Origin: Desulfobacterales bacterium
GTDB taxonomy: Bacteria; Desulfobacterota; Desulfobacteria; Desulfobacterales; UBA5852
NCBI GenBank assembly: GCA_963674755.2
Contig: CAXXVS010000003.1
Span: forward strand, 288,001-352,000
Length of the DNA: 64,000 nt
Direction: 5' to 3'
The translations under genes and the position numbers were made by a program. The notes beneath the pieces were generated by a model. It made no database searches, was not told where the DNA came from, and was given only the letters and a program-made list of their open reading frames with translations. Of the stretch, positions 1 through 64,000 are shown in pieces (position 1 is the first letter of the stretch; the number at the start of each line of letters is the position of its first letter).

Positions 1-918
1 ATCGTCTACGACTCGGATCCGGCTGACGAATACGACGAAACCCTGCACAAAGGACGCACCCTCGTGAGCGTGTGCGACGAATGCGCTCCCCTGAAAGAAA
101 GGCCGCAGAGGGTCTGGTTCGACGGCCGCATGTGCCCCAGCGCCGATGCGCGTATACCTGTGGGAGATGAGGGCGTGCGTTATGGTTATGGCTTCTTCGA
201 AACCCTGCGGGCCGCAAACGGGCATGTGCCGCTTCTGGCCCGCCATATGGCACGCTGGGAGAAAAGCTGGCTGGCGCTTATGGACGGGCCGCCGCCGGAT
301 ATCACCTGGGAGCCTGTCATCCGGCAGGTCCTGGAGCACAACGGGCTGGCCGACGCCACGGCGGCCGTGCGCCTGACCGCCGCCCGGGGGCAGGCCGATC
401 ACGCCCCGGGCTACCACCTCTATGTCACGGCCCGGACCTACCGCCATCGCCTTGATGTCTTAGGCACCCATGGCCTGCAATTGTCCGTCTATCCCCAGCC
501 GCGCCAGACGCCGTTGGCCGACCATAAAACCCTCAACTATCTGTTCTACCACCAGGCCGGACGCTGGGCCCGGTCCCGGGGCGCCCACGAAGCCGTCATC
601 CTCAACCCGGACGGCACCCTTTCCGAGACCAACACCGCCAACCTCCTTGTGGTGCAAGGCCGGACGGTTTTCCGTCCCCGATCCGCCCATGTGCTGCCGG
701 GCGTGATGGAAGCCTGGGTCCTGGAACAGCTCACGGCTATGGGATTTGACATAGCCTCCAAACCCCTTTATCCGGAAGACCTTTGCGAAGCCGATCAGGT
801 GCTGCTCACCAACGCCCTGATGGGATGCGTGCCGGCCGTCGGTCTGGACGGCCGGCCGCTGGCGGCCCCGGACGATCTCGCGGAGCGGCTCAACGCTTGT
901 GTTTTTGGGAAAGAATAG
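1..918 (+). CDS. Aminodeoxychorismate synthase component I / 4-amino-4-deoxychorismate lyase fusion (PabB-PabC), 5' end outside the window
   Basis: Frame 1 is open from base 1. IVYDSDPADEYDETLHKG is the chorismate-binding enzyme C-terminus and runs in frame into a class IV aminotransferase/PabC domain (YGYGFFET, DHKTLNY, ETNTAN, LPGVM, LTNALMG). Confidence 0.85.
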   Translation: MVYDSDPADEYDETLHKGRTLVSVCDECAPLKERPQRVWFDGRMCPSADARIPVGDEGVRYGYGFFETLRAANGHVPLLARHMARWEKSWLALMDGPPPDITWEPVIRQVLEHNGLADATAAVRLTAARGQADHAPGYHLYVTARTYRHRLDVLGTHGLQLSVYPQPRQTPLADHKTLNYLFYHQAGRWARSRGAHEAVILNPDGTLSETNTANLLVVQGRTVFRPRSAHVLPGVMEAWVLEQLTAMGFDIASKPLYPEDLCEADQVLLTNALMGCVPAVGLDGRPLAAPDDLAERLNACVFGKE

Positions 919-951
919 ACTCTGCCGGACGGCAGGGTCCGACGGGAGGGG

Positions 952-1458
952 TCAGCCCTGCTGGGCGTGCTTCACGAGATGGCCCAGCTCCGGGAAGATA
1001 AGCGCCTTGCAGGCCAGCTTACAGGCGTTGAGGCTGCCGGGCATGCAAAAAACCAGGGCGCTGTCGATGGTGCCGGCCGTGGCCCGGGAGAGCAGGGCCG
1101 CCGAATCGATTTCCTCGTAGCTTAGCTGGGCGAAAAGGGGGCCGAAGGCGGAGAGTTCCTTTTGCAGCAAGGGGCGCACCGCTTCGATGGTCACATCCGC
1201 CGGGCTGATTCCGGTTCCGCCGGTCACCAGCAGGGCGTGGGGGCGAAAGGCCGCCAGAACTTCTTGCACCTGGGCGACAATGGCCGCGGCCTCGTCTGTC
1301 ACCACCCGGTGATCCACCACCTCGTGGCCTTCCCGCCGGGCCAGGCGCGCCATCCATTGGCCGCTCTTGTCTTCTTCAAGGCTGCGGGTGGTGGAAACCG
1401 TCAAGATCGCGATACGCAGATTGCGCGGCACGTCGGCCTTGTGTTCGTGTGCTCCCAT
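952..1458 (-). CDS. moaB: Molybdenum cofactor biosynthesis protein B (MoaB/MogA family)
   Basis: Motifs TVS..DKSG, TGGTGISPADVT, SRATAG, MPGS. ATG at 1458 follows a GGAGAG RBS. Confidence 0.88.
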   Translation of the reverse strand: MGAHEHKADVPRNLRIAILTVSTTRSLEEDKSGQWMARLARREGHEVVDHRVVTDEAAAIVAQVQEVLAAFRPHALLVTGGTGISPADVTIEAVRPLLQKELSAFGPLFAQLSYEEIDSAALLSRATAGTIDSALVFCMPGSLNACKLACKALIFPELGHLVKHAQQG

Positions 1459-1460
1459 AG

Positions 1461-2012
1461 TCAACTCTCCTGAGCGGTCTGTTTTTCCAGCAGCACCTGA
1501 TCTTCGCCGTCGCTTTCCTTCAGGCAGACGTTGATCGTCTCGGAACGACGGGTTTCCACAAAGCGTCCCACATAGTCAGCCTGGATGGGCAGCTCCCGGT
1601 GGCCCCGATCTACCAGGACCGCCAGTTCGATGCGGTCGGGGCGGCCGAAATCCATGATGGCGTCCATGGCAGCCCGGGTGGTGCGTCCGGTGAACAACAC
1701 ATCATCCACCAGGATGATGTGCTTGCCGTCAACCGAAAAGAGGATGTCCGTGGCCTGCACCACCGGATGATGACTGATGCGGGTCCAGTCGTCACGATAG
1801 AGGGTGATGTCCATATCGCCGGTGGCCACGGTGGTGCCTTCGATATCGCGGATATACTGCTGAAGGCGCTTGGCCAGGAAGACGCCGCGGGTTTGGATGC
1901 CGATCAGCGTCAACTCGGCCGCCCCCTTGTGGACCTCCAGAATACGGTGCGTCATGCGGATAATGGTGCGGTCGATATCCTTGGCATCCATAACCATTTC
2001 GCTCTTGTTCAT
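1461..2012 (-). CDS. pyrR: Pyrimidine regulatory protein / uracil phosphoribosyltransferase PyrR
   Basis: Motifs GIQTRG, DITLYRDD, LVDDVLFTGRT, VDRGHRELPI. Start moved to ATG 2012, which follows a CAGGAG RBS. Confidence 0.93.
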   Translation of the reverse strand: MNKSEMVMDAKDIDRTIIRMTHRILEVHKGAAELTLIGIQTRGVFLAKRLQQYIRDIEGTTVATGDMDITLYRDDWTRISHHPVVQATDILFSVDGKHIILVDDVLFTGRTTRAAMDAIMDFGRPDRIELAVLVDRGHRELPIQADYVGRFVETRRSETINVCLKESDGEDQVLLEKQTAQES

Positions 2013-2186
2013 GATGGTCTCCTGTGGGGGCGGTCCACGGCGCTCCGGCTGGGCAGGCCTTACGATCCGGCGCCAGCGCGGGCGTTGCGCCAAAACGCTT
2101 TCTATCTCGCTTATATCATTCGTTGAAGGGAGATCAAGACCCTTTGTCCACGGCGGGTCGATGTCTCCCCGGCAATGGGAATCACC

Positions 2187-2215
2187 TTGCCTCGCAGCGC
2201 GCTTTCCTCTATGAT
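2187..2215 (+). promoter_or_regulatory. Putative sigma70 promoter of the moaE-moaC operon
   Basis: TTGCCT-N17-TATGAT upstream of moaE. Confidence 0.45.
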
Positions 2216-2313
2216 GACACTTCCAATTTAAAATTTACTTCATAAAACTAGCAGGTTAACCCATGGGGAACCGAAACGTGCTACGCGGTCTAGTTAACCC
2301 GCGCAGTCTATAG

Positions 2314-2694
<381 letters not shown>

Positions 2695-2708
2695 GGAGCG
2701 TCGCCGTC

Positions 2709-3218
2709 ATGGGATCCTTCACCCATCTCGATGCCGAGGGCCGCGTGCGGATGGTGGACGTCGGCCACAAGCCCCCCACCGACCGCCGGGCCGTGGCCCA
2801 GTCGGTGGTGGTCATGCAGGCGGACACCTTCCGGCGCATCACCGCGGGCAAGATCAAAAAAGGCAACGTACTTGAAACCGCCCGCATCGCCGGGGTCATG
2901 GCCGCCAAGCAAACCGCAGGACTGATCCCCATGTGCCACCCGTTGAACCTGCGGCATGTGGAAATCAATTTCTTTCCCGATGCGGATCGCCATCGGATTC
3001 GCATCGAGGCGGCCGTGCGGGTCATCGACCAGACCGGGGTGGAGATGGAGGCCCTGACCGCAGCCACGGTCGCGGCCCTGACGCTCTATGACATGTGCAA
3101 ATCCTACGACCGGGCCATGTCCATCACCGACACCTGGTTGGTGAGCAAATCAGGTGGCAAAAGCGGCGACTACCACCGCGGCCCCACGGAAGGTCCTCCC
3201 GAAGTGGCCGCGCCATAG
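2709..3218 (+). CDS. moaC: Cyclic pyranopterin monophosphate synthase MoaC
   Basis: FTHLD..MVDV, LIPMCHP, TGVEMEAL, YDMCK, KSGGKSG. Confidence 0.96.
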   Translation: MGSFTHLDAEGRVRMVDVGHKPPTDRRAVAQSVVVMQADTFRRITAGKIKKGNVLETARIAGVMAAKQTAGLIPMCHPLNLRHVEINFFPDADRHRIRIEAAVRVIDQTGVEMEALTAATVAALTLYDMCKSYDRAMSITDTWLVSKSGGKSGDYHRGPTEGPPEVAAP

Positions 3219-3233
3219 CCCGGAATTGCGATC

Positions 3234-4682
3234 ATGAGCATGGATTATGACCTGCTGCGCCTGTCTGCCAGCGCAATCCTTGGCTTTGCCGTAGGCGGGG
3301 GGCTGGCCTGGTGGTTGGGTCGCCGCCGCCTTCTGACCGAGCAGCGCGCGGTGCAGGATCAACTGGAAGAACGCCGCCATGAGGTGGTTCGCCTGACGGA
3401 AGAAGGCGCGGCCGCCCGCGCCCGGGCCGAGCAAGTGCCCTCGCTGGAAAACGCCCTGCAAAAGCGCGACCGGCAGCTGGCCGAATTGCAGCACCAATTG
3501 ACCGAAGCCAGCCAGCGGGGGGCACGCCTGGAGACCGTCATCCGCCGGGATCGCCAGGCCATGCGGGAAAAGCTGGCCTTCATGGAAGATTGGCAGACCC
3601 GTATGGGTGACGCCTATAAAGCCTTGTCCGCTACGGCCCTCAGGGAAAACAACCAGGTCTTTCTCGATCTGGCCCAATCCGCCCTGGCACGCCAGCTGGA
3701 TGCCGCCCGCAGCGACCTGACCCAGCGCTCCCAAGCCGTGGAAACCATGCTGAACCCCATTCGTGACGCCTTGACGCGCTATGATCAACAGGTCCTGTCC
3801 CTGGAGCGGGCCCGGGAAAACGCCTATGGGGAGCTGCGCCAGCAGCTGCAGACCATGGCCGCATCCCAGGACCTGTTCCGCCGGGAAACCGGAAAACTCG
3901 TCAAGGCGCTGCGGGTGCCGCACGTGCGCGGGCGCTGGGGGGAGATCACTCTCAAGCGGGTGGCGGAAATGGCGGGTCTCCAGGCGCACTGCGATTTTTT
4001 CGAACAACCCAGCACCGCCGGCGACAAGGGTCGGCTGCGGCCGGACATGCTGGTACGCCTGCCCGGCGGCCGGCTGATTCTGGTGGATGCCAAGGTGCCC
4101 CTGACCGCCTATCTGGATGCCCTCGAAACCACGTCGGAAAAAGAACGGGAGAACCATTTGGACCGTCATGCCCAGCAAGTCGCCAGCCACATCCAGCAAC
4201 TCGCGGCCAAATCCTATTGGGCCCATTTCGACCCGACCCCCGAATTCGTGGTGCTGTTCATCCCGGGCGAAAATTTCTTTTCCGCGGCCCTTTCCCGCAA
4301 TCCCGGCCTGATCGAAAGCGGGGTCCAGAAAAACGTCATTCTGGCCACACCGACCACCCTGATCGCCCTGCTCAAGGCGGTGGCCTACGGTTGGCGTCAG
4401 GACCAGGCCGCCGCCAATGCCGAAAACGTCTGCCGTCAGGGCCGGGAACTTTACGAACGGCTGCAGGTCATGGCCCGCCATATGGACCAGATGGGCAAGG
4501 CCCTGGAAAGCTGTGTCCAGCATTATAATCGCATGGCAGGATCCCTTGAACGGCGGGTCCTGACCGCAGCCCGGCGCTTTGAGGATCTGGGGGTCGTGGC
4601 GGATGCCGAGCCTGATCTGGCCCCCCCGCGAACCATCACCCAGACCCCGCGCAGCAGCAACTTTAAGGAACCCCCTAAATGA
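3234..4682 (+). CDS. rmuC: DNA recombination protein RmuC
   Basis: N-terminal TM helix and coiled coil, then RGRWGE, RPDMLVRLP, VDAKVP, FIPGE, ATPTTL. Confidence 0.9.
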   Translation: MSMDYDLLRLSASAILGFAVGGGLAWWLGRRRLLTEQRAVQDQLEERRHEVVRLTEEGAAARARAEQVPSLENALQKRDRQLAELQHQLTEASQRGARLETVIRRDRQAMREKLAFMEDWQTRMGDAYKALSATALRENNQVFLDLAQSALARQLDAARSDLTQRSQAVETMLNPIRDALTRYDQQVLSLERARENAYGELRQQLQTMAASQDLFRRETGKLVKALRVPHVRGRWGEITLKRVAEMAGLQAHCDFFEQPSTAGDKGRLRPDMLVRLPGGRLILVDAKVPLTAYLDALETTSEKERENHLDRHAQQVASHIQQLAAKSYWAHFDPTPEFVVLFIPGENFFSAALSRNPGLIESGVQKNVILATPTTLIALLKAVAYGWRQDQAAANAENVCRQGRELYERLQVMARHMDQMGKALESCVQHYNRMAGSLERRVLTAARRFEDLGVVADAEPDLAPPRTITQTPRSSNFKEPPK

Positions 4683-5917
4683 TATCACGCCGAATTCACC
4701 ACCCGGTCGCCCTGGCAATTCTTACGGCGGCTTTGACCTTTTTCGCGTCCGGCTGCGTTCCGACGGTCCCCGAACGGCCGGGCGCCGCCCCCCCTGTGCT
4801 GGAACGCCTCGAACCCGGAGATCTGCCCCTGTTTGCCGATGATATGGATTACGACGGCCTGGCGGAAGCCATCGCGCAAAGCCTGCTCTATTGCAGCCGG
4901 ATACCGGACGACCGCCGCTTTCAATTCGGCCCCACCACAGTCGACAAGGGCCATATGGTCCGATCCCTGGAGCTGTTCCGCGATTTCATTGCCGGACGTC
5001 CGGACCGCGACCAGCTCAACCGGTTCGTTCGCGAGCACTATGAGGTCTACCGCTCCGTCGGACGCCCGCCGGACGACGATGTCCTCTTTACGGGCTACTT
5101 CGAACCCCTCTACCCCGGCAGCCTCACCCCCGCCCCGGGTTATACCATACCGGTCTACGGCTTACCGGAGGATCTGGTGACCGCCAACCTGGGCAATTTT
5201 GCGGATGCATTGGCCGGCAAGCGCATCGTGGGCCGCGTGAAGGACCAGCGCCTGATACCCTATTACACGCGCAAAGAGATTCAAACCGAAGGTGTTCTGC
5301 AGGGCAAGGCGCCGGTCATCGCCTGGATGCGCGATCCCGTGGATCTCTATTTCATCCAGGTTCAGGGCTCCGGTCGCATCCAGACCCCCGACGGCCGCCG
5401 GATCAGCATTCTCTATGCCGCACAAAACGGCCATGCTGCCGATCTGGTGGGGCGGCATCTCATCCGGGAAAACAAAGTGCCGGTCGAAGAAATGTCCATG
5501 GCCCGCATCCGCCGCTACTTTCAGGAGCACCCCGAAGACACTGATCGTCTCCTGCATCAGGACCCCAGCTATGTGTTTTTTCGCATCGGGGACACCGGCC
5601 CCCTCGGCAACCTGGGTGTCGAAGTGACCCCCGGGCGCAGCATCGCCACGGACCGCCGCCTGTTTCCCAACGGCGCCCTGGCCTTCATCGACACCCGCAA
5701 ACCCCTGATAACCGGCCAGCGGGAGATCGGCCAATGGGCGCCCCTGAAACGGTTCGTCCTCAATCAGGATACCGGCGGCGCCATCAAGGGGCCCGGGCGG
5801 GCCGATCTTTTTTGGGGCAGCGGGGCATATGCCGAGACCGCCGCCGGTCATTTGAAGCATCCGGGAAACCTCTACTTCCTGGTGCTCAAACCGGAGGCCG
5901 CGCCAACCCCGCCTTGA
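4679..5917 (+). CDS. mltA: Membrane-bound lytic murein transglycosylase A (lipoprotein)
   Basis: Lipobox ASGC, TGYFEP, QVQGSG, PSYVFF, SIATD, QDTGGAIKG, DLFWGSG; ATGA overlap with rmuC. Confidence 0.92.
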   Translation: MISRRIHHPVALAILTAALTFFASGCVPTVPERPGAAPPVLERLEPGDLPLFADDMDYDGLAEAIAQSLLYCSRIPDDRRFQFGPTTVDKGHMVRSLELFRDFIAGRPDRDQLNRFVREHYEVYRSVGRPPDDDVLFTGYFEPLYPGSLTPAPGYTIPVYGLPEDLVTANLGNFADALAGKRIVGRVKDQRLIPYYTRKEIQTEGVLQGKAPVIAWMRDPVDLYFIQVQGSGRIQTPDGRRISILYAAQNGHAADLVGRHLIRENKVPVEEMSMARIRRYFQEHPEDTDRLLHQDPSYVFFRIGDTGPLGNLGVEVTPGRSIATDRRLFPNGALAFIDTRKPLITGQREIGQWAPLKRFVLNQDTGGAIKGPGRADLFWGSGAYAETAAGHLKHPGNLYFLVLKPEAAPTPP

Positions 5918-6031
5918 CGGGAGGTGTGAAACAAAGTAATGATTCCTGGCTAATGCGCTTCCCCCGGAAAGCGCCTCATCATCACTACACGCCGCTGCTT
6001 TATCCGGCGGTTCGGAGCAAGGAGAACCATC

Positions 6032-6388
6032 ATGTTCGGTATCGGCATGCCGGAAATGATTCTGATACTGGCCATCGCGCTGATCGTGATCGGCCCTAAG
6101 AAACTGCCCGATCTGGCCAAGTCCCTGGGGCGGGCCATGAACGAGTTCAAGAAGGCCACCCGCGAAATAAAGGACTCCATGGATATCGACGGCGATCTCC
6201 AGGAGGTCAAAAAATCCATTGACGATCTCAACCAAGACGTCAAGGAAGCGGTCAATGTAAATCCCCTCAAATCGGCCAAAGCGGCGCCATCGGTGGAGGA
6301 GGAACCCCAAGACAAAAGCGCGTCTTCTGAAACACCTCCCGAAGCACCCTCCGCCGAGCATCCCGAGGAACCGCTACGCAATGAGTGA
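6032..6388 (+). CDS. tatB: Twin-arginine translocase TatA/TatB family subunit (TatB-like)
   Basis: [17 protein letters not shown], amphipathic helix, acidic tail; overlaps tatC. Confidence 0.8.
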
Positions 6389-7157
6389 CGACGACAAGAT
6401 CCCGTTTACGTCTCATCTGGAAGAACTTCGCCGCCGGCTGATCGTCTGTTTTATCGCCGTGGCCATAGGTTTTGCCGTCTCCTATGGTTTCAAGGAACAG
6501 CTTTTCGAAATCCTGGCACACCCCCTGAAACTCGTCATGGCCAAAGGGGATACCCTAATCTTCACCAACCTGCCGGAAGCCTTTTTTACCTATTTAAAGG
6601 TCGCTTTTCTGACCGGTATCGGGCTGGCGTCCCCTGTCATCATCTATGAGTTCTGGATGTTCCTGGCGCCCGGGCTTTACGAAAAGGAAAAACGGCTGCT
6701 GCTGCCCATTGTGTTTCTTTCAACCCTCTTTTTCGTGGGCGGCGCCCTGTTCGGTTATTTTATCGTCTTCCCCTACGGTTTTAAATTTTTTCTCGGCTTC
6801 GCCACCGAAACCATCCGGCCCATGCCCTCCATGAAGGAGTACCTGAGCTTCGCGGCCAAACTCCTGCTGGCCTTCGGCATCGTCTTCGAACTGCCCCTGG
6901 TGATTACCTTTATGGCCCGGCTGGGCCTGGTCACCGTGCCCTTTCTCAAGCGCAACCGCAAATACGCTCTTCTTCTGTTTTTCGTGGGAGCCGCTATCTT
7001 GACCCCACCCGATGTGGTCACTCAGATCATGATGGCGCTGCCCCTCATGCTGCTTTATGAAATCAGTATCATCGGAGCCCGCATCTTCGGCCGCAAACCT
7101 TTGGCGACCTCTGACGCTGAAGACGACCAAACCGACGGGGATGGCCAGGGCGAATAA
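6381..7157 (+). CDS. tatC: Twin-arginine translocase TatC
   Basis: [25 protein letters not shown]; multiple TM segments. Confidence 0.96.
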
Positions 7158-7183
7158 CAGTAAAACCACCCTGGATCCTTTTT

Positions 7184-8923
7184 ATGACGACGTCCACCCC
7201 CCTTTTGCGCCCATCGGCGGAAACCCCGGCGCTGACCTATGAGCTGCGCCTGATGACGACCCGCTCCGCCACGGGCTATTTCATGCCTGTTCCCAAAGCG
7301 GAGCCTGATTTCAAGGCGACCCTGGCCTATCTTCGGGAGCATCCCAACGATGAATTCATGCATCGCTGGGGCTTGCAGCAGGTGCTGCAGATGCCGCCGG
7401 CCCAGGTTAAGGCTTTGCTGCCGGTCGACGCCCGGGATCCCGTCTTGACGGCCTTGCTGCTGGAGGCCATCCTAACCCACGAACCGCTGGCGCCCTTGCA
7501 AAAGCAGGTGCGGGAGGAGCGACTGTACTCTCTGCGAACCGCCTCCCCCCTCCTGATTCTGCGCTCCGAAACCCTTCCCGACCAAGACCTGCATCGAAAA
7601 TGGATCGCCCTCTTCAAAGCCAATCTCTTCTACCACCAGCCGCTGCCGCCACCGCTGGAAACCGGCCTGGCGCCGCTCTTTGAAGATGCCACCTCCCGCA
7701 AGCGGATCCCCCTGACCACCATCGCCGCCCGGTCCGGACCCCGACCCCCATCTTCACCCCTCCCGGACTTTGAAACCGTCTATACCCATGCCATCGAGGG
7801 TCTGAAACGTGCCGGTATCCGTCTGGAGCAGGAAATGCGGCATGAGAGTTCGCTTAGCCCCATCGCCCTGCTGCGCCGCTGGCAGATGGAAACCCGGGTG
7901 GAACAGGACCGGCACCGATTTATTCTCAGGGGACATCAAACCGCCTATGGCAAGGGCTTGAGCCTGGAACGTGCCCGAGCCTCCTATGCGATGGAAATCG
8001 TTGAGCGCTGTTCTTCCTTCGCAACCGTTATTAATGGCACGCTCCCTGACACCGCCCAGCAGCTTCAGTTGCAGCGGTCCTCCTTGTCCCGATTGCAGCA
8101 CGAGGGCCACCCGGCCCTGGACCCCAATGCCATGGTTCTCGAAGTTCCTTATGAAGACCAGTCGATCTATTGGATCGAAGGGATCCGAAGCGCAGCCGAG
8201 GGGGGGGGCGCCGTGTGGGTACCCTTCCAGGCCGTATTTCTATTTGCCAATCTCGATGAGGTCTGCCTTTTTAGCGGGCTCGGCTCCACCGGGCTGGCCG
8301 CCGGCGTGAGTCTGGCACAAGCCAAATTCCATGCATTGCTGGAATGTATCGAGCGCGATGCCGAAGCGGTTCAACCCTACCATGCGGGACACTGTTTTCG
8401 TCTGGCCACCCGGGATGCCGCGGTGGACGGACTGCTGGCCGACTACCGTCGATGCGGCCTCGATGTCGTCTTCCAGGATTGCAGCTCGGAATTCGGAATC
8501 CCTTGCTATAAATGCTTTGTGTCAGGAACCGACGGCGAAATCGCCAAGGGCACCAGCGCGCATTTCGCCGGCTGGCAGGCCGCCCTGGCGGCCCTTACTG
8601 AAACCCCCTATCCCTATCCCCACGGCCCGGCGTCACAGCCTGGTCCGGCAGAGCTGCCGCTACGCTATTTGGAAGAATTGCCGGATTATACTTCAGGCAA
8701 TGCCGAAGACGATCTGCAGCGCATCGAGTCCATGCTGACCGCAAACCATCTCCACCCGATATATATCAATTTGACCCGGCAGGACGTCGGCATCCCGGTC
8801 GTGCGGGCCCTGGTTCCCGGTCTGGAGCTGGTGGCCGATTTCGATCGTTTCAGCCGGGTCAGTCCACGACTGTATCAACACTACCGACAAGCTTTCGATC
8901 GTCCACTCTCCCGCCGCGTCTAA
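7184..8923 (+). CDS. YcaO-like ATP-dependent amide-activating enzyme with N-terminal extension
   Basis: YGKG..SYAMEIVER, STGLAAG..ECIERDA, PVVRALVPGLE. Confidence 0.85.
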   Translation: MTTSTPLLRPSAETPALTYELRLMTTRSATGYFMPVPKAEPDFKATLAYLREHPNDEFMHRWGLQQVLQMPPAQVKALLPVDARDPVLTALLLEAILTHEPLAPLQKQVREERLYSLRTASPLLILRSETLPDQDLHRKWIALFKANLFYHQPLPPPLETGLAPLFEDATSRKRIPLTTIAARSGPRPPSSPLPDFETVYTHAIEGLKRAGIRLEQEMRHESSLSPIALLRRWQMETRVEQDRHRFILRGHQTAYGKGLSLERARASYAMEIVERCSSFATVINGTLPDTAQQLQLQRSSLSRLQHEGHPALDPNAMVLEVPYEDQSIYWIEGIRSAAEGGGAVWVPFQAVFLFANLDEVCLFSGLGSTGLAAGVSLAQAKFHALLECIERDAEAVQPYHAGHCFRLATRDAAVDGLLADYRRCGLDVVFQDCSSEFGIPCYKCFVSGTDGEIAKGTSAHFAGWQAALAALTETPYPYPHGPASQPGPAELPLRYLEELPDYTSGNAEDDLQRIESMLTANHLHPIYINLTRQDVGIPVVRALVPGLELVADFDRFSRVSPRLYQHYRQAFDRPLSRRV

Positions 8924-9035
8924 TCTGGCCGCCAGCCGATTCGGCGGCGCCCCTACTTAATGCGTTGCCTTTTCGAAAATCGTATCGTAGGTTGAACCAA
9001 CAACGACCTGATCTCCGCCGGGGAGAAGCGGATTC

Positions 9036-10763
9036 ATGAAACACGCTATCATCGACAACCGGTTCGTCATCCTAAAGGACCACCTGGAAGATTTCCTCAA
9101 GGACCTCCACGATTATATCAACGGCATGGGCGGTACATCCCTGCCGACCATTGTAAGCGATCTTCGGTCCGGGCTCAACGAGCCGTTTCTTTTCGTAGTG
9201 GTGGGAGAAGTCAAATCCGGCAAGAGCAGTTTCATTAATGCCCTGCTCGGAGAAGATATCTGCCCGGTGGATGCCGCCCCATGTACGGACGCCATCCAGG
9301 AGATCGTCTATGCCGAACGACCTTACGAAGATACGATTCGACCTTTCCTTAAAAAAATCGGTCGCCCGTTGGCCATTCTGCAGACCATCGCCATCGTCGA
9401 CACCCCCGGCACCAACACGGTAATCGAAAACCACCAGGAGATTACCCGCAACTTCATTCCCAACAGCGATCTCGTTCTCATGGTCTTCCAGGCCAAGAAC
9501 CCTTACACCCAATCAGCCTGGGACTTATTGGACTACATCCGCGAAGACTGGCGCAAACGGACAATCTTTATTCTGCAACAGGCCGACCTGGCCCGCCCGG
9601 ATGAAATCGAGACCAACATGGCCCGTGTGCGGGATCTCGCCCTTCAGAAGGGCATCGCCTCTCCCACGATCTTTGCCACATCGGCAGCCCGCGAGCTAAG
9701 CCAAACACCGGACAGCGGCTTCGAAGACGTCCGTCGGTTTATCCGCCAGACCGTCACCGGCGGCCGCCACTACCGTCTGAAGCTGGAGTCCATTCTCGAA
9801 ACTGCGGGGCAGGTTTTGGAGCAGGTGGATCAGGCCTTGTCTCAAAGACGGGAGCAGCACCTGGCAGACCAGCGCGTTGTGGACACGATCCGCACCCGGC
9901 TGGAGAGCGGACATCAACAGTCGGCCTACGAACTGCGCACCCTGATCCAACGATTGGGTGCCGCTTATGATGCCGCAGCGCGCCAAGCCGCGGAACGATT
10001 CGATGAGGGCCTTTCCTTTGCCAAGCTCTTTGGAAAATCCATCCGCGCCACGCTGAACCGCAAAACGTCTGTGAAAGCCTGGCTGGAAGACATTCAGAAA
10101 TCCTTTGAAACGGACCTCAGGGAAAAAATTGAGGCCTTGACCGAAGAGGGGGCCGATCACTTTCTGGACGGATTGCACCAGCTGCTCACCTATCTGCTGG
10201 ACGAACTGGATGAGGTTAAAGGCCACCGATTACACCAGGACGATCTGCTTTTAAAAATCGACCGGCGCCGACAGGATGTTATCGCCACAGTGCGCACCAA
10301 AATGGCCGAAACCGCCATGGAAGACCTTTTTGCGGAGAACACTCTCCGGAATTCGAATCGTCTGGCGCCTTCCCTGATGGGCGGCAGTGCCCTGACCGCC
10401 ATCGGTGCCCTGGTACTGGCGGTAACCCACGGTCTCTTTTTCGATATCACCGGTGGACTGTTGACTGGCACCGGTCTTTTGCTGGCCGGAGGCGTTCTGT
10501 TTATCAAGAAGGGGCGCCTTCTTCAGCAGTTCAAGCAAGGGCTCGAGGACGGCAAGGCGCGGTTCGAAGCCGAACTGACCGAGCGCCTGTCCCAGCGCCT
10601 CGACCTGATCTACGACGATATCGACCGCAAATTCCTGCCCCTCTACGAATACGTGTCCCAGGAGCAGCAGCGCATGGCGCCCCTTCTGGCAGGGTTGGAG
10701 GACTTCCGCCGCCGGCACCATGAATTGGCAGCCTCTGTGGGCTCTGAACTTGATATCCCCTGA
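9036..10763 (+). CDS. Bacterial dynamin-like GTPase
   Basis: G1 GEVKSGKSS, G3 DTPG, long helical stalk, hydrophobic hairpin near the C-terminus. Confidence 0.82.
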   Translation: MKHAIIDNRFVILKDHLEDFLKDLHDYINGMGGTSLPTIVSDLRSGLNEPFLFVVVGEVKSGKSSFINALLGEDICPVDAAPCTDAIQEIVYAERPYEDTIRPFLKKIGRPLAILQTIAIVDTPGTNTVIENHQEITRNFIPNSDLVLMVFQAKNPYTQSAWDLLDYIREDWRKRTIFILQQADLARPDEIETNMARVRDLALQKGIASPTIFATSAARELSQTPDSGFEDVRRFIRQTVTGGRHYRLKLESILETAGQVLEQVDQALSQRREQHLADQRVVDTIRTRLESGHQQSAYELRTLIQRLGAAYDAAARQAAERFDEGLSFAKLFGKSIRATLNRKTSVKAWLEDIQKSFETDLREKIEALTEEGADHFLDGLHQLLTYLLDELDEVKGHRLHQDDLLLKIDRRRQDVIATVRTKMAETAMEDLFAENTLRNSNRLAPSLMGGSALTAIGALVLAVTHGLFFDITGGLLTGTGLLLAGGVLFIKKGRLLQQFKQGLEDGKARFEAELTERLSQRLDLIYDDIDRKFLPLYEYVSQEQQRMAPLLAGLEDFRRRHHELAASVGSELDIP

Positions 10764-10977
10764 CGCCGATCACGATCCGTTTTCCCCGAATCTTGTCGAC
10801 AAAAGCGAAGGGCTTTGCGTCTTACCAGTAGGAATGGACGCTAGCGGGAAAAGACGATTGGCCTTGAAGCCGCAGCAGGCTTGACTTCGCTTATTGACAC
10901 TAATCCCGAGATCTGTTAGTTAAACCAGCTTGGGGATGAGGGATGACTAACCTTTTGGAAGGAGGTATAAGGGTCCT

Positions 10978-11454
10978 ATGAAGCTCAAATCACTGTTTTT
11001 CGCGCTCGCTCTGATGGGGATCGCCTGTGTGTTCTTGGTCACAGGCCTGCAGGCCGGCACCCAGATGCCCGACGTCATCAAGATGGACAACAAGACGTTC
11101 GAACACACCAAGGGCATCGTCACGTTTGATCACAAGAAGCATGTTGCCGACTACGGCGCCAGCTGCGGCGACTGCCATCACGACGACAAGGGGCAGCCCC
11201 TGACCAATCTCAAGGAAGGCGACGACGTCCAAACCTGCATGACATGCCACAAAAAGCCCGGCGAAGTGCCCAAAGACGTTAAAAAGGAATGGCGCGCCAA
11301 AAAGCTCAAAAAAGACGAGATGAAAAAGCTTGAACTTGAATACTACGTGGAAGCGCTGCATGAAAACTGCATCAGCTGCCATAAAAAGTGGAACAAAGAG
11401 AATAAATCCAAGGCTGCTCCGACGTCCTGCAGCAAGTGCCATCCCAAGAAATAA
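10978..11454 (+). CDS. Periplasmic tetraheme cytochrome c3
   Basis: Sec signal peptide, V.FDHKKH, and four CxxCH motifs (CGDCHH, CMTCH, CISCH, CSKCH); GGAGG RBS. Confidence 0.93.
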   Translation: MKLKSLFFALALMGIACVFLVTGLQAGTQMPDVIKMDNKTFEHTKGIVTFDHKKHVADYGASCGDCHHDDKGQPLTNLKEGDDVQTCMTCHKKPGEVPKDVKKEWRAKKLKKDEMKKLELEYYVEALHENCISCHKKWNKENKSKAAPTSCSKCHPKK

Positions 11455-11483
11455 GCCTCTGCCTGTTCAGGCTTAGCGGTTTC

Positions 11484-11515
11484 AAGCGGGAAAAACCCTA
11501 GCGTTTTTCCCGCTT
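11484..11515. terminator. Hairpin between the convergent cytochrome c3 and dsrN genes, probable terminator
   Basis: AAGCGGGAAAAAC-N6-GTTTTTCCCGCTT, a perfect 13-bp stem. Confidence 0.75.
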
Positions 11516-11516
11516 C

Positions 11517-12935
11517 TTATTTGGATGAACGGTATTGAAGGGCCTTCGCTACCAAGGCCGGCGCCCACAGGGGCGTGCCGGAGGCATGCAGGTGGGTGTA
11601 GGTGGCCAGCACGTTCTTGTGGCAAAGGCCGTCCTTTCCGTCGATCAGGCCCGTGCCGCGGGCCATGGTGTAAGCCAGATCCTCCTTGCGGCCGTGCCAT
11701 TTGAGTACACTTGAATAGTGGAATTCATGACCTTTGAGGGTCGTACCCGTCCGGAAAAAGGGGTTGGCGCCGGTCACCTCCAGAATGGTATAGCCATGTC
11801 CCTGGGGGCGCCTGGAAAAACCGAACGTCACCGGCAAGACGCCGCACATGTCGTAGGCTTTATCGTCCAGCACCAGCTGCTCCCCTAAATACATCAGTCC
11901 GCCGCACTCGGCGTAGATCGGCAGCCCGCCCTGGGCCAGCCGTTTGAGACGATCGCGAAACGTTTCGTTGCGGGCCAGCTCCTCGGCATGGGTTTCAGGG
12001 AATCCGCCGCCGATGTACATGGCGTCGGCATCCGGTGGGGTGCCGTTCTCCAGAGGACTGGTAAAGACCAGACGGGCGCCGGCCGCCGCCAGCGCTTCCA
12101 GGTTTTCAGGATAATAAAACTGAAAAGCGCTGTCCCGGATCACCGCGATGGTGGGGGGCGGCGCGTCAGAAGAAAAACCCGCTTGGGAGGCTTCCTCCGC
12201 CCCGGCTTCCCTCTCCAGTAAAAACGGTTCCGCTTCCCGGGCCGTACGCATCACCGCCTCCAAATCGATATAATCCCGGGCCACATCGGCCGCGGCTTCG
12301 ATGGAGGAACGCGCCCAGTCATGTTCAGGAGTCGGGACCAGGCCCATATGACGTTCGGGGAAGCTTTGTTTGCGCAGCTTGGGGATCGCCCCCAGGACCG
12401 GAATGCCGCAGTGCTCTTCGATACTGCGCCGCAGAATGCCTTCATGCCGGGCACCGGCGATACGGTTGAGAATCACTCCTCGAATGCGGACGGCAGGGTC
12501 GAAGTGGCTGCAGCCGGAAACCACGGCCGCCATGGTCCGCGTGGTTTTGGTCCCGTCAATGATTAGAAGGATGGGAAGACCCAGCAGCTTGGCCAATTCG
12601 GCCGTGCTGGTCTCACCACGGGTGTCGATGCAGTCGTAGATGCCGCGATTGCCTTCGATGACCGCCAGGTCGCATCCCCGGCTGTAATCGGCGTAGGTTT
12701 GCCGGATGCGCCGGGCCTCAATCAAAAAAGTGTCCAGATTATAACAGGGGCGATTTCCCGCTGCCAGCGACAGCCACCCGGCGTCGATATAGTCCGGTCC
12801 CTTTTTGAAAGGTGCGACCCGGCGGCCCATGGACGACAGGGCGGCAATCAATCCGATGGAGACGATGGTCTTGCCGGAGCCCCCCCGCAGAGCGCCCACT
12901 ACAAGGCCGGGATATGCCTGAAGCTGTTCACCCAT
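11517..12935 (-). CDS. dsrN: Siroheme amidase DsrN (cobyrinate a,c-diamide synthase family)
   Basis: GGSGKT, FKKGPDYID, ERHMGL, GGGFPE, AECGG, GHEFHYS; directly downstream of dsrABD. Confidence 0.88.
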   Translation of the reverse strand: MGEQLQAYPGLVVGALRGGSGKTIVSIGLIAALSSMGRRVAPFKKGPDYIDAGWLSLAAGNRPCYNLDTFLIEARRIRQTYADYSRGCDLAVIEGNRGIYDCIDTRGETSTAELAKLLGLPILLIIDGTKTTRTMAAVVSGCSHFDPAVRIRGVILNRIAGARHEGILRRSIEEHCGIPVLGAIPKLRKQSFPERHMGLVPTPEHDWARSSIEAAADVARDYIDLEAVMRTAREAEPFLLEREAGAEEASQAGFSSDAPPPTIAVIRDSAFQFYYPENLEALAAAGARLVFTSPLENGTPPDADAMYIGGGFPETHAEELARNETFRDRLKRLAQGGLPIYAECGGLMYLGEQLVLDDKAYDMCGVLPVTFGFSRRPQGHGYTILEVTGANPFFRTGTTLKGHEFHYSSVLKWHGRKEDLAYTMARGTGLIDGKDGLCHKNVLATYTHLHASGTPLWAPALVAKALQYRSSK

Positions 12936-13122
12936 CAAAAGGGTCCTTTTTCTTCAATCCAGCCGGGGCTTCCGAATAACGGATCGATCCAAGTACAAAG
13001 GCGAAAAATGGGGGCTTTGTGATCCTTCCCATCTTCCGCCTTGTGGGTACAAATCATCTTCTCCGATGGCACCGATCGCCACCGAAAAACGTGAGCTCAT
13101 TCTTCAACTGACAAACGGGCGG

Positions 13123-13368
13123 TTAGTCTTCGTGCTCGGCACTCGCCTGCTTGCCGGTGCCCGGCATGCCGTACATGGAAGTGCTGCCGCTGGACCAATA
13201 TTCCAGGACCCCGTCCTCCACGAGTTTGTTCACGATTTTCTTGGCCTCGCGAGGTTTCATTTCAAGGATCTTGGACAAATCGTTGAAGTAGAATTTGCTC
13301 TTCGATTTCAGCTTCTTGGTCAGCGCTTCGACGATTTTGGCTTTCGCCTCTTCATAGTCCATTGCCAT
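13123..13368 (-). CDS. dsrD: Dissimilatory sulfite reductase protein DsrD
   Basis: KSKFYFND, LEYWSSGSTSMYG; follows dsrB. Confidence 0.95.
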   Translation of the reverse strand: MAMDYEEAKAKIVEALTKKLKSKSKFYFNDLSKILEMKPREAKKIVNKLVEDGVLEYWSSGSTSMYGMPGTGKQASAEHED

Positions 13369-13450
13369 GGTGTACCTTCTTTCATGATATGCCGGAGCAG
13401 CCCCGTTGGGGTTATGCTCCGGCCATTAAGTAAGCATCCCTTACGTCGGC

Positions 13451-14596
13451 TTAGAACTTGAATTGGCTGGTCTGACGCCAAGTGTAGTAAGCCGGATCAC
13501 GGAAGTCGTCGATCAGGTGATGCGTGAACGGCAGTTCGCATTTATCGAAGAAACGCTCCCAGCCGATGCGCTCGGCCCATTCGCCTAGACGCTCGTATTT
13601 GTTGGCGTCTCCTGCGTAGGTCTCGATGATCTTCTTGATGACAGCGGTCATTTCCGGCCAGCGCGGGGTGTTGTTGGGCTGGAAGGCCACAACTACCTTG
13701 GAGAACTTAGGTGCGCTGATGCGGTTGGACACCTTGCCGCCCACCATCAGGACGATGCCGTCACCTTCTTTGTCGGAAAGCGGCATGGAGGGGCACATTG
13801 TATAGCAGTTGCCGCAAAACATGCAACGTTCGTTGTTCACGGCCACACTGTTCACCTTCTGGCCGTTGATTTCCATCTTGGACGGCTTGATGGCGGCGGT
13901 GGGGCAAGCCGCGATGGCCAGGGGAATTTCGCACATCTTGTCCAAATATTCATGGTCCAGCATGGGCGGTTTGCGATGGTAGCCCAGGATGGCAATGTCC
14001 GAGCAGTGCACGGCGCCGCACATGTTGAGGCAGCAGGCCATGGAGATGCGCAGGTGAGCCGGCATGCGATGATTCTGGAAGTCAGCGAAGACCTCGTCCA
14101 TGGTGGCCTTGACCGTACCGGAGGCATCCGTGGCCGGGGTGTGGCAGTGGATCCAGCCCTGGGTGTGGACGATGTTGGAGATGCCGGCACCGGTGCCGCC
14201 TACCGGGAACTTGAAGCTGCCGCCGGCAAACTTACGGCTTTCCAGATCCTGGAGCAGAGGCTCCACCTTGTCTTTGCTGTCCACCATAAACTCGATGTTG
14301 TTACGGGTGGTGAAGCGCAGGTGGCCGTCACAATATTTTTCAGCAATTTCACAGATTTCACGGATATGGGTGGTGCTCATGAGACGGGCGCCGCCGCAGC
14401 GAATCGTGTAAACCTCGTCGCCGGATTCGGCCACATGGACCAGCACGCCGGGTTTCAGATATTCATGGTACAGCCATTTGCCTTTGTTTTTGGCGATGAC
14501 CGCCGGATAAAACTCATCGTATTTGCGCGGACCGATGTCGGTGATCCGGTTTTCCATCGGTTTGTCAGGATTGTAACCTGAAGAAACGAATGCCAT
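13451..14596 (-). CDS. dsrB: Dissimilatory sulfite reductase beta subunit
   Basis: [55 protein letters not shown]. Confidence 0.98.
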
Positions 14597-14608
14597 GGTG
14601 CGTCCCCC

Positions 14609-15922
14609 TTATCTCTGATGGTGTTTACGGTACTCGTTGATGTCACGGTCCCAGCCGCCTTCCACCTCGTCTTCTTTCCAGAAGATGTAGGGGTTGGAGC
14701 GCGGTTCTTTAACATGCTGCGGCACCGGATCGATTCCGGTGGCTTCGAGCAGCTTCTGGAAGCCCTGACGTTTCATGAGCTCACCGAGACGTTCGCGGTT
14801 CTTGCCTTCTTCCATCCACCAGTCCCAAACCGCTTCGATGACTTCCTTGATTTCATCGTAGGGTTCTTCCACCTTGATGAAGGGAACCAACAGGGAGCCC
14901 ATCTGGGCACCGTCCAGGATGGGGGCCTTGGCACCGGCCAGCATGGATGCGCCGCGGTCGTCGCCGATGCGCAGGGCACGCGGCATGACATTGATGCAGT
15001 GCATGCAGCGGGTACATTCTTTGTTGTCGATCTTAAGGGCCTTGCCATCCATCCACATGCATTTCGTGGGGCAGAGATCGATGACTTCCTTCTGGATGTC
15101 GAAGGCACCCCAGTCGCGGCCGGAATGGGCACCGGCGTTGGGCGGAAATTCGCCGCCGATGTAAGCCTGGACCGCTTCCTGGTCGATTTTGATGTCGTCT
15201 CTCCAGGTGCCGATGAAGGACAGGTCGGACCGGGCGATGGAGGCCACGCAGCAATTGGGGCAGCCGTCGAACTTGAATTTGAATTTGTAGGGGAAGGCCG
15301 GACGATGGAGTTCGTCCTGGTATTCCTGGGTCAGGGTGTAGCACAGCGCCTGGGTGTCGTAGCAGGCATATTCGCAACGGGCCTGGCCCACGCAGTCGGC
15401 CGGTGTCCGGAGGTTGGAGCCGGAGCCGCCAAGGTCCTGGTTGTAAGTATGTGTCAGTTCGTAGAAAATTTCTTCCAGCTGGGGTGTCGTGGTACCCAGG
15501 AAGATGATGTCGCCCGTGGACCCGTGCATATTGGTGATGCCGCTGCCGCGGAAATCCCACAGGTCGCACAGGTTACGCAGGTACTCGGTGGTGTAGAACT
15601 TGCCGCCCGGCTGGTTCACGCGCATGGTGTGAAAATGGGCCACCCCGGGGAAATTTTGGGGTTGGTCGCAGTAACGACCGATGACGCCGCCGCCGTATCC
15701 GAAGACGCCCACGATACCGCCGTGCTTCCAGTGGGTGGTGCCGTCTTCGTAAGAAAGTTCCAAAATGCCCAAGAGGTCTTCCACCACGTCCTGGGGGATC
15801 TGGAATTCAATGTTTTCAGCGTTTTTGGCGCGAACTTCAGCCTGCTGCTTCAAGTCGGACACAAAGCTTGGCCAAGGCCCGGACTCAAGCTGGTCCAACA
15901 AAGGCGTTGCGTGTTTTGCCAT
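14609..15922 (-). CDS. dsrA: Dissimilatory sulfite reductase alpha subunit
   Basis: TPLLDQLESGPWPSFV, THWKHGG, KFKFKFDGCPNCC, CTRCMHC. Confidence 0.98.
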   Translation of the reverse strand: MAKHATPLLDQLESGPWPSFVSDLKQQAEVRAKNAENIEFQIPQDVVEDLLGILELSYEDGTTHWKHGGIVGVFGYGGGVIGRYCDQPQNFPGVAHFHTMRVNQPGGKFYTTEYLRNLCDLWDFRGSGITNMHGSTGDIIFLGTTTPQLEEIFYELTHTYNQDLGGSGSNLRTPADCVGQARCEYACYDTQALCYTLTQEYQDELHRPAFPYKFKFKFDGCPNCCVASIARSDLSFIGTWRDDIKIDQEAVQAYIGGEFPPNAGAHSGRDWGAFDIQKEVIDLCPTKCMWMDGKALKIDNKECTRCMHCINVMPRALRIGDDRGASMLAGAKAPILDGAQMGSLLVPFIKVEEPYDEIKEVIEAVWDWWMEEGKNRERLGELMKRQGFQKLLEATGIDPVPQHVKEPRSNPYIFWKEDEVEGGWDRDINEYRKHHQR

Positions 15923-16077
15923 CGTCTTACCTCCAGTTAAAATAGGAATTAACTATCTATACACAATCGTCGTTGCTACCAAAAGCTTTGGTTGGCTCCG
16001 CCGTCACCTCCTCTCAATTTCGTTTTGTTATATAAGGTATCATCGCGAGTGGAATTTTTAAGGCCGTTAAGTCGTTT

Positions 16078-16106
16078 GATATAAAATTAAACCGGTTTCT
16101 TGTCAA
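16078..16106 (-). promoter_or_regulatory. Putative sigma70 promoter of dsrABD
   Basis: Minus strand TTGACA-N17-TATATC in an AT-rich intergenic region; the spacer contains the palindrome AAACCGGTTT. Confidence 0.45.
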
Positions 16107-16257
16107 TAAAAAAGCATGGTTTCGCGGGGTTAAGCACACCCTCCCATTATCATCCGGTTATCTTGTGAACCCCGCCTTCAAAACCCCTTTATCTTGTGGT
16201 TTTCATAAAGCAACTGCCGATTTCGCGACCGTGCTGAAACAACCTCCGAAGCCCCCC

Positions 16258-17469
16258 TCAATGGGCTTGAAACCGCCTCTGCAAGGTTTCATGAAGCAAT
16301 GCGCCATGGGATGCCAAATTGGCACGAATGAGGCCTTTTTCCATGTCCATGAGCTGATAGCGCTCGGCCACGAGAGACAACAACTCCATCACTTCATCTA
16401 AGGCGTAAGCGTCGAGTAATCTTTTGACCTCTATCGATTGGTCTTCATCGAGAGCGTCGAAAAACCCCCTTATGGTCTCCTGAACCGCGATGGCATCGGC
16501 CCAGGCCGGAGGGCCGGTGCCATCCAGCCGATCCAATCGGTTGCGAATGGTCAGGTTGAAAAAGAATACCAGAAGAGCCGTCAGGCGAGCCTCCGCCTCC
16601 AGCTCGCCGTTGCGGTCCCCGATGGTCGGCGCATATTGGCGAACCGTAATGAGCCGCAGATCCAAAGCATCGTCCTTCACCCGCAAAACGAAATCACCGG
16701 AGGCATGATGCCAGGGATAGATCTGTTCGGTGGTATGGGGATTAAACGCGCGGGTCAGCAAAAAGGCCACCCGGCGGTAAACCGCCGCTTGCTGACGGTC
16801 GGACAGATAAAAAGGCGCGGTCGTCGTATCCCAGACCACCATTCCCTGGCGGCCTTTTTGCGGGTCGATGGACAGATGGAACTCATGAAAGCCCTCGAAC
16901 CAATCCGCCAGAAACATGGAAAGCGGCGCATGGTTGGCGCCAGGTACCGTTGCAAGACCGTAAACGGCCGGTACACCGTCCGGGGGCAAGCGTCCGGCAA
17001 CGCTGTTGAGGGCGTTGATTTCGCTGGCCATCCAAGTGCGGCCGTGCGGCGTCACGGCGACATTGAGCACCAGCGACAGCACCCCATCCTTGCAGGGCAC
17101 AAGAATGCGGGCCGGATGATAAAACTCACCGTGCTTCTCGAGGATGATCTCCAACGTTTCCCCATGGAACTCATCGGCGCACAAGGGATAGCGGACCATC
17201 AGGGCCTTACGCACATGGTCCTGGCCTTCCCCTTGTAAATAGTCTCGTATCGCCTGGAAATAGTTGCCGTGGGTGATCGGCTCTGCGTTGACGTCTTGGG
17301 GCGCGGAAGAACCGGGAAGAGGTTTCCTGATGGAGGGCAGGGGGGTGTTCCATACACGATGGTCCGGACGGATGACGCCGTCATATCCGGTAATGCGGTA
17401 AACGATAGCGATGCGCCACCCCCCCTTTGATGGATGCGGTCGGGGGTTCGCCCGACCACCAAATATCAT
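16258..17469 (-). CDS. Hypothetical protein, possible atypical protein-kinase-like fold
   Basis: 403-aa ORF with an ATGA overlap to the TPR gene; motif order VPAVYG / MFLADWFEG / PWHHASGDFV / LRLITV. Confidence 0.7.
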   Translation of the reverse strand: MIFGGRANPRPHPSKGGWRIAIVYRITGYDGVIRPDHRVWNTPLPSIRKPLPGSSAPQDVNAEPITHGNYFQAIRDYLQGEGQDHVRKALMVRYPLCADEFHGETLEIILEKHGEFYHPARILVPCKDGVLSLVLNVAVTPHGRTWMASEINALNSVAGRLPPDGVPAVYGLATVPGANHAPLSMFLADWFEGFHEFHLSIDPQKGRQGMVVWDTTTAPFYLSDRQQAAVYRRVAFLLTRAFNPHTTEQIYPWHHASGDFVLRVKDDALDLRLITVRQYAPTIGDRNGELEAEARLTALLVFFFNLTIRNRLDRLDGTGPPAWADAIAVQETIRGFFDALDEDQSIEVKRLLDAYALDEVMELLSLVAERYQLMDMEKGLIRANLASHGALLHETLQRRFQAH

Positions 17470-18092
17470 TCCCCGCGATACGCTTTCAGCTCATCTATGA
17501 TTTGCGGGGCCACGTCATAACCTAAAGCCTGGGCCTGGTCGATATGTTCCATGGCCTTGTCAAAATCCCCTTTTTCCATATAGGCGATACCCAAATTATT
17601 GTGGGCGATCGGGAAGTTAGGGTCAATTTTGAGGGCCTGCTGACAGGCCTCGATACTCTCCTCCACCTCGCCTTTCATCAGATGGGCGGTGGCAAGGGAG
17701 GCAAAGGCCTGCACATAGCGAAAATTGAAATGCGTGGCGCGTTTCAGGGAAACGATGGCCTCATCGACATTACCCAGCTGCAAATGGACAAACCCGATAT
17801 TGCCGTGCCCTTCCGAAAATCCCGGCCGGGCTTTCACCGCCTGCTGGTTCCATTTGAGGCAACCTTCCAGGTCACCCCGCCGCAGACACAGGGCCCCCAG
17901 TTGGACATAGCCCTCCGCCAGTCCGGGGCTGCATTCGATGGCGGCCATCAACTCCCTTTCCGCTTCTTCAAGCTCCTGGGTACCCATAAGGGCCACGGCC
18001 AGATTGTAGTGGGAGGTGCCGCAATCCGGATTAGCGGCAATGGCCTGGCGCTGTTCGGCGATAAATTCCTGCGCATTCTGTGGTTTGTTCAT
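17466..18092 (-). CDS. Tetratricopeptide repeat protein
   Basis: Tandem ~34-aa TPR units (HYNLAVAL, GYVQLGAL, HGNIGFVH, AHNNLGIAY). Confidence 0.9.
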   Translation of the reverse strand: MNKPQNAQEFIAEQRQAIAANPDCGTSHYNLAVALMGTQELEEAERELMAAIECSPGLAEGYVQLGALCLRRGDLEGCLKWNQQAVKARPGFSEGHGNIGFVHLQLGNVDEAIVSLKRATHFNFRYVQAFASLATAHLMKGEVEESIEACQQALKIDPNFPIAHNNLGIAYMEKGDFDKAMEHIDQAQALGYDVAPQIIDELKAYRGE

Positions 18093-18195
18093 CGTTGTTT
18101 CCTCACCATCTTAATATCACTATAGTTGATTGGGGCTCAGGGCATCCATCGAATTGTCATTTTAAAAATGGTTTGGGTAATATGCCCCTTACGCT

Positions 18196-18250
18196 CTGTC
18201 AAGGGAAAAGACCTGATCTATCACGGATATAGGCGCTTTTCCCTTGACAG
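18196..18250. promoter_or_regulatory. Perfect 15-bp inverted repeat carrying back-to-back -35 boxes for the TPR gene and dapA
   Basis: CTGTCAAGGGAAAAG-N25-CTTTTCCCTTGACAG; each arm reads TTGACA toward one of the two divergent genes. Confidence 0.6.
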
Positions 18251-18335
18251 GGAGGCCGCATTTCTTTACCTCTCAGGGACTTGGACCCGCTCTATGGATC
18301 CCAGACTAATATTTAATTCTTCTCAGGAGGGCGAC

Positions 18336-19370
18336 ATGCAACCAGGAAGCTATACCGCCATCATCACCCCGTTTGACGGCGATGCGGTGGATTATGACGG
18401 TCTCGATCGTCTGGTCGATTTTCAGATCGTCAACGGCATCACAGGCATTCTGGCCGCGGGGACCACCGGCGAAAGCCCGGCCCTGTCATGGGACGAACAT
18501 AATCAGATCGTGGAACGGATTGCCAAGCGGACCCAAAACAAAGGCCTGTGCATCGCCGGCACCGGCAGCAACAACACACGGGAAGCGCTGGAGGCCACCC
18601 GGCTCGCCGCCCAGGCCGGGGTAGATGCCGTCCTTCTGGTGGACCCTTATTATAATGGCCCCAGCTCTCTGGAAATCCGCCGGGAATACGTGGCGCCCAT
18701 TGCCGCCGCGTTTCCGCAGCTGCAAGTGATCCCCTATGTCATTCCGGGGCGCACCGGCACCCAATTGCTGCCCGAGGATCTGGGTCTCCTGAGCCAACAG
18801 TATGCAAACGTATCCTGTGTCAAGGAAGCCACCGGCAAACTTGACAACATGAGACGGACCCGCACCTGCTGTGGGCCCCAATTTACGATCCTTTCCGGTG
18901 ACGACGGCATGACCTTCGCTATGATGACCGATCCCAATATCAACGCCAGCGGCGTGATTTCGGTGATCTCCAACGTGGTCCCGGGCGCCGTTGCCCAACT
19001 GGTGAAACTTTTGGCGGAAAACAACATCGACCAGGCGGAAGCCCTGAAAAATGATTTAACACCCCTCTTCGGTCTGGTCACCGTCTCCACCACGGAAAAG
19101 ACCCCTTTCGGCCCGGTCACGGCCCGCTTCCGCAATCCCAGCGCCATCAAGGCCTTGATGACCATTCTGGGGATGCCTTGCGGCGGATGCCGCCCGCCCC
19201 TGGGCAAACTGACGCCCAATGCCATCGAAGCGGTCCTGGCGATCGCCCGCAGGGTGCAGGCTGCCAACCCCTCCATTTTCAAACCTTGTGCCGAATTTTT
19301 CGGTGTCGATATCGATGGGCGTCTAAACGACCCGCACAACTGGCAAGACCTGGTCTACGCCGATTATTGA
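18336..19370 (+). CDS. dapA: 4-hydroxy-tetrahydrodipicolinate synthase
   Basis: TAIITPF, GTTGES, GTGSNNT, PYYN, YVIPGRTG, KEATG, LSGDD; ATG 18336 follows CAGGAGG. Confidence 0.92.
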   Translation: MQPGSYTAIITPFDGDAVDYDGLDRLVDFQIVNGITGILAAGTTGESPALSWDEHNQIVERIAKRTQNKGLCIAGTGSNNTREALEATRLAAQAGVDAVLLVDPYYNGPSSLEIRREYVAPIAAAFPQLQVIPYVIPGRTGTQLLPEDLGLLSQQYANVSCVKEATGKLDNMRRTRTCCGPQFTILSGDDGMTFAMMTDPNINASGVISVISNVVPGAVAQLVKLLAENNIDQAEALKNDLTPLFGLVTVSTTEKTPFGPVTARFRNPSAIKALMTILGMPCGGCRPPLGKLTPNAIEAVLAIARRVQAANPSIFKPCAEFFGVDIDGRLNDPHNWQDLVYADY

Positions 19371-19397
19371 AAACAGACACCAGGAGCCAAAAATTAT

Positions 19398-19435
19398 AGC
19401 GGGAAGCAACCTTGTAGGCTGCTTCCCGCTTTTTT
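19398..19435. terminator. Rho-independent terminator after dapA
   Basis: AGCGGGAAGCA..TGCTTCCCGCT followed by a T run. Confidence 0.8.
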
Positions 19436-19468
19436 AGTGGTTTTCAGATTTGGGCCGTACCAACAGAG

Positions 19469-21202
19469 CTATTTCACCCGGCCCTCCCGCCAGGCCTGGA
19501 TCAACTGGTCGTAGTCGACGGTCTCTCCCTTGGGTTTTTCATTGGCCAGCTTGGCTTTGGGAGCCCCGGGCTGGTTCAGCCAGTAAGCCTCGTCTTTCAC
19601 AGGATTAAGTTTGGGCCCGCACTCCCCCTGGGTTCCGGAACGGGCGATGCGCTGCATCACGCGGTCCATCTCCTTGGCCAGATTGTCCATGGCGGTGTTT
19701 ACCGTTACCTCGCCGGCCACGGCCTCGCCGATGTTCTGCCACCACAACTGGGCCAGCTTCGGATAATCAGGCACGTTGACGCCGGTGGGCGTCCAGGCCA
19801 CGCGGGCCGGGCTGCGGTAGAACTCCACCAAGCCGCCCAGTTTGGGTGCCCGCTCGGTAAAGGATTTGTCGCGGATGTCGCTGTCGCGGATGGGCGTCAA
19901 GCCCACATGGGCTTTTTTAAGCGATGTGGTCTTGGCCACGCAGAACTGCGCGAACAGCCAGGCGGCCTTGCGGCGCTCCAGGGGCGTGCTCTTCATGAAC
20001 GTCCATGAACCGCAATCCTGGTAGCCCAGCTTCATGCCCTCTTCCCAATAGGGTCCGTGGGGCGAAGGGGCCATACGCCACTTGGGGGTGCCGTCCTCGT
20101 TCACCGTGGGACCCGGCTCCACCATGCTTGGCAGAAAGGCCGTATACCAAAAAATCTGCTGGGCCACGCTGCCGTTGGCCAGGAAAGGCAGATAGGTATA
20201 AAAATCCATGCCAAGGCTGCCGGGAGGAGCATATTTTCTTAGCCATTCCATATACTTGCGAAGGGCATATTTGGCCGCCGGGCCGTTGGTGGCGCCCCCG
20301 CGGGACACGCTGGCACCCACCGGACGGCAACCTTCCATGCGGATTCCCCATTCATCGACCGGCCGGCCGTTGGGGAGCCCCTTGTCGCCGGCACCGGCCA
20401 TGGACAACCAGGCATCGGTGAAGCGCCATCCCAGATCCGGGGCTTTCTTACCGTAATCGTTGTGACCGAAAATGGCCTTGCCGTCGATCTCCCGGACATG
20501 TTCGGTGAAAAACTCGGCGATGTCCTCGTAGGCCGACCAGTTGACCGGCACTCCCAGGTCATAGCCGTAGATCTCCTTGAACTGCTGCCGGAAGTCAGGC
20601 CGTTTGAACCAGTCGTAGCGGAACCAATAAAGATTGGCGAACTGCTGATCCGGCAGCTGATAGAGTTTGCCGTCCGGGCCGGTGGTAAAGGACTTGCCCA
20701 TGAAGTCATCCACGTCCAGGGTCGGCAGGGTTACGTCCTTGCCCTCGCCGGCCATGAAATCGCTCAGCGGGACGACGTAGCCATAGCGGGCATGGGTGCC
20801 GATGAGGTCGGAATCGTTGATCCAGCCATCGTAAATATTCTCGCCCGAAGCCCACTGGGTCTGGAGCTTTTCGATGACGTCGCCTTCCTGGATCAGGTCG
20901 AAAGACACCTTGATGCCGGTGATCTCTTCGAAGGCCTTGGCCAGGACCTTAGCCTCATACTCATGGGTGGGGATGGTTTCCGAGACCACCTTGATGTTCA
21001 TATCCTTGAAGGGCCGGGCCGCGTTGATAAACCACTCCATTTCTTTCATCTGCTGCTCTTTGGTCAGGGTTGAGGGCTGGAATTCCTCATCAACCCATTT
21101 CTTGGCGGCGGCCATATCAGCCACGGCCGGACCCGCCGCCATGGCAAACATGATCGCCAATGCAACTCCCAGAAGCATGGTCTTTCTCATTTTTACTTGC
21201 AT
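19469..21202 (-). CDS. Glycerol ABC transporter substrate-binding protein (GlpV-like)
   Basis: Signal peptide; EFQPSTL, YQLPDQQFANLYWFRYDWF, PHGPYW, NVPDYPKLAQLWW; lies in the glp locus. Confidence 0.85.
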   Translation of the reverse strand: MQVKMRKTMLLGVALAIMFAMAAGPAVADMAAAKKWVDEEFQPSTLTKEQQMKEMEWFINAARPFKDMNIKVVSETIPTHEYEAKVLAKAFEEITGIKVSFDLIQEGDVIEKLQTQWASGENIYDGWINDSDLIGTHARYGYVVPLSDFMAGEGKDVTLPTLDVDDFMGKSFTTGPDGKLYQLPDQQFANLYWFRYDWFKRPDFRQQFKEIYGYDLGVPVNWSAYEDIAEFFTEHVREIDGKAIFGHNDYGKKAPDLGWRFTDAWLSMAGAGDKGLPNGRPVDEWGIRMEGCRPVGASVSRGGATNGPAAKYALRKYMEWLRKYAPPGSLGMDFYTYLPFLANGSVAQQIFWYTAFLPSMVEPGPTVNEDGTPKWRMAPSPHGPYWEEGMKLGYQDCGSWTFMKSTPLERRKAAWLFAQFCVAKTTSLKKAHVGLTPIRDSDIRDKSFTERAPKLGGLVEFYRSPARVAWTPTGVNVPDYPKLAQLWWQNIGEAVAGEVTVNTAMDNLAKEMDRVMQRIARSGTQGECGPKLNPVKDEAYWLNQPGAPKAKLANEKPKGETVDYDQLIQAWREGRVK

Positions 21203-21369
21203 GAGGTTCCTCCTTTGCGCCTTCGGGGGTGGGATTGGTTTGTTCGGACGGCATCGCCGGCGAGAAGGCTGTATCGCCTGACGAAAAGGGCACGTCCTTT
21301 TTTAAGCCGAGGTGGAGCGACAGTGAACATGAGGGACGTTAAACCGCCTAACGTCCCCATGCGTCGGGA

Positions 21370-21654
21370 CTATGCCCAGCGCATGGCGATAAACACCCAA
21401 ACCACGGAGATCGGCATGGCGTACCACAGATTTGCATCGGTCAGTCCGAGCCAGGCCAGATGAATATAAGCGGTTCCCAACAACCCGATAAAAAAGCGGG
21501 TTCCCCGTGTGGTCGGAATTTTCAGAAATCCGCGGCGCTCGATGGTGGGGGAAACCAGTTCCCAGACGAACATGCCGACTAGCATCAGGAAGATGGTGAT
21601 GAAAAAGATCGCCGTCGGGACCGTCCAATACATCCACGCTAAGCTCATTCGCAT
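21370..21654 (-). CDS. Small integral membrane protein of the glycerol ABC system (GlpU/DUF2160-like)
   Basis: WMYWTVPTAIFF, R.GFL.IPTTRG.RFFI; three TM segments; sits between permease and binding protein. Confidence 0.78.
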   Translation of the reverse strand: MRMSLAWMYWTVPTAIFFITIFLMLVGMFVWELVSPTIERRGFLKIPTTRGTRFFIGLLGTAYIHLAWLGLTDANLWYAMPISVVWVFIAMRWA

Positions 21655-21660
21655 TCCCTT

Positions 21661-22464
21661 CTATACACGACCCAGGGCGAACCCCTTGGCAAGGTGATTG
21701 CGCACGAACCAGATAACCAGAGCCCCCGGTACGATGGTGAGGACACCGTTGGCGGCCAGCAGTCCCCAATCCAAACCCGTGGCGCTGATGGTACGGGTCA
21801 TGGTGGCCACGATGGGTTTGGCCTCGGTCACCGTCAGCGTCCGGGCAAACAGCAGCTCGACCCAGCTGAACATGAAGCAGAAGAAGGCCGTCACCCCCAC
21901 TCCGGCCCGGATGAGCGGAAGGAAGAGCGTAAAGAAAAATCGTGGGAAGGTATAGCCGTCAATAAAGGCGGTTTCGTCGATCTCCTTGGGAACCCCCGAC
22001 ATGAACCCTTCCAGGATCCAGACCGCCAGGGGCACGTTGAACAGGCAGTGGGCCAAGGCCACCGCGACATGCGTATCGATAAGATTCACGGTGGAGTAGA
22101 GTTGGAAGTAGGGCAGCAGGAAGACGGCCGGCGGAGCCATGCGGTTCGTCAACAGCCAAAAGAACATCTGTCCGTCGCCCAGAAATTTATAGCGCGAAAA
22201 AGCGTAGGCGGCCGGCAGGGCAAACGCCAGCGACATCACGGTATTCATGCCAACGTAGATGATGGCATTGATATAGCCCGAGTACCAGGTCGGGTCGGTG
22301 AAGATCTTGATGTAGTTTTTGAAAGTCATGTTGGCGGGATATAAGGAAAACGAACTCAGGATATCGGCGTTGCTGCGCAGGGACATGTTGACCATCCAAT
22401 AGATGGGGACCATGAGCAGCAGGAAATAGAAGAGCAACGCCATGGTTCGCTTGCGTACTTTCAT
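21661..22464 (-). CDS. Carbohydrate ABC transporter permease (glycerol system)
   Basis: EAA loop VPKEIDETAFIDG; multiple TM segments. Confidence 0.9.
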   Translation of the reverse strand: MKVRKRTMALLFYFLLLMVPIYWMVNMSLRSNADILSSFSLYPANMTFKNYIKIFTDPTWYSGYINAIIYVGMNTVMSLAFALPAAYAFSRYKFLGDGQMFFWLLTNRMAPPAVFLLPYFQLYSTVNLIDTHVAVALAHCLFNVPLAVWILEGFMSGVPKEIDETAFIDGYTFPRFFFTLFLPLIRAGVGVTAFFCFMFSWVELLFARTLTVTEAKPIVATMTRTISATGLDWGLLAANGVLTIVPGALVIWFVRNHLAKGFALGRV

Positions 22465-23345
22465 GAAACCTTGTCTCCTTTCCCGACGTTCAGGAGGGCC
22501 TGGTAAAAGATGAAGCTGAATAGCAATACGATGAGGAAATAGATCAGGGAAAACGCCGCCGCCGGTCCCAGATCAAATTGTCCGGTGGCCAGCTTGACCA
22601 GATAGATCGATAAAAAGGTCGTGGAATTGCCCGGCCCGCCGCCCGTGAGGGAAAAGGGTTCGGCGTAAATCAGAAAACTGTCCATCCAGCGCAGCAGCAC
22701 GGCGATGGTCAAAACCCCGCGCATCTTGGGCAGCTGGATATAGCAAAAGATGGCCCAGGGCGAGGCCCCGTCAATTTTGGCCGCCTGGTAATAGGCCTCC
22801 GGAATGGCCCGCAAGCCGGCATAGCACAGCAGAGCCACCAGCGGTGTCCAGTGCCAGACCTCCATGGCCATCAGGGTGATCCAGGCGAAGGAGGGCCGCG
22901 CCGTATGATCGAAGGGCACGTCGAGCAGGTGCAGACTGTTGATGCCGACCCCGAACAGACCGATGTCCGGCCGGGTGAAGATGATCCAGATGGTGCCGAT
23001 CACATTCCAGGGAATCAGCAGCGGGATGGCCAGGGTGACCAGGCTGGCGGAAACCCCCCAGCCCTTTTTGGGCATGGCCAGGGCGATGATGATGCCCAGG
23101 GGAATTTCAATCAGCAGCACCAGACCGGAAAAAAGGAATTGCCGCCACAGCGCATCGTGCAGACGGTAGTCCGTCAGCATCTGTTTGAACCATTCCGTTC
23201 CCACGAAGACGGCGTTGTCCGGGCCAAAAATGTCCTGAACGGAATAGTTGACCACGGTCATCAGGGGTATAATGGCGCTGAAGGCCACCACGACAAACAC
23301 CGGCAGCACAAGGTACCAGGCCCGGTTGTCCTCCCACTTTTCCAT
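22461..23345 (-). CDS. Carbohydrate ABC transporter permease (glycerol system)
   Basis: EAA loop IPEAYYQAAKIDGAS, LTGGGPG. Confidence 0.9.
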   Translation of the reverse strand: MEKWEDNRAWYLVLPVFVVVAFSAIIPLMTVVNYSVQDIFGPDNAVFVGTEWFKQMLTDYRLHDALWRQFLFSGLVLLIEIPLGIIIALAMPKKGWGVSASLVTLAIPLLIPWNVIGTIWIIFTRPDIGLFGVGINSLHLLDVPFDHTARPSFAWITLMAMEVWHWTPLVALLCYAGLRAIPEAYYQAAKIDGASPWAIFCYIQLPKMRGVLTIAVLLRWMDSFLIYAEPFSLTGGGPGNSTTFLSIYLVKLATGQFDLGPAAAFSLIYFLIVLLFSFIFYQALLNVGKGDKVS

Positions 23346-23357
23346 GCCGCTCTCCCC

Positions 23358-24443
23358 TTATCCTACCAGTCGTTCATCGGCATATAGCTTGGTCCGCGAC
23401 GGCGGAAATTTCAGCCAGGCCCTCCGGGATGGCACCGTGTGCCCTTCCGGCAGGCGGGCCCGGATGATATGGTTATTGAGGCCGGCGGTCAGAATCTTGA
23501 AGCTGCCCTGGTCCTCCAGCGCCTTGACCGTTACCGGCACCCCGCCTTCGACGGCTGCATCATGGACCTCCAGATGCATGGGGCGGATGCCCAGTTCCAG
23601 TACACCTTTGGTTTGGGCTCCCCGGGCGGCGGTTTCCGGCAAGAGGCCAATGGTCACGTCGTCGACCCGAGCCATCTGTCCCTCGAGGGTGCATGGCAGG
23701 AAATTCATCCCCGGACTCCCGATGAAATACCCCACGAATTTATGCTGAGGATTTTCAAAAAGTTGCTCCGGCGTGCCGATCTGAACGATTTCGCCCTCGT
23801 ACATGATGATCACCTGATCCGCAAAGGTGAGGGCTTCCACCTGGTCATGGGTTACGTAGATCAGCGTCAGTCTCAGCTGTTCGTGGATTTCCTTGAGCTT
23901 GCGGCGCAAATGCCATTTCAAATGAGGATCGATGACGGTCAGAGGTTCATCGAAGAGCACGGCCGCCACGTCGCTGCGCACCAGGCCCCGCCCCAGGGAA
24001 ATTTTTTGCTTGGCATCGGCGCTCAAACCGGCGGCTTTTTTCCCCAGATCTTCGGTCAGATCGAGAATGTCGGCCACCTCCTTAACGCGGGCGGCCGTAT
24101 CGGTCTTGTTAAAGCCCCTGTTTTTCAAGGGAAACGCCAGATTGTCGTAAACACTCATGGTATCGTAGAGAACCGGAAACTGAAAAACCTGGGCGATGTT
24201 GCGTTTGTCCGGCGGCAGTGCGGTGACATCGACGCCATCGTAAAGCACGTTCCCACGGCTGGGCTTGAGCAGTCCCGAAATGACGTTGAGGAGGGTGGTC
24301 TTTCCGCATCCGGAGGGGCCTAAAAGGGCGTAGGCGCCGCCGTCCTCCCACACCGTATTGATTTCCTTGAGCGCATAATCCGACGGTGTTTTAGGATTCC
24401 GATTGTAGGAGTGAGCGATTTCGACAAATTCGATGCGCGCCAT
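23358..24443 (-). CDS. ABC transporter ATP-binding protein (glycerol system, second ATPase)
   Basis: Walker A GPSGCGKT, FDEP, YVTHDQ. Likely start is ATG 24443 (MARIEF), not 24755. Confidence 0.9.
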   Translation of the reverse strand: MARIEFVEIAHSYNRNPKTPSDYALKEINTVWEDGGAYALLGPSGCGKTTLLNVISGLLKPSRGNVLYDGVDVTALPPDKRNIAQVFQFPVLYDTMSVYDNLAFPLKNRGFNKTDTAARVKEVADILDLTEDLGKKAAGLSADAKQKISLGRGLVRSDVAAVLFDEPLTVIDPHLKWHLRRKLKEIHEQLRLTLIYVTHDQVEALTFADQVIIMYEGEIVQIGTPEQLFENPQHKFVGYFIGSPGMNFLPCTLEGQMARVDDVTIGLLPETAARGAQTKGVLELGIRPMHLEVHDAAVEGGVPVTVKALEDQGSFKILTAGLNNHIIRARLPEGHTVPSRRAWLKFPPSRTKLYADERLVG

Positions 24444-24471
24444 AATCCTCTCCCCGTTGTCGCCAAGCCCC

Positions 24472-25554
24472 TTAAGTGTTGCGCTGGGGTGCGGCCACCA
24501 GGCGGCCCTCGGTGTCGTAGACAAATAGATGCTTCGGATGGATAAACACGGTAATCGTGCTGCCCATGGAAACGGGATACACCCCTTCCTGCTGCACCAC
24601 AAAAGCGCTCTCACCGCGCTTGATATAGACGAAGGTTTCCGAGCCGTTGATTTCGGCAAGATCCACCTTGCCGCTGATCGCGATGTCGCCGTCGCCTTGA
24701 CTGGAAAGCCACAAATGGTTGGATCGGAAGGCGAATTGATAGGATCCCGCTGCAAGTCCGTTCAAATGCCCTACCAAAGGAATGGGGATATCCCCCCCCA
24801 TCACCGCTTGAGCGCCTTCGATCTTGCTTGGAAGGGCGTTGATCGGCGGGTCACTGAAAACCTCGGCGGTTCGCAACATTTCGGGACGTTGATACACCGC
24901 AGCGGTCGATCCGGTCTGCAGCACCCGCCCTTCGTCGAGAACCACGACGTTGCCCCCCAGCATGAGGGCCTCGGAAGGTTCTGTCGTCGTGTAGACGACG
25001 ATAGCGGACCGCTTACGAAAGATATCCTGCAGCTCCTCGCGCAGTTCCTCCCGCAGTTTATAGTCCAGATTGACCAAGGGTTCATCCAGCAACAGCAATT
25101 GGGCATTTTTGACCAGCGCCCGCGCAATGGCTGTGCGCTGCTGTTGGCCGCCGGACAATTCGGCGGGCAGCCGCTGCAATAATCCTTCAAGATGCAGGAT
25201 TTCAGCGGTCTCGCGGACCTTACGGTCAATCTCGGGTTTATTCAGCCCGCTGCGGCGCAAGGGTGAGGCGATGTTTTCATAGACACTAAGGGAAGGATAG
25301 TTGATGAACTGCTGGTAGACCATGGCGACACCGCGTTTGCGCACGGAAACGCCGGTGACATCCGCACCATCCACCAGCACCTGTCCACGGGTGGGTCGGT
25401 CAAGCCCCGCCATGATGCGCAACAGGGTGGTTTTTCCGGCCAGGGTTCGACCTAAAAGGACATTCCGCGATCCGGTCTCAAATTCGAGGCTGATCCCTTT
25501 CAGATGGGTTTCGCCGCCGACGATTTTGTCGACATTGCTAAGCGCCAGCCCCAT
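24472..25554 (-). CDS. ABC transporter ATP-binding protein (glycerol system, first ATPase)
   Basis: GRTLAGKT, LSGGQQQR, LLDEPL. Confidence 0.9.
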   Translation of the reverse strand: MGLALSNVDKIVGGETHLKGISLEFETGSRNVLLGRTLAGKTTLLRIMAGLDRPTRGQVLVDGADVTGVSVRKRGVAMVYQQFINYPSLSVYENIASPLRRSGLNKPEIDRKVRETAEILHLEGLLQRLPAELSGGQQQRTAIARALVKNAQLLLLDEPLVNLDYKLREELREELQDIFRKRSAIVVYTTTEPSEALMLGGNVVVLDEGRVLQTGSTAAVYQRPEMLRTAEVFSDPPINALPSKIEGAQAVMGGDIPIPLVGHLNGLAAGSYQFAFRSNHLWLSSQGDGDIAISGKVDLAEINGSETFVYIKRGESAFVVQQEGVYPVSMGSTITVFIHPKHLFVYDTEGRLVAAPQRNT

Positions 25555-25662
25555 GCCTCCCCCCTCGGCCTTCCAGAGTTCTTAGAATCCGGCTCGCAGA
25601 AACATCTTTTGCAAATTATGAGTATATGCGCGGGATATTATGCCCCATTAGCATGGCCATTT

Positions 25663-25682
25663 TATTTTCGCAAGTGAAAATA
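25663..25682. promoter_or_regulatory. Putative GlpR operator upstream of the ABC operon
   Basis: Palindrome TATTTTCGCAAGTGAAAATA; a similar site lies at 26620-26639. Confidence 0.6.
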
Positions 25683-25693
25683 TAGGTTCGTTT

Positions 25694-26554
25694 TCATTCC
25701 TGATTACCGTCATCGGTACCACCCACCGAATTGACCGGCGGTTGAGCCACATGCAGTTCCACATCGCCCGCGTTCATGACCTCGATCAGGGCCTCGGTGG
25801 GGCGGCGATCGGTAAACAGGGCGTCGATCTCGCCAATGCTGCCCAGCCGCACCATGGCGTTGCGTCCGAACTTGGTATGGTCGGCCGCCAAAAAGACCTT
25901 GCGGGAATTGTCGATAATGGCCCGCGCGGCACGCACCTCACGATAGTCGAAATCGAGCAGGGTGCCGTCCATGTCGATGCCGCTGATGCCGATAATGCCA
26001 TAATCCACCCGGAACTGCTGGATGAAGTCGATGGTCAAGGGCCCTACGATGCCCCCGTCCCGGGGCCGCACCAGGCCGCCGGCCACGATGATTTCGAAGT
26101 GATCGTTGCCGGCCAGGATGGAGGCCACGTTGAGGCTGTTGGTGATCACCCGCAGTCGCTCGCGTCCGCAGAGCAGCTTGGCAATCTCCTCGGTCGTCGT
26201 GCCGATATTGATAAAAAGGGAGGCGTGGTCCGGTATGCAGGCCGCCACCATGCGGGCGATCTGCTCTTTCTCCTTGAGGCACAGAACTTTGCGCTGGGTA
26301 TAGGCCACATTTTCCGTACTGGGCGGCAAGCCGGCCCCCCCATGATAGCGGTGGATAAGCCCCTCGCGGCTGAGAATATTGATATCCCGGCGAATGGTCT
26401 GGGGTGTGACCTCGAATTGGGCCGCCAGGTGTTCGATGGTGATAAAACCTTTGGCGCGCACCAGATGCTGAATCTTGGCATGCCGCTCTCTTACCGGAGC
26501 GGATTTGCCGGTGGTTTCGGGGGGATCTTGGGCGGGATCTTTTTTTGATTTCAT
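25694..26554 (-). CDS. glpR: DeoR/GlpR family transcriptional repressor
   Basis: HTH VTPQTIRRD, RYHGGA, NIGTTTE, ITNSL, ADHTKFGR; central in the glycerol locus. Confidence 0.9.
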   Translation of the reverse strand: MKSKKDPAQDPPETTGKSAPVRERHAKIQHLVRAKGFITIEHLAAQFEVTPQTIRRDINILSREGLIHRYHGGAGLPPSTENVAYTQRKVLCLKEKEQIARMVAACIPDHASLFINIGTTTEEIAKLLCGRERLRVITNSLNVASILAGNDHFEIIVAGGLVRPRDGGIVGPLTIDFIQQFRVDYGIIGISGIDMDGTLLDFDYREVRAARAIIDNSRKVFLAADHTKFGRNAMVRLGSIGEIDALFTDRRPTEALIEVMNAGDVELHVAQPPVNSVGGTDDGNQE

Positions 26555-26619
26555 CTTCTGGTTTTCTCACGATTTATCGTTGATCATCGGGACCCCTTCA
26601 CGGGGTTGAACCGCTTATC

Positions 26620-26639
26620 AATGTTCGTTTATGAAAATA
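26620..26639. promoter_or_regulatory. Putative GlpR operator between the divergent glpR and glpA
   Basis: AATGTTCGTTTATGAAAATA; the left half resembles the E. coli GlpR half-site WATGTTCGWT. Confidence 0.6.
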
Positions 26640-26787
26640 TTCGGTCAAAATTGTGGCTTAAAGAAAATTATCGTGACAAAATTTGCCGGGTATGCTAGGA
26701 AATCGCCAGTCATATGGCGCTTATTTGAGCAAAAATGAGGCGTCTCTGGGCCGTAACATGCACCATTTTTTTTCACAAGAGAAAATA

Positions 26788-28422
26788 ATGGCTGCCCTTT
26801 GGCCCGCCTCAAACTCAACGCATCAACATCCGAGGTCCGCTTTGGAAACCCAGGTACTCATCATCGGCGGCGGGGTCACCGGGACCGGCTTGGCCCGTGA
26901 TCTGACGTTGCGGGGGGTTGCCTGCCTTCTGGTGGAAAAGCAGGATATCAATGCCGGCGCCTCGGGCGGCAATCACGGCCTGCTGCACAGCGGCGCCCGC
27001 TATATCGCATCCGACCCGGCCGCCGCGGCCGAATGCCACCGGGAAAACCTGCTGTTGAAACAATTGGCGCCCCACTGCATTGAAGACACCGGCGGCCTTT
27101 TTGTGGCCGTGGCCGGCGACGACGAAAACTATGTCGCCGATTTTCCCGCCAAGTGCGCGGTCTGCGGTATTCCAGCCAGGCCTCTGACGCCCACAGAGGC
27201 CCGCCAGATGGAACCGGCCCTGTCCAAGGACATCATCGCCGCCTATGCCGTGGATGATGCCGCCATCGACCCCTTCAAGCTCTCCCTGGATAACTTGGCC
27301 CAAGCTCGGCAAAACGGCTGTCAGCTCATGCGTTTTTCCCAGGTGACGGGCATTGCGACCCGCTCCGGTCGCATCCAGACCGTCCAGGTGCGCAACCACC
27401 TGACGGGCCGCGCAACCGACATCCGCGCCGACGTCGTGGTCAATGCCGCCGGTGCCTGGGCCGGTCAGGTGGCGGCCCTGGCCGGCATTCCGATCCACAT
27501 CCGCTATTCCAAAGGCAGTCTGCTCGTTACCCACCATCGTATCGGGGGCCGGGTCATCAATCGCCTGCGCAAGGCCACCGACGGCGACATTCTGGTCCCC
27601 GGGGGTACGGTCTCAATTTTAGGGACAACCTCCGAACGCTGCACCTCGCCGGATGACATCCATCCGAAAGTGCATGAAGTGGACCACATTATCGACGAGG
27701 GCGCGGCCATGATTCCGGCACTGGCCACCATCCGCTATATCAGGGCCTATTGCGGGGTGCGCCCCTTGATCAGCAGTTCCGACGAGGGGGATGATCGCAG
27801 TGTCAGCCGCGGCTATGCTTTAATCGACCACGCCACGGAAGATCCCGGCCTGGAAAACTTCATTACGATATCGGGCGGCAAGCTGACCACCTTTCGACTG
27901 ATGGCCGAAAAGACGGCCGATCGGGTGTGCCGCCGGCTGAGTCATTGCAGCCCTTGCCGTACCCACTGCGATCCGCTGCCCCAGACGGTCGATGCCCGCT
28001 GGACCGAACCGGGCCTGGCGCCCAGCCTGTGGGTTCAAAACAACGACTCCCGGGATATACTCCTGTGCGAATGCGAAATGGTGCCCCAAAGCGTGGTGGA
28101 CCAGATTGTCCAGTCCATTCGCAACCAGAACGGCCATCCCAGCCTGAACGCCATCGGGCTGCGCAGCCGGATCGGCAAGGGGCCTTGCCAGGGCACCTTC
28201 TGCAGCCAGCGGCTGGCCGCCTATTTATACGATTTGGGAGCGCTGACCCATGACCAGGGCCTTCACGAGCTGCGCCAGTTTCTGGAGAAGCGCTGGCGGG
28301 GCCAGCAACCCCTTTTATGGGATATATCCCTGGCCCAGGCCGAGCTGCTGGAGGCCATGCACAGCGGCCTGTTTGGGCTGGAGCAGGTGGATGCCCCACC
28401 GCCCGGCGATGACCGGCCTTGA
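26788..28422 (+). CDS. glpA: Anaerobic glycerol-3-phosphate dehydrogenase subunit A
   Basis: IIGGGVTG, NHGLLHSGARY, GVRPL, GGKLTTFRLMAE, BFD-like CECE...GPCQGTFC. Start uncertain (26683-26788). Confidence 0.92.
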   Translation: MAALWPASNSTHQHPRSALETQVLIIGGGVTGTGLARDLTLRGVACLLVEKQDINAGASGGNHGLLHSGARYIASDPAAAAECHRENLLLKQLAPHCIEDTGGLFVAVAGDDENYVADFPAKCAVCGIPARPLTPTEARQMEPALSKDIIAAYAVDDAAIDPFKLSLDNLAQARQNGCQLMRFSQVTGIATRSGRIQTVQVRNHLTGRATDIRADVVVNAAGAWAGQVAALAGIPIHIRYSKGSLLVTHHRIGGRVINRLRKATDGDILVPGGTVSILGTTSERCTSPDDIHPKVHEVDHIIDEGAAMIPALATIRYIRAYCGVRPLISSSDEGDDRSVSRGYALIDHATEDPGLENFITISGGKLTTFRLMAEKTADRVCRRLSHCSPCRTHCDPLPQTVDARWTEPGLAPSLWVQNNDSRDILLCECEMVPQSVVDQIVQSIRNQNGHPSLNAIGLRSRIGKGPCQGTFCSQRLAAYLYDLGALTHDQGLHELRQFLEKRWRGQQPLLWDISLAQAELLEAMHSGLFGLEQVDAPPPGDDRP

Positions 28423-28444
28423 CGACAACGGCTAAAATACGTCC

Positions 28445-29752
28445 ATGAGCCCGGCGCAACCTGAAATACGCTGCGATTTGCTGATCATCGGCACCGGTAT
28501 GGCCGGTATGGCCGCCGCCCTGTTTGCCGCCCGGCGCGGCATCGACACGGTTCAAGTGGGGATGACCGGTGAAATCAATTTTGCCAGCGGTTTGCTGGAT
28601 CTCCTGAGCGTCCATCCGACGGGGTCGCACCAAACCTGGTCCAATCCCTGGGAGGCCATCGCCCAGTTGATTATCGACCAACCTCATCATCCATATGCAC
28701 ATATCGGCGCTGAAACAATCCGGGCCGGAATGGAAGAGCTGATCACTTTTTTAAACGAAGCGGATCTGCCCTATCGCTACCAGCCCCAGCGCAATACCCA
28801 GGTGATCACGCCTTTAGGCACGGTTAAAACCACCTACGCTCTGCCGGAATCCATGGCAGCGGTCGAAAAGGCTTTGCAAGCCGCCACCCCTTGTCTGCTG
28901 GTTGATTTTCCCGGACTCAAAGGGTTCAGCGCCGGCCAGATCAGAGCCACCTTACAAAAGCGCTGGCCCGCTTTAAAGGCGGTGCGGCTGCCGTTTCCGG
29001 GACTGAGCGGGGAACTGCAAACCGAGCGGATGGCCCGTCGGCTGGAAACCCCCGGGGTGGCGAATCTGCTGGCCGCTTCGATTCGCAGCCACCTTGAGGA
29101 TGCCCGTGTGGTGGGGCTGCCGGCCGTTCTGGGGATTGCCCGCACCCGGCAAGTTTTTGAAAATCTTCAGGACGCCCTCGGCGTGCCGGTCTTTGAAATC
29201 CCCACCATGCTGCCGGCCGTCACCGGCGTTCGCCTGCGGGAATGTTTCGAACGGCACCTGCCCCGCATGGGGGTCCGGGCCCGCTACCAGCAAAAGATTG
29301 TATCCAGCCCGCGCCTGTCGGACGGTGAATTTATCGCCCCGCTGGGGGGCGAAAGCGCCGAGGTTCAGGTACGGGCTCGGGCCGTCATCCTGGCCAGCGG
29401 GCGGTTTTTCGGCCAGGGCCTGCATGCCGACCGGCACACCATTCGGGAGACCATCTTCAATCTGCCGGTCTACCAACCGGCCACCCGGACCCATTGGCAC
29501 CGTAAAACCCTTTTCAGTCACAAGGGACACCCGATCCACAAGGCCGGCCTGGTCGTCGACCGCCTGTTGCGGCCCTGTGACGAACAGGGACGCTATATTT
29601 ATCCCAATCTGTTCGCCGCCGGATCCATCCTGGCGCACCAGGACTGGATTCGCCAGAAATGCGGCAGCGGCCTGGCCATCGCCAGCGCCTATGCCGCCGT
29701 GCACGCCGGCCAATCCTTCTTGAATTTAACCCCTATGAATAAAGTCGAATAA
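28445..29752 (+). CDS. glpB: Anaerobic glycerol-3-phosphate dehydrogenase subunit B
   Basis: IIGTGMAG, EIPTMLP..G.RL, LASGRFFGQGL, NLFAAGS, CGSGLAI. Confidence 0.9.
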   Translation: MSPAQPEIRCDLLIIGTGMAGMAAALFAARRGIDTVQVGMTGEINFASGLLDLLSVHPTGSHQTWSNPWEAIAQLIIDQPHHPYAHIGAETIRAGMEELITFLNEADLPYRYQPQRNTQVITPLGTVKTTYALPESMAAVEKALQAATPCLLVDFPGLKGFSAGQIRATLQKRWPALKAVRLPFPGLSGELQTERMARRLETPGVANLLAASIRSHLEDARVVGLPAVLGIARTRQVFENLQDALGVPVFEIPTMLPAVTGVRLRECFERHLPRMGVRARYQQKIVSSPRLSDGEFIAPLGGESAEVQVRARAVILASGRFFGQGLHADRHTIRETIFNLPVYQPATRTHWHRKTLFSHKGHPIHKAGLVVDRLLRPCDEQGRYIYPNLFAAGSILAHQDWIRQKCGSGLAIASAYAAVHAGQSFLNLTPMNKVE

Positions 29753-29788
29753 ACGACTGCTAACCGTTGCCAAGGATGATGAACCCAC

Positions 29789-31432
29789 TTGATGCCGTCC
29801 CCCAACACCATCGCTAGCATCGCGCTGGCCATCTGCCTGGCGGGTGTCCTGTGGCGCATCTGCCGCTGGTTGCGTAGCCCGATCGGTCTGGAAAGCGAGG
29901 GCCTGTCCTTCGGTCGACGGCTGGGTGCGGCCTTGCAGGCTTGCCGGAAGGTTCTTTGCAGCCGGCGCATTTTCCGGATGGCTGCCGCCTCTCTATGGGA
30001 GACCCTCCTGTTGGGACATCTGTTGCAGCGCCATCCGTGGCGCTGGGCTGCCCACATGGCGGTTTGCTACGGCTTTTTAGCGCTGGTGGTCTTCCATGCC
30101 CTGGATGACTGGAGCGCCCCGCTTTTTTTCGCCGACTACGTCCCCACGCGCAATCCGTTCCTTTGGCTGCGCAACCTGATGGCGGCCGTGGTGTTGGCCG
30201 GTCTTCTGGTGGCCGTGCTCCGGCGACGGCAAGCCCCTTTAAAGATCCCCCGCGCGCGCGGTGACCGGTTCCTTCTGCTGGCGGTAGCTGTGCTGGTGAT
30301 TAGCGGGGTTGTGCTGGAGAGCACCCAAATCCTTTCCCCGGTGATTTTTCAGGAAATGGTGGAAGATTACATGGGCGCCGACGATCCCGGAGACGTGGCC
30401 GCCCTGCAGTCTTATTGGGCCGCTGAAATGGGCACCCTGCCGCCATCCCATGACACCATCGTCCCGGAGGGTGTCATGGCCGCCGGCCGCGAGCTGCATG
30501 AGAGCTATTGTGCGGATTGCCACTCACGACCCCAGGCGGCCTTTCTGTCCTATCCGCTCTCTCGCCTGTTGAAACCCGCCATGATCGCCTTGCGAGATCA
30601 TCGCGTGGACCTGTGGTTGTGGCGTCTCCATTTCTGGGCCGCCTGCCTGGCGCTGGCCTGTCTGCCCTTCAGCAAATTCTTCCATTTGGTGGCCACCCCT
30701 TTCAATCTGCTGGCCCGGACCGCAGGCCCCGTAGCGGCCACCCCGGCCCTGCAGCCCATGCGCCGGGCCCTGGCCCTGGATGCCTGCACCCATTGCGGCA
30801 TCTGCAGCCAGCATTGTTCCGTGGCCCCCATCTATAGGGTCATCCCCAATCCGACCATTCTGCCGTCGGAAAAGCTGCCGGCGGTCAAGCACGATCGAAT
30901 GTCGCCCCATTCGACGAATGAAGTGCTGGCGGAAGGCAGTTTCATCTGCACCCTGTGCGGCCGGTGCACCCAATGGTGCCCCTCCGGGATCGACTTGCAG
31001 GATCTGTGGCAGGCCACCCGCAACGATCTGGCCCCCGGCGGAAGAGCACCGATTCCGGGCCGTTCCGCTGCTGCGCCTCTTTCATCCCCCGTGGTTACGG
31101 CACCGGTTTCGCTGGGATTGAGCGACCGGCCGGAGACCTTCTGGGCCTGTGTCCAGTGCACCACCTGCACCAGCGTCTGCCCGGTGGTGGCGGCCAGCGA
31201 CGACCCCCGGGGCGATCTGGATCTGACCCCCCAGCAAATCATGAACCTGATGCGGCTGCAGCTCAAGGACCAGGCCCTGGGCTGCCGGATGCTGTGGGAC
31301 TGCGTCACCTGCTACAAATGTCAGGAACACTGCCCCCAGGACGTCAAGGTGGCGGACATCCTTTATGAACTACGCAATATCGCCTGGCAGCAGGGAAGAT
31401 CAGAGGGCCCGGCCAACGGGAGGTCCGTCTAG
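29789..31432 (+). CDS. Membrane protein: NarI/HdrE-like heme-b domain with an inserted CxxCH heme c, plus two HdrC-like 2x[4Fe-4S] modules
   Basis: TM helices with His residues (AHMAVCYG, RLHFW, PFSKFFH); CADCH at 30509-30523; CTHCGICSQHC, CTLCGRCTQWCP, CVQCTTCTSVCP, CVTCYKCQEHCP. Confidence 0.8.
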   Translation: MMPSPNTIASIALAICLAGVLWRICRWLRSPIGLESEGLSFGRRLGAALQACRKVLCSRRIFRMAAASLWETLLLGHLLQRHPWRWAAHMAVCYGFLALVVFHALDDWSAPLFFADYVPTRNPFLWLRNLMAAVVLAGLLVAVLRRRQAPLKIPRARGDRFLLLAVAVLVISGVVLESTQILSPVIFQEMVEDYMGADDPGDVAALQSYWAAEMGTLPPSHDTIVPEGVMAAGRELHESYCADCHSRPQAAFLSYPLSRLLKPAMIALRDHRVDLWLWRLHFWAACLALACLPFSKFFHLVATPFNLLARTAGPVAATPALQPMRRALALDACTHCGICSQHCSVAPIYRVIPNPTILPSEKLPAVKHDRMSPHSTNEVLAEGSFICTLCGRCTQWCPSGIDLQDLWQATRNDLAPGGRAPIPGRSAAAPLSSPVVTAPVSLGLSDRPETFWACVQCTTCTSVCPVVAASDDPRGDLDLTPQQIMNLMRLQLKDQALGCRMLWDCVTCYKCQEHCPQDVKVADILYELRNIAWQQGRSEGPANGRSV

Positions 31433-32286
31433 TGCAAACCGCCTATCTCTATTTTCCGGGATGTAAACTGACCCCCTTTCTGCCCCAATACGACCGGGCC
31501 ACGCGGGCCGTATTGCGCGCCTTCGACATCCATCTGGACGATACCGAACTGAACTGCTGCGGCTACCCGGTGCGTCACCGGAATCTGGCCGCCGCCATGC
31601 TGGCCGCCGCCCGCAACCTGGCCATGGCGGACCGGGTGGGCCTGCCCCTGCTGACGCCCTGCCAATGCTGCTATGGCCAGCTCAAACAGGCGGCCTACTG
31701 GCTGGGCGAAAACAGCGACCTGCGCATCTTCGTCAACCATGAACTGGCGGCCGAGGGCCTCCATTGGCGCCCCGGCATCCCGGTCCGCCACCTGCTCTCC
31801 GTCCTGGTCGACGATATCGGGCTGGCCAAGATACAGAAACGGATACGCCGGCCCCTGCAGACCCTGCCCGTGGCTGCCCATTACGGCTGCCACGCCCTGC
31901 GCCCGGGCCATGTCGTACAGTTGGACAACCCCCTGGCCCCCACGATTTTCGAGAATCTGCTCTCCGCCGCCGGTGGCGCCCCGGTGGCGTGGCCACTGCG
32001 GCTGGAATGCTGCGGCCACGCTGTGCGCAGCCAAAACCCGACCCTGGCGGCCGAGTTGATGCAACGCAAGTGTGACGACGCACGCGCCGCCGGCGCCCGT
32101 CTTCTTGTCACGGCCTGCACCTATTGTCAGATGCAGTTTACGGGCATCTACGAAACACCATACGTTTCCGAAGGCCGAGGCGGTGATTTACCCGCGGTAC
32201 TGGTTTCCCAGCTTTTAGGGTGGGCCATGGGGTTGCCGGACGACCAGCTGGGGGAAGAGATCAAAAGCCTGACAGCCCTCCTTTGA
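31432..32286 (+). CDS. HdrB-like CCG-domain iron-sulfur protein
   Basis: [32 protein letters not shown]; the GTG start overlaps the upstream TAG. Confidence 0.87.
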
Positions 32287-32383
32287 GCCTCGGCTCCGGT
32301 CTGTATTGCTTTTTCTTTGGCTTTTAGACATGCTGGGAGCATCCCTTCCGGATCGATCAATCCTTTTAATAAGGAGGCCGTGC

Positions 32384-33892
32384 ATGGACCCATACATCGG
32401 CGCCGTGGATCTCGGCACCACCAGCAACCGTTTTATTATCTTCGATCGCCAGGGCCGCATCGTCGGCGTGGATCAGATGGAGCACGAGCAGATTTTCCCC
32501 AAGCCGGGCTGGGTGGAGCACAATCCCATGGAAATCTGGGACAACACTTGTTCTGTAATCCGGGGAGCCCTCGGGAAAACGGGTATTCGGGGAACGGAGA
32601 TTGCGGCCATCGGCATCACCAACCAGCGCGAGACGGCCGTGGTCTGGAACCGTCATACCGGCCAGCCCTATTACAATGCCATCGTCTGGCAATGCACCCG
32701 CACGGACGCCATCTGCAACGATCTCATGGCCGACGGCGGCCAGGACCGCTTTCGCACCAAGACAGGGCTGCCCATCGCCACCTATTTTTCGGGCCCCAAA
32801 ATCAAATGGATTCTGGATAACGACCCACACGCCCGCCAGGCGGCGGAAGCAGGGGATGCCCTGTTCGGCACCATCGAAACCTGGATCATCTGGTGGCTGA
32901 CCGGCGGGCCCCGGGGCGGCGCCCATGTCACCGATGTCACCAACGCCAGCCGCACCCTGCTGATGAACCTGCAAACCCTGGCCTGGGATGAGGAAATCCT
33001 GGATATCCTGAGCGTGCCCCGCCGGATGCTGCCCCGCATCGTGCCTTCGGTGGACCGGGAAACCTGGGGCCATACCCTCCTGGACGGACCTTTGCGCGCC
33101 ACCGTTCCCGTGTGCGGGGCCCTGGGCGATCAGCAGGCCGCCCTGGTGGGCCAAACGTGTTTCGAGGCTGGCGAAGCCAAAAACACCTATGGCACCGGCT
33201 GCTTCCTGCTGATGAATACGGGCCACGAACCGATTGTATCCCAACATGGATTGCTCACAACGCTGGCCTATCAGATGAGCGGCGAAAAGCCCGTCTACTG
33301 CCTGGAGGGCTCCATTGCCATCGCCGGCGCCCTGGTGCAGTGGTTTCGCGACAATCTGAACCTGATCGAGCAGGCGCCTGAAATCGAACAATTGGCCCTA
33401 TCGGTGGAAGACAACGGCGGAGCCTATATCGTACCGGCCTTTTCCGGTCTCTTCGCGCCCTATTGGCGTTCGGACGCCCGGGGTGTCATCGTGGGGCTGA
33501 CGCGGTACGTCAACAAGGGCCATCTGGCCCGGGCCGTCCTGGAAGCCAATGCGTTCCAGGCCCGCGACATCGTGGAGGCCATGAACAAGGATTCGGGTGT
33601 TGCCCTGACCAGCCTCAAGGTGGACGGCGGCATGGTGGCCAACAACTTGCTGATGCAGTTTCAGTCCGACATCCTCGATGTTCCCGTCATACGGCCCGCC
33701 GTCACGGAGACCACGGCCCTGGGGGCGGCCTACGCCGCCGGGCTGGCCGTGGACTACTGGTCCGGGCCCGATGAGCTGCGCCGGAACTGGTCCATGGACC
33801 ATACCTGGGAACCCCGCATGGGGGCGGAAGCGCGGGAAAAAGCCTATCAGGGATGGCAGAAAGCCGTGACACGCACCTTTGACTGGGTTTGA
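32384..33892 (+). CDS. glpK: Glycerol kinase
   Basis: [52 protein letters not shown] 32384 follows AAGGAGG. Confidence 0.96.
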
Positions 33893-33909
33893 TGCTTTCC
33901 TTGAAAATG

Positions 33910-33939
33910 AAAAAGCCGCAGCGTTAATCGCTGCGGCTT
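33910..33939. terminator. Bidirectional terminator between glpK and the YkgJ-family gene
   Basis: AAAAAGCCGCAGCG-TTAAT-CGCTGCGGCTT. Confidence 0.78.
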
Positions 33940-33974
33940 GTCTTGGCCTGTCATGGGTCGTGCAATAGCGGGGC

Positions 33975-34760
33975 TCAGGCCGACGGATCTTCCGATTTCA
34001 TTTTGAAATCACCGAGTTTAAACAGGATGAACTTGAGCCAGCGCATCCCGAAATTCAACAGCGCGATCTCATCGTTTTTAATCTCGTCCAGAGTGGCGGC
34101 ATCGATGTCGTAGCGCTTCAGGAAGCTGCTGCTGAAGACGAACTCCCGAAACTTGTCGATGTTGTAGCTGGCCAGAAAAAACATCTGCTTGCTCTGGTCG
34201 GTCAGCTTGATGTTCTGGGGGAAGGAGCGCTTGCGCACCACCAGGTCGGTCCACTCGGCATTGATCTCGTCATGGCGGTCTGCCCCCTGATCCTGGCGCC
34301 ACTCCTCCACCGTCCAGGTCTGCTCCTCCTCGAAGCCCCGGCAGTGCGCCTCGTCCACGAAAAAATAGAAGCCCTCGTCGTCCGCCCCTTCCTTGTGGGT
34401 CAGGGCGGCCACGCCCAACGGATAGTAGCGGCAGGTGGTGGGGCGATCCTGATAGACGATGCAGCCCTCCTCCCGGACGAAGGGGCAGGATTGCTGGTCG
34501 TCCTCCAGCAACTTCAGGGTAACCACCGGCAAATCCGTTTTCTCCATGATATGGGGCTCGGTGTAAATGGCCAGAAATTCTTCCGATGACAGCCCCAGGC
34601 GGTTTTTCAGCCGGATCACGTCATAGGGCGTCAGGATGATGTTGATCCCCCGGCAGCACTGGGTAAAGCAGGGCACCCCGGGATGGCATTTGAATTTAAA
34701 GCGATTTTTTAGGCCTACACGCATGGGGGCGATCTGGGCCATGGCTTCCTTATCGGTCAT
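33975..34760 (-). CDS. YkgJ family cysteine-cluster protein
   Basis: C..CFTQCC, CPFV, CIVYQDRPTTCRYYP. Confidence 0.85.
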   Translation of the reverse strand: MTDKEAMAQIAPMRVGLKNRFKFKCHPGVPCFTQCCRGINIILTPYDVIRLKNRLGLSSEEFLAIYTEPHIMEKTDLPVVTLKLLEDDQQSCPFVREEGCIVYQDRPTTCRYYPLGVAALTHKEGADDEGFYFFVDEAHCRGFEEEQTWTVEEWRQDQGADRHDEINAEWTDLVVRKRSFPQNIKLTDQSKQMFFLASYNIDKFREFVFSSSFLKRYDIDAATLDEIKNDEIALLNFGMRWLKFILFKLGDFKMKSEDPSA

Positions 34761-35136
34761 AAGATTTGATTAACCTCCACCATCATTCCGGGTATTAGAA
34801 AATGAAATAAACGAGAGCCATTCTCATTTGGCTCCAAGGCATCCCCTCCATAACGGAGTTGCCCGGGGAAGTCAAACGTGCTTGAAGGCTGTAAACCCCT
34901 TCCAATCGTGTTAATTTTTTGACTTTGAGCCCTTATTTTCCTCCCTCGGCCGACGGCCGCTCGGCAGGACTTCCCTTGCAGGCCCATCGACATGCCCATA
35001 GGAGCCGCGATGCCGGGCGGATCCGCGCCGCATGGGATTCAGAATCGAGATTTAATGCTTGATTTAAGCTTCCAACATGTTATGAAATTTCTTTTTGATC
35101 GGAATAAGCGATTAGTTTTCTTTGGAATCCGCAAGC

Positions 35137-35594
35137 ATGGCGGCATGGCGCAACTACCGGTGGGGACGCTGCTTTTTGAGGCGCCTGACAGCCGACGAAG
35201 ACCTCATCCGGGCCGTTACCGATCTTGGCGTGAGGGAGCCTATCGCCACGGCCTGCGTATCGATTACCGGGCGCATCTCACGACTGACGGTGGGCACCTT
35301 CGACCCGCACCAGCAGGTCTACATTACCCGTACGGAAGAGCGTCCCATGGAGATCGTCCGCGGCCAGGGCCTGCCGTCAACAGCAGGCGAGGCCCCCTTT
35401 TTTATGCCCATATCATGCTGGCGGATGGGGACACCGTGGTGGGGGGCCGGCTGTTTCCGGAAACCCTGGCCGCGGAAGCCGAGTGCGTGGTGAACGAGCT
35501 CAGAGGACCGGTGACGTTTCGGACCTATGATCCCCGCACCGGACAGCTCGTCCTTGCCTTTCAAGAAAACGCGCCGCAGGACAAGCCGTCCTGA
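35137..35594 (+). pseudogene. PPC/DUF296 domain protein split by a one-base frameshift (pseudogene or sequencing error)
   Basis: Frame 1 gives the N-terminal half (GRCFLRRL..EDLI..EIVRGQG); frame 3 gives the C-terminal half (YAHIMLADGDTVVGGRLF). The switch lies within about 35370-35403. Confidence 0.72.
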
Positions 35595-35647
35595 TCCGGC
35601 CGTTTGGAATAGTTGATTATCTGTTTGACGATCTAAAGGAGGACATC

Positions 35648-36709
35648 ATGGATATCACCATAACCAAGGCCGAATCACTGAAAGCCAAACCGGACGCCGA
35701 TCGTCTGGGATTCGGTGCCCTTTTCACGGATCATATGTTCAATATGGATTACGATCCACAGCAGGGATGGCACAACCCGCGCATCGAGCCTTACGGACCG
35801 ATCGCAATGGATCCTTCGACGACGGTCCTCCATTACGGTCAGGAGGTTTTCGAGGGCCTCAAAGCCTATCGCACCGCTTCAGGCGCCATTCAGCTGTTTC
35901 GCCCCCAGGAGAATTTCAAGCGCATGAACCGCTCCTGCCAGCTGCTGTGCATCCCCCAATTCGATCCGGATTTTCTTCTGGCAGCCCTGAAAAAATTGCT
36001 GCGCCTCGAACAGGAGTGGGTACCCAAGGCGCCCGAGACGTCCCTGTACATCCGCCCCACGATCGTGGCCATGGATCCCTATCTGGGGGTGCGGGCCTCC
36101 CAAACCTATCGCTTCTTCATTATCCTTTCGCCCGTGGGTGCCTATTACCCGGAGGGTTTCAACCCGGTCAAGATCCAGGTTACCCGGGACCACGTGCGCG
36201 CGGTGCGCGGAGGGATCGGTGAAGCCAAAACATCGGGTAATTACGCCGCCAGCCTGCTGGCGGGCGACAGGGCCCACGAAGAGGGCTACACCCAGGTGCT
36301 CTGGCTGGACGGGGTCGAGCAGAAATATATCGAAGAGGTGGGCTCCATGAACATTTTCTTCGTGATCGGTGACGAGCTGGCCACGCCGGCCCTCAACGGC
36401 AGCATCCTGCCGGGAATTACCCGCGATTCGGTGCTGGCCCTGGGACGCAAATGGGGCCTCAAGGTTGCCGAGCGCAAGATCAGCATCGACGAGGTGATCG
36501 CCGCGCACGCCGACGGCCGGTTGAAGGAAATTTTCGGCTCGGGCACGGCGGCCGTCATTTCACCGGTGGGCGAGTTGAACTACGATGGCCGCAGCTTCGA
36601 GGTGAGCGGCGGCCAGGTAGGGCCCTTGGCCCATAAATTTTACGAAGCGATCACGAACATCCAGTATGGCACCGGGGAGGATATTATGGGGTGGGTCGAA
36701 CCTGTCTGA
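35648..36709 (+). CDS. ilvE: Branched-chain amino acid aminotransferase
   Basis: FTDHM, LHYGQEVFEGLKAY, LYIRP, KTSGNYA, EVGSMN, LPGITR, GTAAVISP. Confidence 0.95.
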   Translation: MDITITKAESLKAKPDADRLGFGALFTDHMFNMDYDPQQGWHNPRIEPYGPIAMDPSTTVLHYGQEVFEGLKAYRTASGAIQLFRPQENFKRMNRSCQLLCIPQFDPDFLLAALKKLLRLEQEWVPKAPETSLYIRPTIVAMDPYLGVRASQTYRFFIILSPVGAYYPEGFNPVKIQVTRDHVRAVRGGIGEAKTSGNYAASLLAGDRAHEEGYTQVLWLDGVEQKYIEEVGSMNIFFVIGDELATPALNGSILPGITRDSVLALGRKWGLKVAERKISIDEVIAAHADGRLKEIFGSGTAAVISPVGELNYDGRSFEVSGGQVGPLAHKFYEAITNIQYGTGEDIMGWVEPV

Positions 36710-36775
36710 TCCGAGCCACCAATTCTACCCAACCGACAGGAATGCTATCCGCCCGGCAGGCCATGCTACCCAAGG

Positions 36776-38170
36776 GTGACGCAGCACATGAACCAGCACA
36801 GCGAGGACCATCTACAGGCATTTAAAACCAAAATGGTGGCCGCCGGGCTCGCCCCCATGGTGATCGAGACCTTCGCGGCCTACTACGGCCAACTGGTGAA
36901 CGGCGCAACCGGCATCATCGCGGATGACGCCATACGCCCCCCGAGGAACGGCGAGGTCGTCGAGGCAGCGTCTCTCGCGGCCTACCGGTCCACCGGCCAG
37001 GCCGCCTTTAACCAGGCGGTGCGGATTACCCTCAACGGGGGGCTGGGCACCAGCATGGGCCTTATGGGGCCCAAATCCCTGCTGACGGTCAAAGACCGTA
37101 AATCCTTTCTGGAAATCATTCTGGGGCAGTCGGCGCGCCTGAAGATCAAACAGGTCCTGATGAACAGCTTCAGCACCCAAGCGGCCACCGAACAGGCCCT
37201 CCGTGCGCTAGCCCCGTCCGAAGCACCACTGATGTTTACCCAGAACTGCTTCCCCAAGATCCTGCGGGAGAATCTGGCGCCGGCCGCCTGGCCGCCCAAC
37301 CCCGAACTGGAATGGAACCCGCCCGGACACGGTGATATCTACACCGCCATGACCACCTCCGGGATTTTGGACCGCTTGCTGGAAGAGGACATCCGCTATG
37401 CCCTGATCTGTAATTCCGACAACCTGGGCGCCACCATGGATGATGCGCTTTTAGGCTATTTTGCCCACCATGAACTGCCGTTCCTCATGGAGGTGGCCCG
37501 GCGCACGCCCTCGGATGCCAAGGGGGGCCACCTGGCGGTGGACCGCAGCGGTGGACTGATCCTGCGGGAATCCGCCCAGTTTCCGCCCAACAGTCAGGGC
37601 CAGGACATCGACGTCTATCGCTTTTTCAACACCAACAACCTCTGGGTGAATCTGAAGGCCCTCAAAACGCTGATCCGCCGCGAAACAACCCTGCGGCTGC
37701 CCCTGATCGTCAATCCCAAAACCCTCGACCCCCGTGACGATGACAGCCCGGGCGTCTACCAGCTCGAATCGGCCATGGGGGCTGCCATCGGGTTGTTTGA
37801 CGGAGCCCGGGCCGTTCAAGTGCCCCGGACCCGCTTTTTTCCGGTCAAGACCTGCAATGACCTGCTGGCAGTGCGCTCGGACGCCTATCGGCTCAACGCC
37901 AATCTGGTATTGGAACCCAATCCCGAGCTGACGCATGCCGGTCCTCAAATTTCCCTGGATTCACGATATTACAGTAACATTGATATGTTTGATGAACGTT
38001 TTCCCGAAGGGTCCCCCTCACTGGTGCATTGCCGCCATCTGCGCGTCGACGGCGACGTCCTTTTCGAGAAAGACATTTGCATCGCGGGGGATGTCACCAT
38101 CACGAATTCCCGGGGTGCTCAAACAGTCGTAAAAGCCGGCACCACGATCGATCAGGACTTGCAACTTTAA
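36776..38170 (+). CDS. UTP--glucose-1-phosphate uridylyltransferase, eukaryote-type UGPase family (not GalU)
   Basis: LNGGLGTSMG..PKS, WNPPGHGD, NSDNLGA, KGG, FNTNNLW, QLESAMG, RFFPVK, C-terminal beta-helix. Confidence 0.88.
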   Translation: MTQHMNQHSEDHLQAFKTKMVAAGLAPMVIETFAAYYGQLVNGATGIIADDAIRPPRNGEVVEAASLAAYRSTGQAAFNQAVRITLNGGLGTSMGLMGPKSLLTVKDRKSFLEIILGQSARLKIKQVLMNSFSTQAATEQALRALAPSEAPLMFTQNCFPKILRENLAPAAWPPNPELEWNPPGHGDIYTAMTTSGILDRLLEEDIRYALICNSDNLGATMDDALLGYFAHHELPFLMEVARRTPSDAKGGHLAVDRSGGLILRESAQFPPNSQGQDIDVYRFFNTNNLWVNLKALKTLIRRETTLRLPLIVNPKTLDPRDDDSPGVYQLESAMGAAIGLFDGARAVQVPRTRFFPVKTCNDLLAVRSDAYRLNANLVLEPNPELTHAGPQISLDSRYYSNIDMFDERFPEGSPSLVHCRHLRVDGDVLFEKDICIAGDVTITNSRGAQTVVKAGTTIDQDLQL

Positions 38171-38325
38171 ATCCCGGCGCTAGTATTCGTCTTAATGGCG
38201 TGTCATCCGACGGCGGCGATCGAGGATTCCGACGCCTCTTTTCCGTTGAGCGTGAGGGATACCGTCCGGGGACGCCATAGGGTCGATGACCACCAGATTG
38301 AGAAACGCTCGACGGGACAACGATC

Positions 38326-39657
38326 ATGCCATCTGATATGCAAGCCGGACCCAAAAATATCGGCTTTGTGGCGACGCGCTTTGCCGGAACCGACGGCGTA
38401 TCGCTGGAGGCCGCCAAATGGGCCGAGGTGTTGAGCGAAAAGGGGCATCGTTGTTTCTGGTTTGGCGGCGAGCTGGACCGGCCGGCCGCGGTCAGCGAAC
38501 TGGTACCCGAAGCGCATTTCCAGACCGAACGCAACCAGGAGATCATGCAAGCGGTCTTCGGCCACAAGGCCCGCCCCCCGGCCATTACCGATGCCATTCA
38601 TGAATTGCGCCACTACCTGCGCAGCCGCCTGCATGGCTTTATCCGGCGGTTCGACCTGGACATGCTGGTTGTTCAGAACGCCCTGACCATTCCCATGCAG
38701 ATCCCCCTCGGTCTGGCCCTCTCCGAGGTTATCGCCGAAACCCTGATCCCCACCATTGCCCACCACCATGATTTTTACTGGGAGCGGGTGCGCTTCGCGG
38801 TGAATGCGGTGGGCGACTATCTGCGCATGGCGTTTCCACCGCGGCTCAATAACATCGAACATGTGGTCATCAACTCCACCGCCCAGGAGGAGCTGGCCCA
38901 CCGCAAGGGACTCTCATCGGTCATCATTCCCAACGTCCTTAATTTTGCCCACCCGCCGAATTCGCATCTTCCCTCGGACAATGACCTGCGGGCCGGCATC
39001 GGATTGAGCGACGACGATATCATGATCCTGCAACCCACCCGTGTCGTCCAGCGCAAGGGGATCGAACACGCCATCGAACTGGTCAAGGAACTGGACGATC
39101 CCCGCTGCAAACTCGTCATATCCCATGCGGCCGGCGACGAGGGCCTGGAGTATGCGGAGTGGCTGCAGGAAGACGCCCATAAAATGGGCGTCGATCTGCG
39201 TTTTCTGGAAGCCCCGGATAGAGCCACCCATCTGCCGCAACACGACGATTTTCGCCATCTCTCCCTCTGGGATATTTATCCCCATGCCGACTTCATCACC
39301 TATCCCAGCCTCTATGAGGGGTTCGGCAATGCCTTTCTGGAGGCGGTCTATTTCAAGAAGCCCCTGCTCATCAACCGCTATGCCATCTTCGTCAAGGACA
39401 TCGAGCCCCAGGGGTTCGACATGGTCGTCATGGACGGTTTTCTCACCCGCCACAATGTCCAGGCGGTGCGGGAGGTGCTGGCCTCGCCGGAGCGGCGCGC
39501 GCAAATGGTGAACCACAACTACCGGGTGGCGGCGCGCCACTATTCCTATGGTATTCTGCGTGAACGTCTGGGCAGTCTCATGCTGAACTTTTTCGGTATG
39601 GAAAACGGAGCCCTTGATCCCCCGAAGGAACGCTCTTTACAGCGTTGCGGAAAATAG
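38326..39657 (+). CDS. Glycosyltransferase family 4 (MggS-like)
   Basis: RFAGTDGVSLE..KW, HHHDFYWER, QPTRVVQRKGIE, YPSLYEGFGNAFLEA. Confidence 0.8.
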   Translation: MPSDMQAGPKNIGFVATRFAGTDGVSLEAAKWAEVLSEKGHRCFWFGGELDRPAAVSELVPEAHFQTERNQEIMQAVFGHKARPPAITDAIHELRHYLRSRLHGFIRRFDLDMLVVQNALTIPMQIPLGLALSEVIAETLIPTIAHHHDFYWERVRFAVNAVGDYLRMAFPPRLNNIEHVVINSTAQEELAHRKGLSSVIIPNVLNFAHPPNSHLPSDNDLRAGIGLSDDDIMILQPTRVVQRKGIEHAIELVKELDDPRCKLVISHAAGDEGLEYAEWLQEDAHKMGVDLRFLEAPDRATHLPQHDDFRHLSLWDIYPHADFITYPSLYEGFGNAFLEAVYFKKPLLINRYAIFVKDIEPQGFDMVVMDGFLTRHNVQAVREVLASPERRAQMVNHNYRVAARHYSYGILRERLGSLMLNFFGMENGALDPPKERSLQRCGK

Positions 39658-39660
39658 ACG

Positions 39661-42600
39661 ATGCCGGTCAACCTCCAACAAATTCCCGATCCGGACCAAC
39701 GGCTGTTGCTGAGCCGGGGGGATACGGTGACCTTTACCCTGCGCCTGCCCCGTCCGTTGAAGGGACAGGCCTGGCTGCGCGCGAACATCGGCCATGCGGC
39801 CACCATCCGCCAGGAAATCATCCGCCAGGCCGAACGGGATGAAAACCCGCTGGGGCGCGACTGGTACGACCGCCCCATGTCGCCCGTAAACGATGTGGAA
39901 TTCCGCATCGTGGTGCCGCTTCAGCAGGTGGGCCATTTCGAAGCCAAATGTTATTTTCTGGAAGATGGCGGGCATCCCCCCCTCTGGCCCCGGGGCGGCA
40001 ACACCATCGTCAATGTCGAGCCGGCCACCAGCTGTGCGGCCAACATTATTTACAATGCCTTTGTGCGGCAGTTCGGGCCCAATCGGGACGGCCGGGTCGG
40101 CCCGGAGTGGGCCTGTGAGGCCGTCAACGAACTGGATCACAAGCAGTTCACCGTCATTCCCCCTTCGGGCACCTTTCGCGACCTGATCGAGCACCTGGAT
40201 TTTATCATCGGGGAGCTGGGATGCACCATTATCCAACTCCTGCCGATTCACCCGACCCCCACCACCTACGCCCGCATGGGGCGTTTCGGAAGCCCCTATG
40301 CCGCCTTGAGCTTTCTGGATGTGGATCCCGCCCTGGCCCGTTTCGATCCGGCCGCCACCCCCCTGGAACAATTCGGCGAACTGGTGGATGCCGTCCACGC
40401 CCGCGGAGCCCGGATTTTTCTGGATATCGCCATCAATCACACCGGCTGGGCGGCCCGCCTGCACGGCATGCATCCGGAATGGCTGGCCCGGGACGACGGG
40501 GGCCGCATCGAAGTCCCCGGTGCCTGGGGGGTCGAATGGGCGGACCTGACGCGCCTCGATTACGCCCACCGGGACTTGTGGCGCTTCATGGCCAACATGT
40601 TTCTGACCTGGTGCCGCCGGGGAGTGGACGGTTTCCGCTGTGATGCCGGCTACATGATTCCGGAACCGGCCTGGCGCTACATGGTGGCCAAGGTGCGCCG
40701 CCAATTTCCGGATACGATTTTTCTGCTGGAGGGCCTGGGCGGCAAGATATCCGTCACCCGCGCCCTGCTCAATCGGGCCAACTTCAACTGGGCCTACTCG
40801 GAATTGTTCCAGAATTACGACCGCGGCCAGATCGAGTCCTACCTCCCGGGGGCGCTCGACATCGCGTGCACCGACGGATTGACGGTCAACTTTGCCGAAA
40901 CCCACGACAACCTGCGGCTGGCCGCCCGCTCCCAGGAGTGGGCCCGTCTGCGCACGGCCCTGTGCGCCCTGTTTGCCCCCCAGGGCGCCTTTGGGTTTGC
41001 CAACGGCGTGGAATGGTTTGCCACGGAAAAAATCAACGTGCACGACTCGCCCTCGCTCAATTGGGGGGCTGTTCCGAACCAGGTGGCGGTCATTCGCCGT
41101 TTGTCGGATCTGCTCAAACACCACCCCTGTTTCCACGATCAGACCCGGTTGCAATTGATTCAGGCCGACGGGGGCAATGTGGCGGTCATGCTGCGCCACC
41201 ATCAGCCCACACATCAACGTCTGCTGGTGGTGGTCAACCTGGACGACAAGACCCCGGCCACGGCCAGTTGGCTGTCGGAGGCCGCCCCTGAAATGCCTTC
41301 GGAATTGACGGATCTTCTTTCGGGCCGCTCCCTGACGCCCCTTCGGCAGGATGGTTATGTGCGCTGCGACCTGGCGCCCGGGGAGGTATTGTGCCTGGCA
41401 CCCTCTGAAACCGGCTTCACGCCTCCGGAACCGGAGACCGGGGCCTTGATGGCCGCCGTTCCAAGGGTTGAACAGCAACGCCGAAGGGCCAAGGTGCTGG
41501 ATCTGGTAATGCATTGGAACGGCGGCCGATGCGATGGACTGGATATCGACGCTTTAGCGGAAGAGCTGGCGGCGGACCCCCTGGCCCTCTGCCGCCGCCT
41601 GGGCAACGCTGGAAGCGATCCGGGTGTCACCCGCTGGCAATGGCCGCAGGATCTCCATCGGCAGGTCATGATTCCTCCCGGGCACGTGCTGCTGGTGGAG
41701 GCCCCCCACCCTTTTCAGGCGCGCATCGTGCTGAATCGCCGGGTGATCGGCCAGGAAACCTCGCTGGCAGGCCGCGACGCGGGGCATTTTGCCTTCTTTA
41801 CCCTGGGCGAAACGCCCTCGAATACGGTTACCGTGGGGTTGGAACTTTTTCTCTACACGCCCGAAGCCACCGAGCGCTCCCTTACGGACATGCTCCTGCT
41901 GACCGCCGCGGAAAGTATGTCTGTGCGCACCTTATGGCCCCGTCAGGGCCTGCCCGACGCCCCGTTGGTTTGGCTGGGCACCAACGGCCGCGGCGCCATG
42001 AGCCACACCCCGGTCCGCTGGGGTGTTCTTTACAGCCGCTACGATGCCCTGCTGGCCGCCAATCTGAACCCCGAAGTGCCCGAGGACCGCTGGATCATGC
42101 TGACCCGTCTGCGCGCCTGGGTCGTGTTCCAGGGCTACTCCCAGGAAATCCGCCATGACTGTCTGGAATCGTTTCATTACGACGGGCAAAACCGGGCCCG
42201 CTGGCGATTTCACATGCCCACGGGGCAGGGGCAATCCATCCGCCTCACTGTTTCGATCGACATGCCGGAGGCGGCCAATGCCGTCCGGATCGCTTTTGTG
42301 AGGGAGCCGGCCGGTCAGGTGCCCAACGGCCTGCCAGACGATCTGCCGGTTCACCTGATCCTGCGTCCCGATATCGAGGACCGCAATTTTCACGCTACCA
42401 CCAAGGCCTACCTTGGACCTGAAACCGGGTTTCCCGCGGCGGTGACACCCCGGGCCGACGGATTCATCTTTCGGCCGGATTCCGAGCGGCAGCTGCAGCT
42501 GAGCACCACCCTGGGGCATTATGTCCATGAGCCGGAATGGACCTATATGGTCCACCGCCCGCTGGAGGAGGAAAGGGGGCTCGATGCGGCCTCAGACCTA

Positions 42601-43941
42601 TTCAGCCCGGGATACATCACCGCCCCTTTGTCCGGGGGCGCCCGGCAGATTCTCCGGGCCTCCGTTAACGGCCACGACGGGGCCGCCGCCGATAAAGGCG
42701 AGCGTCAGGCCGGCCTTTTGGAAAAATATCGCGATACCGAGTTGGCCCTGCGGCAAGCCATGTCGCAGTTTATCGTCCAGAGAGGATCATTCGCCACGGT
42801 CATCGCCGGTTATCCCTGGTTTCTGGACTGGGGGCGGGATACTTTGATCTTTTGCCGGGGGATGATCGCCGCCGGTATGACCGAAACCGCGGTCAACATC
42901 ATCCGTCAGTTTGCCGCTTTCGAGCAGGACGGCACCCTGCCGAATATGATCCGCGGCAACGACGCCAGTGACCGGGATACATCGGATGCCCCTTTATGGC
43001 TCTTCGTCGTCTGCCGGGACCTGATCCGGAAGGGTCATACCGATATCCTCGATATGCCCTGCGGCGAACGACCCCTCCGGAAGGTCTTGGCCGACCTGGC
43101 CGGGGCCCTGGTTCGGGGTACGCCCAACGGAATTGTCATGGACCATGAATCCGCGCTCCTTTTCAGCCCGGCCCATTTTACCTGGATGGACACGAACTAT
43201 CCGGCCGGTACGCCGCGGGAGGGCTACCCCATCGAAATTCAGGCCTTATGGTTCGCCGCGCTGGATTTCCTGGCGGAATACGGGGACCCGTCCGGCAGGA
43301 CGGAATGGCGCCGGCGGGCCGCGCAGGTTGAAGCCTCCATCAACCGGCTGTATTTTAATGATGACTTGGGGTATCTAGTGGATTGCTTACACGGTCCGAC
43401 CGGCCGGCCGGCTAGGGCCTGCCAGGCCGACGATGCCCTGCGACCCAACCAGCTTTTTGCGATTACCTTGGGGGCCGTTCACGATCCGGCCAAGACCGGG
43501 CGTATCGTTGCGGCGTGCGAGGCATTGATTGTGCCGGGCGCTATCCGCAGCCTGGCCGATCGGCCGGTCAAGATCCCGCTGGCCATCCACCATCAGGGGC
43601 ATCTCTTGAACGATCCCCATCGCCCCTACCAGGGCCGCTACCAGGGGGATGAGGACACCCGGCGCAAGCCCGCCTACCACAACGGTACCGCGTGGACATG
43701 GGTCTTCCCTTCCTTTTGCGAAGCGTGGGATATGGTTCACGGCGCAAGCAGGCGGGCAGCCTGTCGGGCGCTCCTGGCGACATCGGCGGCCTACATGAAT
43801 GGCGGTTGCCTGGGGCATATACCGGAAATCGTGGATGGCAGCAGCCCCCACCAGCCACGGGGCTGCGACGCCCAGGCCTGGTCGGTGAGCGAAGTCTACC
43901 GGGTGTGGCGGCGCTTGAATCACGATGCGGAAGGCGCCTGA
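39661..43941 (+). CDS. Bifunctional glycogen debranching enzyme (GH13 domain plus amylo-alpha-1,6-glucosidase/GH133 domain)
   Basis: GH13 triad DGFRCDAG / LEGL / ETHDN; C-terminal AGYPWFLDWGRDT, TWMD, YHNGTAW, GCDAQAWS. Confidence 0.85.
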   Translation: MPVNLQQIPDPDQRLLLSRGDTVTFTLRLPRPLKGQAWLRANIGHAATIRQEIIRQAERDENPLGRDWYDRPMSPVNDVEFRIVVPLQQVGHFEAKCYFLEDGGHPPLWPRGGNTIVNVEPATSCAANIIYNAFVRQFGPNRDGRVGPEWACEAVNELDHKQFTVIPPSGTFRDLIEHLDFIIGELGCTIIQLLPIHPTPTTYARMGRFGSPYAALSFLDVDPALARFDPAATPLEQFGELVDAVHARGARIFLDIAINHTGWAARLHGMHPEWLARDDGGRIEVPGAWGVEWADLTRLDYAHRDLWRFMANMFLTWCRRGVDGFRCDAGYMIPEPAWRYMVAKVRRQFPDTIFLLEGLGGKISVTRALLNRANFNWAYSELFQNYDRGQIESYLPGALDIACTDGLTVNFAETHDNLRLAARSQEWARLRTALCALFAPQGAFGFANGVEWFATEKINVHDSPSLNWGAVPNQVAVIRRLSDLLKHHPCFHDQTRLQLIQADGGNVAVMLRHHQPTHQRLLVVVNLDDKTPATASWLSEAAPEMPSELTDLLSGRSLTPLRQDGYVRCDLAPGEVLCLAPSETGFTPPEPETGALMAAVPRVEQQRRRAKVLDLVMHWNGGRCDGLDIDALAEELAADPLALCRRLGNAGSDPGVTRWQWPQDLHRQVMIPPGHVLLVEAPHPFQARIVLNRRVIGQETSLAGRDAGHFAFFTLGETPSNTVTVGLELFLYTPEATERSLTDMLLLTAAESMSVRTLWPRQGLPDAPLVWLGTNGRGAMSHTPVRWGVLYSRYDALLAANLNPEVPEDRWIMLTRLRAWVVFQGYSQEIRHDCLESFHYDGQNRARWRFHMPTGQGQSIRLTVSIDMPEAANAVRIAFVREPAGQVPNGLPDDLPVHLILRPDIEDRNFHATTKAYLGPETGFPAAVTPRADGFIFRPDSERQLQLSTTLGHYVHEPEWTYMVHRPLEEERGLDAASDLFSPGYITAPLSGGARQILRASVNGHDGAAADKGERQAGLLEKYRDTELALRQAMSQFIVQRGSFATVIAGYPWFLDWGRDTLIFCRGMIAAGMTETAVNIIRQFAAFEQDGTLPNMIRGNDASDRDTSDAPLWLFVVCRDLIRKGHTDILDMPCGERPLRKVLADLAGALVRGTPNGIVMDHESALLFSPAHFTWMDTNYPAGTPREGYPIEIQALWFAALDFLAEYGDPSGRTEWRRRAAQVEASINRLYFNDDLGYLVDCLHGPTGRPARACQADDALRPNQLFAITLGAVHDPAKTGRIVAACEALIVPGAIRSLADRPVKIPLAIHHQGHLLNDPHRPYQGRYQGDEDTRRKPAYHNGTAWTWVFPSFCEAWDMVHGASRRAACRALLATSAAYMNGGCLGHIPEIVDGSSPHQPRGCDAQAWSVSEVYRVWRRLNHDAEGA

Positions 43942-44024
43942 CGGCGACCGATAGCGGTCAACTTAGAAATTGAAAAACCCGCCCCCCCGGGGCGGCATAC
44001 ATATTCTTTAACGGAGACGAGTTC

Positions 44025-46571
44025 ATGCGCAACATTCAGACTTTTCAGGTGTTTCCCTTTATTCCCGAATCCCTGGCGTTCCTGGAAACCTTGACCCGGA
44101 ACCTGTGGTGGTGCTGGCAGCGGGACGCTTTCGAGCTGTTTCGCCGTATCCACCCCGGCCTGTGGCATCAATGCCAGGGCAACCCCATCCTGTTTTTTAC
44201 CCGCATCCCCCAGGAACGCCTGCAGGAACTCGCCCGGGACAAAAGCTTCATCGCCCACATGGAGCGGGTGCGCCTCCATTTCGAGTCCCAGGTCATGAGT
44301 CCGCCCTCCGAAGACGGGCCCTTTGCGCCCGAGGCGACGATCGGCTATTTTTCAATGGAATTCGGCATGCACGAAAGCGTGCCCCTTTATTCCGGCGGCC
44401 TCGGCATTCTGGCGGGCGACCACCTCAAAGCGGCTTCTGATTTGAGGCTGCCCCTGGTGGGTATCGGGCTATTTTACCGACAGGGATACTTCCGGCAGTT
44501 TTTAAACGACGATGGCTGGCAGCAGGAGACCTACCCCGAGAACGACATTTTTATGCTACCCATCGAAAGGGCCCGAACCCCCGAAGGCCAGGAAATCCTA
44601 GTGCAAGTGGACAGCCCTGACGGCCCCCTTCACGCCATGGCCTGGGAAATTCGCGTCGGCCGCATTCCCCTTTATCTGCTGGACACCAATGTTCGCGAAA
44701 ACCCCCCGGCCCTGCGGGACATCACCGCCCGGCTCTATTCGGGCGGCAGCCGGCGGCGCCTGGCCCAGGAAATCGTTCTGGGAATTGGCGGCATGCGGGT
44801 TTTGGAAAAGCTGAATCGCAATCCCCAGGTGGTTCACATGAACGAGGGACACTCGGCTTTTGCCAGTCTGGAGCGGCTCTCCCAGCTGGTGCAGTCCGAA
44901 GGTCTGGATTTGAAGACCGCCACCCAGGTGTTACCGCGCACCACCGTGTTCACTACCCACACCCCGGTGGCGGCGGGCCACGATGATTTTCCAGTGGATA
45001 TGGTCATGCCCTGCCTGAAACCTTTCGAGGAAAAACTCGGTACCCATGTGGCCGCCATCGTTCGATGGGGTCAGCCCCAGGGCGGTTCTCCCGAGACACC
45101 GCTTTCCATGTTTATTTTGGGCAAGCGCATGTCAGCCTACTGCAACGGCGTCAGTGAGCTGCACGGGGCCGTCGCCCGGCGGATGTGGCACCATCTCTGG
45201 CCCGGGATTCCCGAGGACGAGGTCCCTATCACCCACGTCACCAACGGGGTTCACATTCCCACCTGGACCTCCTCGGAAACCAGCCTGCTGTTCGAACGCT
45301 ATATCGGACCGGACTGGCACTTGGCGGTCGGGACCTCCGACAACGGTCACCGCCTGGAAGAAATGTACGACGAGGAGCTCTGGCACGCCCACGAAATCAA
45401 CCGCGCCCGTCTCATCCGAACCTGCCGACGCCGCATGGCGGACCAATACGGTCGGCGCAACGCCCCCATTACGATTATGAAGGAGATGGAGTCTGTTCTG
45501 GACCAGGACATTTTGACCATTGCCTTTGCCCGCCGGTTTGCCACTTACAAGCGGGCCAATCTTCTGCTGCAAGACCCTGATCGGTTGGAGGCCATGATCA
45601 ATTCGGAGGACCATCCCGTGCAGTTTATCTTTGCCGGCAAGGCCCATCCCCAGGACAACGAAGGCAAGGAATTGATCCGGCGCCTGGTGGAGTTCGGGCG
45701 GCGTCCCGGCATCCGGCACCGATTTATCTTTCTTGAAGACTATGACATGCAGGTCGCCCGGCGGTTTATCCAGGGGGCCGATGTCTGGCTGAACACCCCC
45801 CGCCGGCCGTTTGAAGCCTGCGGCACCTCCGGCATGAAAGCGGCCATCAACGGCGTCCTCAACGTCAGCGTTCTCGACGGGTGGTGGTGTGAAGGCTACC
45901 GGGATGACCGGGGCTGGCGTATCGGCAACGGTGAGGAATTCGAGGATGCCGACTACCAGGACCGCATCGAGGGCCAAGCCCTCTACAATGTTTTGGAAAA
46001 CGAGGTGATCCCCTGTTTTTACGATCGTGAAGCCGGTGGTCTGCCCCTGCGCTGGCTGGCCCGCATGAAGGCCTCCATGAAAATGGCCATGCAGGATTTC
46101 AGCGCCCAGCGCATGGTCAACCAATACAGCACACGCTTCTACACGCAGGCGGTACAACACTATCACGACCTCCTGGCCGATCAGGCCCGGCTGGCCGTGC
46201 AGAAAAGCCAAACCAACGAGCGCCTGACGAAGCTATGGAAGGAAATCGTCATCGATTTCCCGGTGTTGCAAACCGAGGGGACCCTGCGGGTGGGCGACCG
46301 GCTCCAGATCAACGTACTTGTCAATCTGGGTCAGATCAAGCCCGACGAAGTCGATGTGGAACTCTGCTATGGCCCACCCAAAACCGTGGACCGCTTGGAG
46401 GAAACCTATCGCAAAACCATGACCGTTCAGGAGACGCTCAGCGAAAACCGCTATCTTTACAGCTGCTCCCTGCCATGCGATGCAGCCGGTCGCTACGGGT
46501 TTACCGCACGGGTGACACCGAAGGGCGATATCTGGACACGCTATACCCCGGGACTGATCGCCTGGGCCTGA
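44025..46571 (+). CDS. glgP: Alpha-glucan (glycogen) phosphorylase
   Basis: YFSMEFG, YSGGLGILAGD, HMNEGH, ARRFATYKR, EACGTSGMKA, LDGWW. Confidence 0.95.
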   Translation: MRNIQTFQVFPFIPESLAFLETLTRNLWWCWQRDAFELFRRIHPGLWHQCQGNPILFFTRIPQERLQELARDKSFIAHMERVRLHFESQVMSPPSEDGPFAPEATIGYFSMEFGMHESVPLYSGGLGILAGDHLKAASDLRLPLVGIGLFYRQGYFRQFLNDDGWQQETYPENDIFMLPIERARTPEGQEILVQVDSPDGPLHAMAWEIRVGRIPLYLLDTNVRENPPALRDITARLYSGGSRRRLAQEIVLGIGGMRVLEKLNRNPQVVHMNEGHSAFASLERLSQLVQSEGLDLKTATQVLPRTTVFTTHTPVAAGHDDFPVDMVMPCLKPFEEKLGTHVAAIVRWGQPQGGSPETPLSMFILGKRMSAYCNGVSELHGAVARRMWHHLWPGIPEDEVPITHVTNGVHIPTWTSSETSLLFERYIGPDWHLAVGTSDNGHRLEEMYDEELWHAHEINRARLIRTCRRRMADQYGRRNAPITIMKEMESVLDQDILTIAFARRFATYKRANLLLQDPDRLEAMINSEDHPVQFIFAGKAHPQDNEGKELIRRLVEFGRRPGIRHRFIFLEDYDMQVARRFIQGADVWLNTPRRPFEACGTSGMKAAINGVLNVSVLDGWWCEGYRDDRGWRIGNGEEFEDADYQDRIEGQALYNVLENEVIPCFYDREAGGLPLRWLARMKASMKMAMQDFSAQRMVNQYSTRFYTQAVQHYHDLLADQARLAVQKSQTNERLTKLWKEIVIDFPVLQTEGTLRVGDRLQINVLVNLGQIKPDEVDVELCYGPPKTVDRLEETYRKTMTVQETLSENRYLYSCSLPCDAAGRYGFTARVTPKGDIWTRYTPGLIAWA

Positions 46572-46675
46572 TGGATGAGGACGATTCGCGGCGGACCGCT
46601 TATTGAATCGGGGGTGATAGCCCCACCAAAGCCCTCGGGATCGGGGAAGGAGGAGGCCCCCAAAGGGAGATTTTT

Positions 46676-48199
46676 ATGCCAACGCCTTTAAGCAACCCCA
46701 CCGTATTGGTGGTAACCCCTGAAGTCACCTATCTGCCGGAAGGTATGGGCAACATGTCCAACCACCTGACGGCCAAAGCCGGCGGCCTGGCCGATGTATC
46801 CGCCGCTCTGATCAGTGCGTTATTCGACCAGGGCGCCGATGTGCACGTCGCCCTGCCGGACTATCGCGAAATTTTTGCCGCCCAGACGGCGCCGCTTTTA
46901 AAAAACGAATTTCGGCGCATTCGCGACAAGATGCCGGATGAACGCATCCATTTAGCCGAAGACCGCGCCTTTTTCTACATGAACACGGTCTATTCCCATT
47001 ATGGGGCGGATAACATCAAAATCGCCCTGGCGTTCCAGCGCGAAATTATCAACAACATCATGCCCCGCGTCAAACCGGACTTGATCCATTGCAATGACTG
47101 GATGACCGGTCTAATTCCGGCCGCCGCACGGGAAATGGGCATCCCCTGCCTGTTTACCGTTCATAATATCCATACCGTCAAGGCCTTGCTGGCCTACATC
47201 GAAGACCGCGGTGTCGACGCGGCCTATTTCTGGCACCACCTCTACTACGAGAACATGGCAATGGAATATGAGGAAACCCGGGATACCAATCCTGTGGATT
47301 TCCTGGTGAGCGGCATCTTCGGCGCCCATTTCGTGAATACGGTCAGTCCCACCTTTCTCAGGGAAATCGTGGATGGCCATCACCATTTTGTTGCGCCTCA
47401 TATTCGGCAGGAACTGGCCAATAAATACTATGCCGAATGCGCCACCGGGATTCTCAACGCCCCCGATCCATCTTATCGCCCCGAGACGGACGACGCCCTA
47501 GCGCAACCCTATTCCGCCAAGGATCACGCCCGCGGCAAACAAGCCAACAAGCGCTATCTGCAGCGCAGTCTAGGCCTCGTGCCGGACGACCGGGCACCGC
47601 TTTTTTTCTGGCCCCATCGCCTGGACCCGGTGCAGAAGGGCTGTCAGCTGCTGGCCGACATTCTCTACCGGGTGGTATCCCAATACTGGGATCAGCACCT
47701 GCAGATCGTTTTTGTGGCCAATGGCGACTACAAGAACATCTTCCATAATATCGTGGCCTTCCACGAACTTTACGACCGGGTGGCCGTCTGTGGGTTTGAC
47801 GAAACACTGGCCCGGGTGGCCTATGCCGCTTCCGACTTCATGCTGATGCCGTCACGCTTCGAGCCCTGCGGACTGCCCCAGATGATCGGGCCCCTTTACG
47901 GCTGTCTGCCCGTAGCCCACGATACCGGCGGAATTCATGACACCGTCGCCCATCTGTCGCCGGAAACGGATTCGGGCAACGGCTTCCTTTTCGAAACCTA
48001 CGACAGCCCTGGACTTTTCTGGGCCATGGAGCAAGCCATGCTTTTCCATGAATTGCCGGAAGAAACACGGCGTCGACAAATCCAACGCATCATGGAGGAA
48101 AGCGTCAAGACGTTCAATCACGACGTCACCGCTCGTCATTACATGCAGCTTTATGAAAAAATGCTGCATCGCCCCCTGATCGCCGAACGACCCTATTAA
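46676..48199 (+). CDS. glgA: Glycogen synthase (GT5)
   Basis: KAGGLADV, HCNDW, TVHN, TVSPT, QKG, PSRFEPCGL, TGG..DTV. Confidence 0.9.
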   Translation: MPTPLSNPTVLVVTPEVTYLPEGMGNMSNHLTAKAGGLADVSAALISALFDQGADVHVALPDYREIFAAQTAPLLKNEFRRIRDKMPDERIHLAEDRAFFYMNTVYSHYGADNIKIALAFQREIINNIMPRVKPDLIHCNDWMTGLIPAAAREMGIPCLFTVHNIHTVKALLAYIEDRGVDAAYFWHHLYYENMAMEYEETRDTNPVDFLVSGIFGAHFVNTVSPTFLREIVDGHHHFVAPHIRQELANKYYAECATGILNAPDPSYRPETDDALAQPYSAKDHARGKQANKRYLQRSLGLVPDDRAPLFFWPHRLDPVQKGCQLLADILYRVVSQYWDQHLQIVFVANGDYKNIFHNIVAFHELYDRVAVCGFDETLARVAYAASDFMLMPSRFEPCGLPQMIGPLYGCLPVAHDTGGIHDTVAHLSPETDSGNGFLFETYDSPGLFWAMEQAMLFHELPEETRRRQIQRIMEESVKTFNHDVTARHYMQLYEKMLHRPLIAERPY

Positions 48200-48208
48200 G
48201 GTGCGCCC

Positions 48209-50248
48209 ATGAGCTCAGGACAATCCAGCGATGCCCCCATCTGGCTGAACCGCCTGCTTGCGAAAGATCCCTGGCTGGCGCCTTTTCGCGAAGGATTGGT
48301 CCGGCGGCGGCAAACCATGGAATCCGCCCGCGACAGACTTCTGGCCGACGGTGACCCCTTGCAGGAGGTGGCTCGCGACCATCACTATTTCGGCCTTCAT
48401 GCGGAAGCCGACGGGTGGGTTTTCCGGGAATGGGCCCCCAATGCCACAGCAGTCTTTCTGTTGGGGACGTTTAATGCCTGGGAGGAAAACCCGTCTTTTG
48501 CCCTCCAGCGCACGACGGCGCGGAACGGGGTCTGGGAACTTCGTCTGGCCAGGGATCAAATCGCGCACGGGGATTTGTATCGATTGCGCCTCTATTGGCC
48601 GGACGGCCAGGGGGAGCGGCTGCCAGTCTACGCCCGTCGGGTGGTCCAGGATCCCCATACCCATATCTTCAACGCTCAGGTCTGGTACCCGCCGGAACCC
48701 TATCGCTGGAACCATGCCGCACCGGCGGCGCCGGATCCGATCCTGATCTACGAAACCCATGTGGGCATGGCCCAGGAAAAACACGGTGTCGGCACCTACC
48801 GGGAATTTGCCGACCTTTTGGTGCCCCGCATCAAACGCTCCGGCTACAACACCATCCAGTTGATGGCGGTCCAGGAGCATCCCTATTATGGGTCCTTCGG
48901 CTACCAGGTGTCCAATTTTTTTGCGGCCTCCTCGCGCTTCGGCACACCGGAAGATCTCAAATACCTGGTGGACGCGGCCCATGGGGCCGGTCTGCGGGTG
49001 GTCATGGACATCGTCCATTCCCATGCCGTTTCCAACGAGGTGGAGGGCCTGAGCCGATTTGACGGAACGCTCCACCAGTACTTTCACGACGGGCCGCGGG
49101 GCCATCATGCCGCCTGGGATTCCCGCTGCTTTGACTACCACAAGGTCGAGGTGCTGCGCTTTTTGCTGTCCAACTGCCGCTTTTGGCTGGAAGAATATCG
49201 TTTTGACGGCTTCCGCTTCGACGGCATCACCAGCATGCTCTACCTGGATCACGGGCTGGGAAAAGCCTTTACCAGCTATAACGATTATTTCAGCGGGAAC
49301 GTGGATGAGGATGCCGTGGCCTACCTGACCCTGGCCAACGAGGTGGTCCAGGCCGTCAATCCCCAGGCCGTTACCATTGCCGAGGACATCAGCGGTCTGC
49401 CGGGGCTGGCCCTGCCCATCGACCAGGGAGGGGTCGGCTTCGATTACCGCTTTGCCATGGGGATCGCCGATCAGTGGATCCGGCTGACCAAGGAGGTGCC
49501 CGATGAGAACTGGCAGATCGGCAGCATCTGGCACGAACTGACCAACCGCCGGGCCCATGAAAAGTCCATCAGCTACGCCGAATGCCACGACCAGGCCCTG
49601 GTGGGGGATAAAGCCCTCATGTTCCGCCTGGCCGATGCCGCCATGTACGATCACATGCACCGGGACGATCCGGACCTGACCATGGACCGGGCCGTGGCCC
49701 TGCATAAGATGATTCGCCTGATCACCCTAGCCACGGCCGGCAACGGTTACCTGACCTTCATGGGCAATGAATTCGGCCATCCCGAATGGATCGACTTTCC
49801 CCGGGAGGGCAACAACTGGTCCTACCACTATGCCCGCCGTCAATGGCACCTGGCGGACCATCCGGATTTGAAATACGGTCTGCTGGCCGCCTTTGACCGG
49901 GCGATGCTGGAACTGGTGAAGACCCGCGCGCTCTTCCAGGATCCCTGGGCGCATCTGGTATACGAACACAACGACGACAAGATTCTGACCTTCGCCCGCC
50001 ACGACCTGCTCTTCGTTTTCGGCTTTCACCCCACCCAATCGTTCAGCGACTACAGCTTCCCCACAACTCCGGGAAAATACCGGCTGATATTCGACAGTGA
50101 TCGGCCGGCGTTCGGCGGCCATGGTCGCCTGCGATCCGACCAGGAACACCTTACCCTCCCGGAGGCCCAGGATCCCTCAGGGACCCGGTACCGGCTGCAA
50201 CTCTATATCCCCAACCGCACCGCCCAGGTGCTGCTGAAGGTGGATTGA
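48209..50248 (+). CDS. glgB: 1,4-alpha-glucan branching enzyme, eukaryote-like (GH13_8 type)
   Basis: REWAPNA, EHPYYGSFGYQV, FRFDGITSMLY, YAECHDQALVGDK, GNEFGHPEWIDFPREGN. Confidence 0.92.
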   Translation: MSSGQSSDAPIWLNRLLAKDPWLAPFREGLVRRRQTMESARDRLLADGDPLQEVARDHHYFGLHAEADGWVFREWAPNATAVFLLGTFNAWEENPSFALQRTTARNGVWELRLARDQIAHGDLYRLRLYWPDGQGERLPVYARRVVQDPHTHIFNAQVWYPPEPYRWNHAAPAAPDPILIYETHVGMAQEKHGVGTYREFADLLVPRIKRSGYNTIQLMAVQEHPYYGSFGYQVSNFFAASSRFGTPEDLKYLVDAAHGAGLRVVMDIVHSHAVSNEVEGLSRFDGTLHQYFHDGPRGHHAAWDSRCFDYHKVEVLRFLLSNCRFWLEEYRFDGFRFDGITSMLYLDHGLGKAFTSYNDYFSGNVDEDAVAYLTLANEVVQAVNPQAVTIAEDISGLPGLALPIDQGGVGFDYRFAMGIADQWIRLTKEVPDENWQIGSIWHELTNRRAHEKSISYAECHDQALVGDKALMFRLADAAMYDHMHRDDPDLTMDRAVALHKMIRLITLATAGNGYLTFMGNEFGHPEWIDFPREGNNWSYHYARRQWHLADHPDLKYGLLAAFDRAMLELVKTRALFQDPWAHLVYEHNDDKILTFARHDLLFVFGFHPTQSFSDYSFPTTPGKYRLIFDSDRPAFGGHGRLRSDQEHLTLPEAQDPSGTRYRLQLYIPNRTAQVLLKVD

Positions 50249-50333
50249 TTCTCTATCCGCAAGTTATGGGATGGGATGAAGGAAACGGGAAGGCGTGTGC
50301 CCCATCCCCGGGGAAAGCTGCCGGGAGGGCGCT

Positions 50334-50972
50334 TCAAATCCCGTTTTTATAATGGCGATAAAAGCGCATCACCTTTTCCACGTAACGCTCGGTCTCGGGT
50401 ATGGGGGGTATGCGCTGGTAGCGGTCCACGATGGTAGGGCCGGCATTGTAGGCCGACAGGCATAGGGCCAACTGGCCCTGGTAGCGATCGTAAAGCGAGC
50501 GGAAATAGCGGGTACCGCCCATGATATTTTGGTGGGGGTCAAAGGGATCTTTGATATTTAAGGCCGGGAAGTTCTGCGGCATGATCTGCATAAGCCCGCG
50601 GGCGCCTTTCTTGGATATCGCCCGCGGATTGAAGCTGGATTCCGCCTGGATAATGGCTTTGACCAGATAAAAGTCGATGCCGTGGCGCCGGGCGGCTTCC
50701 TTGATGATGCGGTCGTAGGTGGTGGTGTCGGCCGGGGTATAGAACCGGGGTTTATGGGTGCGGATATAGAGGCGGTACTCCGGGGAGGACGGTGTATTGG
50801 TGAAATGCATCACGCCGTCGTTATCACGATACATGTAAATATCGGCGGCCGCTGGCAGGCCTGCCAGCAACAGCGTCGCCGCGAGGAGTGTGTAGAGCCC
50901 CCGCCGTATAATTGTGATTACGTCCGCTCGCATAAGCCTGCGTTTGCCTGTGGTTGAAAACCGGTTCCCCAT
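50334..50972 (-). CDS. Soluble lytic transglycosylase (SLT) with a DUF4124-like N-terminus
   Basis: IYMYRD..HFTN, AESSFNP, GLMQ, AYNAGP, ETERYV; the start may be 50933. Confidence 0.88.
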   Translation of the reverse strand: MGNRFSTTGKRRLMRADVITIIRRGLYTLLAATLLLAGLPAAADIYMYRDNDGVMHFTNTPSSPEYRLYIRTHKPRFYTPADTTTYDRIIKEAARRHGIDFYLVKAIIQAESSFNPRAISKKGARGLMQIMPQNFPALNIKDPFDPHQNIMGGTRYFRSLYDRYQGQLALCLSAYNAGPTIVDRYQRIPPIPETERYVEKVMRFYRHYKNGI

Positions 50973-51242
50973 CCAATCCCTTGCGGGCCGTCATTATTTT
51001 TTATAGGTCGTTTTTTTCAGAAACTCAAGACCTCCACTCGCGGCGGCCCTCCAGTGCATAGGATATCGGAAGCGCGCTCCCCTCGAGGCTTGCCGGGCGG
51101 GACCCTATCCGCACTATCGGCGTAGCGCGGCGGGAACTTGAGCCCTTTGGCCGGGCGAGCCGGCATATGGAAGGGCCGGACGTTGAGCGCCGGAAGGGAA
51201 AACAGGGGGGCGGGATCCGTCCAACCTTTTTCGCGCCGGCGT

Positions 51243-51668
51243 TCAGTCGTTTTGGTCCGGATCCCCAGGGTCGGCCGGCGCCCATGAGCGCTGTTTCCGA
51301 ATCGCCTGATACTGCTTGAGGATGAAACGGGCGGGAAAGGCTGGAAGGGCGAGATAGGGCAGGGTATTCCGACAAAATTCATCCTGGAAGGTTTGAAGCA
51401 ATTGCGCTTTGTCTTCGCTGGGCACGAAGACGCGCTGCTTGCGGCTGACATAGGTCACGCAGGGACCCAATACCCGGCGCAGCGTTTCCAGGGCCGGGCG
51501 GTCGCCATCCAGCGCCGATAGGCTGTGGGTGTCAACCGGGATGTCGATGCGGGCTTCCAGGGCCACGATCCAGCGGTCGGCGGTTTGCGGGCGGGAGAGA
51601 TTCACCAGTTGGAGCGTCATCCCGTTAGGCAATTGACGGGTTTCAAGCGGTGTGTCGTTCATCTGCAA
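51243..51668 (-). CDS. Hypothetical protein
   Basis: 141-aa ORF with a GGAGG RBS that fills the gap between recognised genes. Confidence 0.65.
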   Translation of the reverse strand: MQMNDTPLETRQLPNGMTLQLVNLSRPQTADRWIVALEARIDIPVDTHSLSALDGDRPALETLRRVLGPCVTYVSRKQRVFVPSEDKAQLLQTFQDEFCRNTLPYLALPAFPARFILKQYQAIRKQRSWAPADPGDPDQND

Positions 51669-51762
51669 GACCTCCCTTCAACCGGATACCGGCAATATAA
51701 TGTCTATGATGGGTAAACCGGGCGGGTACAAGGCATGGGATGATAGCTTAGCGGAAACCGCC

Positions 51763-52242
51763 TCAACTGATGGGCAGCATATAGTCTGCCAGGCGGCTGG
51801 ATGTTTTGCGCAGGTTGTTGCTGAGCAAAATGGCGATACCCTTCAGCAGCTTGATGCCGATGTTGGCATGACGGTGCAAAATCAGGTCGAAGGCCGCCTG
51901 GGAGAGAATGAACAGCTTGGCGTTGTCGCGCGCTTTGATGGTGGCCGAGCGCGGCATGTTTTCAATGACCGACATTTCGCCGATGGACTGCCCCTTGTGC
52001 AGGGTGGTGATGACGATCTCCTGCTCCTTCGCCGTGGGTTGTTTGATGACATCCAGCGTACCGTGGGCGATGAAACACATGAAATTGCCCCGGTCGGCCT
52101 CCTGAAAGAGAAGCTCGCCCGGCTGCAACTCGATCACGTTCATGTGTTTGGCCACCAATTTGATTTCTTCAGCATTCATCCGGCTGAAAAGCGGGATGTT
52201 CGTGAAAAACGCAATGATGGCTTTTGACAGATTAGGATCCAT
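51763..52242 (-). CDS. Stand-alone cyclic nucleotide-binding domain protein
   Basis: PLFS, GELLFQE, G..IGEMS..PRSATI; no HTH domain. Confidence 0.87.
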   Translation of the reverse strand: MDPNLSKAIIAFFTNIPLFSRMNAEEIKLVAKHMNVIELQPGELLFQEADRGNFMCFIAHGTLDVIKQPTAKEQEIVITTLHKGQSIGEMSVIENMPRSATIKARDNAKLFILSQAAFDLILHRHANIGIKLLKGIAILLSNNLRKTSSRLADYMLPIS

Positions 52243-52366
52243 CCTCTAAAACCCTCACGTCGGGCGCTTGCTCGCGCCGGATACCCGTATATATAATGCT
52301 TCTAACAAAATTTGCACGCTAAATGAAGCCTTTCTTCACCACCATACCCTTTAAAGGAGGCCTGCC

Positions 52367-52948
52367 ATGACCAACGCGCTCCCCACGCGCGAAGACGCCT
52401 GGAAGCTGCTGACATCCTACAATCAAAGCGAGAGCCTGCGCAAACACGCCCTGGCCGTGGAGGGCGTCATGCGCTATTTCGCCCGCCAATACGGTGAAGA
52501 CGAAACCGTCTGGGGAATTATCGGCCTGATCCACGATCTGGACTACGAGCAGTATCCGGATCAGCACTGCATCAAGACCGAGGAAATCCTGCGGGAGCAT
52601 GAATGGCCGGAGGACTATATCCGGGCCGTGATCAGCCACGGCTACGGTATCTGCACGGATGTGGAGCCCCGCTCGACCATGGAAAAAGTGCTGTTTGCGG
52701 TGGACGAACTGACCGGCCTGGTAACCACCACGGCCCTGGTGCGCCCTTCGAAAAGCGTCATGGATCTCAAGGTCAAATCCGTGAAAAAGAAATGGAAGGA
52801 CAAACGCTTCGCCGCCGGTGTGGATCGATCCATCATCGAGAAGGGGGCCGCCATGCTGGACATGGAACTCGCGGCCCTCATCACCGGTACCATTATGGGA
52901 ATGCAGGAGGTGGCCGATGCCATCGGCCTTAAAGGAGAGCCCGCCTAG
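52367..52948 (+). CDS. HD/HDIG domain metal-dependent hydrolase
   Basis: HALAVE, IHDLDYE, SHG, VDELTG. Confidence 0.85.
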   Translation: MTNALPTREDAWKLLTSYNQSESLRKHALAVEGVMRYFARQYGEDETVWGIIGLIHDLDYEQYPDQHCIKTEEILREHEWPEDYIRAVISHGYGICTDVEPRSTMEKVLFAVDELTGLVTTTALVRPSKSVMDLKVKSVKKKWKDKRFAAGVDRSIIEKGAAMLDMELAALITGTIMGMQEVADAIGLKGEPA

Positions 52949-53004
52949 ACGGGCCGTTTCGAAGGACTGGCGTAAGGAGAGGGGGCCATCGCTTCAGGAA
53001 ATTG

Positions 53005-53040
53005 TCCGCCGCCCCCCGCTTGAGGGCGGGAGGCGGCGGG
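53005..53040. terminator. GC-rich hairpin between the convergent HD gene and dnaK
   Basis: CCGCCGCCCCCCGC-loop-GCGGGAGGCGGCGG; no clear U tract. Confidence 0.5.
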
Positions 53041-53047
53041 TGCAGGG

Positions 53048-54946
53048 TTAATGCACTTCTTCAAATTCAGCGTCCACGACATCCTCATGGGATTTCCGGG
53101 AAGGCCCGGCAGACGCCGTTTCCCCGGTTCCCGCACCGCCAGCCCCCTGGCTGTAGGCCGTGGACCCCATCTGCTGGGCGATGCGTTTGAGATCCTCGCT
53201 CAGGCGGCGGATCTCGGCCACGTCATCCCCCTGCATGGCGGTCTTTAAAGCCTGGACCGCGTTGCTGACCTGGGTCCGGGAACTCTCGTCCAACCGGCCC
53301 TGCAACTCCTGCAGGCTTTTTTCGGTGGTGTAGACCAGGGCATCCGCCTCGTTGCGGGCGTCCACGAGCCCTTTCTTGCGGCGGTCCTCATCGGCATGCA
53401 TTTCCGCTTCCCGCACCAGGCGGTCGACATCGTCCTTATTCAGACCGCTGGAAGCCGTGATGCGGATAGACTGCTCCTTGCCGGTGGCCTGATCCTTGGC
53501 CGAAACACTGACAATGCCGTTGGCGTCGATGTCGAAAGAGACCTCGATCTGGGGCATGCCCCGGGGGGCCGGTGCGATCCCGGTCAGTTCGAAGCGGCCG
53601 AGGGTCTTGTTGTCCGAGGCCATCTCCCGCTCACCCTGCAGAACATGCACCGTTACGGCCGGCTGGTTGTCTTCCGCGGTGGAAAACACCTGGCTCTGAC
53701 GGGCCGGAATGGTGGTGTTGCGTTCGATCAGCCGCGTCATGACACCGCCTAGGGTTTCGATGCCCAGGGACAGCGGGGTCACATCCAGCAGCAGCACGTC
53801 CTTGATGTCACCTTTCAGGACGGCTCCCTGGATAGCGGCCCCCATGGCCACCACTTCGTCCGGATTGACACCCTTGCCGGGCTCGCGGCCGAAAATTGCC
53901 TTCACGCGCGCCTGGACAGCCGGCATACGAGTCATACCGCCCACCAGAATGACGTCGTCGATCTCGCCTGAAGAAAGACCTGCATCCTTCATGGCCTGAC
54001 GGCATGGTCCTTCCAGCCTGTTCAGCAATTCGGCCACCAGTGCTTCCAGTTTGGCCCGGGACAGCTTGATGTTCATGTGTTTGGGACCACCGGCATCGGC
54101 CGTGATAAAGGGCAGATTGATCTCCGTTTCCATCGAAGAGGAAAGTTCCATCTTGGCCTTTTCGGCAGCTTCTTTGAGCCGCTGCAAGGCCATCTTGTCG
54201 GAACGCACATCGATGCCCTGATCCTTGCGGAAGGTGTCCGCCAGATAGTCGATCAGACGCAGGTCGAAATCCTCGCCCCCCAGATGGGTGTCGCCGTTGG
54301 TGGCCTTGACTTCGAACACCCCGTCCCCGATTTCCAGGATGGAGATGTCAAAGGTGCCGCCGCCAAGATCGAACACCGCGATTTTTTTATCTTTTTTTCC
54401 TTCCAAGCCATAGGCCAGGGAGGCGGCCGTAGGCTCGTTGATGATGCGCAGGACGTTCAGACCGGCGATTTTACCGGCGTCCTTGGTGGCCTGGCGCTGA
54501 CTGTCGTCGAAATAGGCCGGCACGGTGATGACCGCGTCGGTGACCTTTTCCCCGAGGTAGTCCTCCGCCGCCTTGCGTATGGTGCTCAAAATAAAGGACG
54601 AAATCTCCGCCGGACTGTAAGCCTTATCTTTGAGACGGACGCGCACGTCGCCGTTTTCGGCTGCCTCGATCCGATAGGGCAATACCGGAACGTCCCGCTG
54701 GACCTCGGCTGAAGTATATTTTCGTCCGATCAGCCGTTTGACACCGAAAACCGTATTTTCCGGATTGGTAACGGCCTGGCGTTTGGCAATCTGACCCACA
54801 AGGCGCTCACCCGCGTCGTTGACAGCCACGATGGAAGGCGTGGTACGGCCCCCCTCGCTGTTGGTGATCACCTTGGTGTCTTTGTTCTCCATGATCGCGA
54901 CACAAGAATTGGTGGTGCCCAGATCAATTCCAATAACCTTACCCAT
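53048..54946 (-). CDS. dnaK: Molecular chaperone DnaK (Hsp70)
   Basis: [46 protein letters not shown]. Confidence 0.97.
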
Positions 54947-54975
54947 GATGAATACCCCCTATATAGATTATTATT

Positions 54976-55028
54976 ACATTACTTAAAAACATTTATAACA
55001 AAAGTAATGTTTGTCGTGGGGGTGTCAA
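54976..55028 (-). promoter_or_regulatory. dnaK promoter region with an operator-like inverted repeat
   Basis: Minus-strand TTGACA at 55023-55028; ACATTACTT-N17-AAGTAATGT at 54976-55010. Confidence 0.5.
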
Positions 55029-55081
55029 GGGTATGGGGGTACCGCCCTCCAAATTTTCTCAGCCATATTACAAAAGGCGGC

Positions 55082-55993
55082 TTACCCTGTGGAGCGCTGT
55101 TGTTTCTTGGCCCACTGGGCCGCACCGATCCCGGCCACGCAGCCTTCCCCGACCGCTTTGGCCATCTGCCAGGGCATCCCGCAAATATCGCCGGCGGCAA
55201 AAATGCCGGGTACATTGGTCTCCTGCTGCTTATTGGTCCGAATGTATTTCATGCTGTCATCCAGCTGAATGCCCAGATTGAGCGCCAACTCCAACACCCC
55301 CTTGGCGCCCAGTTCGACAAAGACCCCTTGCACCGCCAGACGGGAACCATCCCCCAGGCGAACCCCTTCCACCGCCTCGTTGCCGTAAATGGCTTCAATA
55401 TGCTGGCCTTCATGAAGGATGACCGGCGAGGATAGAAGGTCTTTTTTCAGGGTTTCGGCCACCGCCAGGCCATCGCAGACCAAATGCACCTCGCGCGCCG
55501 TTTTAGTGAGGGTCAGGGCGCCGTCCACAGCCGCGCTTTCCCCGCCAGCCACACACACGTCCATCCCCCGGAAAAAAAGGCCATCGCAATCCACGCAAAA
55601 GCTGACACCCTTGCCCAAGAATTCCTTCTCCCCGGGAACCCCCAAGTGATTGCGCTTGGAGCCCGTGGCCAGGATCAAACTCCAGGCCTCGATTTCTGCA
55701 CCGCCTTCCGTGCGAAGGCGAAAGCGATCCCCCTCCGTAACGATCCCCAAAACATTTTCTTCCCTGACATGGGCTCCGAAGCGCCGCGCCTGTTCGAGGC
55801 CGCGCGCCAGCATTTCTTCGCCGGAAATATTGAACAGACTGAAATAGTTTTCGATATGCGCACTGAAAAGGCTGCTTTTCTCAATGCTTCCCAAAAGCAG
55901 AACGGATGTCTTGCGCCGGGCCGCATGGACCGCCGCCTGGAGCCCGGCCGGTCCCAGGCCCAGAATGACGACATCGTAGTCAAGTGGTTTCAT
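55082..55993 (-). CDS. Flavin thioredoxin reductase-like protein (TrxB family, atypical)
   Basis: GLGPAG, LATGS, GVSFCVDCDG, TNVPGIFAAGD; ATG 55993 follows GGAGG. Confidence 0.87.
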   Translation of the reverse strand: MKPLDYDVVILGLGPAGLQAAVHAARRKTSVLLLGSIEKSSLFSAHIENYFSLFNISGEEMLARGLEQARRFGAHVREENVLGIVTEGDRFRLRTEGGAEIEAWSLILATGSKRNHLGVPGEKEFLGKGVSFCVDCDGLFFRGMDVCVAGGESAAVDGALTLTKTAREVHLVCDGLAVAETLKKDLLSSPVILHEGQHIEAIYGNEAVEGVRLGDGSRLAVQGVFVELGAKGVLELALNLGIQLDDSMKYIRTNKQQETNVPGIFAAGDICGMPWQMAKAVGEGCVAGIGAAQWAKKQQRSTG

Positions 55994-56214
55994 CAATTGA
56001 CCCTCCGTGGGTTGGGGTTGCTGTCGTTGGGTTGCCCCTATCATTATAGGAACTAAACCATCGGATGCCACCTGCCGCTCCGGGGGTTGCGAATGGACTT
56101 TTCGATGCAAATGATTTAGATTTCCTTAAGCATGCAGTAGGGCGGTCGACGGTGCGCGGCCGATTCCGATAATGCCAGCCCCTTACCACTCAAGATGATT
56201 CAGGAAATCTTACG

Positions 56215-57045
56215 ATGACCAACGATGTGCTCGCAGGACGACGGATCGGGTTTATCGGCGCCGGTAATATGGCCGAAGCCATCATTCGGGGATTGCTGGA
56301 CAGCCAGACAGTGAGTCCCGGAAACATCACGGCTTCCGATGTCATGCCCGAGCGCCTTGAATTCATGGCAACCACCTATGGCATCGGCACCACGGAGGAC
56401 AATGGGGCCCTGGTTGCGGGAGCCGACATCCTGGTGCTGGCGATCAAGCCCCAAGTGGCATCACAGGTGCTGGCCCACATCGCCTCCCACACCGATGACA
56501 CCAAGCTGATCATCTCCATCGTGGCCGGCTTGACCTCCGTCACCATGAGCGCCGCTTTGGGCGCCGGACCGCGCATTGTACGCACGGTGCCCAACACGCC
56601 GGTTTTCGTAGGTGAGGGCATGGTCGCCATCGCTGCCGACGGACCCGCCCGTCAAGAGGATTATGCCGCGGCGGCGGCTATCTTCGAACCGGTGGCCCGC
56701 ATCGTCATGGTGGAAGAAAAGCACATGGATGCCGCCATCGGGGTTTCCGGCTCCGGACCGGCCTACGGGTTTTTGATGATCGAGGCCCTGTCGGACGGCG
56801 GCGTTAAAATGGGCCTGCCGCGTCCGGTAGCACTCGAACTAGCCGCCCAGACCCTTCTCGGGGCGGCCAAGATGTGCCTCGAATCCGGCCGTCACCCCGG
56901 ACAGCTGAAGGATATGGTCACCTCACCGGGGGGCACCACCATCGCGGCCCTGCACAAAATGGAAGCGGCCGGTGTGCGGGCTGCCTTGATGGATGCCGTG
57001 GAAGCCGCCACCCGGAAGTCAGAGGAGCTCGGTCGACAGGGATAG
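56215..57045 (+). CDS. proC: Pyrroline-5-carboxylate reductase
   Basis: GAGNMA, AIKPQ, PNTP, SGSGPAY, VTSPGGTT. Confidence 0.96.
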   Translation: MTNDVLAGRRIGFIGAGNMAEAIIRGLLDSQTVSPGNITASDVMPERLEFMATTYGIGTTEDNGALVAGADILVLAIKPQVASQVLAHIASHTDDTKLIISIVAGLTSVTMSAALGAGPRIVRTVPNTPVFVGEGMVAIAADGPARQEDYAAAAAIFEPVARIVMVEEKHMDAAIGVSGSGPAYGFLMIEALSDGGVKMGLPRPVALELAAQTLLGAAKMCLESGRHPGQLKDMVTSPGGTTIAALHKMEAAGVRAALMDAVEAATRKSEELGRQG

Positions 57046-57174
57046 GCTTGTAAAACATGGGGGCGCCGACCGCTGTGATCTTTGCTTTCATCAGTGATCG
57101 CCATAGAGCCACAGCCATGACGCCGGAACGTCACCCGCAATGCGCCGTTAATCCCGCCAAGAAGGACTTGGACC

Positions 57175-57369
57175 ATGAACCGCTTTTTTAAGGTCATCCT
57201 GCATCTCAGCGTTTTCGCCATCGGCATTCCCGTAGTGGCTTTCTCCAATTTCTGGGACTGGAACCTCCTGCGGGGGATGGTGCTGCCCATCCTGGCGACC
57301 GGATTTTTCATCTACCTGATTCTGTTTGTTGCCCTTGGAGGCTATCGGGTCTTTCAATCATCAACCTGA
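57175..57369 (+). CDS. Small two-helix membrane protein, hypothetical
   Basis: 64 aa, two hydrophobic stretches, AAGGA RBS, co-oriented with its neighbours. Confidence 0.55.
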   Translation: MNRFFKVILHLSVFAIGIPVVAFSNFWDWNLLRGMVLPILATGFFIYLILFVALGGYRVFQSST

Positions 57370-57421
57370 CGGCACCTGCCTGAAGATGCCAGCAAGCAAA
57401 CACCGGAAAGGAGCGTTCGCC

Positions 57422-58042
57422 ATGTCCGACCGCACGATCCTTGAAATCTTCACGGACTATATCTGACCCTGGTGCTATTTCATTACCGGGCGTATTGAAA
57501 GACTGCAGCAGGAATTCGACATCGACCTTCGCTGGACATGGTTTCCCCTCCATCCGGAAACACCGGAGGAGGGCCGCCGCCTAGAGGATCTTTTTGCCGG
57601 ACAACCCGTCAACATCCCGGAGATGCTGGCCCACCTTAAAAAAACCGCCGATCAGATGGGGTTGCCCTTCGGCGAACGCCATATGACCTTCAACAGCCGT
57701 AAGGCGCAGGAGCTTAGCAAGTGGGCCGAACAGCGCGGCCTGGGGGACGCTTTTCACCGCGCTGTTTTCGAGGCTTATTTTGCCGAGGGAAGGAATATCG
57801 GCCGACTGCCGGTGCTGTTGGAGATTGTGCAAGTCATCGGGGGGGATCCTGAAAAAGCACGCATCGCTTTGAACGATAGCCATTTCAAGGCGGCCGTGGA
57901 TCAAGACTGGCAGCGCGCCCGGTCCATGGGAGTCACCGCCGTGCCGACCTTCGTCGCCAACGGCCGCCGCCTGGTGGGTGCCCATCGTTACCAGAATTTG
58001 GCGCGTTTTATAACACAGGCCCCAACAGACCCTTTCTCATAA
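57422..58042 (+). CDS. DsbA/FrnE-family oxidoreductase, selenoprotein (UxxC motif)
   Basis: ATG 57422 after AAGGAG gives MSDRTILEIFTDYI-[TGA 57464]-PWCYF..FPLHP, in frame with the 57623 ORF (GVTAVPTF); 206 aa. Confidence 0.85.
57468..57512 (+). promoter_or_regulatory. Putative bacterial SECIS element
   Basis: Stem TTTCA.TAC-[CGGGC]-GTA.TGAAA with outer CCTG/CAGG and TGC/GCA pairs; the G-containing loop starts 20 nt after the UGA. Confidence 0.6.
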
Positions 58043-58046
58043 GGAA

Positions 58047-61000
58047 TCAAAAAAGTTTAAGCTGCACCTGCTGCACCTTACGGTCCACGGCAAGCTGCGG
58101 GGACTGGTGCTTCAAGAGCTGGCGCTCGATGTCGGACACAAACGGAGATAAGTCCCGCACTTCCTGACGGCCAAATAGGCGCCGCTTGCGGGACCATGTC
58201 AGATAAAGCTGCTCTTTGGCGCGGGTCAGTGCCACGTAAAACAGACGCCGCTCTTCATCCACATCCACGACGGCGCTATCCCCGCGACAAAGGGGAATCA
58301 AACCTTCCTCGCACCCAACGATAAATACCACCGGAAACTCCAATCCTTTGGCCGCGTGGATGGTGGACAAGGTCACTTTCTCCACCCGGGGCTGCACCAT
58401 ATCGGCATCACTTTGCAGGGCCAGCCGGGCGAAAAAACGCTCCGGATCCCCCTGGCATTGTCCGGCATGGACCACCAGGCGGTTCGCCGATTCCTGCAAC
58501 CGCGCGGCGTCATCCTCCTCCTTTGTCCATTGGGCGGCCAGATGGCGGATGCGATCGGCAAGAGATAAGGACCTCAATTCGGCCGTGTGGTTTTGCAGAT
58601 CGTCCAGTGCCTGGGCGAGCCGTCGCCTTTTGGACGCTGAGAGCGCCTGAAAAGGCCCGGCATCGATCTGCTCCATAGCTTGTGAAATGGTAAACTGATG
58701 GTGGTCCATGACGTCCAGCAATACCATCACGCTGGTTTTATCCATGGGGGGCAGCAGAAAAGCGGCCATTCGATTGATATCGTTGGCGGTTGCCATACCA
58801 TAAGTGATGCGCAACAACGACAACCATGCCGCTACCCGCGGGTCTTCATAGTAGTGCCGGCGGCTGGCGGTTTGAAAGGGAATGCCGGCCTGCGCGAAGA
58901 TCTCCGACAAAGTATCAGCCTGCTGGCTGGTACGGTAAAGGACAGCAAAATCCGCAAAGCTGTAATCGTGGGTCGCATAGCCGTCCACCTTGCCGGAATC
59001 GATCGCCAAAAAACCGGCTCCGCCGACGGCCTTTTCGATGGTCTGCCCCACCGCAACGGCTTCGGCCTTTTCCGACGGCAGCTCGATCACCGCCAGGTGC
59101 GGCATGCCGGTCAACCCCGAATAGAGCCGGGCCCCCATTCCCCCCAGACCGGATAGAGGGCTTTGACTGGGGCGGATCACCTGACCGGAGGCCGCCAAAA
59201 TGGTTTCGGTGGAGCGGTAGTTGCGAGTGAGGTGCACGACCCGGGCGTCAGGATAGTCTTCCACGAACTGGTTGAAGAAGGCCACATCGGATCCCCGAAA
59301 GCCGTAGATGGCCTGGTCCGGATCGCCGATCACGCAGAGATTCCCGTCCGGGGGCACCAGCCGCCGGATCAGACGGTACTGTCCGAAATTCAAATCCTGG
59401 TATTCATCCACAAACACATGGGAAAAGCGCTGGCGGCATCCTTTCAAAAATGCGGCGTCGTTTTCCAGCCGTCGAACCACCCTGAAGATCAAGTCTTCAA
59501 AGTCCAGAAGGTCTTGATCCTCCATGAAACGCTGATAGACGCCATAGGCGCGGGCAAATTGGCTGGCCGGCGCTTCCGGCGCCACGGATTCGAAATGATC
59601 TTCCGGGCCCCGCAAGCGCTGTTTGGCATCGACGATCTTCTTCAGAAGTGATTGGGCACTGACGGTCACCGCATCGCCATCCTGAACAAGGCGGTGCAAG
59701 ACCCGTTGGATGATAAACAGGCGCTCTTCATCATTGACAATGCGCAGCGCCCGCCCGGCCGTTTCTTCCCGGATCAGGGTCCAGCACAAGGCATGGAAGG
59801 TGACCGTCATGGGCAGCGCCATATCCTCGTCCAGCAAATGCACCAGACGTGAGCGCATTTCCTCGGCGGCCTTTTCGGTAAAGGTCACCGCCAGCACGGC
59901 TTCCGGCGGCAGGCCGCGCTCCTGGATCAAATGGGCGATCCGGTGGGTCAGGGTGCGCGTCTTGCCTGTTCCCGGACCGGCCACGATCAACAGCGGCCCG
60001 TTTCCATGGGTGATGGCTTGCTGTTGGGCGTTATTGTCCCGCTCCGGTTTTCCTGTAAGTTGTTTCTTCAAAGGTAAATCGTCGTAAAAACGGCTGTCCT
60101 CCTCAACTGGGGAATGATCAGCCGGTCGGTTGTTCGGAGCCGGTTCCTTGGCCGGCATGCCCGGAAAAAGTACCCGTTGCCCCAGCAGAGCAGCCTTTTC
60201 TTTATCTGTAAAAATACGGATGCGGCCGAACTCGCCGTCAAACCCGGCTTTAATGTTTACTTCCCCGGAGCGCATACGGCGAATGGCTTCCCCCAGTAAA
60301 GGGATGCCCAGGGCGTCAATATCTTCCGGGAGGGCCTGGCGCAGAATGTAAAGCTCGTTTCCCAGGGAAGACAACGCGAGATGATAAGCCCGTTTGACGG
60401 TCTTCGTAGCCGGCCCCACCTGAAGCACCTCGGCCAGGATTTCCACGAAGGGAATCAAACTTTCAAAAGGCGGATAACCATTCGGTACGGTTTCCGGGGT
60501 ACGGTCGGCCAGGGCCTGAACCCGGTTGAACACCCCCACGGTGAGCGCTCGGCCGCAGACCGGACATATCCCCTTGAATTTCCGGGTCTCCTCGGGGGTG
60601 AGAGACACCCCGCACTTGCGATGCCCGTCCAGATGATATTTTCCCTCCTCGGGATGAAATTCGATGGTACCACCAAAATGACCAAGGGAAGGGTTTTCCA
60701 GAGCGGCACGGATGGCGCTATAGGCTGGTTCGCAATGAAATAGGTTGGCTTCCCGGGCCAGTTTGGAAGCCGAGTGGGCGTCTGAGTTGGAGACGAGGGT
60801 CAGCCGATCCAGGCTGGATACCAGCCGATTCATGGGCGGATCCGACGAAAGACCGGTTTCGACCGCAAAAATGTGGCCGGAAAGATCCCCGAAACAGTCC
60901 TCCAGGCTGTCAAAGCCGGATTTCGATCCCAGGAGCGAAAACCAGGGGGTCCAGATATGGGCCGGTATCAAAAAAGCGCGTTCATCCGTCTCCAGCAGGA

Positions 61001-61448
61001 TTTCCAGCAGATCGCGGGCGTCCAGACCGAGAATGGGGCGGCCGTCGGAGCGAATATTGCCGATATCATCCAAGCGCCGGTTGAACCGCTCCGCAGCGTC
61101 CAGACTGGGCAGAAAGACGAGGTTATGGTTTTTCCTGGTTTGACCGTCTTTTTTGTAAATATTGCTGATTTCCGATACCAGCAGAAAGCGCACGGGCGCA
61201 CGGCATCCGGTCGGCACGCGGGATGCGCAGGCCGAGGTCAGCTCGTCATTGAGCCGGAACAAGCCATCGCCGTCCGGGACCAGCTTGGCCCTGATTTCCG
61301 ACATCCAGCCGGGATGGGTGGCATCGCCCGTACCGAGAACCGCCAGCCCTTTCATTTGGGCGGCCGTATGAAGTTGCTCCAGATCGAGATCCTTGGAGGT
61401 GGCCCGGGAAAACCGGGAGTGGATATGCAGATCAGCTAAAAACGTCAT
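58047..61448 (-). CDS. Endonuclease Q (PHP + Zn finger) / UvrD-PcrA helicase fusion
   Basis: N-terminal DLHIHSRFS, PAHIWTPW, SNSDAHS, GHRKC..CPVCG; C-terminal AGPGTGKT, VDEYQD, GDPDQAIYGFRG, NYRS, AKGLEF, EERRLFYVALTRA. Confidence 0.9.
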   Translation of the reverse strand: MTFLADLHIHSRFSRATSKDLDLEQLHTAAQMKGLAVLGTGDATHPGWMSEIRAKLVPDGDGLFRLNDELTSACASRVPTGCRAPVRFLLVSEISNIYKKDGQTRKNHNLVFLPSLDAAERFNRRLDDIGNIRSDGRPILGLDARDLLEILLETDERAFLIPAHIWTPWFSLLGSKSGFDSLEDCFGDLSGHIFAVETGLSSDPPMNRLVSSLDRLTLVSNSDAHSASKLAREANLFHCEPAYSAIRAALENPSLGHFGGTIEFHPEEGKYHLDGHRKCGVSLTPEETRKFKGICPVCGRALTVGVFNRVQALADRTPETVPNGYPPFESLIPFVEILAEVLQVGPATKTVKRAYHLALSSLGNELYILRQALPEDIDALGIPLLGEAIRRMRSGEVNIKAGFDGEFGRIRIFTDKEKAALLGQRVLFPGMPAKEPAPNNRPADHSPVEEDSRFYDDLPLKKQLTGKPERDNNAQQQAITHGNGPLLIVAGPGTGKTRTLTHRIAHLIQERGLPPEAVLAVTFTEKAAEEMRSRLVHLLDEDMALPMTVTFHALCWTLIREETAGRALRIVNDEERLFIIQRVLHRLVQDGDAVTVSAQSLLKKIVDAKQRLRGPEDHFESVAPEAPASQFARAYGVYQRFMEDQDLLDFEDLIFRVVRRLENDAAFLKGCRQRFSHVFVDEYQDLNFGQYRLIRRLVPPDGNLCVIGDPDQAIYGFRGSDVAFFNQFVEDYPDARVVHLTRNYRSTETILAASGQVIRPSQSPLSGLGGMGARLYSGLTGMPHLAVIELPSEKAEAVAVGQTIEKAVGGAGFLAIDSGKVDGYATHDYSFADFAVLYRTSQQADTLSEIFAQAGIPFQTASRRHYYEDPRVAAWLSLLRITYGMATANDINRMAAFLLPPMDKTSVMVLLDVMDHHQFTISQAMEQIDAGPFQALSASKRRRLAQALDDLQNHTAELRSLSLADRIRHLAAQWTKEEDDAARLQESANRLVVHAGQCQGDPERFFARLALQSDADMVQPRVEKVTLSTIHAAKGLEFPVVFIVGCEEGLIPLCRGDSAVVDVDEERRLFYVALTRAKEQLYLTWSRKRRLFGRQEVRDLSPFVSDIERQLLKHQSPQLAVDRKVQQVQLKLF

Positions 61449-61567
61449 TGTTTCCAATCCCTTTTGTCATCCCGGAGCGCCTGGGAGGAGCATCTTTGAT
61501 CCCGTGACGGAAATATCCGCCACGGGATCGTCGGAACCCTTAAAAATCTTGTAATCGCAAGACAATC

Positions 61568-61615
61568 AGGCTATATATATTCACTTTTTAGTAAGCGCCA
61601 TACCATATATTGTAT
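61568..61615. promoter_or_regulatory. Tandem NrdR-box-like sites
   Basis: AGGCTATATATATTCA (61568) and ATACCATATATTGTAT (61600), 32 bp apart, compared with the consensus acaCwAtATaTwGtgt. Confidence 0.5.
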
Positions 61616-61658
61616 TTTAGCCTGAAACCCTATTCACCATCAATGGGTATATAAAGCT

Positions 61659-62270
61659 ATGGGCCTTTTGTCTCCAAGCGTATCGATCACCCAGTATCGC
61701 GTCGAGGGCCAACTGCCTTCGCCGGTCAACGAGCAGGTGACCGCCGCGTTGCAAAACAATACGATTAATGAAATCGACAACGATGCCAGCGAGCAAACCA
61801 TGGGGTGGACATCGTTTGACGATCCCTACCGGCCCGATTTCGAGGGATCCCGCTTTGTCATCGATACCGCCTGGGTCTTTTCCCTGCGGATCGATAAAAA
61901 GAGTATCCCCGCCAAGGTGCTGAAGAAGCATTATAATATGGAGGTGGCCAAACGGCTGGCCGAATCCGGGCGGGACTACCTTTCCAAGGCGGAGAAAAAG
62001 CAGATTAAAGAGCATGTCCTGACCGTGCTCAACATGCGCATACCGGCCACGCCCAATGTCTACGATATTCTCTGGAAATACGAAGAGGGGCTGTTGTGGT
62101 TTTTTACCAACTTGAAAGCGGCCAATGAAGCGCTGGAAACCCTGTTTACCCGTTCCTTCAAACTTCGTCTGGTGCGCTTGTTTCCTTACACGGCCGGTCT
62201 GCAGGCCGGTTTGAGCGGTCCGGAACAAGATGCCCTCGACCAATTGAAACCAACCCTTTTCATGGAATAG
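61659..62270 (+). CDS. RdgC-like recombination-associated protein
   Basis: MGW, FSLRIDKKSIP, K.EKKQIKE.V...L; resembles the RdgC N-terminal half. Confidence 0.7.
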   Translation: MGLLSPSVSITQYRVEGQLPSPVNEQVTAALQNNTINEIDNDASEQTMGWTSFDDPYRPDFEGSRFVIDTAWVFSLRIDKKSIPAKVLKKHYNMEVAKRLAESGRDYLSKAEKKQIKEHVLTVLNMRIPATPNVYDILWKYEEGLLWFFTNLKAANEALETLFTRSFKLRLVRLFPYTAGLQAGLSGPEQDALDQLKPTLFME

Positions 62271-62273
62271 ATC

Positions 62274-62804
62274 ATGCTGGATATTGCCGTCGCCTATCGC
62301 CGCTACCAGTTCATCGGCGATGAATTCCTCACCTGGCTCTGGTATACCCTTGAGCAGGATGCCCGGCTTCTAACGCGCATCGATCCGGAAATCGCCGCGC
62401 TGGAAATCGGCAACCGGATGGTTTTCGAAAACCGCTACCGCAAAGACAACGAGGAAACGGTCACCATTAAAGGAGAAGAGGCTAATATGGACGAGGGGCT
62501 GCTGGCCCTGAAAAAAGGCGCCATGGTGACCGAAGTCAACCTCGTCTACCGTTCCGGCGACCAGGAATGGCGCTTCAACCTGAAGGGCGAAAGCCTCAAT
62601 CTGTCCAGTCTGCGCGTTCCGGAAACCGGCAAAATCGAAACCCGGGAGGATATCGAGGGCGCTGTTATCGAAAAAACCTATTTATATGATAAAATCATTA
62701 AGTTAATTAATGTCTTATTTCAATATTTCATCAAGCTGCGCATATCCAATGAATGGTCGACCAAAACCGTACCGGGAATTCGCAAATGGATTTTATCCTC
62801 ATAA
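62274..62804 (+). CDS. Conserved-looking hypothetical protein, partner of the RdgC-like gene
   Basis: GDEFLTWLW motif; 3-bp gap after the RdgC-like ORF. Confidence 0.7.
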   Translation: MLDIAVAYRRYQFIGDEFLTWLWYTLEQDARLLTRIDPEIAALEIGNRMVFENRYRKDNEETVTIKGEEANMDEGLLALKKGAMVTEVNLVYRSGDQEWRFNLKGESLNLSSLRVPETGKIETREDIEGAVIEKTYLYDKIIKLINVLFQYFIKLRISNEWSTKTVPGIRKWILSS

Positions 62805-63000
62805 GCTGTTCACAAGATATTCACAGCCTGTCGATAACCACGGAGTTATGAACATGCGCCGGCGTGATGTTCACAAGGTGAGTTTTTTCAGCAGCTTTTC
62901 AACGCTTTATGAACAACCAATTTAGTATTTATCTTTAATAAAAATATATAGTTATAATTTTATTGGGCGTATCGACAGGTTATTATCTCCTTTATTTATT
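62793..63000. other. Candidate replication origin (DnaA-box cluster plus AT-rich unwinding tract)
   Basis: Box-like 9-mers at 62793, 62807(-), 62817, 62829(-), 62846, 62868(-), 62907 and 62969; AT-rich tract about 62918-62963. Confidence 0.6.
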
Positions 63001-63024
63001 ACTCTTATATAAAGGATAGAATAG

Positions 63025-64000
63025 ATGAAATTCACTATCAAAAAAGCGGATATTCAGGATGTGCTGGCAAAAGTGCAGGGATTGGCAGGCCGCAAGACCA
63101 ATCTGGCCATTACCACCAATGTACTGATTCGATCGGAAGGCTCGGATATCGCGATTACCGCCACGGATCTCGAAACCGGTTTTGAAGGGCATTATCCGGC
63201 CGCCATCGAAACGCCTGGCAGCATTGCCATCAATGCCAAAAAGCTTTTTGAAATTATTAAAGAATTTCCATCCGATGAAATTTCGATCAACGAAACCGAA
63301 AATCAGTGGATCGAAATCCGCAATCAGAATGTCGAATTCCATATCATGGGGATGAATCCGGATGAATTCCCGGATAATCCCAGCATCGATGATGTCGCCT
63401 TTTTCGAAGTGGATTCCGGTGCCTTCGGCAAAATGATCGATAAAACCATTTTTGTATCCGGTGCCGGGGACGACCGCCGCGCTCATATCACCGGTGCCCT
63501 GATGGAGATTCTGCACCAGGAAAGCCCCCCATTGTTTCGTCTGGTGTCCACCGACGGCAGCCGGCTAACCAAAGTGGATTATCCGTTTGGAGATGATCCC
63601 CAACTGCCCCAAATTTCGGCGACTATCATTCCCAAAAAGGGATTGAGCGAAATCGGGAAATTCTTGGAGCAGGGGGGAAATGTTCAACTGGGCATTCAAA
63701 ATAATAATTTTATTGTTAAAAAGGCCAATGAAATCATTATCGTAAGACTTTTGGAGGGCGATTTTCCCCAGTATCAGGATATCATCGTCACCCCTGAGAA
63801 CGCCTATGAGATCAAGCTGCCCAAGACCGCCTTTTTAAAAACCCTGCGGCGCATGTCCATTTTGTCGACGGAGAACTATAAAGGGGTTATATTTAAGTTT
63901 GATCAGGATCGTCTTGAAATCAGGGCCAACAACCCGGAATTGGGAGAATCAAAAGAGGACTTGCCGATCACCTTTGCGGGTGAAGTGATTGAAGGTGCTT
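63025..64000 (+). CDS. dnaN: DNA polymerase III beta sliding clamp, 3' end outside the window
   Basis: MKFTIKK..ATDLE..VSTDGSRL..IIPKKG..RLLEGDFP; open to the window end, so absent from the ORF track. Confidence 0.95.
   Translation, partial: MKFTIKKADIQDVLAKVQGLAGRKTNLAITTNVLIRSEGSDIAITATDLETGFEGHYPAAIETPGSIAINAKKLFEIIKEFPSDEISINETENQWIEIRNQNVEFHIMGMNPDEFPDNPSIDDVAFFEVDSGAFGKMIDKTIFVSGAGDDRRAHITGALMEILHQESPPLFRLVSTDGSRLTKVDYPFGDDPQLPQISATIIPKKGLSEIGKFLEQGGNVQLGIQNNNFIVKKANEIIIVRLLEGDFPQYQDIIVTPENAYEIKLPKTAFLKTLRRMSILSTENYKGVIFKFDQDRLEIRANNPELGESKEDLPITFAGEVIEGA

Follow-up and report, generated by a model that had tools for sequence, protein, structure and literature searches.

Membrane-bound proteins of the heterodisulfide reductase (Hdr) type beside glpAB were named HdrF in the Desulfobacterium (Desulforapulum) autotrophicum genome, where electron flow through them was proposed in silico only (Strittmatter 2009, PMC2702500). 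In the available text of that paper, HdrF1/F1' and HdrF2 combine transmembrane, HdrC-like and HdrB-like domains, one HdrF being split over two genes (the text disagrees with itself on which one), and cluster with glpAB, as do the genes X and Y analysed here, and there also with dicarboxylate transporters. HdrF2 is called a selenoprotein, and this part of the account makes no mention of heme c, a fourth cubane, or HdrA-linked or stand-alone copies. Bidzhieva 2024 (PMC11505543) shows heterodisulfide-reductase-like genes within the same glycerol cluster. Our literature search returned no biochemistry on X-Y.

ETF:(methyl)menaquinone oxidoreductase (EMO, or EtfD; PDB 9OJN; SaEMO in S. aciditrophicus) is a single chain with a five-helix heme-b domain, two cubanes and a non-cubane domain; it lacks heme c, and its electron donor is ETF. 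Its non-cubane clusters are electron carriers only, and its scaffold is used for reverse transfer driven by the proton-motive force (preprint 10.64898/2026.08.18.745454). GlpC of the E. coli-type GlpABC has no membrane domain. The HotSeep-1 complex (AMM42179-80; Murali 2023, PMC10553843) resembles X-Y in concept, as an HdrA-associated membrane complex with CCG motifs and a link to cytochrome c; its AMM42180, the 4-heme 'QmoC fusion' of that paper's supplement, differs from X in build when compared by description.

The glycerol locus and its HdrF-type pair

The window is a 64,000-nucleotide stretch from a Desulfobacterales bacterium. Gene calls and curated family profiles confirmed the order glpA-glpB-X-Y-glpK given in the initial annotation; glpR and a glycerol ABC transporter lie upstream in divergent orientation:

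19469..25554, minus strand: glycerol-type ABC transporter cluster (two ATPases, two permeases, a small membrane protein and a solute-binding protein), divergent from glpA
25694..26554, minus strand: glpR, DeoR-family repressor (NF008154 323.5 bits, slightly below the 331 cut-off)
26621..26638, no strand assigned: GlpR-type operator candidate in the glpR-glpA spacer (2 mismatches to a GlpR half-site palindrome)
26788..28422, plus strand: glpA, FAD subunit (TIGR03377 596.7 bits, cut-off 552.8)
28445..29752, plus strand: glpB, flavoprotein subunit (NF003725 549.8 bits, cut-off 345; TIGR03378 also above cut-off)
29789..31432, plus strand: X, HdrF-type membrane subunit (NarI/HdrE-like domain, monoheme-c loop, two 2x[4Fe-4S] modules)
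31432..32286, plus strand: Y, HdrB-like subunit (GTG start)
32384..33892, plus strand: glpK, glycerol kinase (TIGR01311 741.3 bits, above curated cut-off)
33913-33939, minus strand: terminator-like hairpin near glpK

The probable start of X is the ATG at 29792 rather than 29789 (the database protein has 546 aa). Its stop codon TAG (31430-31432) shares base 31432 with the GTG start of Y, which is the one-base overlap initially described. GlpA carries a C-terminal [2Fe-2S] Cys set (C427, C429, C467 and C472), kept in relatives at 63/63 (C467/C472) and 62/63 (C427/C429). The transporter cluster, of the type called glpSTPQUV in PMC11505543, accompanies glpA-glpB-X-Y in many relatives, and glpR lies upstream of glpA in most. 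An operator-like site with at most three mismatches occurs in 23 of 45 glpR-glpA spacers, kin that are not independent of each other, against 7 of 225 base shuffles.

As HdrF is defined in the available text of PMC2702500, X-Y fits it: transmembrane helices, HdrC-like and HdrB-like domains are spread over two genes, and glpA-glpB lies directly upstream, clustering with glpAB or etfAB being the context described there. A full-length X orthologue of D. autotrophicum (P0213, WP_049770398.1; 36% over 544 aa) also has a CxxCH. Genome G108 encodes P0213 letter for letter, and its glp loci match the context in the figure legend available from PMC2702500; the selenoprotein feature was not seen in either X. 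The system had initially been taken as undescribed, a claim that falls given the glpAB-linked HdrF named in PMC2702500 and the Hdr-like genes shown in the cluster in PMC11505543. What we did not find in the literature searched is the predicted, conserved heme c with an invariant Met190, Cys79 of Y, and the portability of X-Y.

We take glycerol-3-phosphate (G3P) as the substrate because GlpA, GlpB and GlpK score above curated cut-offs and glpR, the operator-like site and the transporter travel along. Another flavoprotein substrate, or a silent cluster, is highly improbable: the genes lie between glpK on one side and glpR, the operator-like site and a glycerol-type transporter on the other, GlpA passes its equivalog cut-off, and a Pseudodesulfovibrio carrying the cluster grows on glycerol with sulfate (PMC11505543). 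This alternative draws on two glpA-glpB-X-Y loci of G108 that have neither glpK nor glpR and have DASS and TRAP transporters downstream, and on D. baculatum, which carries the cluster yet did not grow on glycerol (second-hand, PMC11505543), an observation that also counts against the menaquinone route favoured below. Electrons from dicarboxylic acid degradation were suggested in the available text of Strittmatter 2009 (PMC2702500).

The locus encodes GlpA and GlpB above cut-offs and no GlpC, and scores with the GlpC profile (cut-off 278) are 24.8 bits for Y and 73.6 for X. The GlpC-linked GlpB of the phylum are 29-34% identical to the host GlpB and form a separate branch (SH-aLRT 97). By descent, X-Y stands in place of GlpC as the initial annotation had it; in domain plan it does not, since Fe-S module 2 of X together with Y rebuilds the two cubanes and two CCG domains of GlpC from HdrC/HdrB-type parts. 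Unlike GlpC, X has a membrane domain.

Predicted cofactor sites and folds of X and Y

X has five hydrophobic helices forming a NarI/HdrE-type domain with His residues, a single CxxCH (CADCH, residues 241-245) in a loop, and four CxxCxxCxxxC motifs (at 333, 387, 454 and 505), in agreement with the initial description. The sites discussed below are:

30053..30097, plus strand: H89 and H103 in helix 2 of X, predicted heme b ligands (proximal and distal)
30356..30523, plus strand: M190 (30356-30358) and CADCH (30509-30523) in the helix 4-helix 5 loop of X, predicted His/Met heme c
30629..30685, plus strand: H281 and H299 in helix 5 of X, predicted heme b ligands (distal and proximal)
30785..30979, plus strand: Fe-S module 1 of X, C333-C397, two motif-predicted cubanes beside the membrane domain
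31148..31333, plus strand: Fe-S module 2 of X, C454-C515, HdrC-like, two motif-predicted cubanes
31666-31668, plus strand: extra, family-specific Cys79 of Y (76/76 and 78/79 rows)

In the X alignment, H281 and H299 are kept in 80/80 sequences, and H89 and H103 in 77/78 and 78/78, respectively, of the rows having a residue there. The spacing of H89/H103 is that of H87/A101 in SaEMO, and H281 and H299 are 18 residues apart, as are H233 and H251; three His match in spacing, and H103 is a fourth where SaEMO has A101. The fold of X is closest to M. smegmatis EtfD/EMO 9ojn (Z 22.0, rmsd 3.9, 332 aligned), also the top structural match by Foldseek (E 1.1e-4), and NarI scores Z 8.9 (rmsd 5.0, 180 aligned). 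X aligns with the host genome's own EMO-type protein at H89, E177, H281 and H299. Both EMO and X-Y join a cubane domain to a non-cubane domain, but X-Y has two chains, four cubane motifs and a heme-c loop, and its adjacent genes are glpAB. Module 1 is continuous with the single-chain relatives P0336 and P0370, which have the same membrane and heme-c domain, two cubanes and two CCG domains. Because EtfD/EMO is the top structural match and these relatives show the EMO plan, an EMO-type build is favoured. Module 2 resembles HdrC of HdrABC/Flx-Hdr and methanogen HdrDE (E 6e-13 to HdrC chains; structural Z 11.9, rmsd 3.9, 96 aligned), whereas X extends it by the membrane, heme-c and second Fe-S modules and scores below the HdrC cut-off.

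The conservation of CADCH, a point on which the initial reading depended, held: CxxCH is found at the equivalent position in 80/80 close relatives and in 77/80 distant loci of the phylum sample, the remaining 3 being truncated. M190, C241, C244 and H245 are the only invariant loop residues across 121 diverse X sequences, and M190 is the likely sixth ligand of the heme. Judging from the five-helix topology, the predicted heme c most likely lies outside the cytoplasm, that is, in the periplasm. The loop weakly resembles class I cytochrome c, both by profile (E 0.004) and by fold (best match CcoP 3mk7_C, Z 3.9, rmsd 3.3, 53 aligned). For cytochrome c maturation the host has two PF01578 proteins of CcsA size, and CcmE has no match in its genome.

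Y, described at the outset as a two-CCG HdrB-like protein, does have two CCG motifs and HdrB as its best family, with a score (TIGR03288, 175.3 bits) below the equivalog cut-off of 345.15. It aligns with HdrB 5odc_B (E 1.4e-42) over all ten cluster Cys (C11, C42, C43, C77, C80, C153, C193, C194, C229 and C232) and keeps H154. In addition it has C79, which is absent from six ordinary HdrB-type sequences (two from the host genome, four glpAB-linked); X-linked Y form their own branch against four ordinary HdrB (100/100). Counted by hand, C79 aligns with G80 of HdrB, the position of H534 in SaEMO. In EMO, H534 occupies the CoM site, its neighbour G535 standing in for C81 of HdrB, and the two solved EMOs have each lost one HdrB cluster ligand (preprint 10.64898/2026.08.18.745454). 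By alignment, C79 would thus sit where the disulfide site is blocked in the structurally closest family. The near-invariance of C79 at this position leads us to favour an electron-transfer role for Y; a free Cys79 could equally suit thiol chemistry.

The alternative is a G3P:disulfide oxidoreductase, in which GlpAB would dock on the HdrC-like module of X as HdrA does, the clusters of Y would reduce DsrC (disulfide or trisulfide), and the membrane arm, comparable to HdrDE or Tmc, would draw on menaquinol or periplasmic cytochromes to top up or balance the electrons. We regard it as doubtful, C79 standing against it together with C232, which is Ser or Thr in 15/79 distant Y, so that a catalytic site of two clusters is not conserved throughout the family. 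In favour of disulfide reduction are H154 and the ten HdrB ligands, and in the host clade the retention of all ten, unlike in the two solved EMOs, argues against menaquinone as the acceptor. Also in favour of disulfide reduction, DsrAB is encoded inside the window, and the host genome has three DsrC-family matches.

Gene partners across Desulfobacterota

Among 401 Desulfobacterota genomes, 65 carry X-Y, and 80 X-Y loci were counted. The neighbour is glpB in 3/80, hdrA in 34/80 and neither in 35/80, while in close relatives glpB adjoins X in 67/80 loci. The initial reading also hinged on linkage to glpAB elsewhere; this is retained within one clade and rare across the phylum. X-Y is a portable module, found with GlpAB in the host clade and with HdrA or alone in other clades.

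The order X-Y-hdrA occurs in 26/80 loci, and X-Y-hdrA(-mvhD-flx) clusters mirror hdrCBA-flxDCBA. This order copies hdrC-hdrB-hdrA, in which HdrB is the catalytic end, and so supports disulfide reduction against the menaquinone route; stand-alone X-Y, in turn, resembles an HdrDE-type unit. Closely related GlpAB adjoin soluble HdrC-HdrB-HdrA with no membrane arm in 4 loci, which also fits a disulfide acceptor and indicates that this GlpAB clade also has an outlet other than the membrane. DsrA and DsrC are both present in each of the three glp-linked genomes sampled. However, DsrC has no match in 18/64 X-Y carriers (genomes incomplete), including 5/5 of family f21 and 2/2 of f66, and DsrA has none in 24/64, so DsrC, the possible acceptor named initially, is not needed family-wide. 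GlpB has no match in 45/64 carriers.

Proposed electron route from glycerol-3-phosphate

Genes, motifs, conservation, fold match and synteny point, with about an even chance in our judgement, to a glycerol-inducible, membrane-bound glycerol-3-phosphate dehydrogenase of EMO/HdrF build, formed by X-Y with GlpAB. The G3P-oxidising complex initially proposed is thereby supported, with a putative heme-b membrane subunit, a most likely periplasmic heme c, four predicted cubanes and an HdrB-like subunit. From presumably co-transcribed genes, glycerol would be imported by the ABC system and phosphorylated by GlpK, and G3P would be oxidised to DHAP by GlpA (FAD, [2Fe-2S]) and GlpB. Electrons would flow into the four cubanes of X, on to the proximal heme b (H89/H299) and the distal heme b (H103/H281), and reduce menaquinone close to the periplasmic face; the His/Met heme c (CADCH and M190) would prolong the chain into the periplasm, where cytochromes could exchange electrons with it. 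The non-cubane clusters of Y would carry electrons as in EMO, with no dedicated DsrC reductase.

Complex prediction weakly placed GlpB and the GlpA C-terminus on the Fe-S part of X (0.52 against 0.00 for the best control), with at least 88% of contacts agreeing between runs and partner pLDDT of at least 67. The mark was reached by 116/157 solved and 2/215 mismatched pairs, but scores at the mark of up to 0.60 comprise just 18 solved pairs and both mismatches, and these counts hold only roughly for our runs, which used their own alignments and three chains. Such docking would free Y as an end point, as disulfide reduction would have it.

That G3P electrons reach menaquinone through the cubanes and b hemes of X, heme c being a periplasmic extension, is about evenly balanced. 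We favour this acceptor because electrons run downhill from G3P/DHAP (-190 mV) to quinone (about -80 mV; PMC13689815) and the host has menA and menG above cut-off. MenB, MenD, MqnA/D and MqnC, the ring-forming genes, were not found in the 97%-complete host genome, so menaquinone would have to be made from a salvaged precursor or by an unknown route; moreover, reducing quinone on the outer side would cost proton-motive force in a reaction that is downhill anyway.

The missing ring-forming genes and nine cytochrome c3 domain matches in the host would suit export driven by membrane potential, in which both b hemes pass electrons through heme c to periplasmic c-type cytochromes, uphill from G3P (-190 mV), feeding a periplasmic hydrogenase or formate dehydrogenase, for example in syntrophic growth on glycerol. 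We consider this unlikely. The heme c motif and its Met occur in all untruncated members, whichever of the three gene contexts they belong to, which indicates that they do essential work; EMO uses the scaffold of X for reverse transfer, and some families with HdrA-linked X-Y have no DsrA/DsrC match. On the other hand, a heme c with His/Met ligation usually has a much higher potential than c3 hemes, making it a poor last step to c3, and delivery to the c3 pool, as first suggested, would be uphill unless membrane potential drives it. No periplasmic partner gene recurred beside X-Y in the loci inspected individually.

Tentatively, and with rather low confidence, X-Y could be a general-purpose trans-membrane wire of Desulfobacterota, linking cytoplasmic flavoenzymes directly to the periplasm by way of its own heme c. 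If so, X-Y with HdrA(-MvhD-Flx) would be a membrane-bound, cytochrome-c-linked, electron-bifurcating Hdr, also in lineages without DsrC, and X-Y with GlpAB would push G3P electrons by membrane potential to periplasmic cytochromes and then to H2 or formate, offering a way to oxidise glycerol syntrophically; the extra Cys of Y would mark a new kind of closed non-cubane cluster. The question bears on how sulfate reducers and syntrophs direct mid-potential electrons (from G3P, acyl-CoA or the high-potential HdrA branch) to the membrane, DsrC or the periplasm. Predictions for the single residues M190, H103 and Y-C79 allow the quinone, cytochrome and disulfide routes to be told apart. The glp-linked X-Y offers the easiest handle, with a cheap defined substrate, likely induction and presence in cultured Desulfovibrionales, and an answer there would bear on the commoner HdrA-linked form.

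The glycerol-3-phosphate locus and its host

The HdrF-type membrane subunit (X) and the HdrB-like subunit (Y) are encoded between glpB and glpK in a set of five co-oriented genes. The products of glpA, glpB and glpK passed curated family cut-offs, and neither X nor Y passed any NCBIfam cut-off.

Features of the locus, in window coordinates
26621-26638: candidate GlpR-type operator of 18 bases
26788-28422: glpA, in the same direction as glpB-X-Y-glpK
28445-29752: glpB, co-oriented
29789-31432: X, co-oriented
31432-32286: Y, co-oriented, with one base common with X
32384-33892: glpK, co-oriented
Divergent from the five genes: glpR and a glycerol-type ABC transporter

Scored against a GlpR operator consensus, GlpR-type sites were found in 23 of 45 glpR-glpA spacers and in 7 of 225 base shuffles. 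The scan for promoters and terminators gave nothing decisive, the number of terminators being that of the shuffles. We infer that the five genes are co-transcribed and induced.

The presence of dsrA and dsrB in the window identifies the host as a sulfate or sulfite reducer. They lie on the minus strand (10990-15922), about 11 kb upstream of glpA, with a cobB/dsrN-type gene and a cytochrome c3-type gene. A YkgJ-type CxxCxxCC protein is encoded facing glpK (33975-34760, minus strand), and this gene is kept in seven of the closest relatives with 79-92% identity. Elsewhere in the window, a YcaO-family protein adjoins tatC (7184-8923). On contig C3 of the host genome (G000), we detected a bo3-type quinol oxidase subunit I, a heme o synthase and a proton-efflux P-type ATPase (L198:1827-8422), in a sulfate reducer. 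The same contig holds two DsrC-family matches with equal scores, about 103 kb apart (C3:2228610-2228909 and C3:2331706-2332005), which suggests a duplicated segment.

Distribution, gene neighbours and published record

Two samples were surveyed: the best 80 of 127 relatives from a pattern scan, a set biased to close kin, and 80 of the 81 profile matches outside G000 among 401 genomes drawn across the phylum (X matched in 65 of the 401, G000 counted). In the close set, where the named relatives are mostly Desulfobacterales and Desulfovibrionales, X follows glpB in 67 loci, precedes hdrA in one, does neither in four and lies at a contig edge in eight. Across the phylum, only three loci place X after glpB; 26 have it before hdrA, eight after hdrA or its partners, 35 in neither context and eight at an edge, with Y adjoining X in 78 of the 80. 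Among the 64 other carrier genomes (85-100% complete, and as kin not independent), matches to GlpB turned up in 19, to DsrA in 40 and to DsrC in 46. The three glpB-linked loci of 80 and the 19 GlpB-encoding genomes of 64 rule out that X-Y is a dedicated GlpAB anchor across the family.

All X sequences linked to glp genes group in a single branch that is free of hdrA-linked sequences (FastTree support 0.994 with 162 rows; SH-aLRT 98 with 51 rows). The trees of X and Y differ on whether HdrA or GlpAB was recruited first. In the X tree, whose two outgroup rows do not form one clade, the HdrA-linked rows lie near the root; with four ordinary HdrB as the root of the Y tree, they are nested and the glp-linked rows are basal. 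The X-linked Y form a single branch relative to these four HdrB (100/100; a subset of 45 Y sequences).

Several loci depart from the glpA-glpB-X-Y order. X-Y-hdrA-mvhD-flx clusters, in which X-Y replaces hdrC-hdrB, are present at L092:278-9524, L171 and L174, and in L092, L108 and L109 the hdrA reading frame contains a TGA codon whose place is conserved and which probably encodes selenocysteine. In some genomes (L026, L027, L030, L058 and L117/L202), X-Y and glpAB-glpK lie at separate places and the operon seems to have been broken up. An X-Y pair belonging to the glp branch (L045:2-2379) comes from a bin labelled Leptospirales that also encodes a close GlpA, and would represent either a transfer or mis-binning. 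The 16 glpB loci away from X show soluble hdrC-hdrB-hdrA (four), hdrA (one), ordinary GlpC (six), no partner (four) or an edge (one), and the GlpC-linked GlpB form their own branch in a 30-row tree. The four soluble cases (L206, L212, L213 and L215, family f39) have glpA-glpB followed by these genes and encode a candidate cytoplasmic, possibly confurcating G3P dehydrogenase.

The glpAB-linked X-Y system is real and conserved. The initial annotation had put it forward as a candidate undescribed system, but it was named in silico in 2009, and two papers already show HdrF or heterodisulfide-reductase-like genes linked to glpAB. Strittmatter 2009 (PMC2702500) defined HdrF as proteins combining transmembrane, HdrC and HdrB parts, located two of them next to glpAB and to transporters for dicarboxylates, and proposed that electrons from GlpAB flow through them. 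By NCBI naming, the species of that paper has a full-length X orthologue (P0213, 36% identical); in the genome encoding it, G108, glpA-glpB-X-Y occurs at two loci, with DASS and TRAP transporter genes after them. Bidzhieva 2024 (PMC11505543) describes the cluster with heterodisulfide-reductase-like genes in six Pseudodesulfovibrio type strains out of 15, with growth on glycerol and, citing Santos 2018, one carrier without it. The name HdrF1 was given to another protein (PMC8982180), and the 4-heme HdrA/CCG complex of Murali 2023 (PMC10553843) has a different build; the HotSeep-1 proteins AMM42179-80, listed there as 4-heme, were set aside as equivalents of X. In the literature within reach, a weak basis as most subscription papers lay beyond it, we found no mention of the heme c, the extra cysteine or the HdrA-linked form, and no assay of any kind.

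Predicted architecture of X and Y

According to hydropathy and an AlphaFold2 model (built on a 107-row alignment; mean pLDDT 84.4, pTM 0.79), X crosses the membrane with five helices, of which helices 4 and 5 are joined by a loop of 90 residues, and carries two Fe-S modules. The nearest solved structure is the ETF:menaquinone oxidoreductase EtfD/EMO of M. smegmatis (9ojn; Foldseek E 1.1e-4; Z 22.0, rmsd 3.9, 332 aligned), with module 2 nearest HdrC (Z 11.9, rmsd 3.9, 96 aligned) and the membrane part nearest NarI (Z 8.9, rmsd 5.0, 180 aligned). H89, H103, H281 and H299 are conserved. The preprint on S. aciditrophicus EMO (10.64898/2026.08.18.745454) has H87/H251 ligating the proximal heme and H233 the distal one, with A101 at the second distal site; X, judged by spacing, has histidine at all four positions.

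With the Fe-S end taken as cytoplasmic, the helix 4-5 loop would lie outside the cytoplasm. Its CxxCH is present in all of the best 80 of 127 relatives and, together with M190, in 77 of 80 distant loci (the other three are truncated), and the only invariant loop residues among 121 diverse sequences are M190, C241, C244 and H245. These counts and the loop invariance rule out a chance motif, and the invariance points to a predicted His/Met heme c with the methionine upstream of CxxCH. Folded alone (pLDDT 85.0), the loop matched CcoP best but weakly (Z 3.9, rmsd 3.3, 53 aligned); in CcoP, the second heme is ligated by an upstream Met. Among 48,161 chains, not one attained Z 5, a lack of a clear match that is not proof of a new fold, and X residues 175-280 in the ESM Atlas retrieved NarI-like clusters exclusively (best match 0.85). 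For c-type maturation, G000 encodes two PF01578 proteins of CcsA size, and a search of this genome for CcmE gave no match.

The same heme-c loop is present in the single-chain EMO-type proteins P0336, P0370 and P0362, as well as in proteins of about 375 aa that consist of the membrane part only. In P0308, P0352 and P0358, the membrane part and heme c are accompanied by no Fe-S motifs.

Y aligns with methanogen HdrB (5odc_B, E 1.4e-42) at all ten cluster cysteines and carries an eleventh, C79, which by hand count on the alignment takes the position of HdrB G80. C79 is kept in all 76 close rows that have a residue at this site and in 78 of 79 distant rows (the other is gapped), and is missing from the two ordinary HdrB-type proteins of G000 and from the four soluble glpAB-linked HdrB. 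In place of C232, 15 of the 79 distant rows have Ser or Thr. At the position of G80, H534 of S. aciditrophicus EMO fills the CoM site, according to the preprint (10.64898/2026.08.18.745454).

By defining features, X-Y is not EMO, the glpAB-X-Y set is not GlpABC and Y is not a bona fide HdrB, whereas X-Y fits the loose definition of HdrF.

Putative electron route

GlpAB would oxidise G3P and pass electrons to the cubanes of X. Complex prediction of GlpB and the GlpA C-terminus with the X Fe-S part scored 0.52 (best control 0.00, no interface given), with at least 88% of contacts agreeing between runs and partner pLDDT of at least 67. Of 157 solved pairs 116 reached the mark, as did 2 of the 215 mismatched ones, but at 0.60 or below it was reached by just 18 solved pairs and both mismatches. 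The model lends weak support to this pairing.

Exit of the electrons via the b hemes towards menaquinone, heme c extending the chain into the periplasm, is the route we favour, at about even odds, because the scaffold is that of EMO, C79 lies at the EMO blocking position and DsrC is missing in some carriers. Against this route, quinone reduction at the outer face wastes proton-motive force, the HdrB ligand set is complete in Y, and the menaquinone ring-forming genes were not found: a whole-genome search of G000 recovered none of MenB, MenD, MqnA/D and MqnC. MqnA/D matched in just 5 of 21 genomes (G000 and relatives), and menA and menG lie side by side in G000 (L196:4920-6532). This genome may salvage a precursor, or it may form the ring by an unknown pathway, and PMC13386864 describes some genomes with neither menaquinone pathway. 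Reduction of DsrC by Y is rather unlikely. Export to cytochromes driven by membrane potential is slightly less likely still, and a different substrate or a silent gene cluster can hardly be expected. The redox potentials considered here came from PMC13689815, which proposes bifurcation by GlpABC.

X-Y would work like the wire of EMO or HdrDE, and the menaquinone, DsrC and cytochrome routes need not exclude each other.
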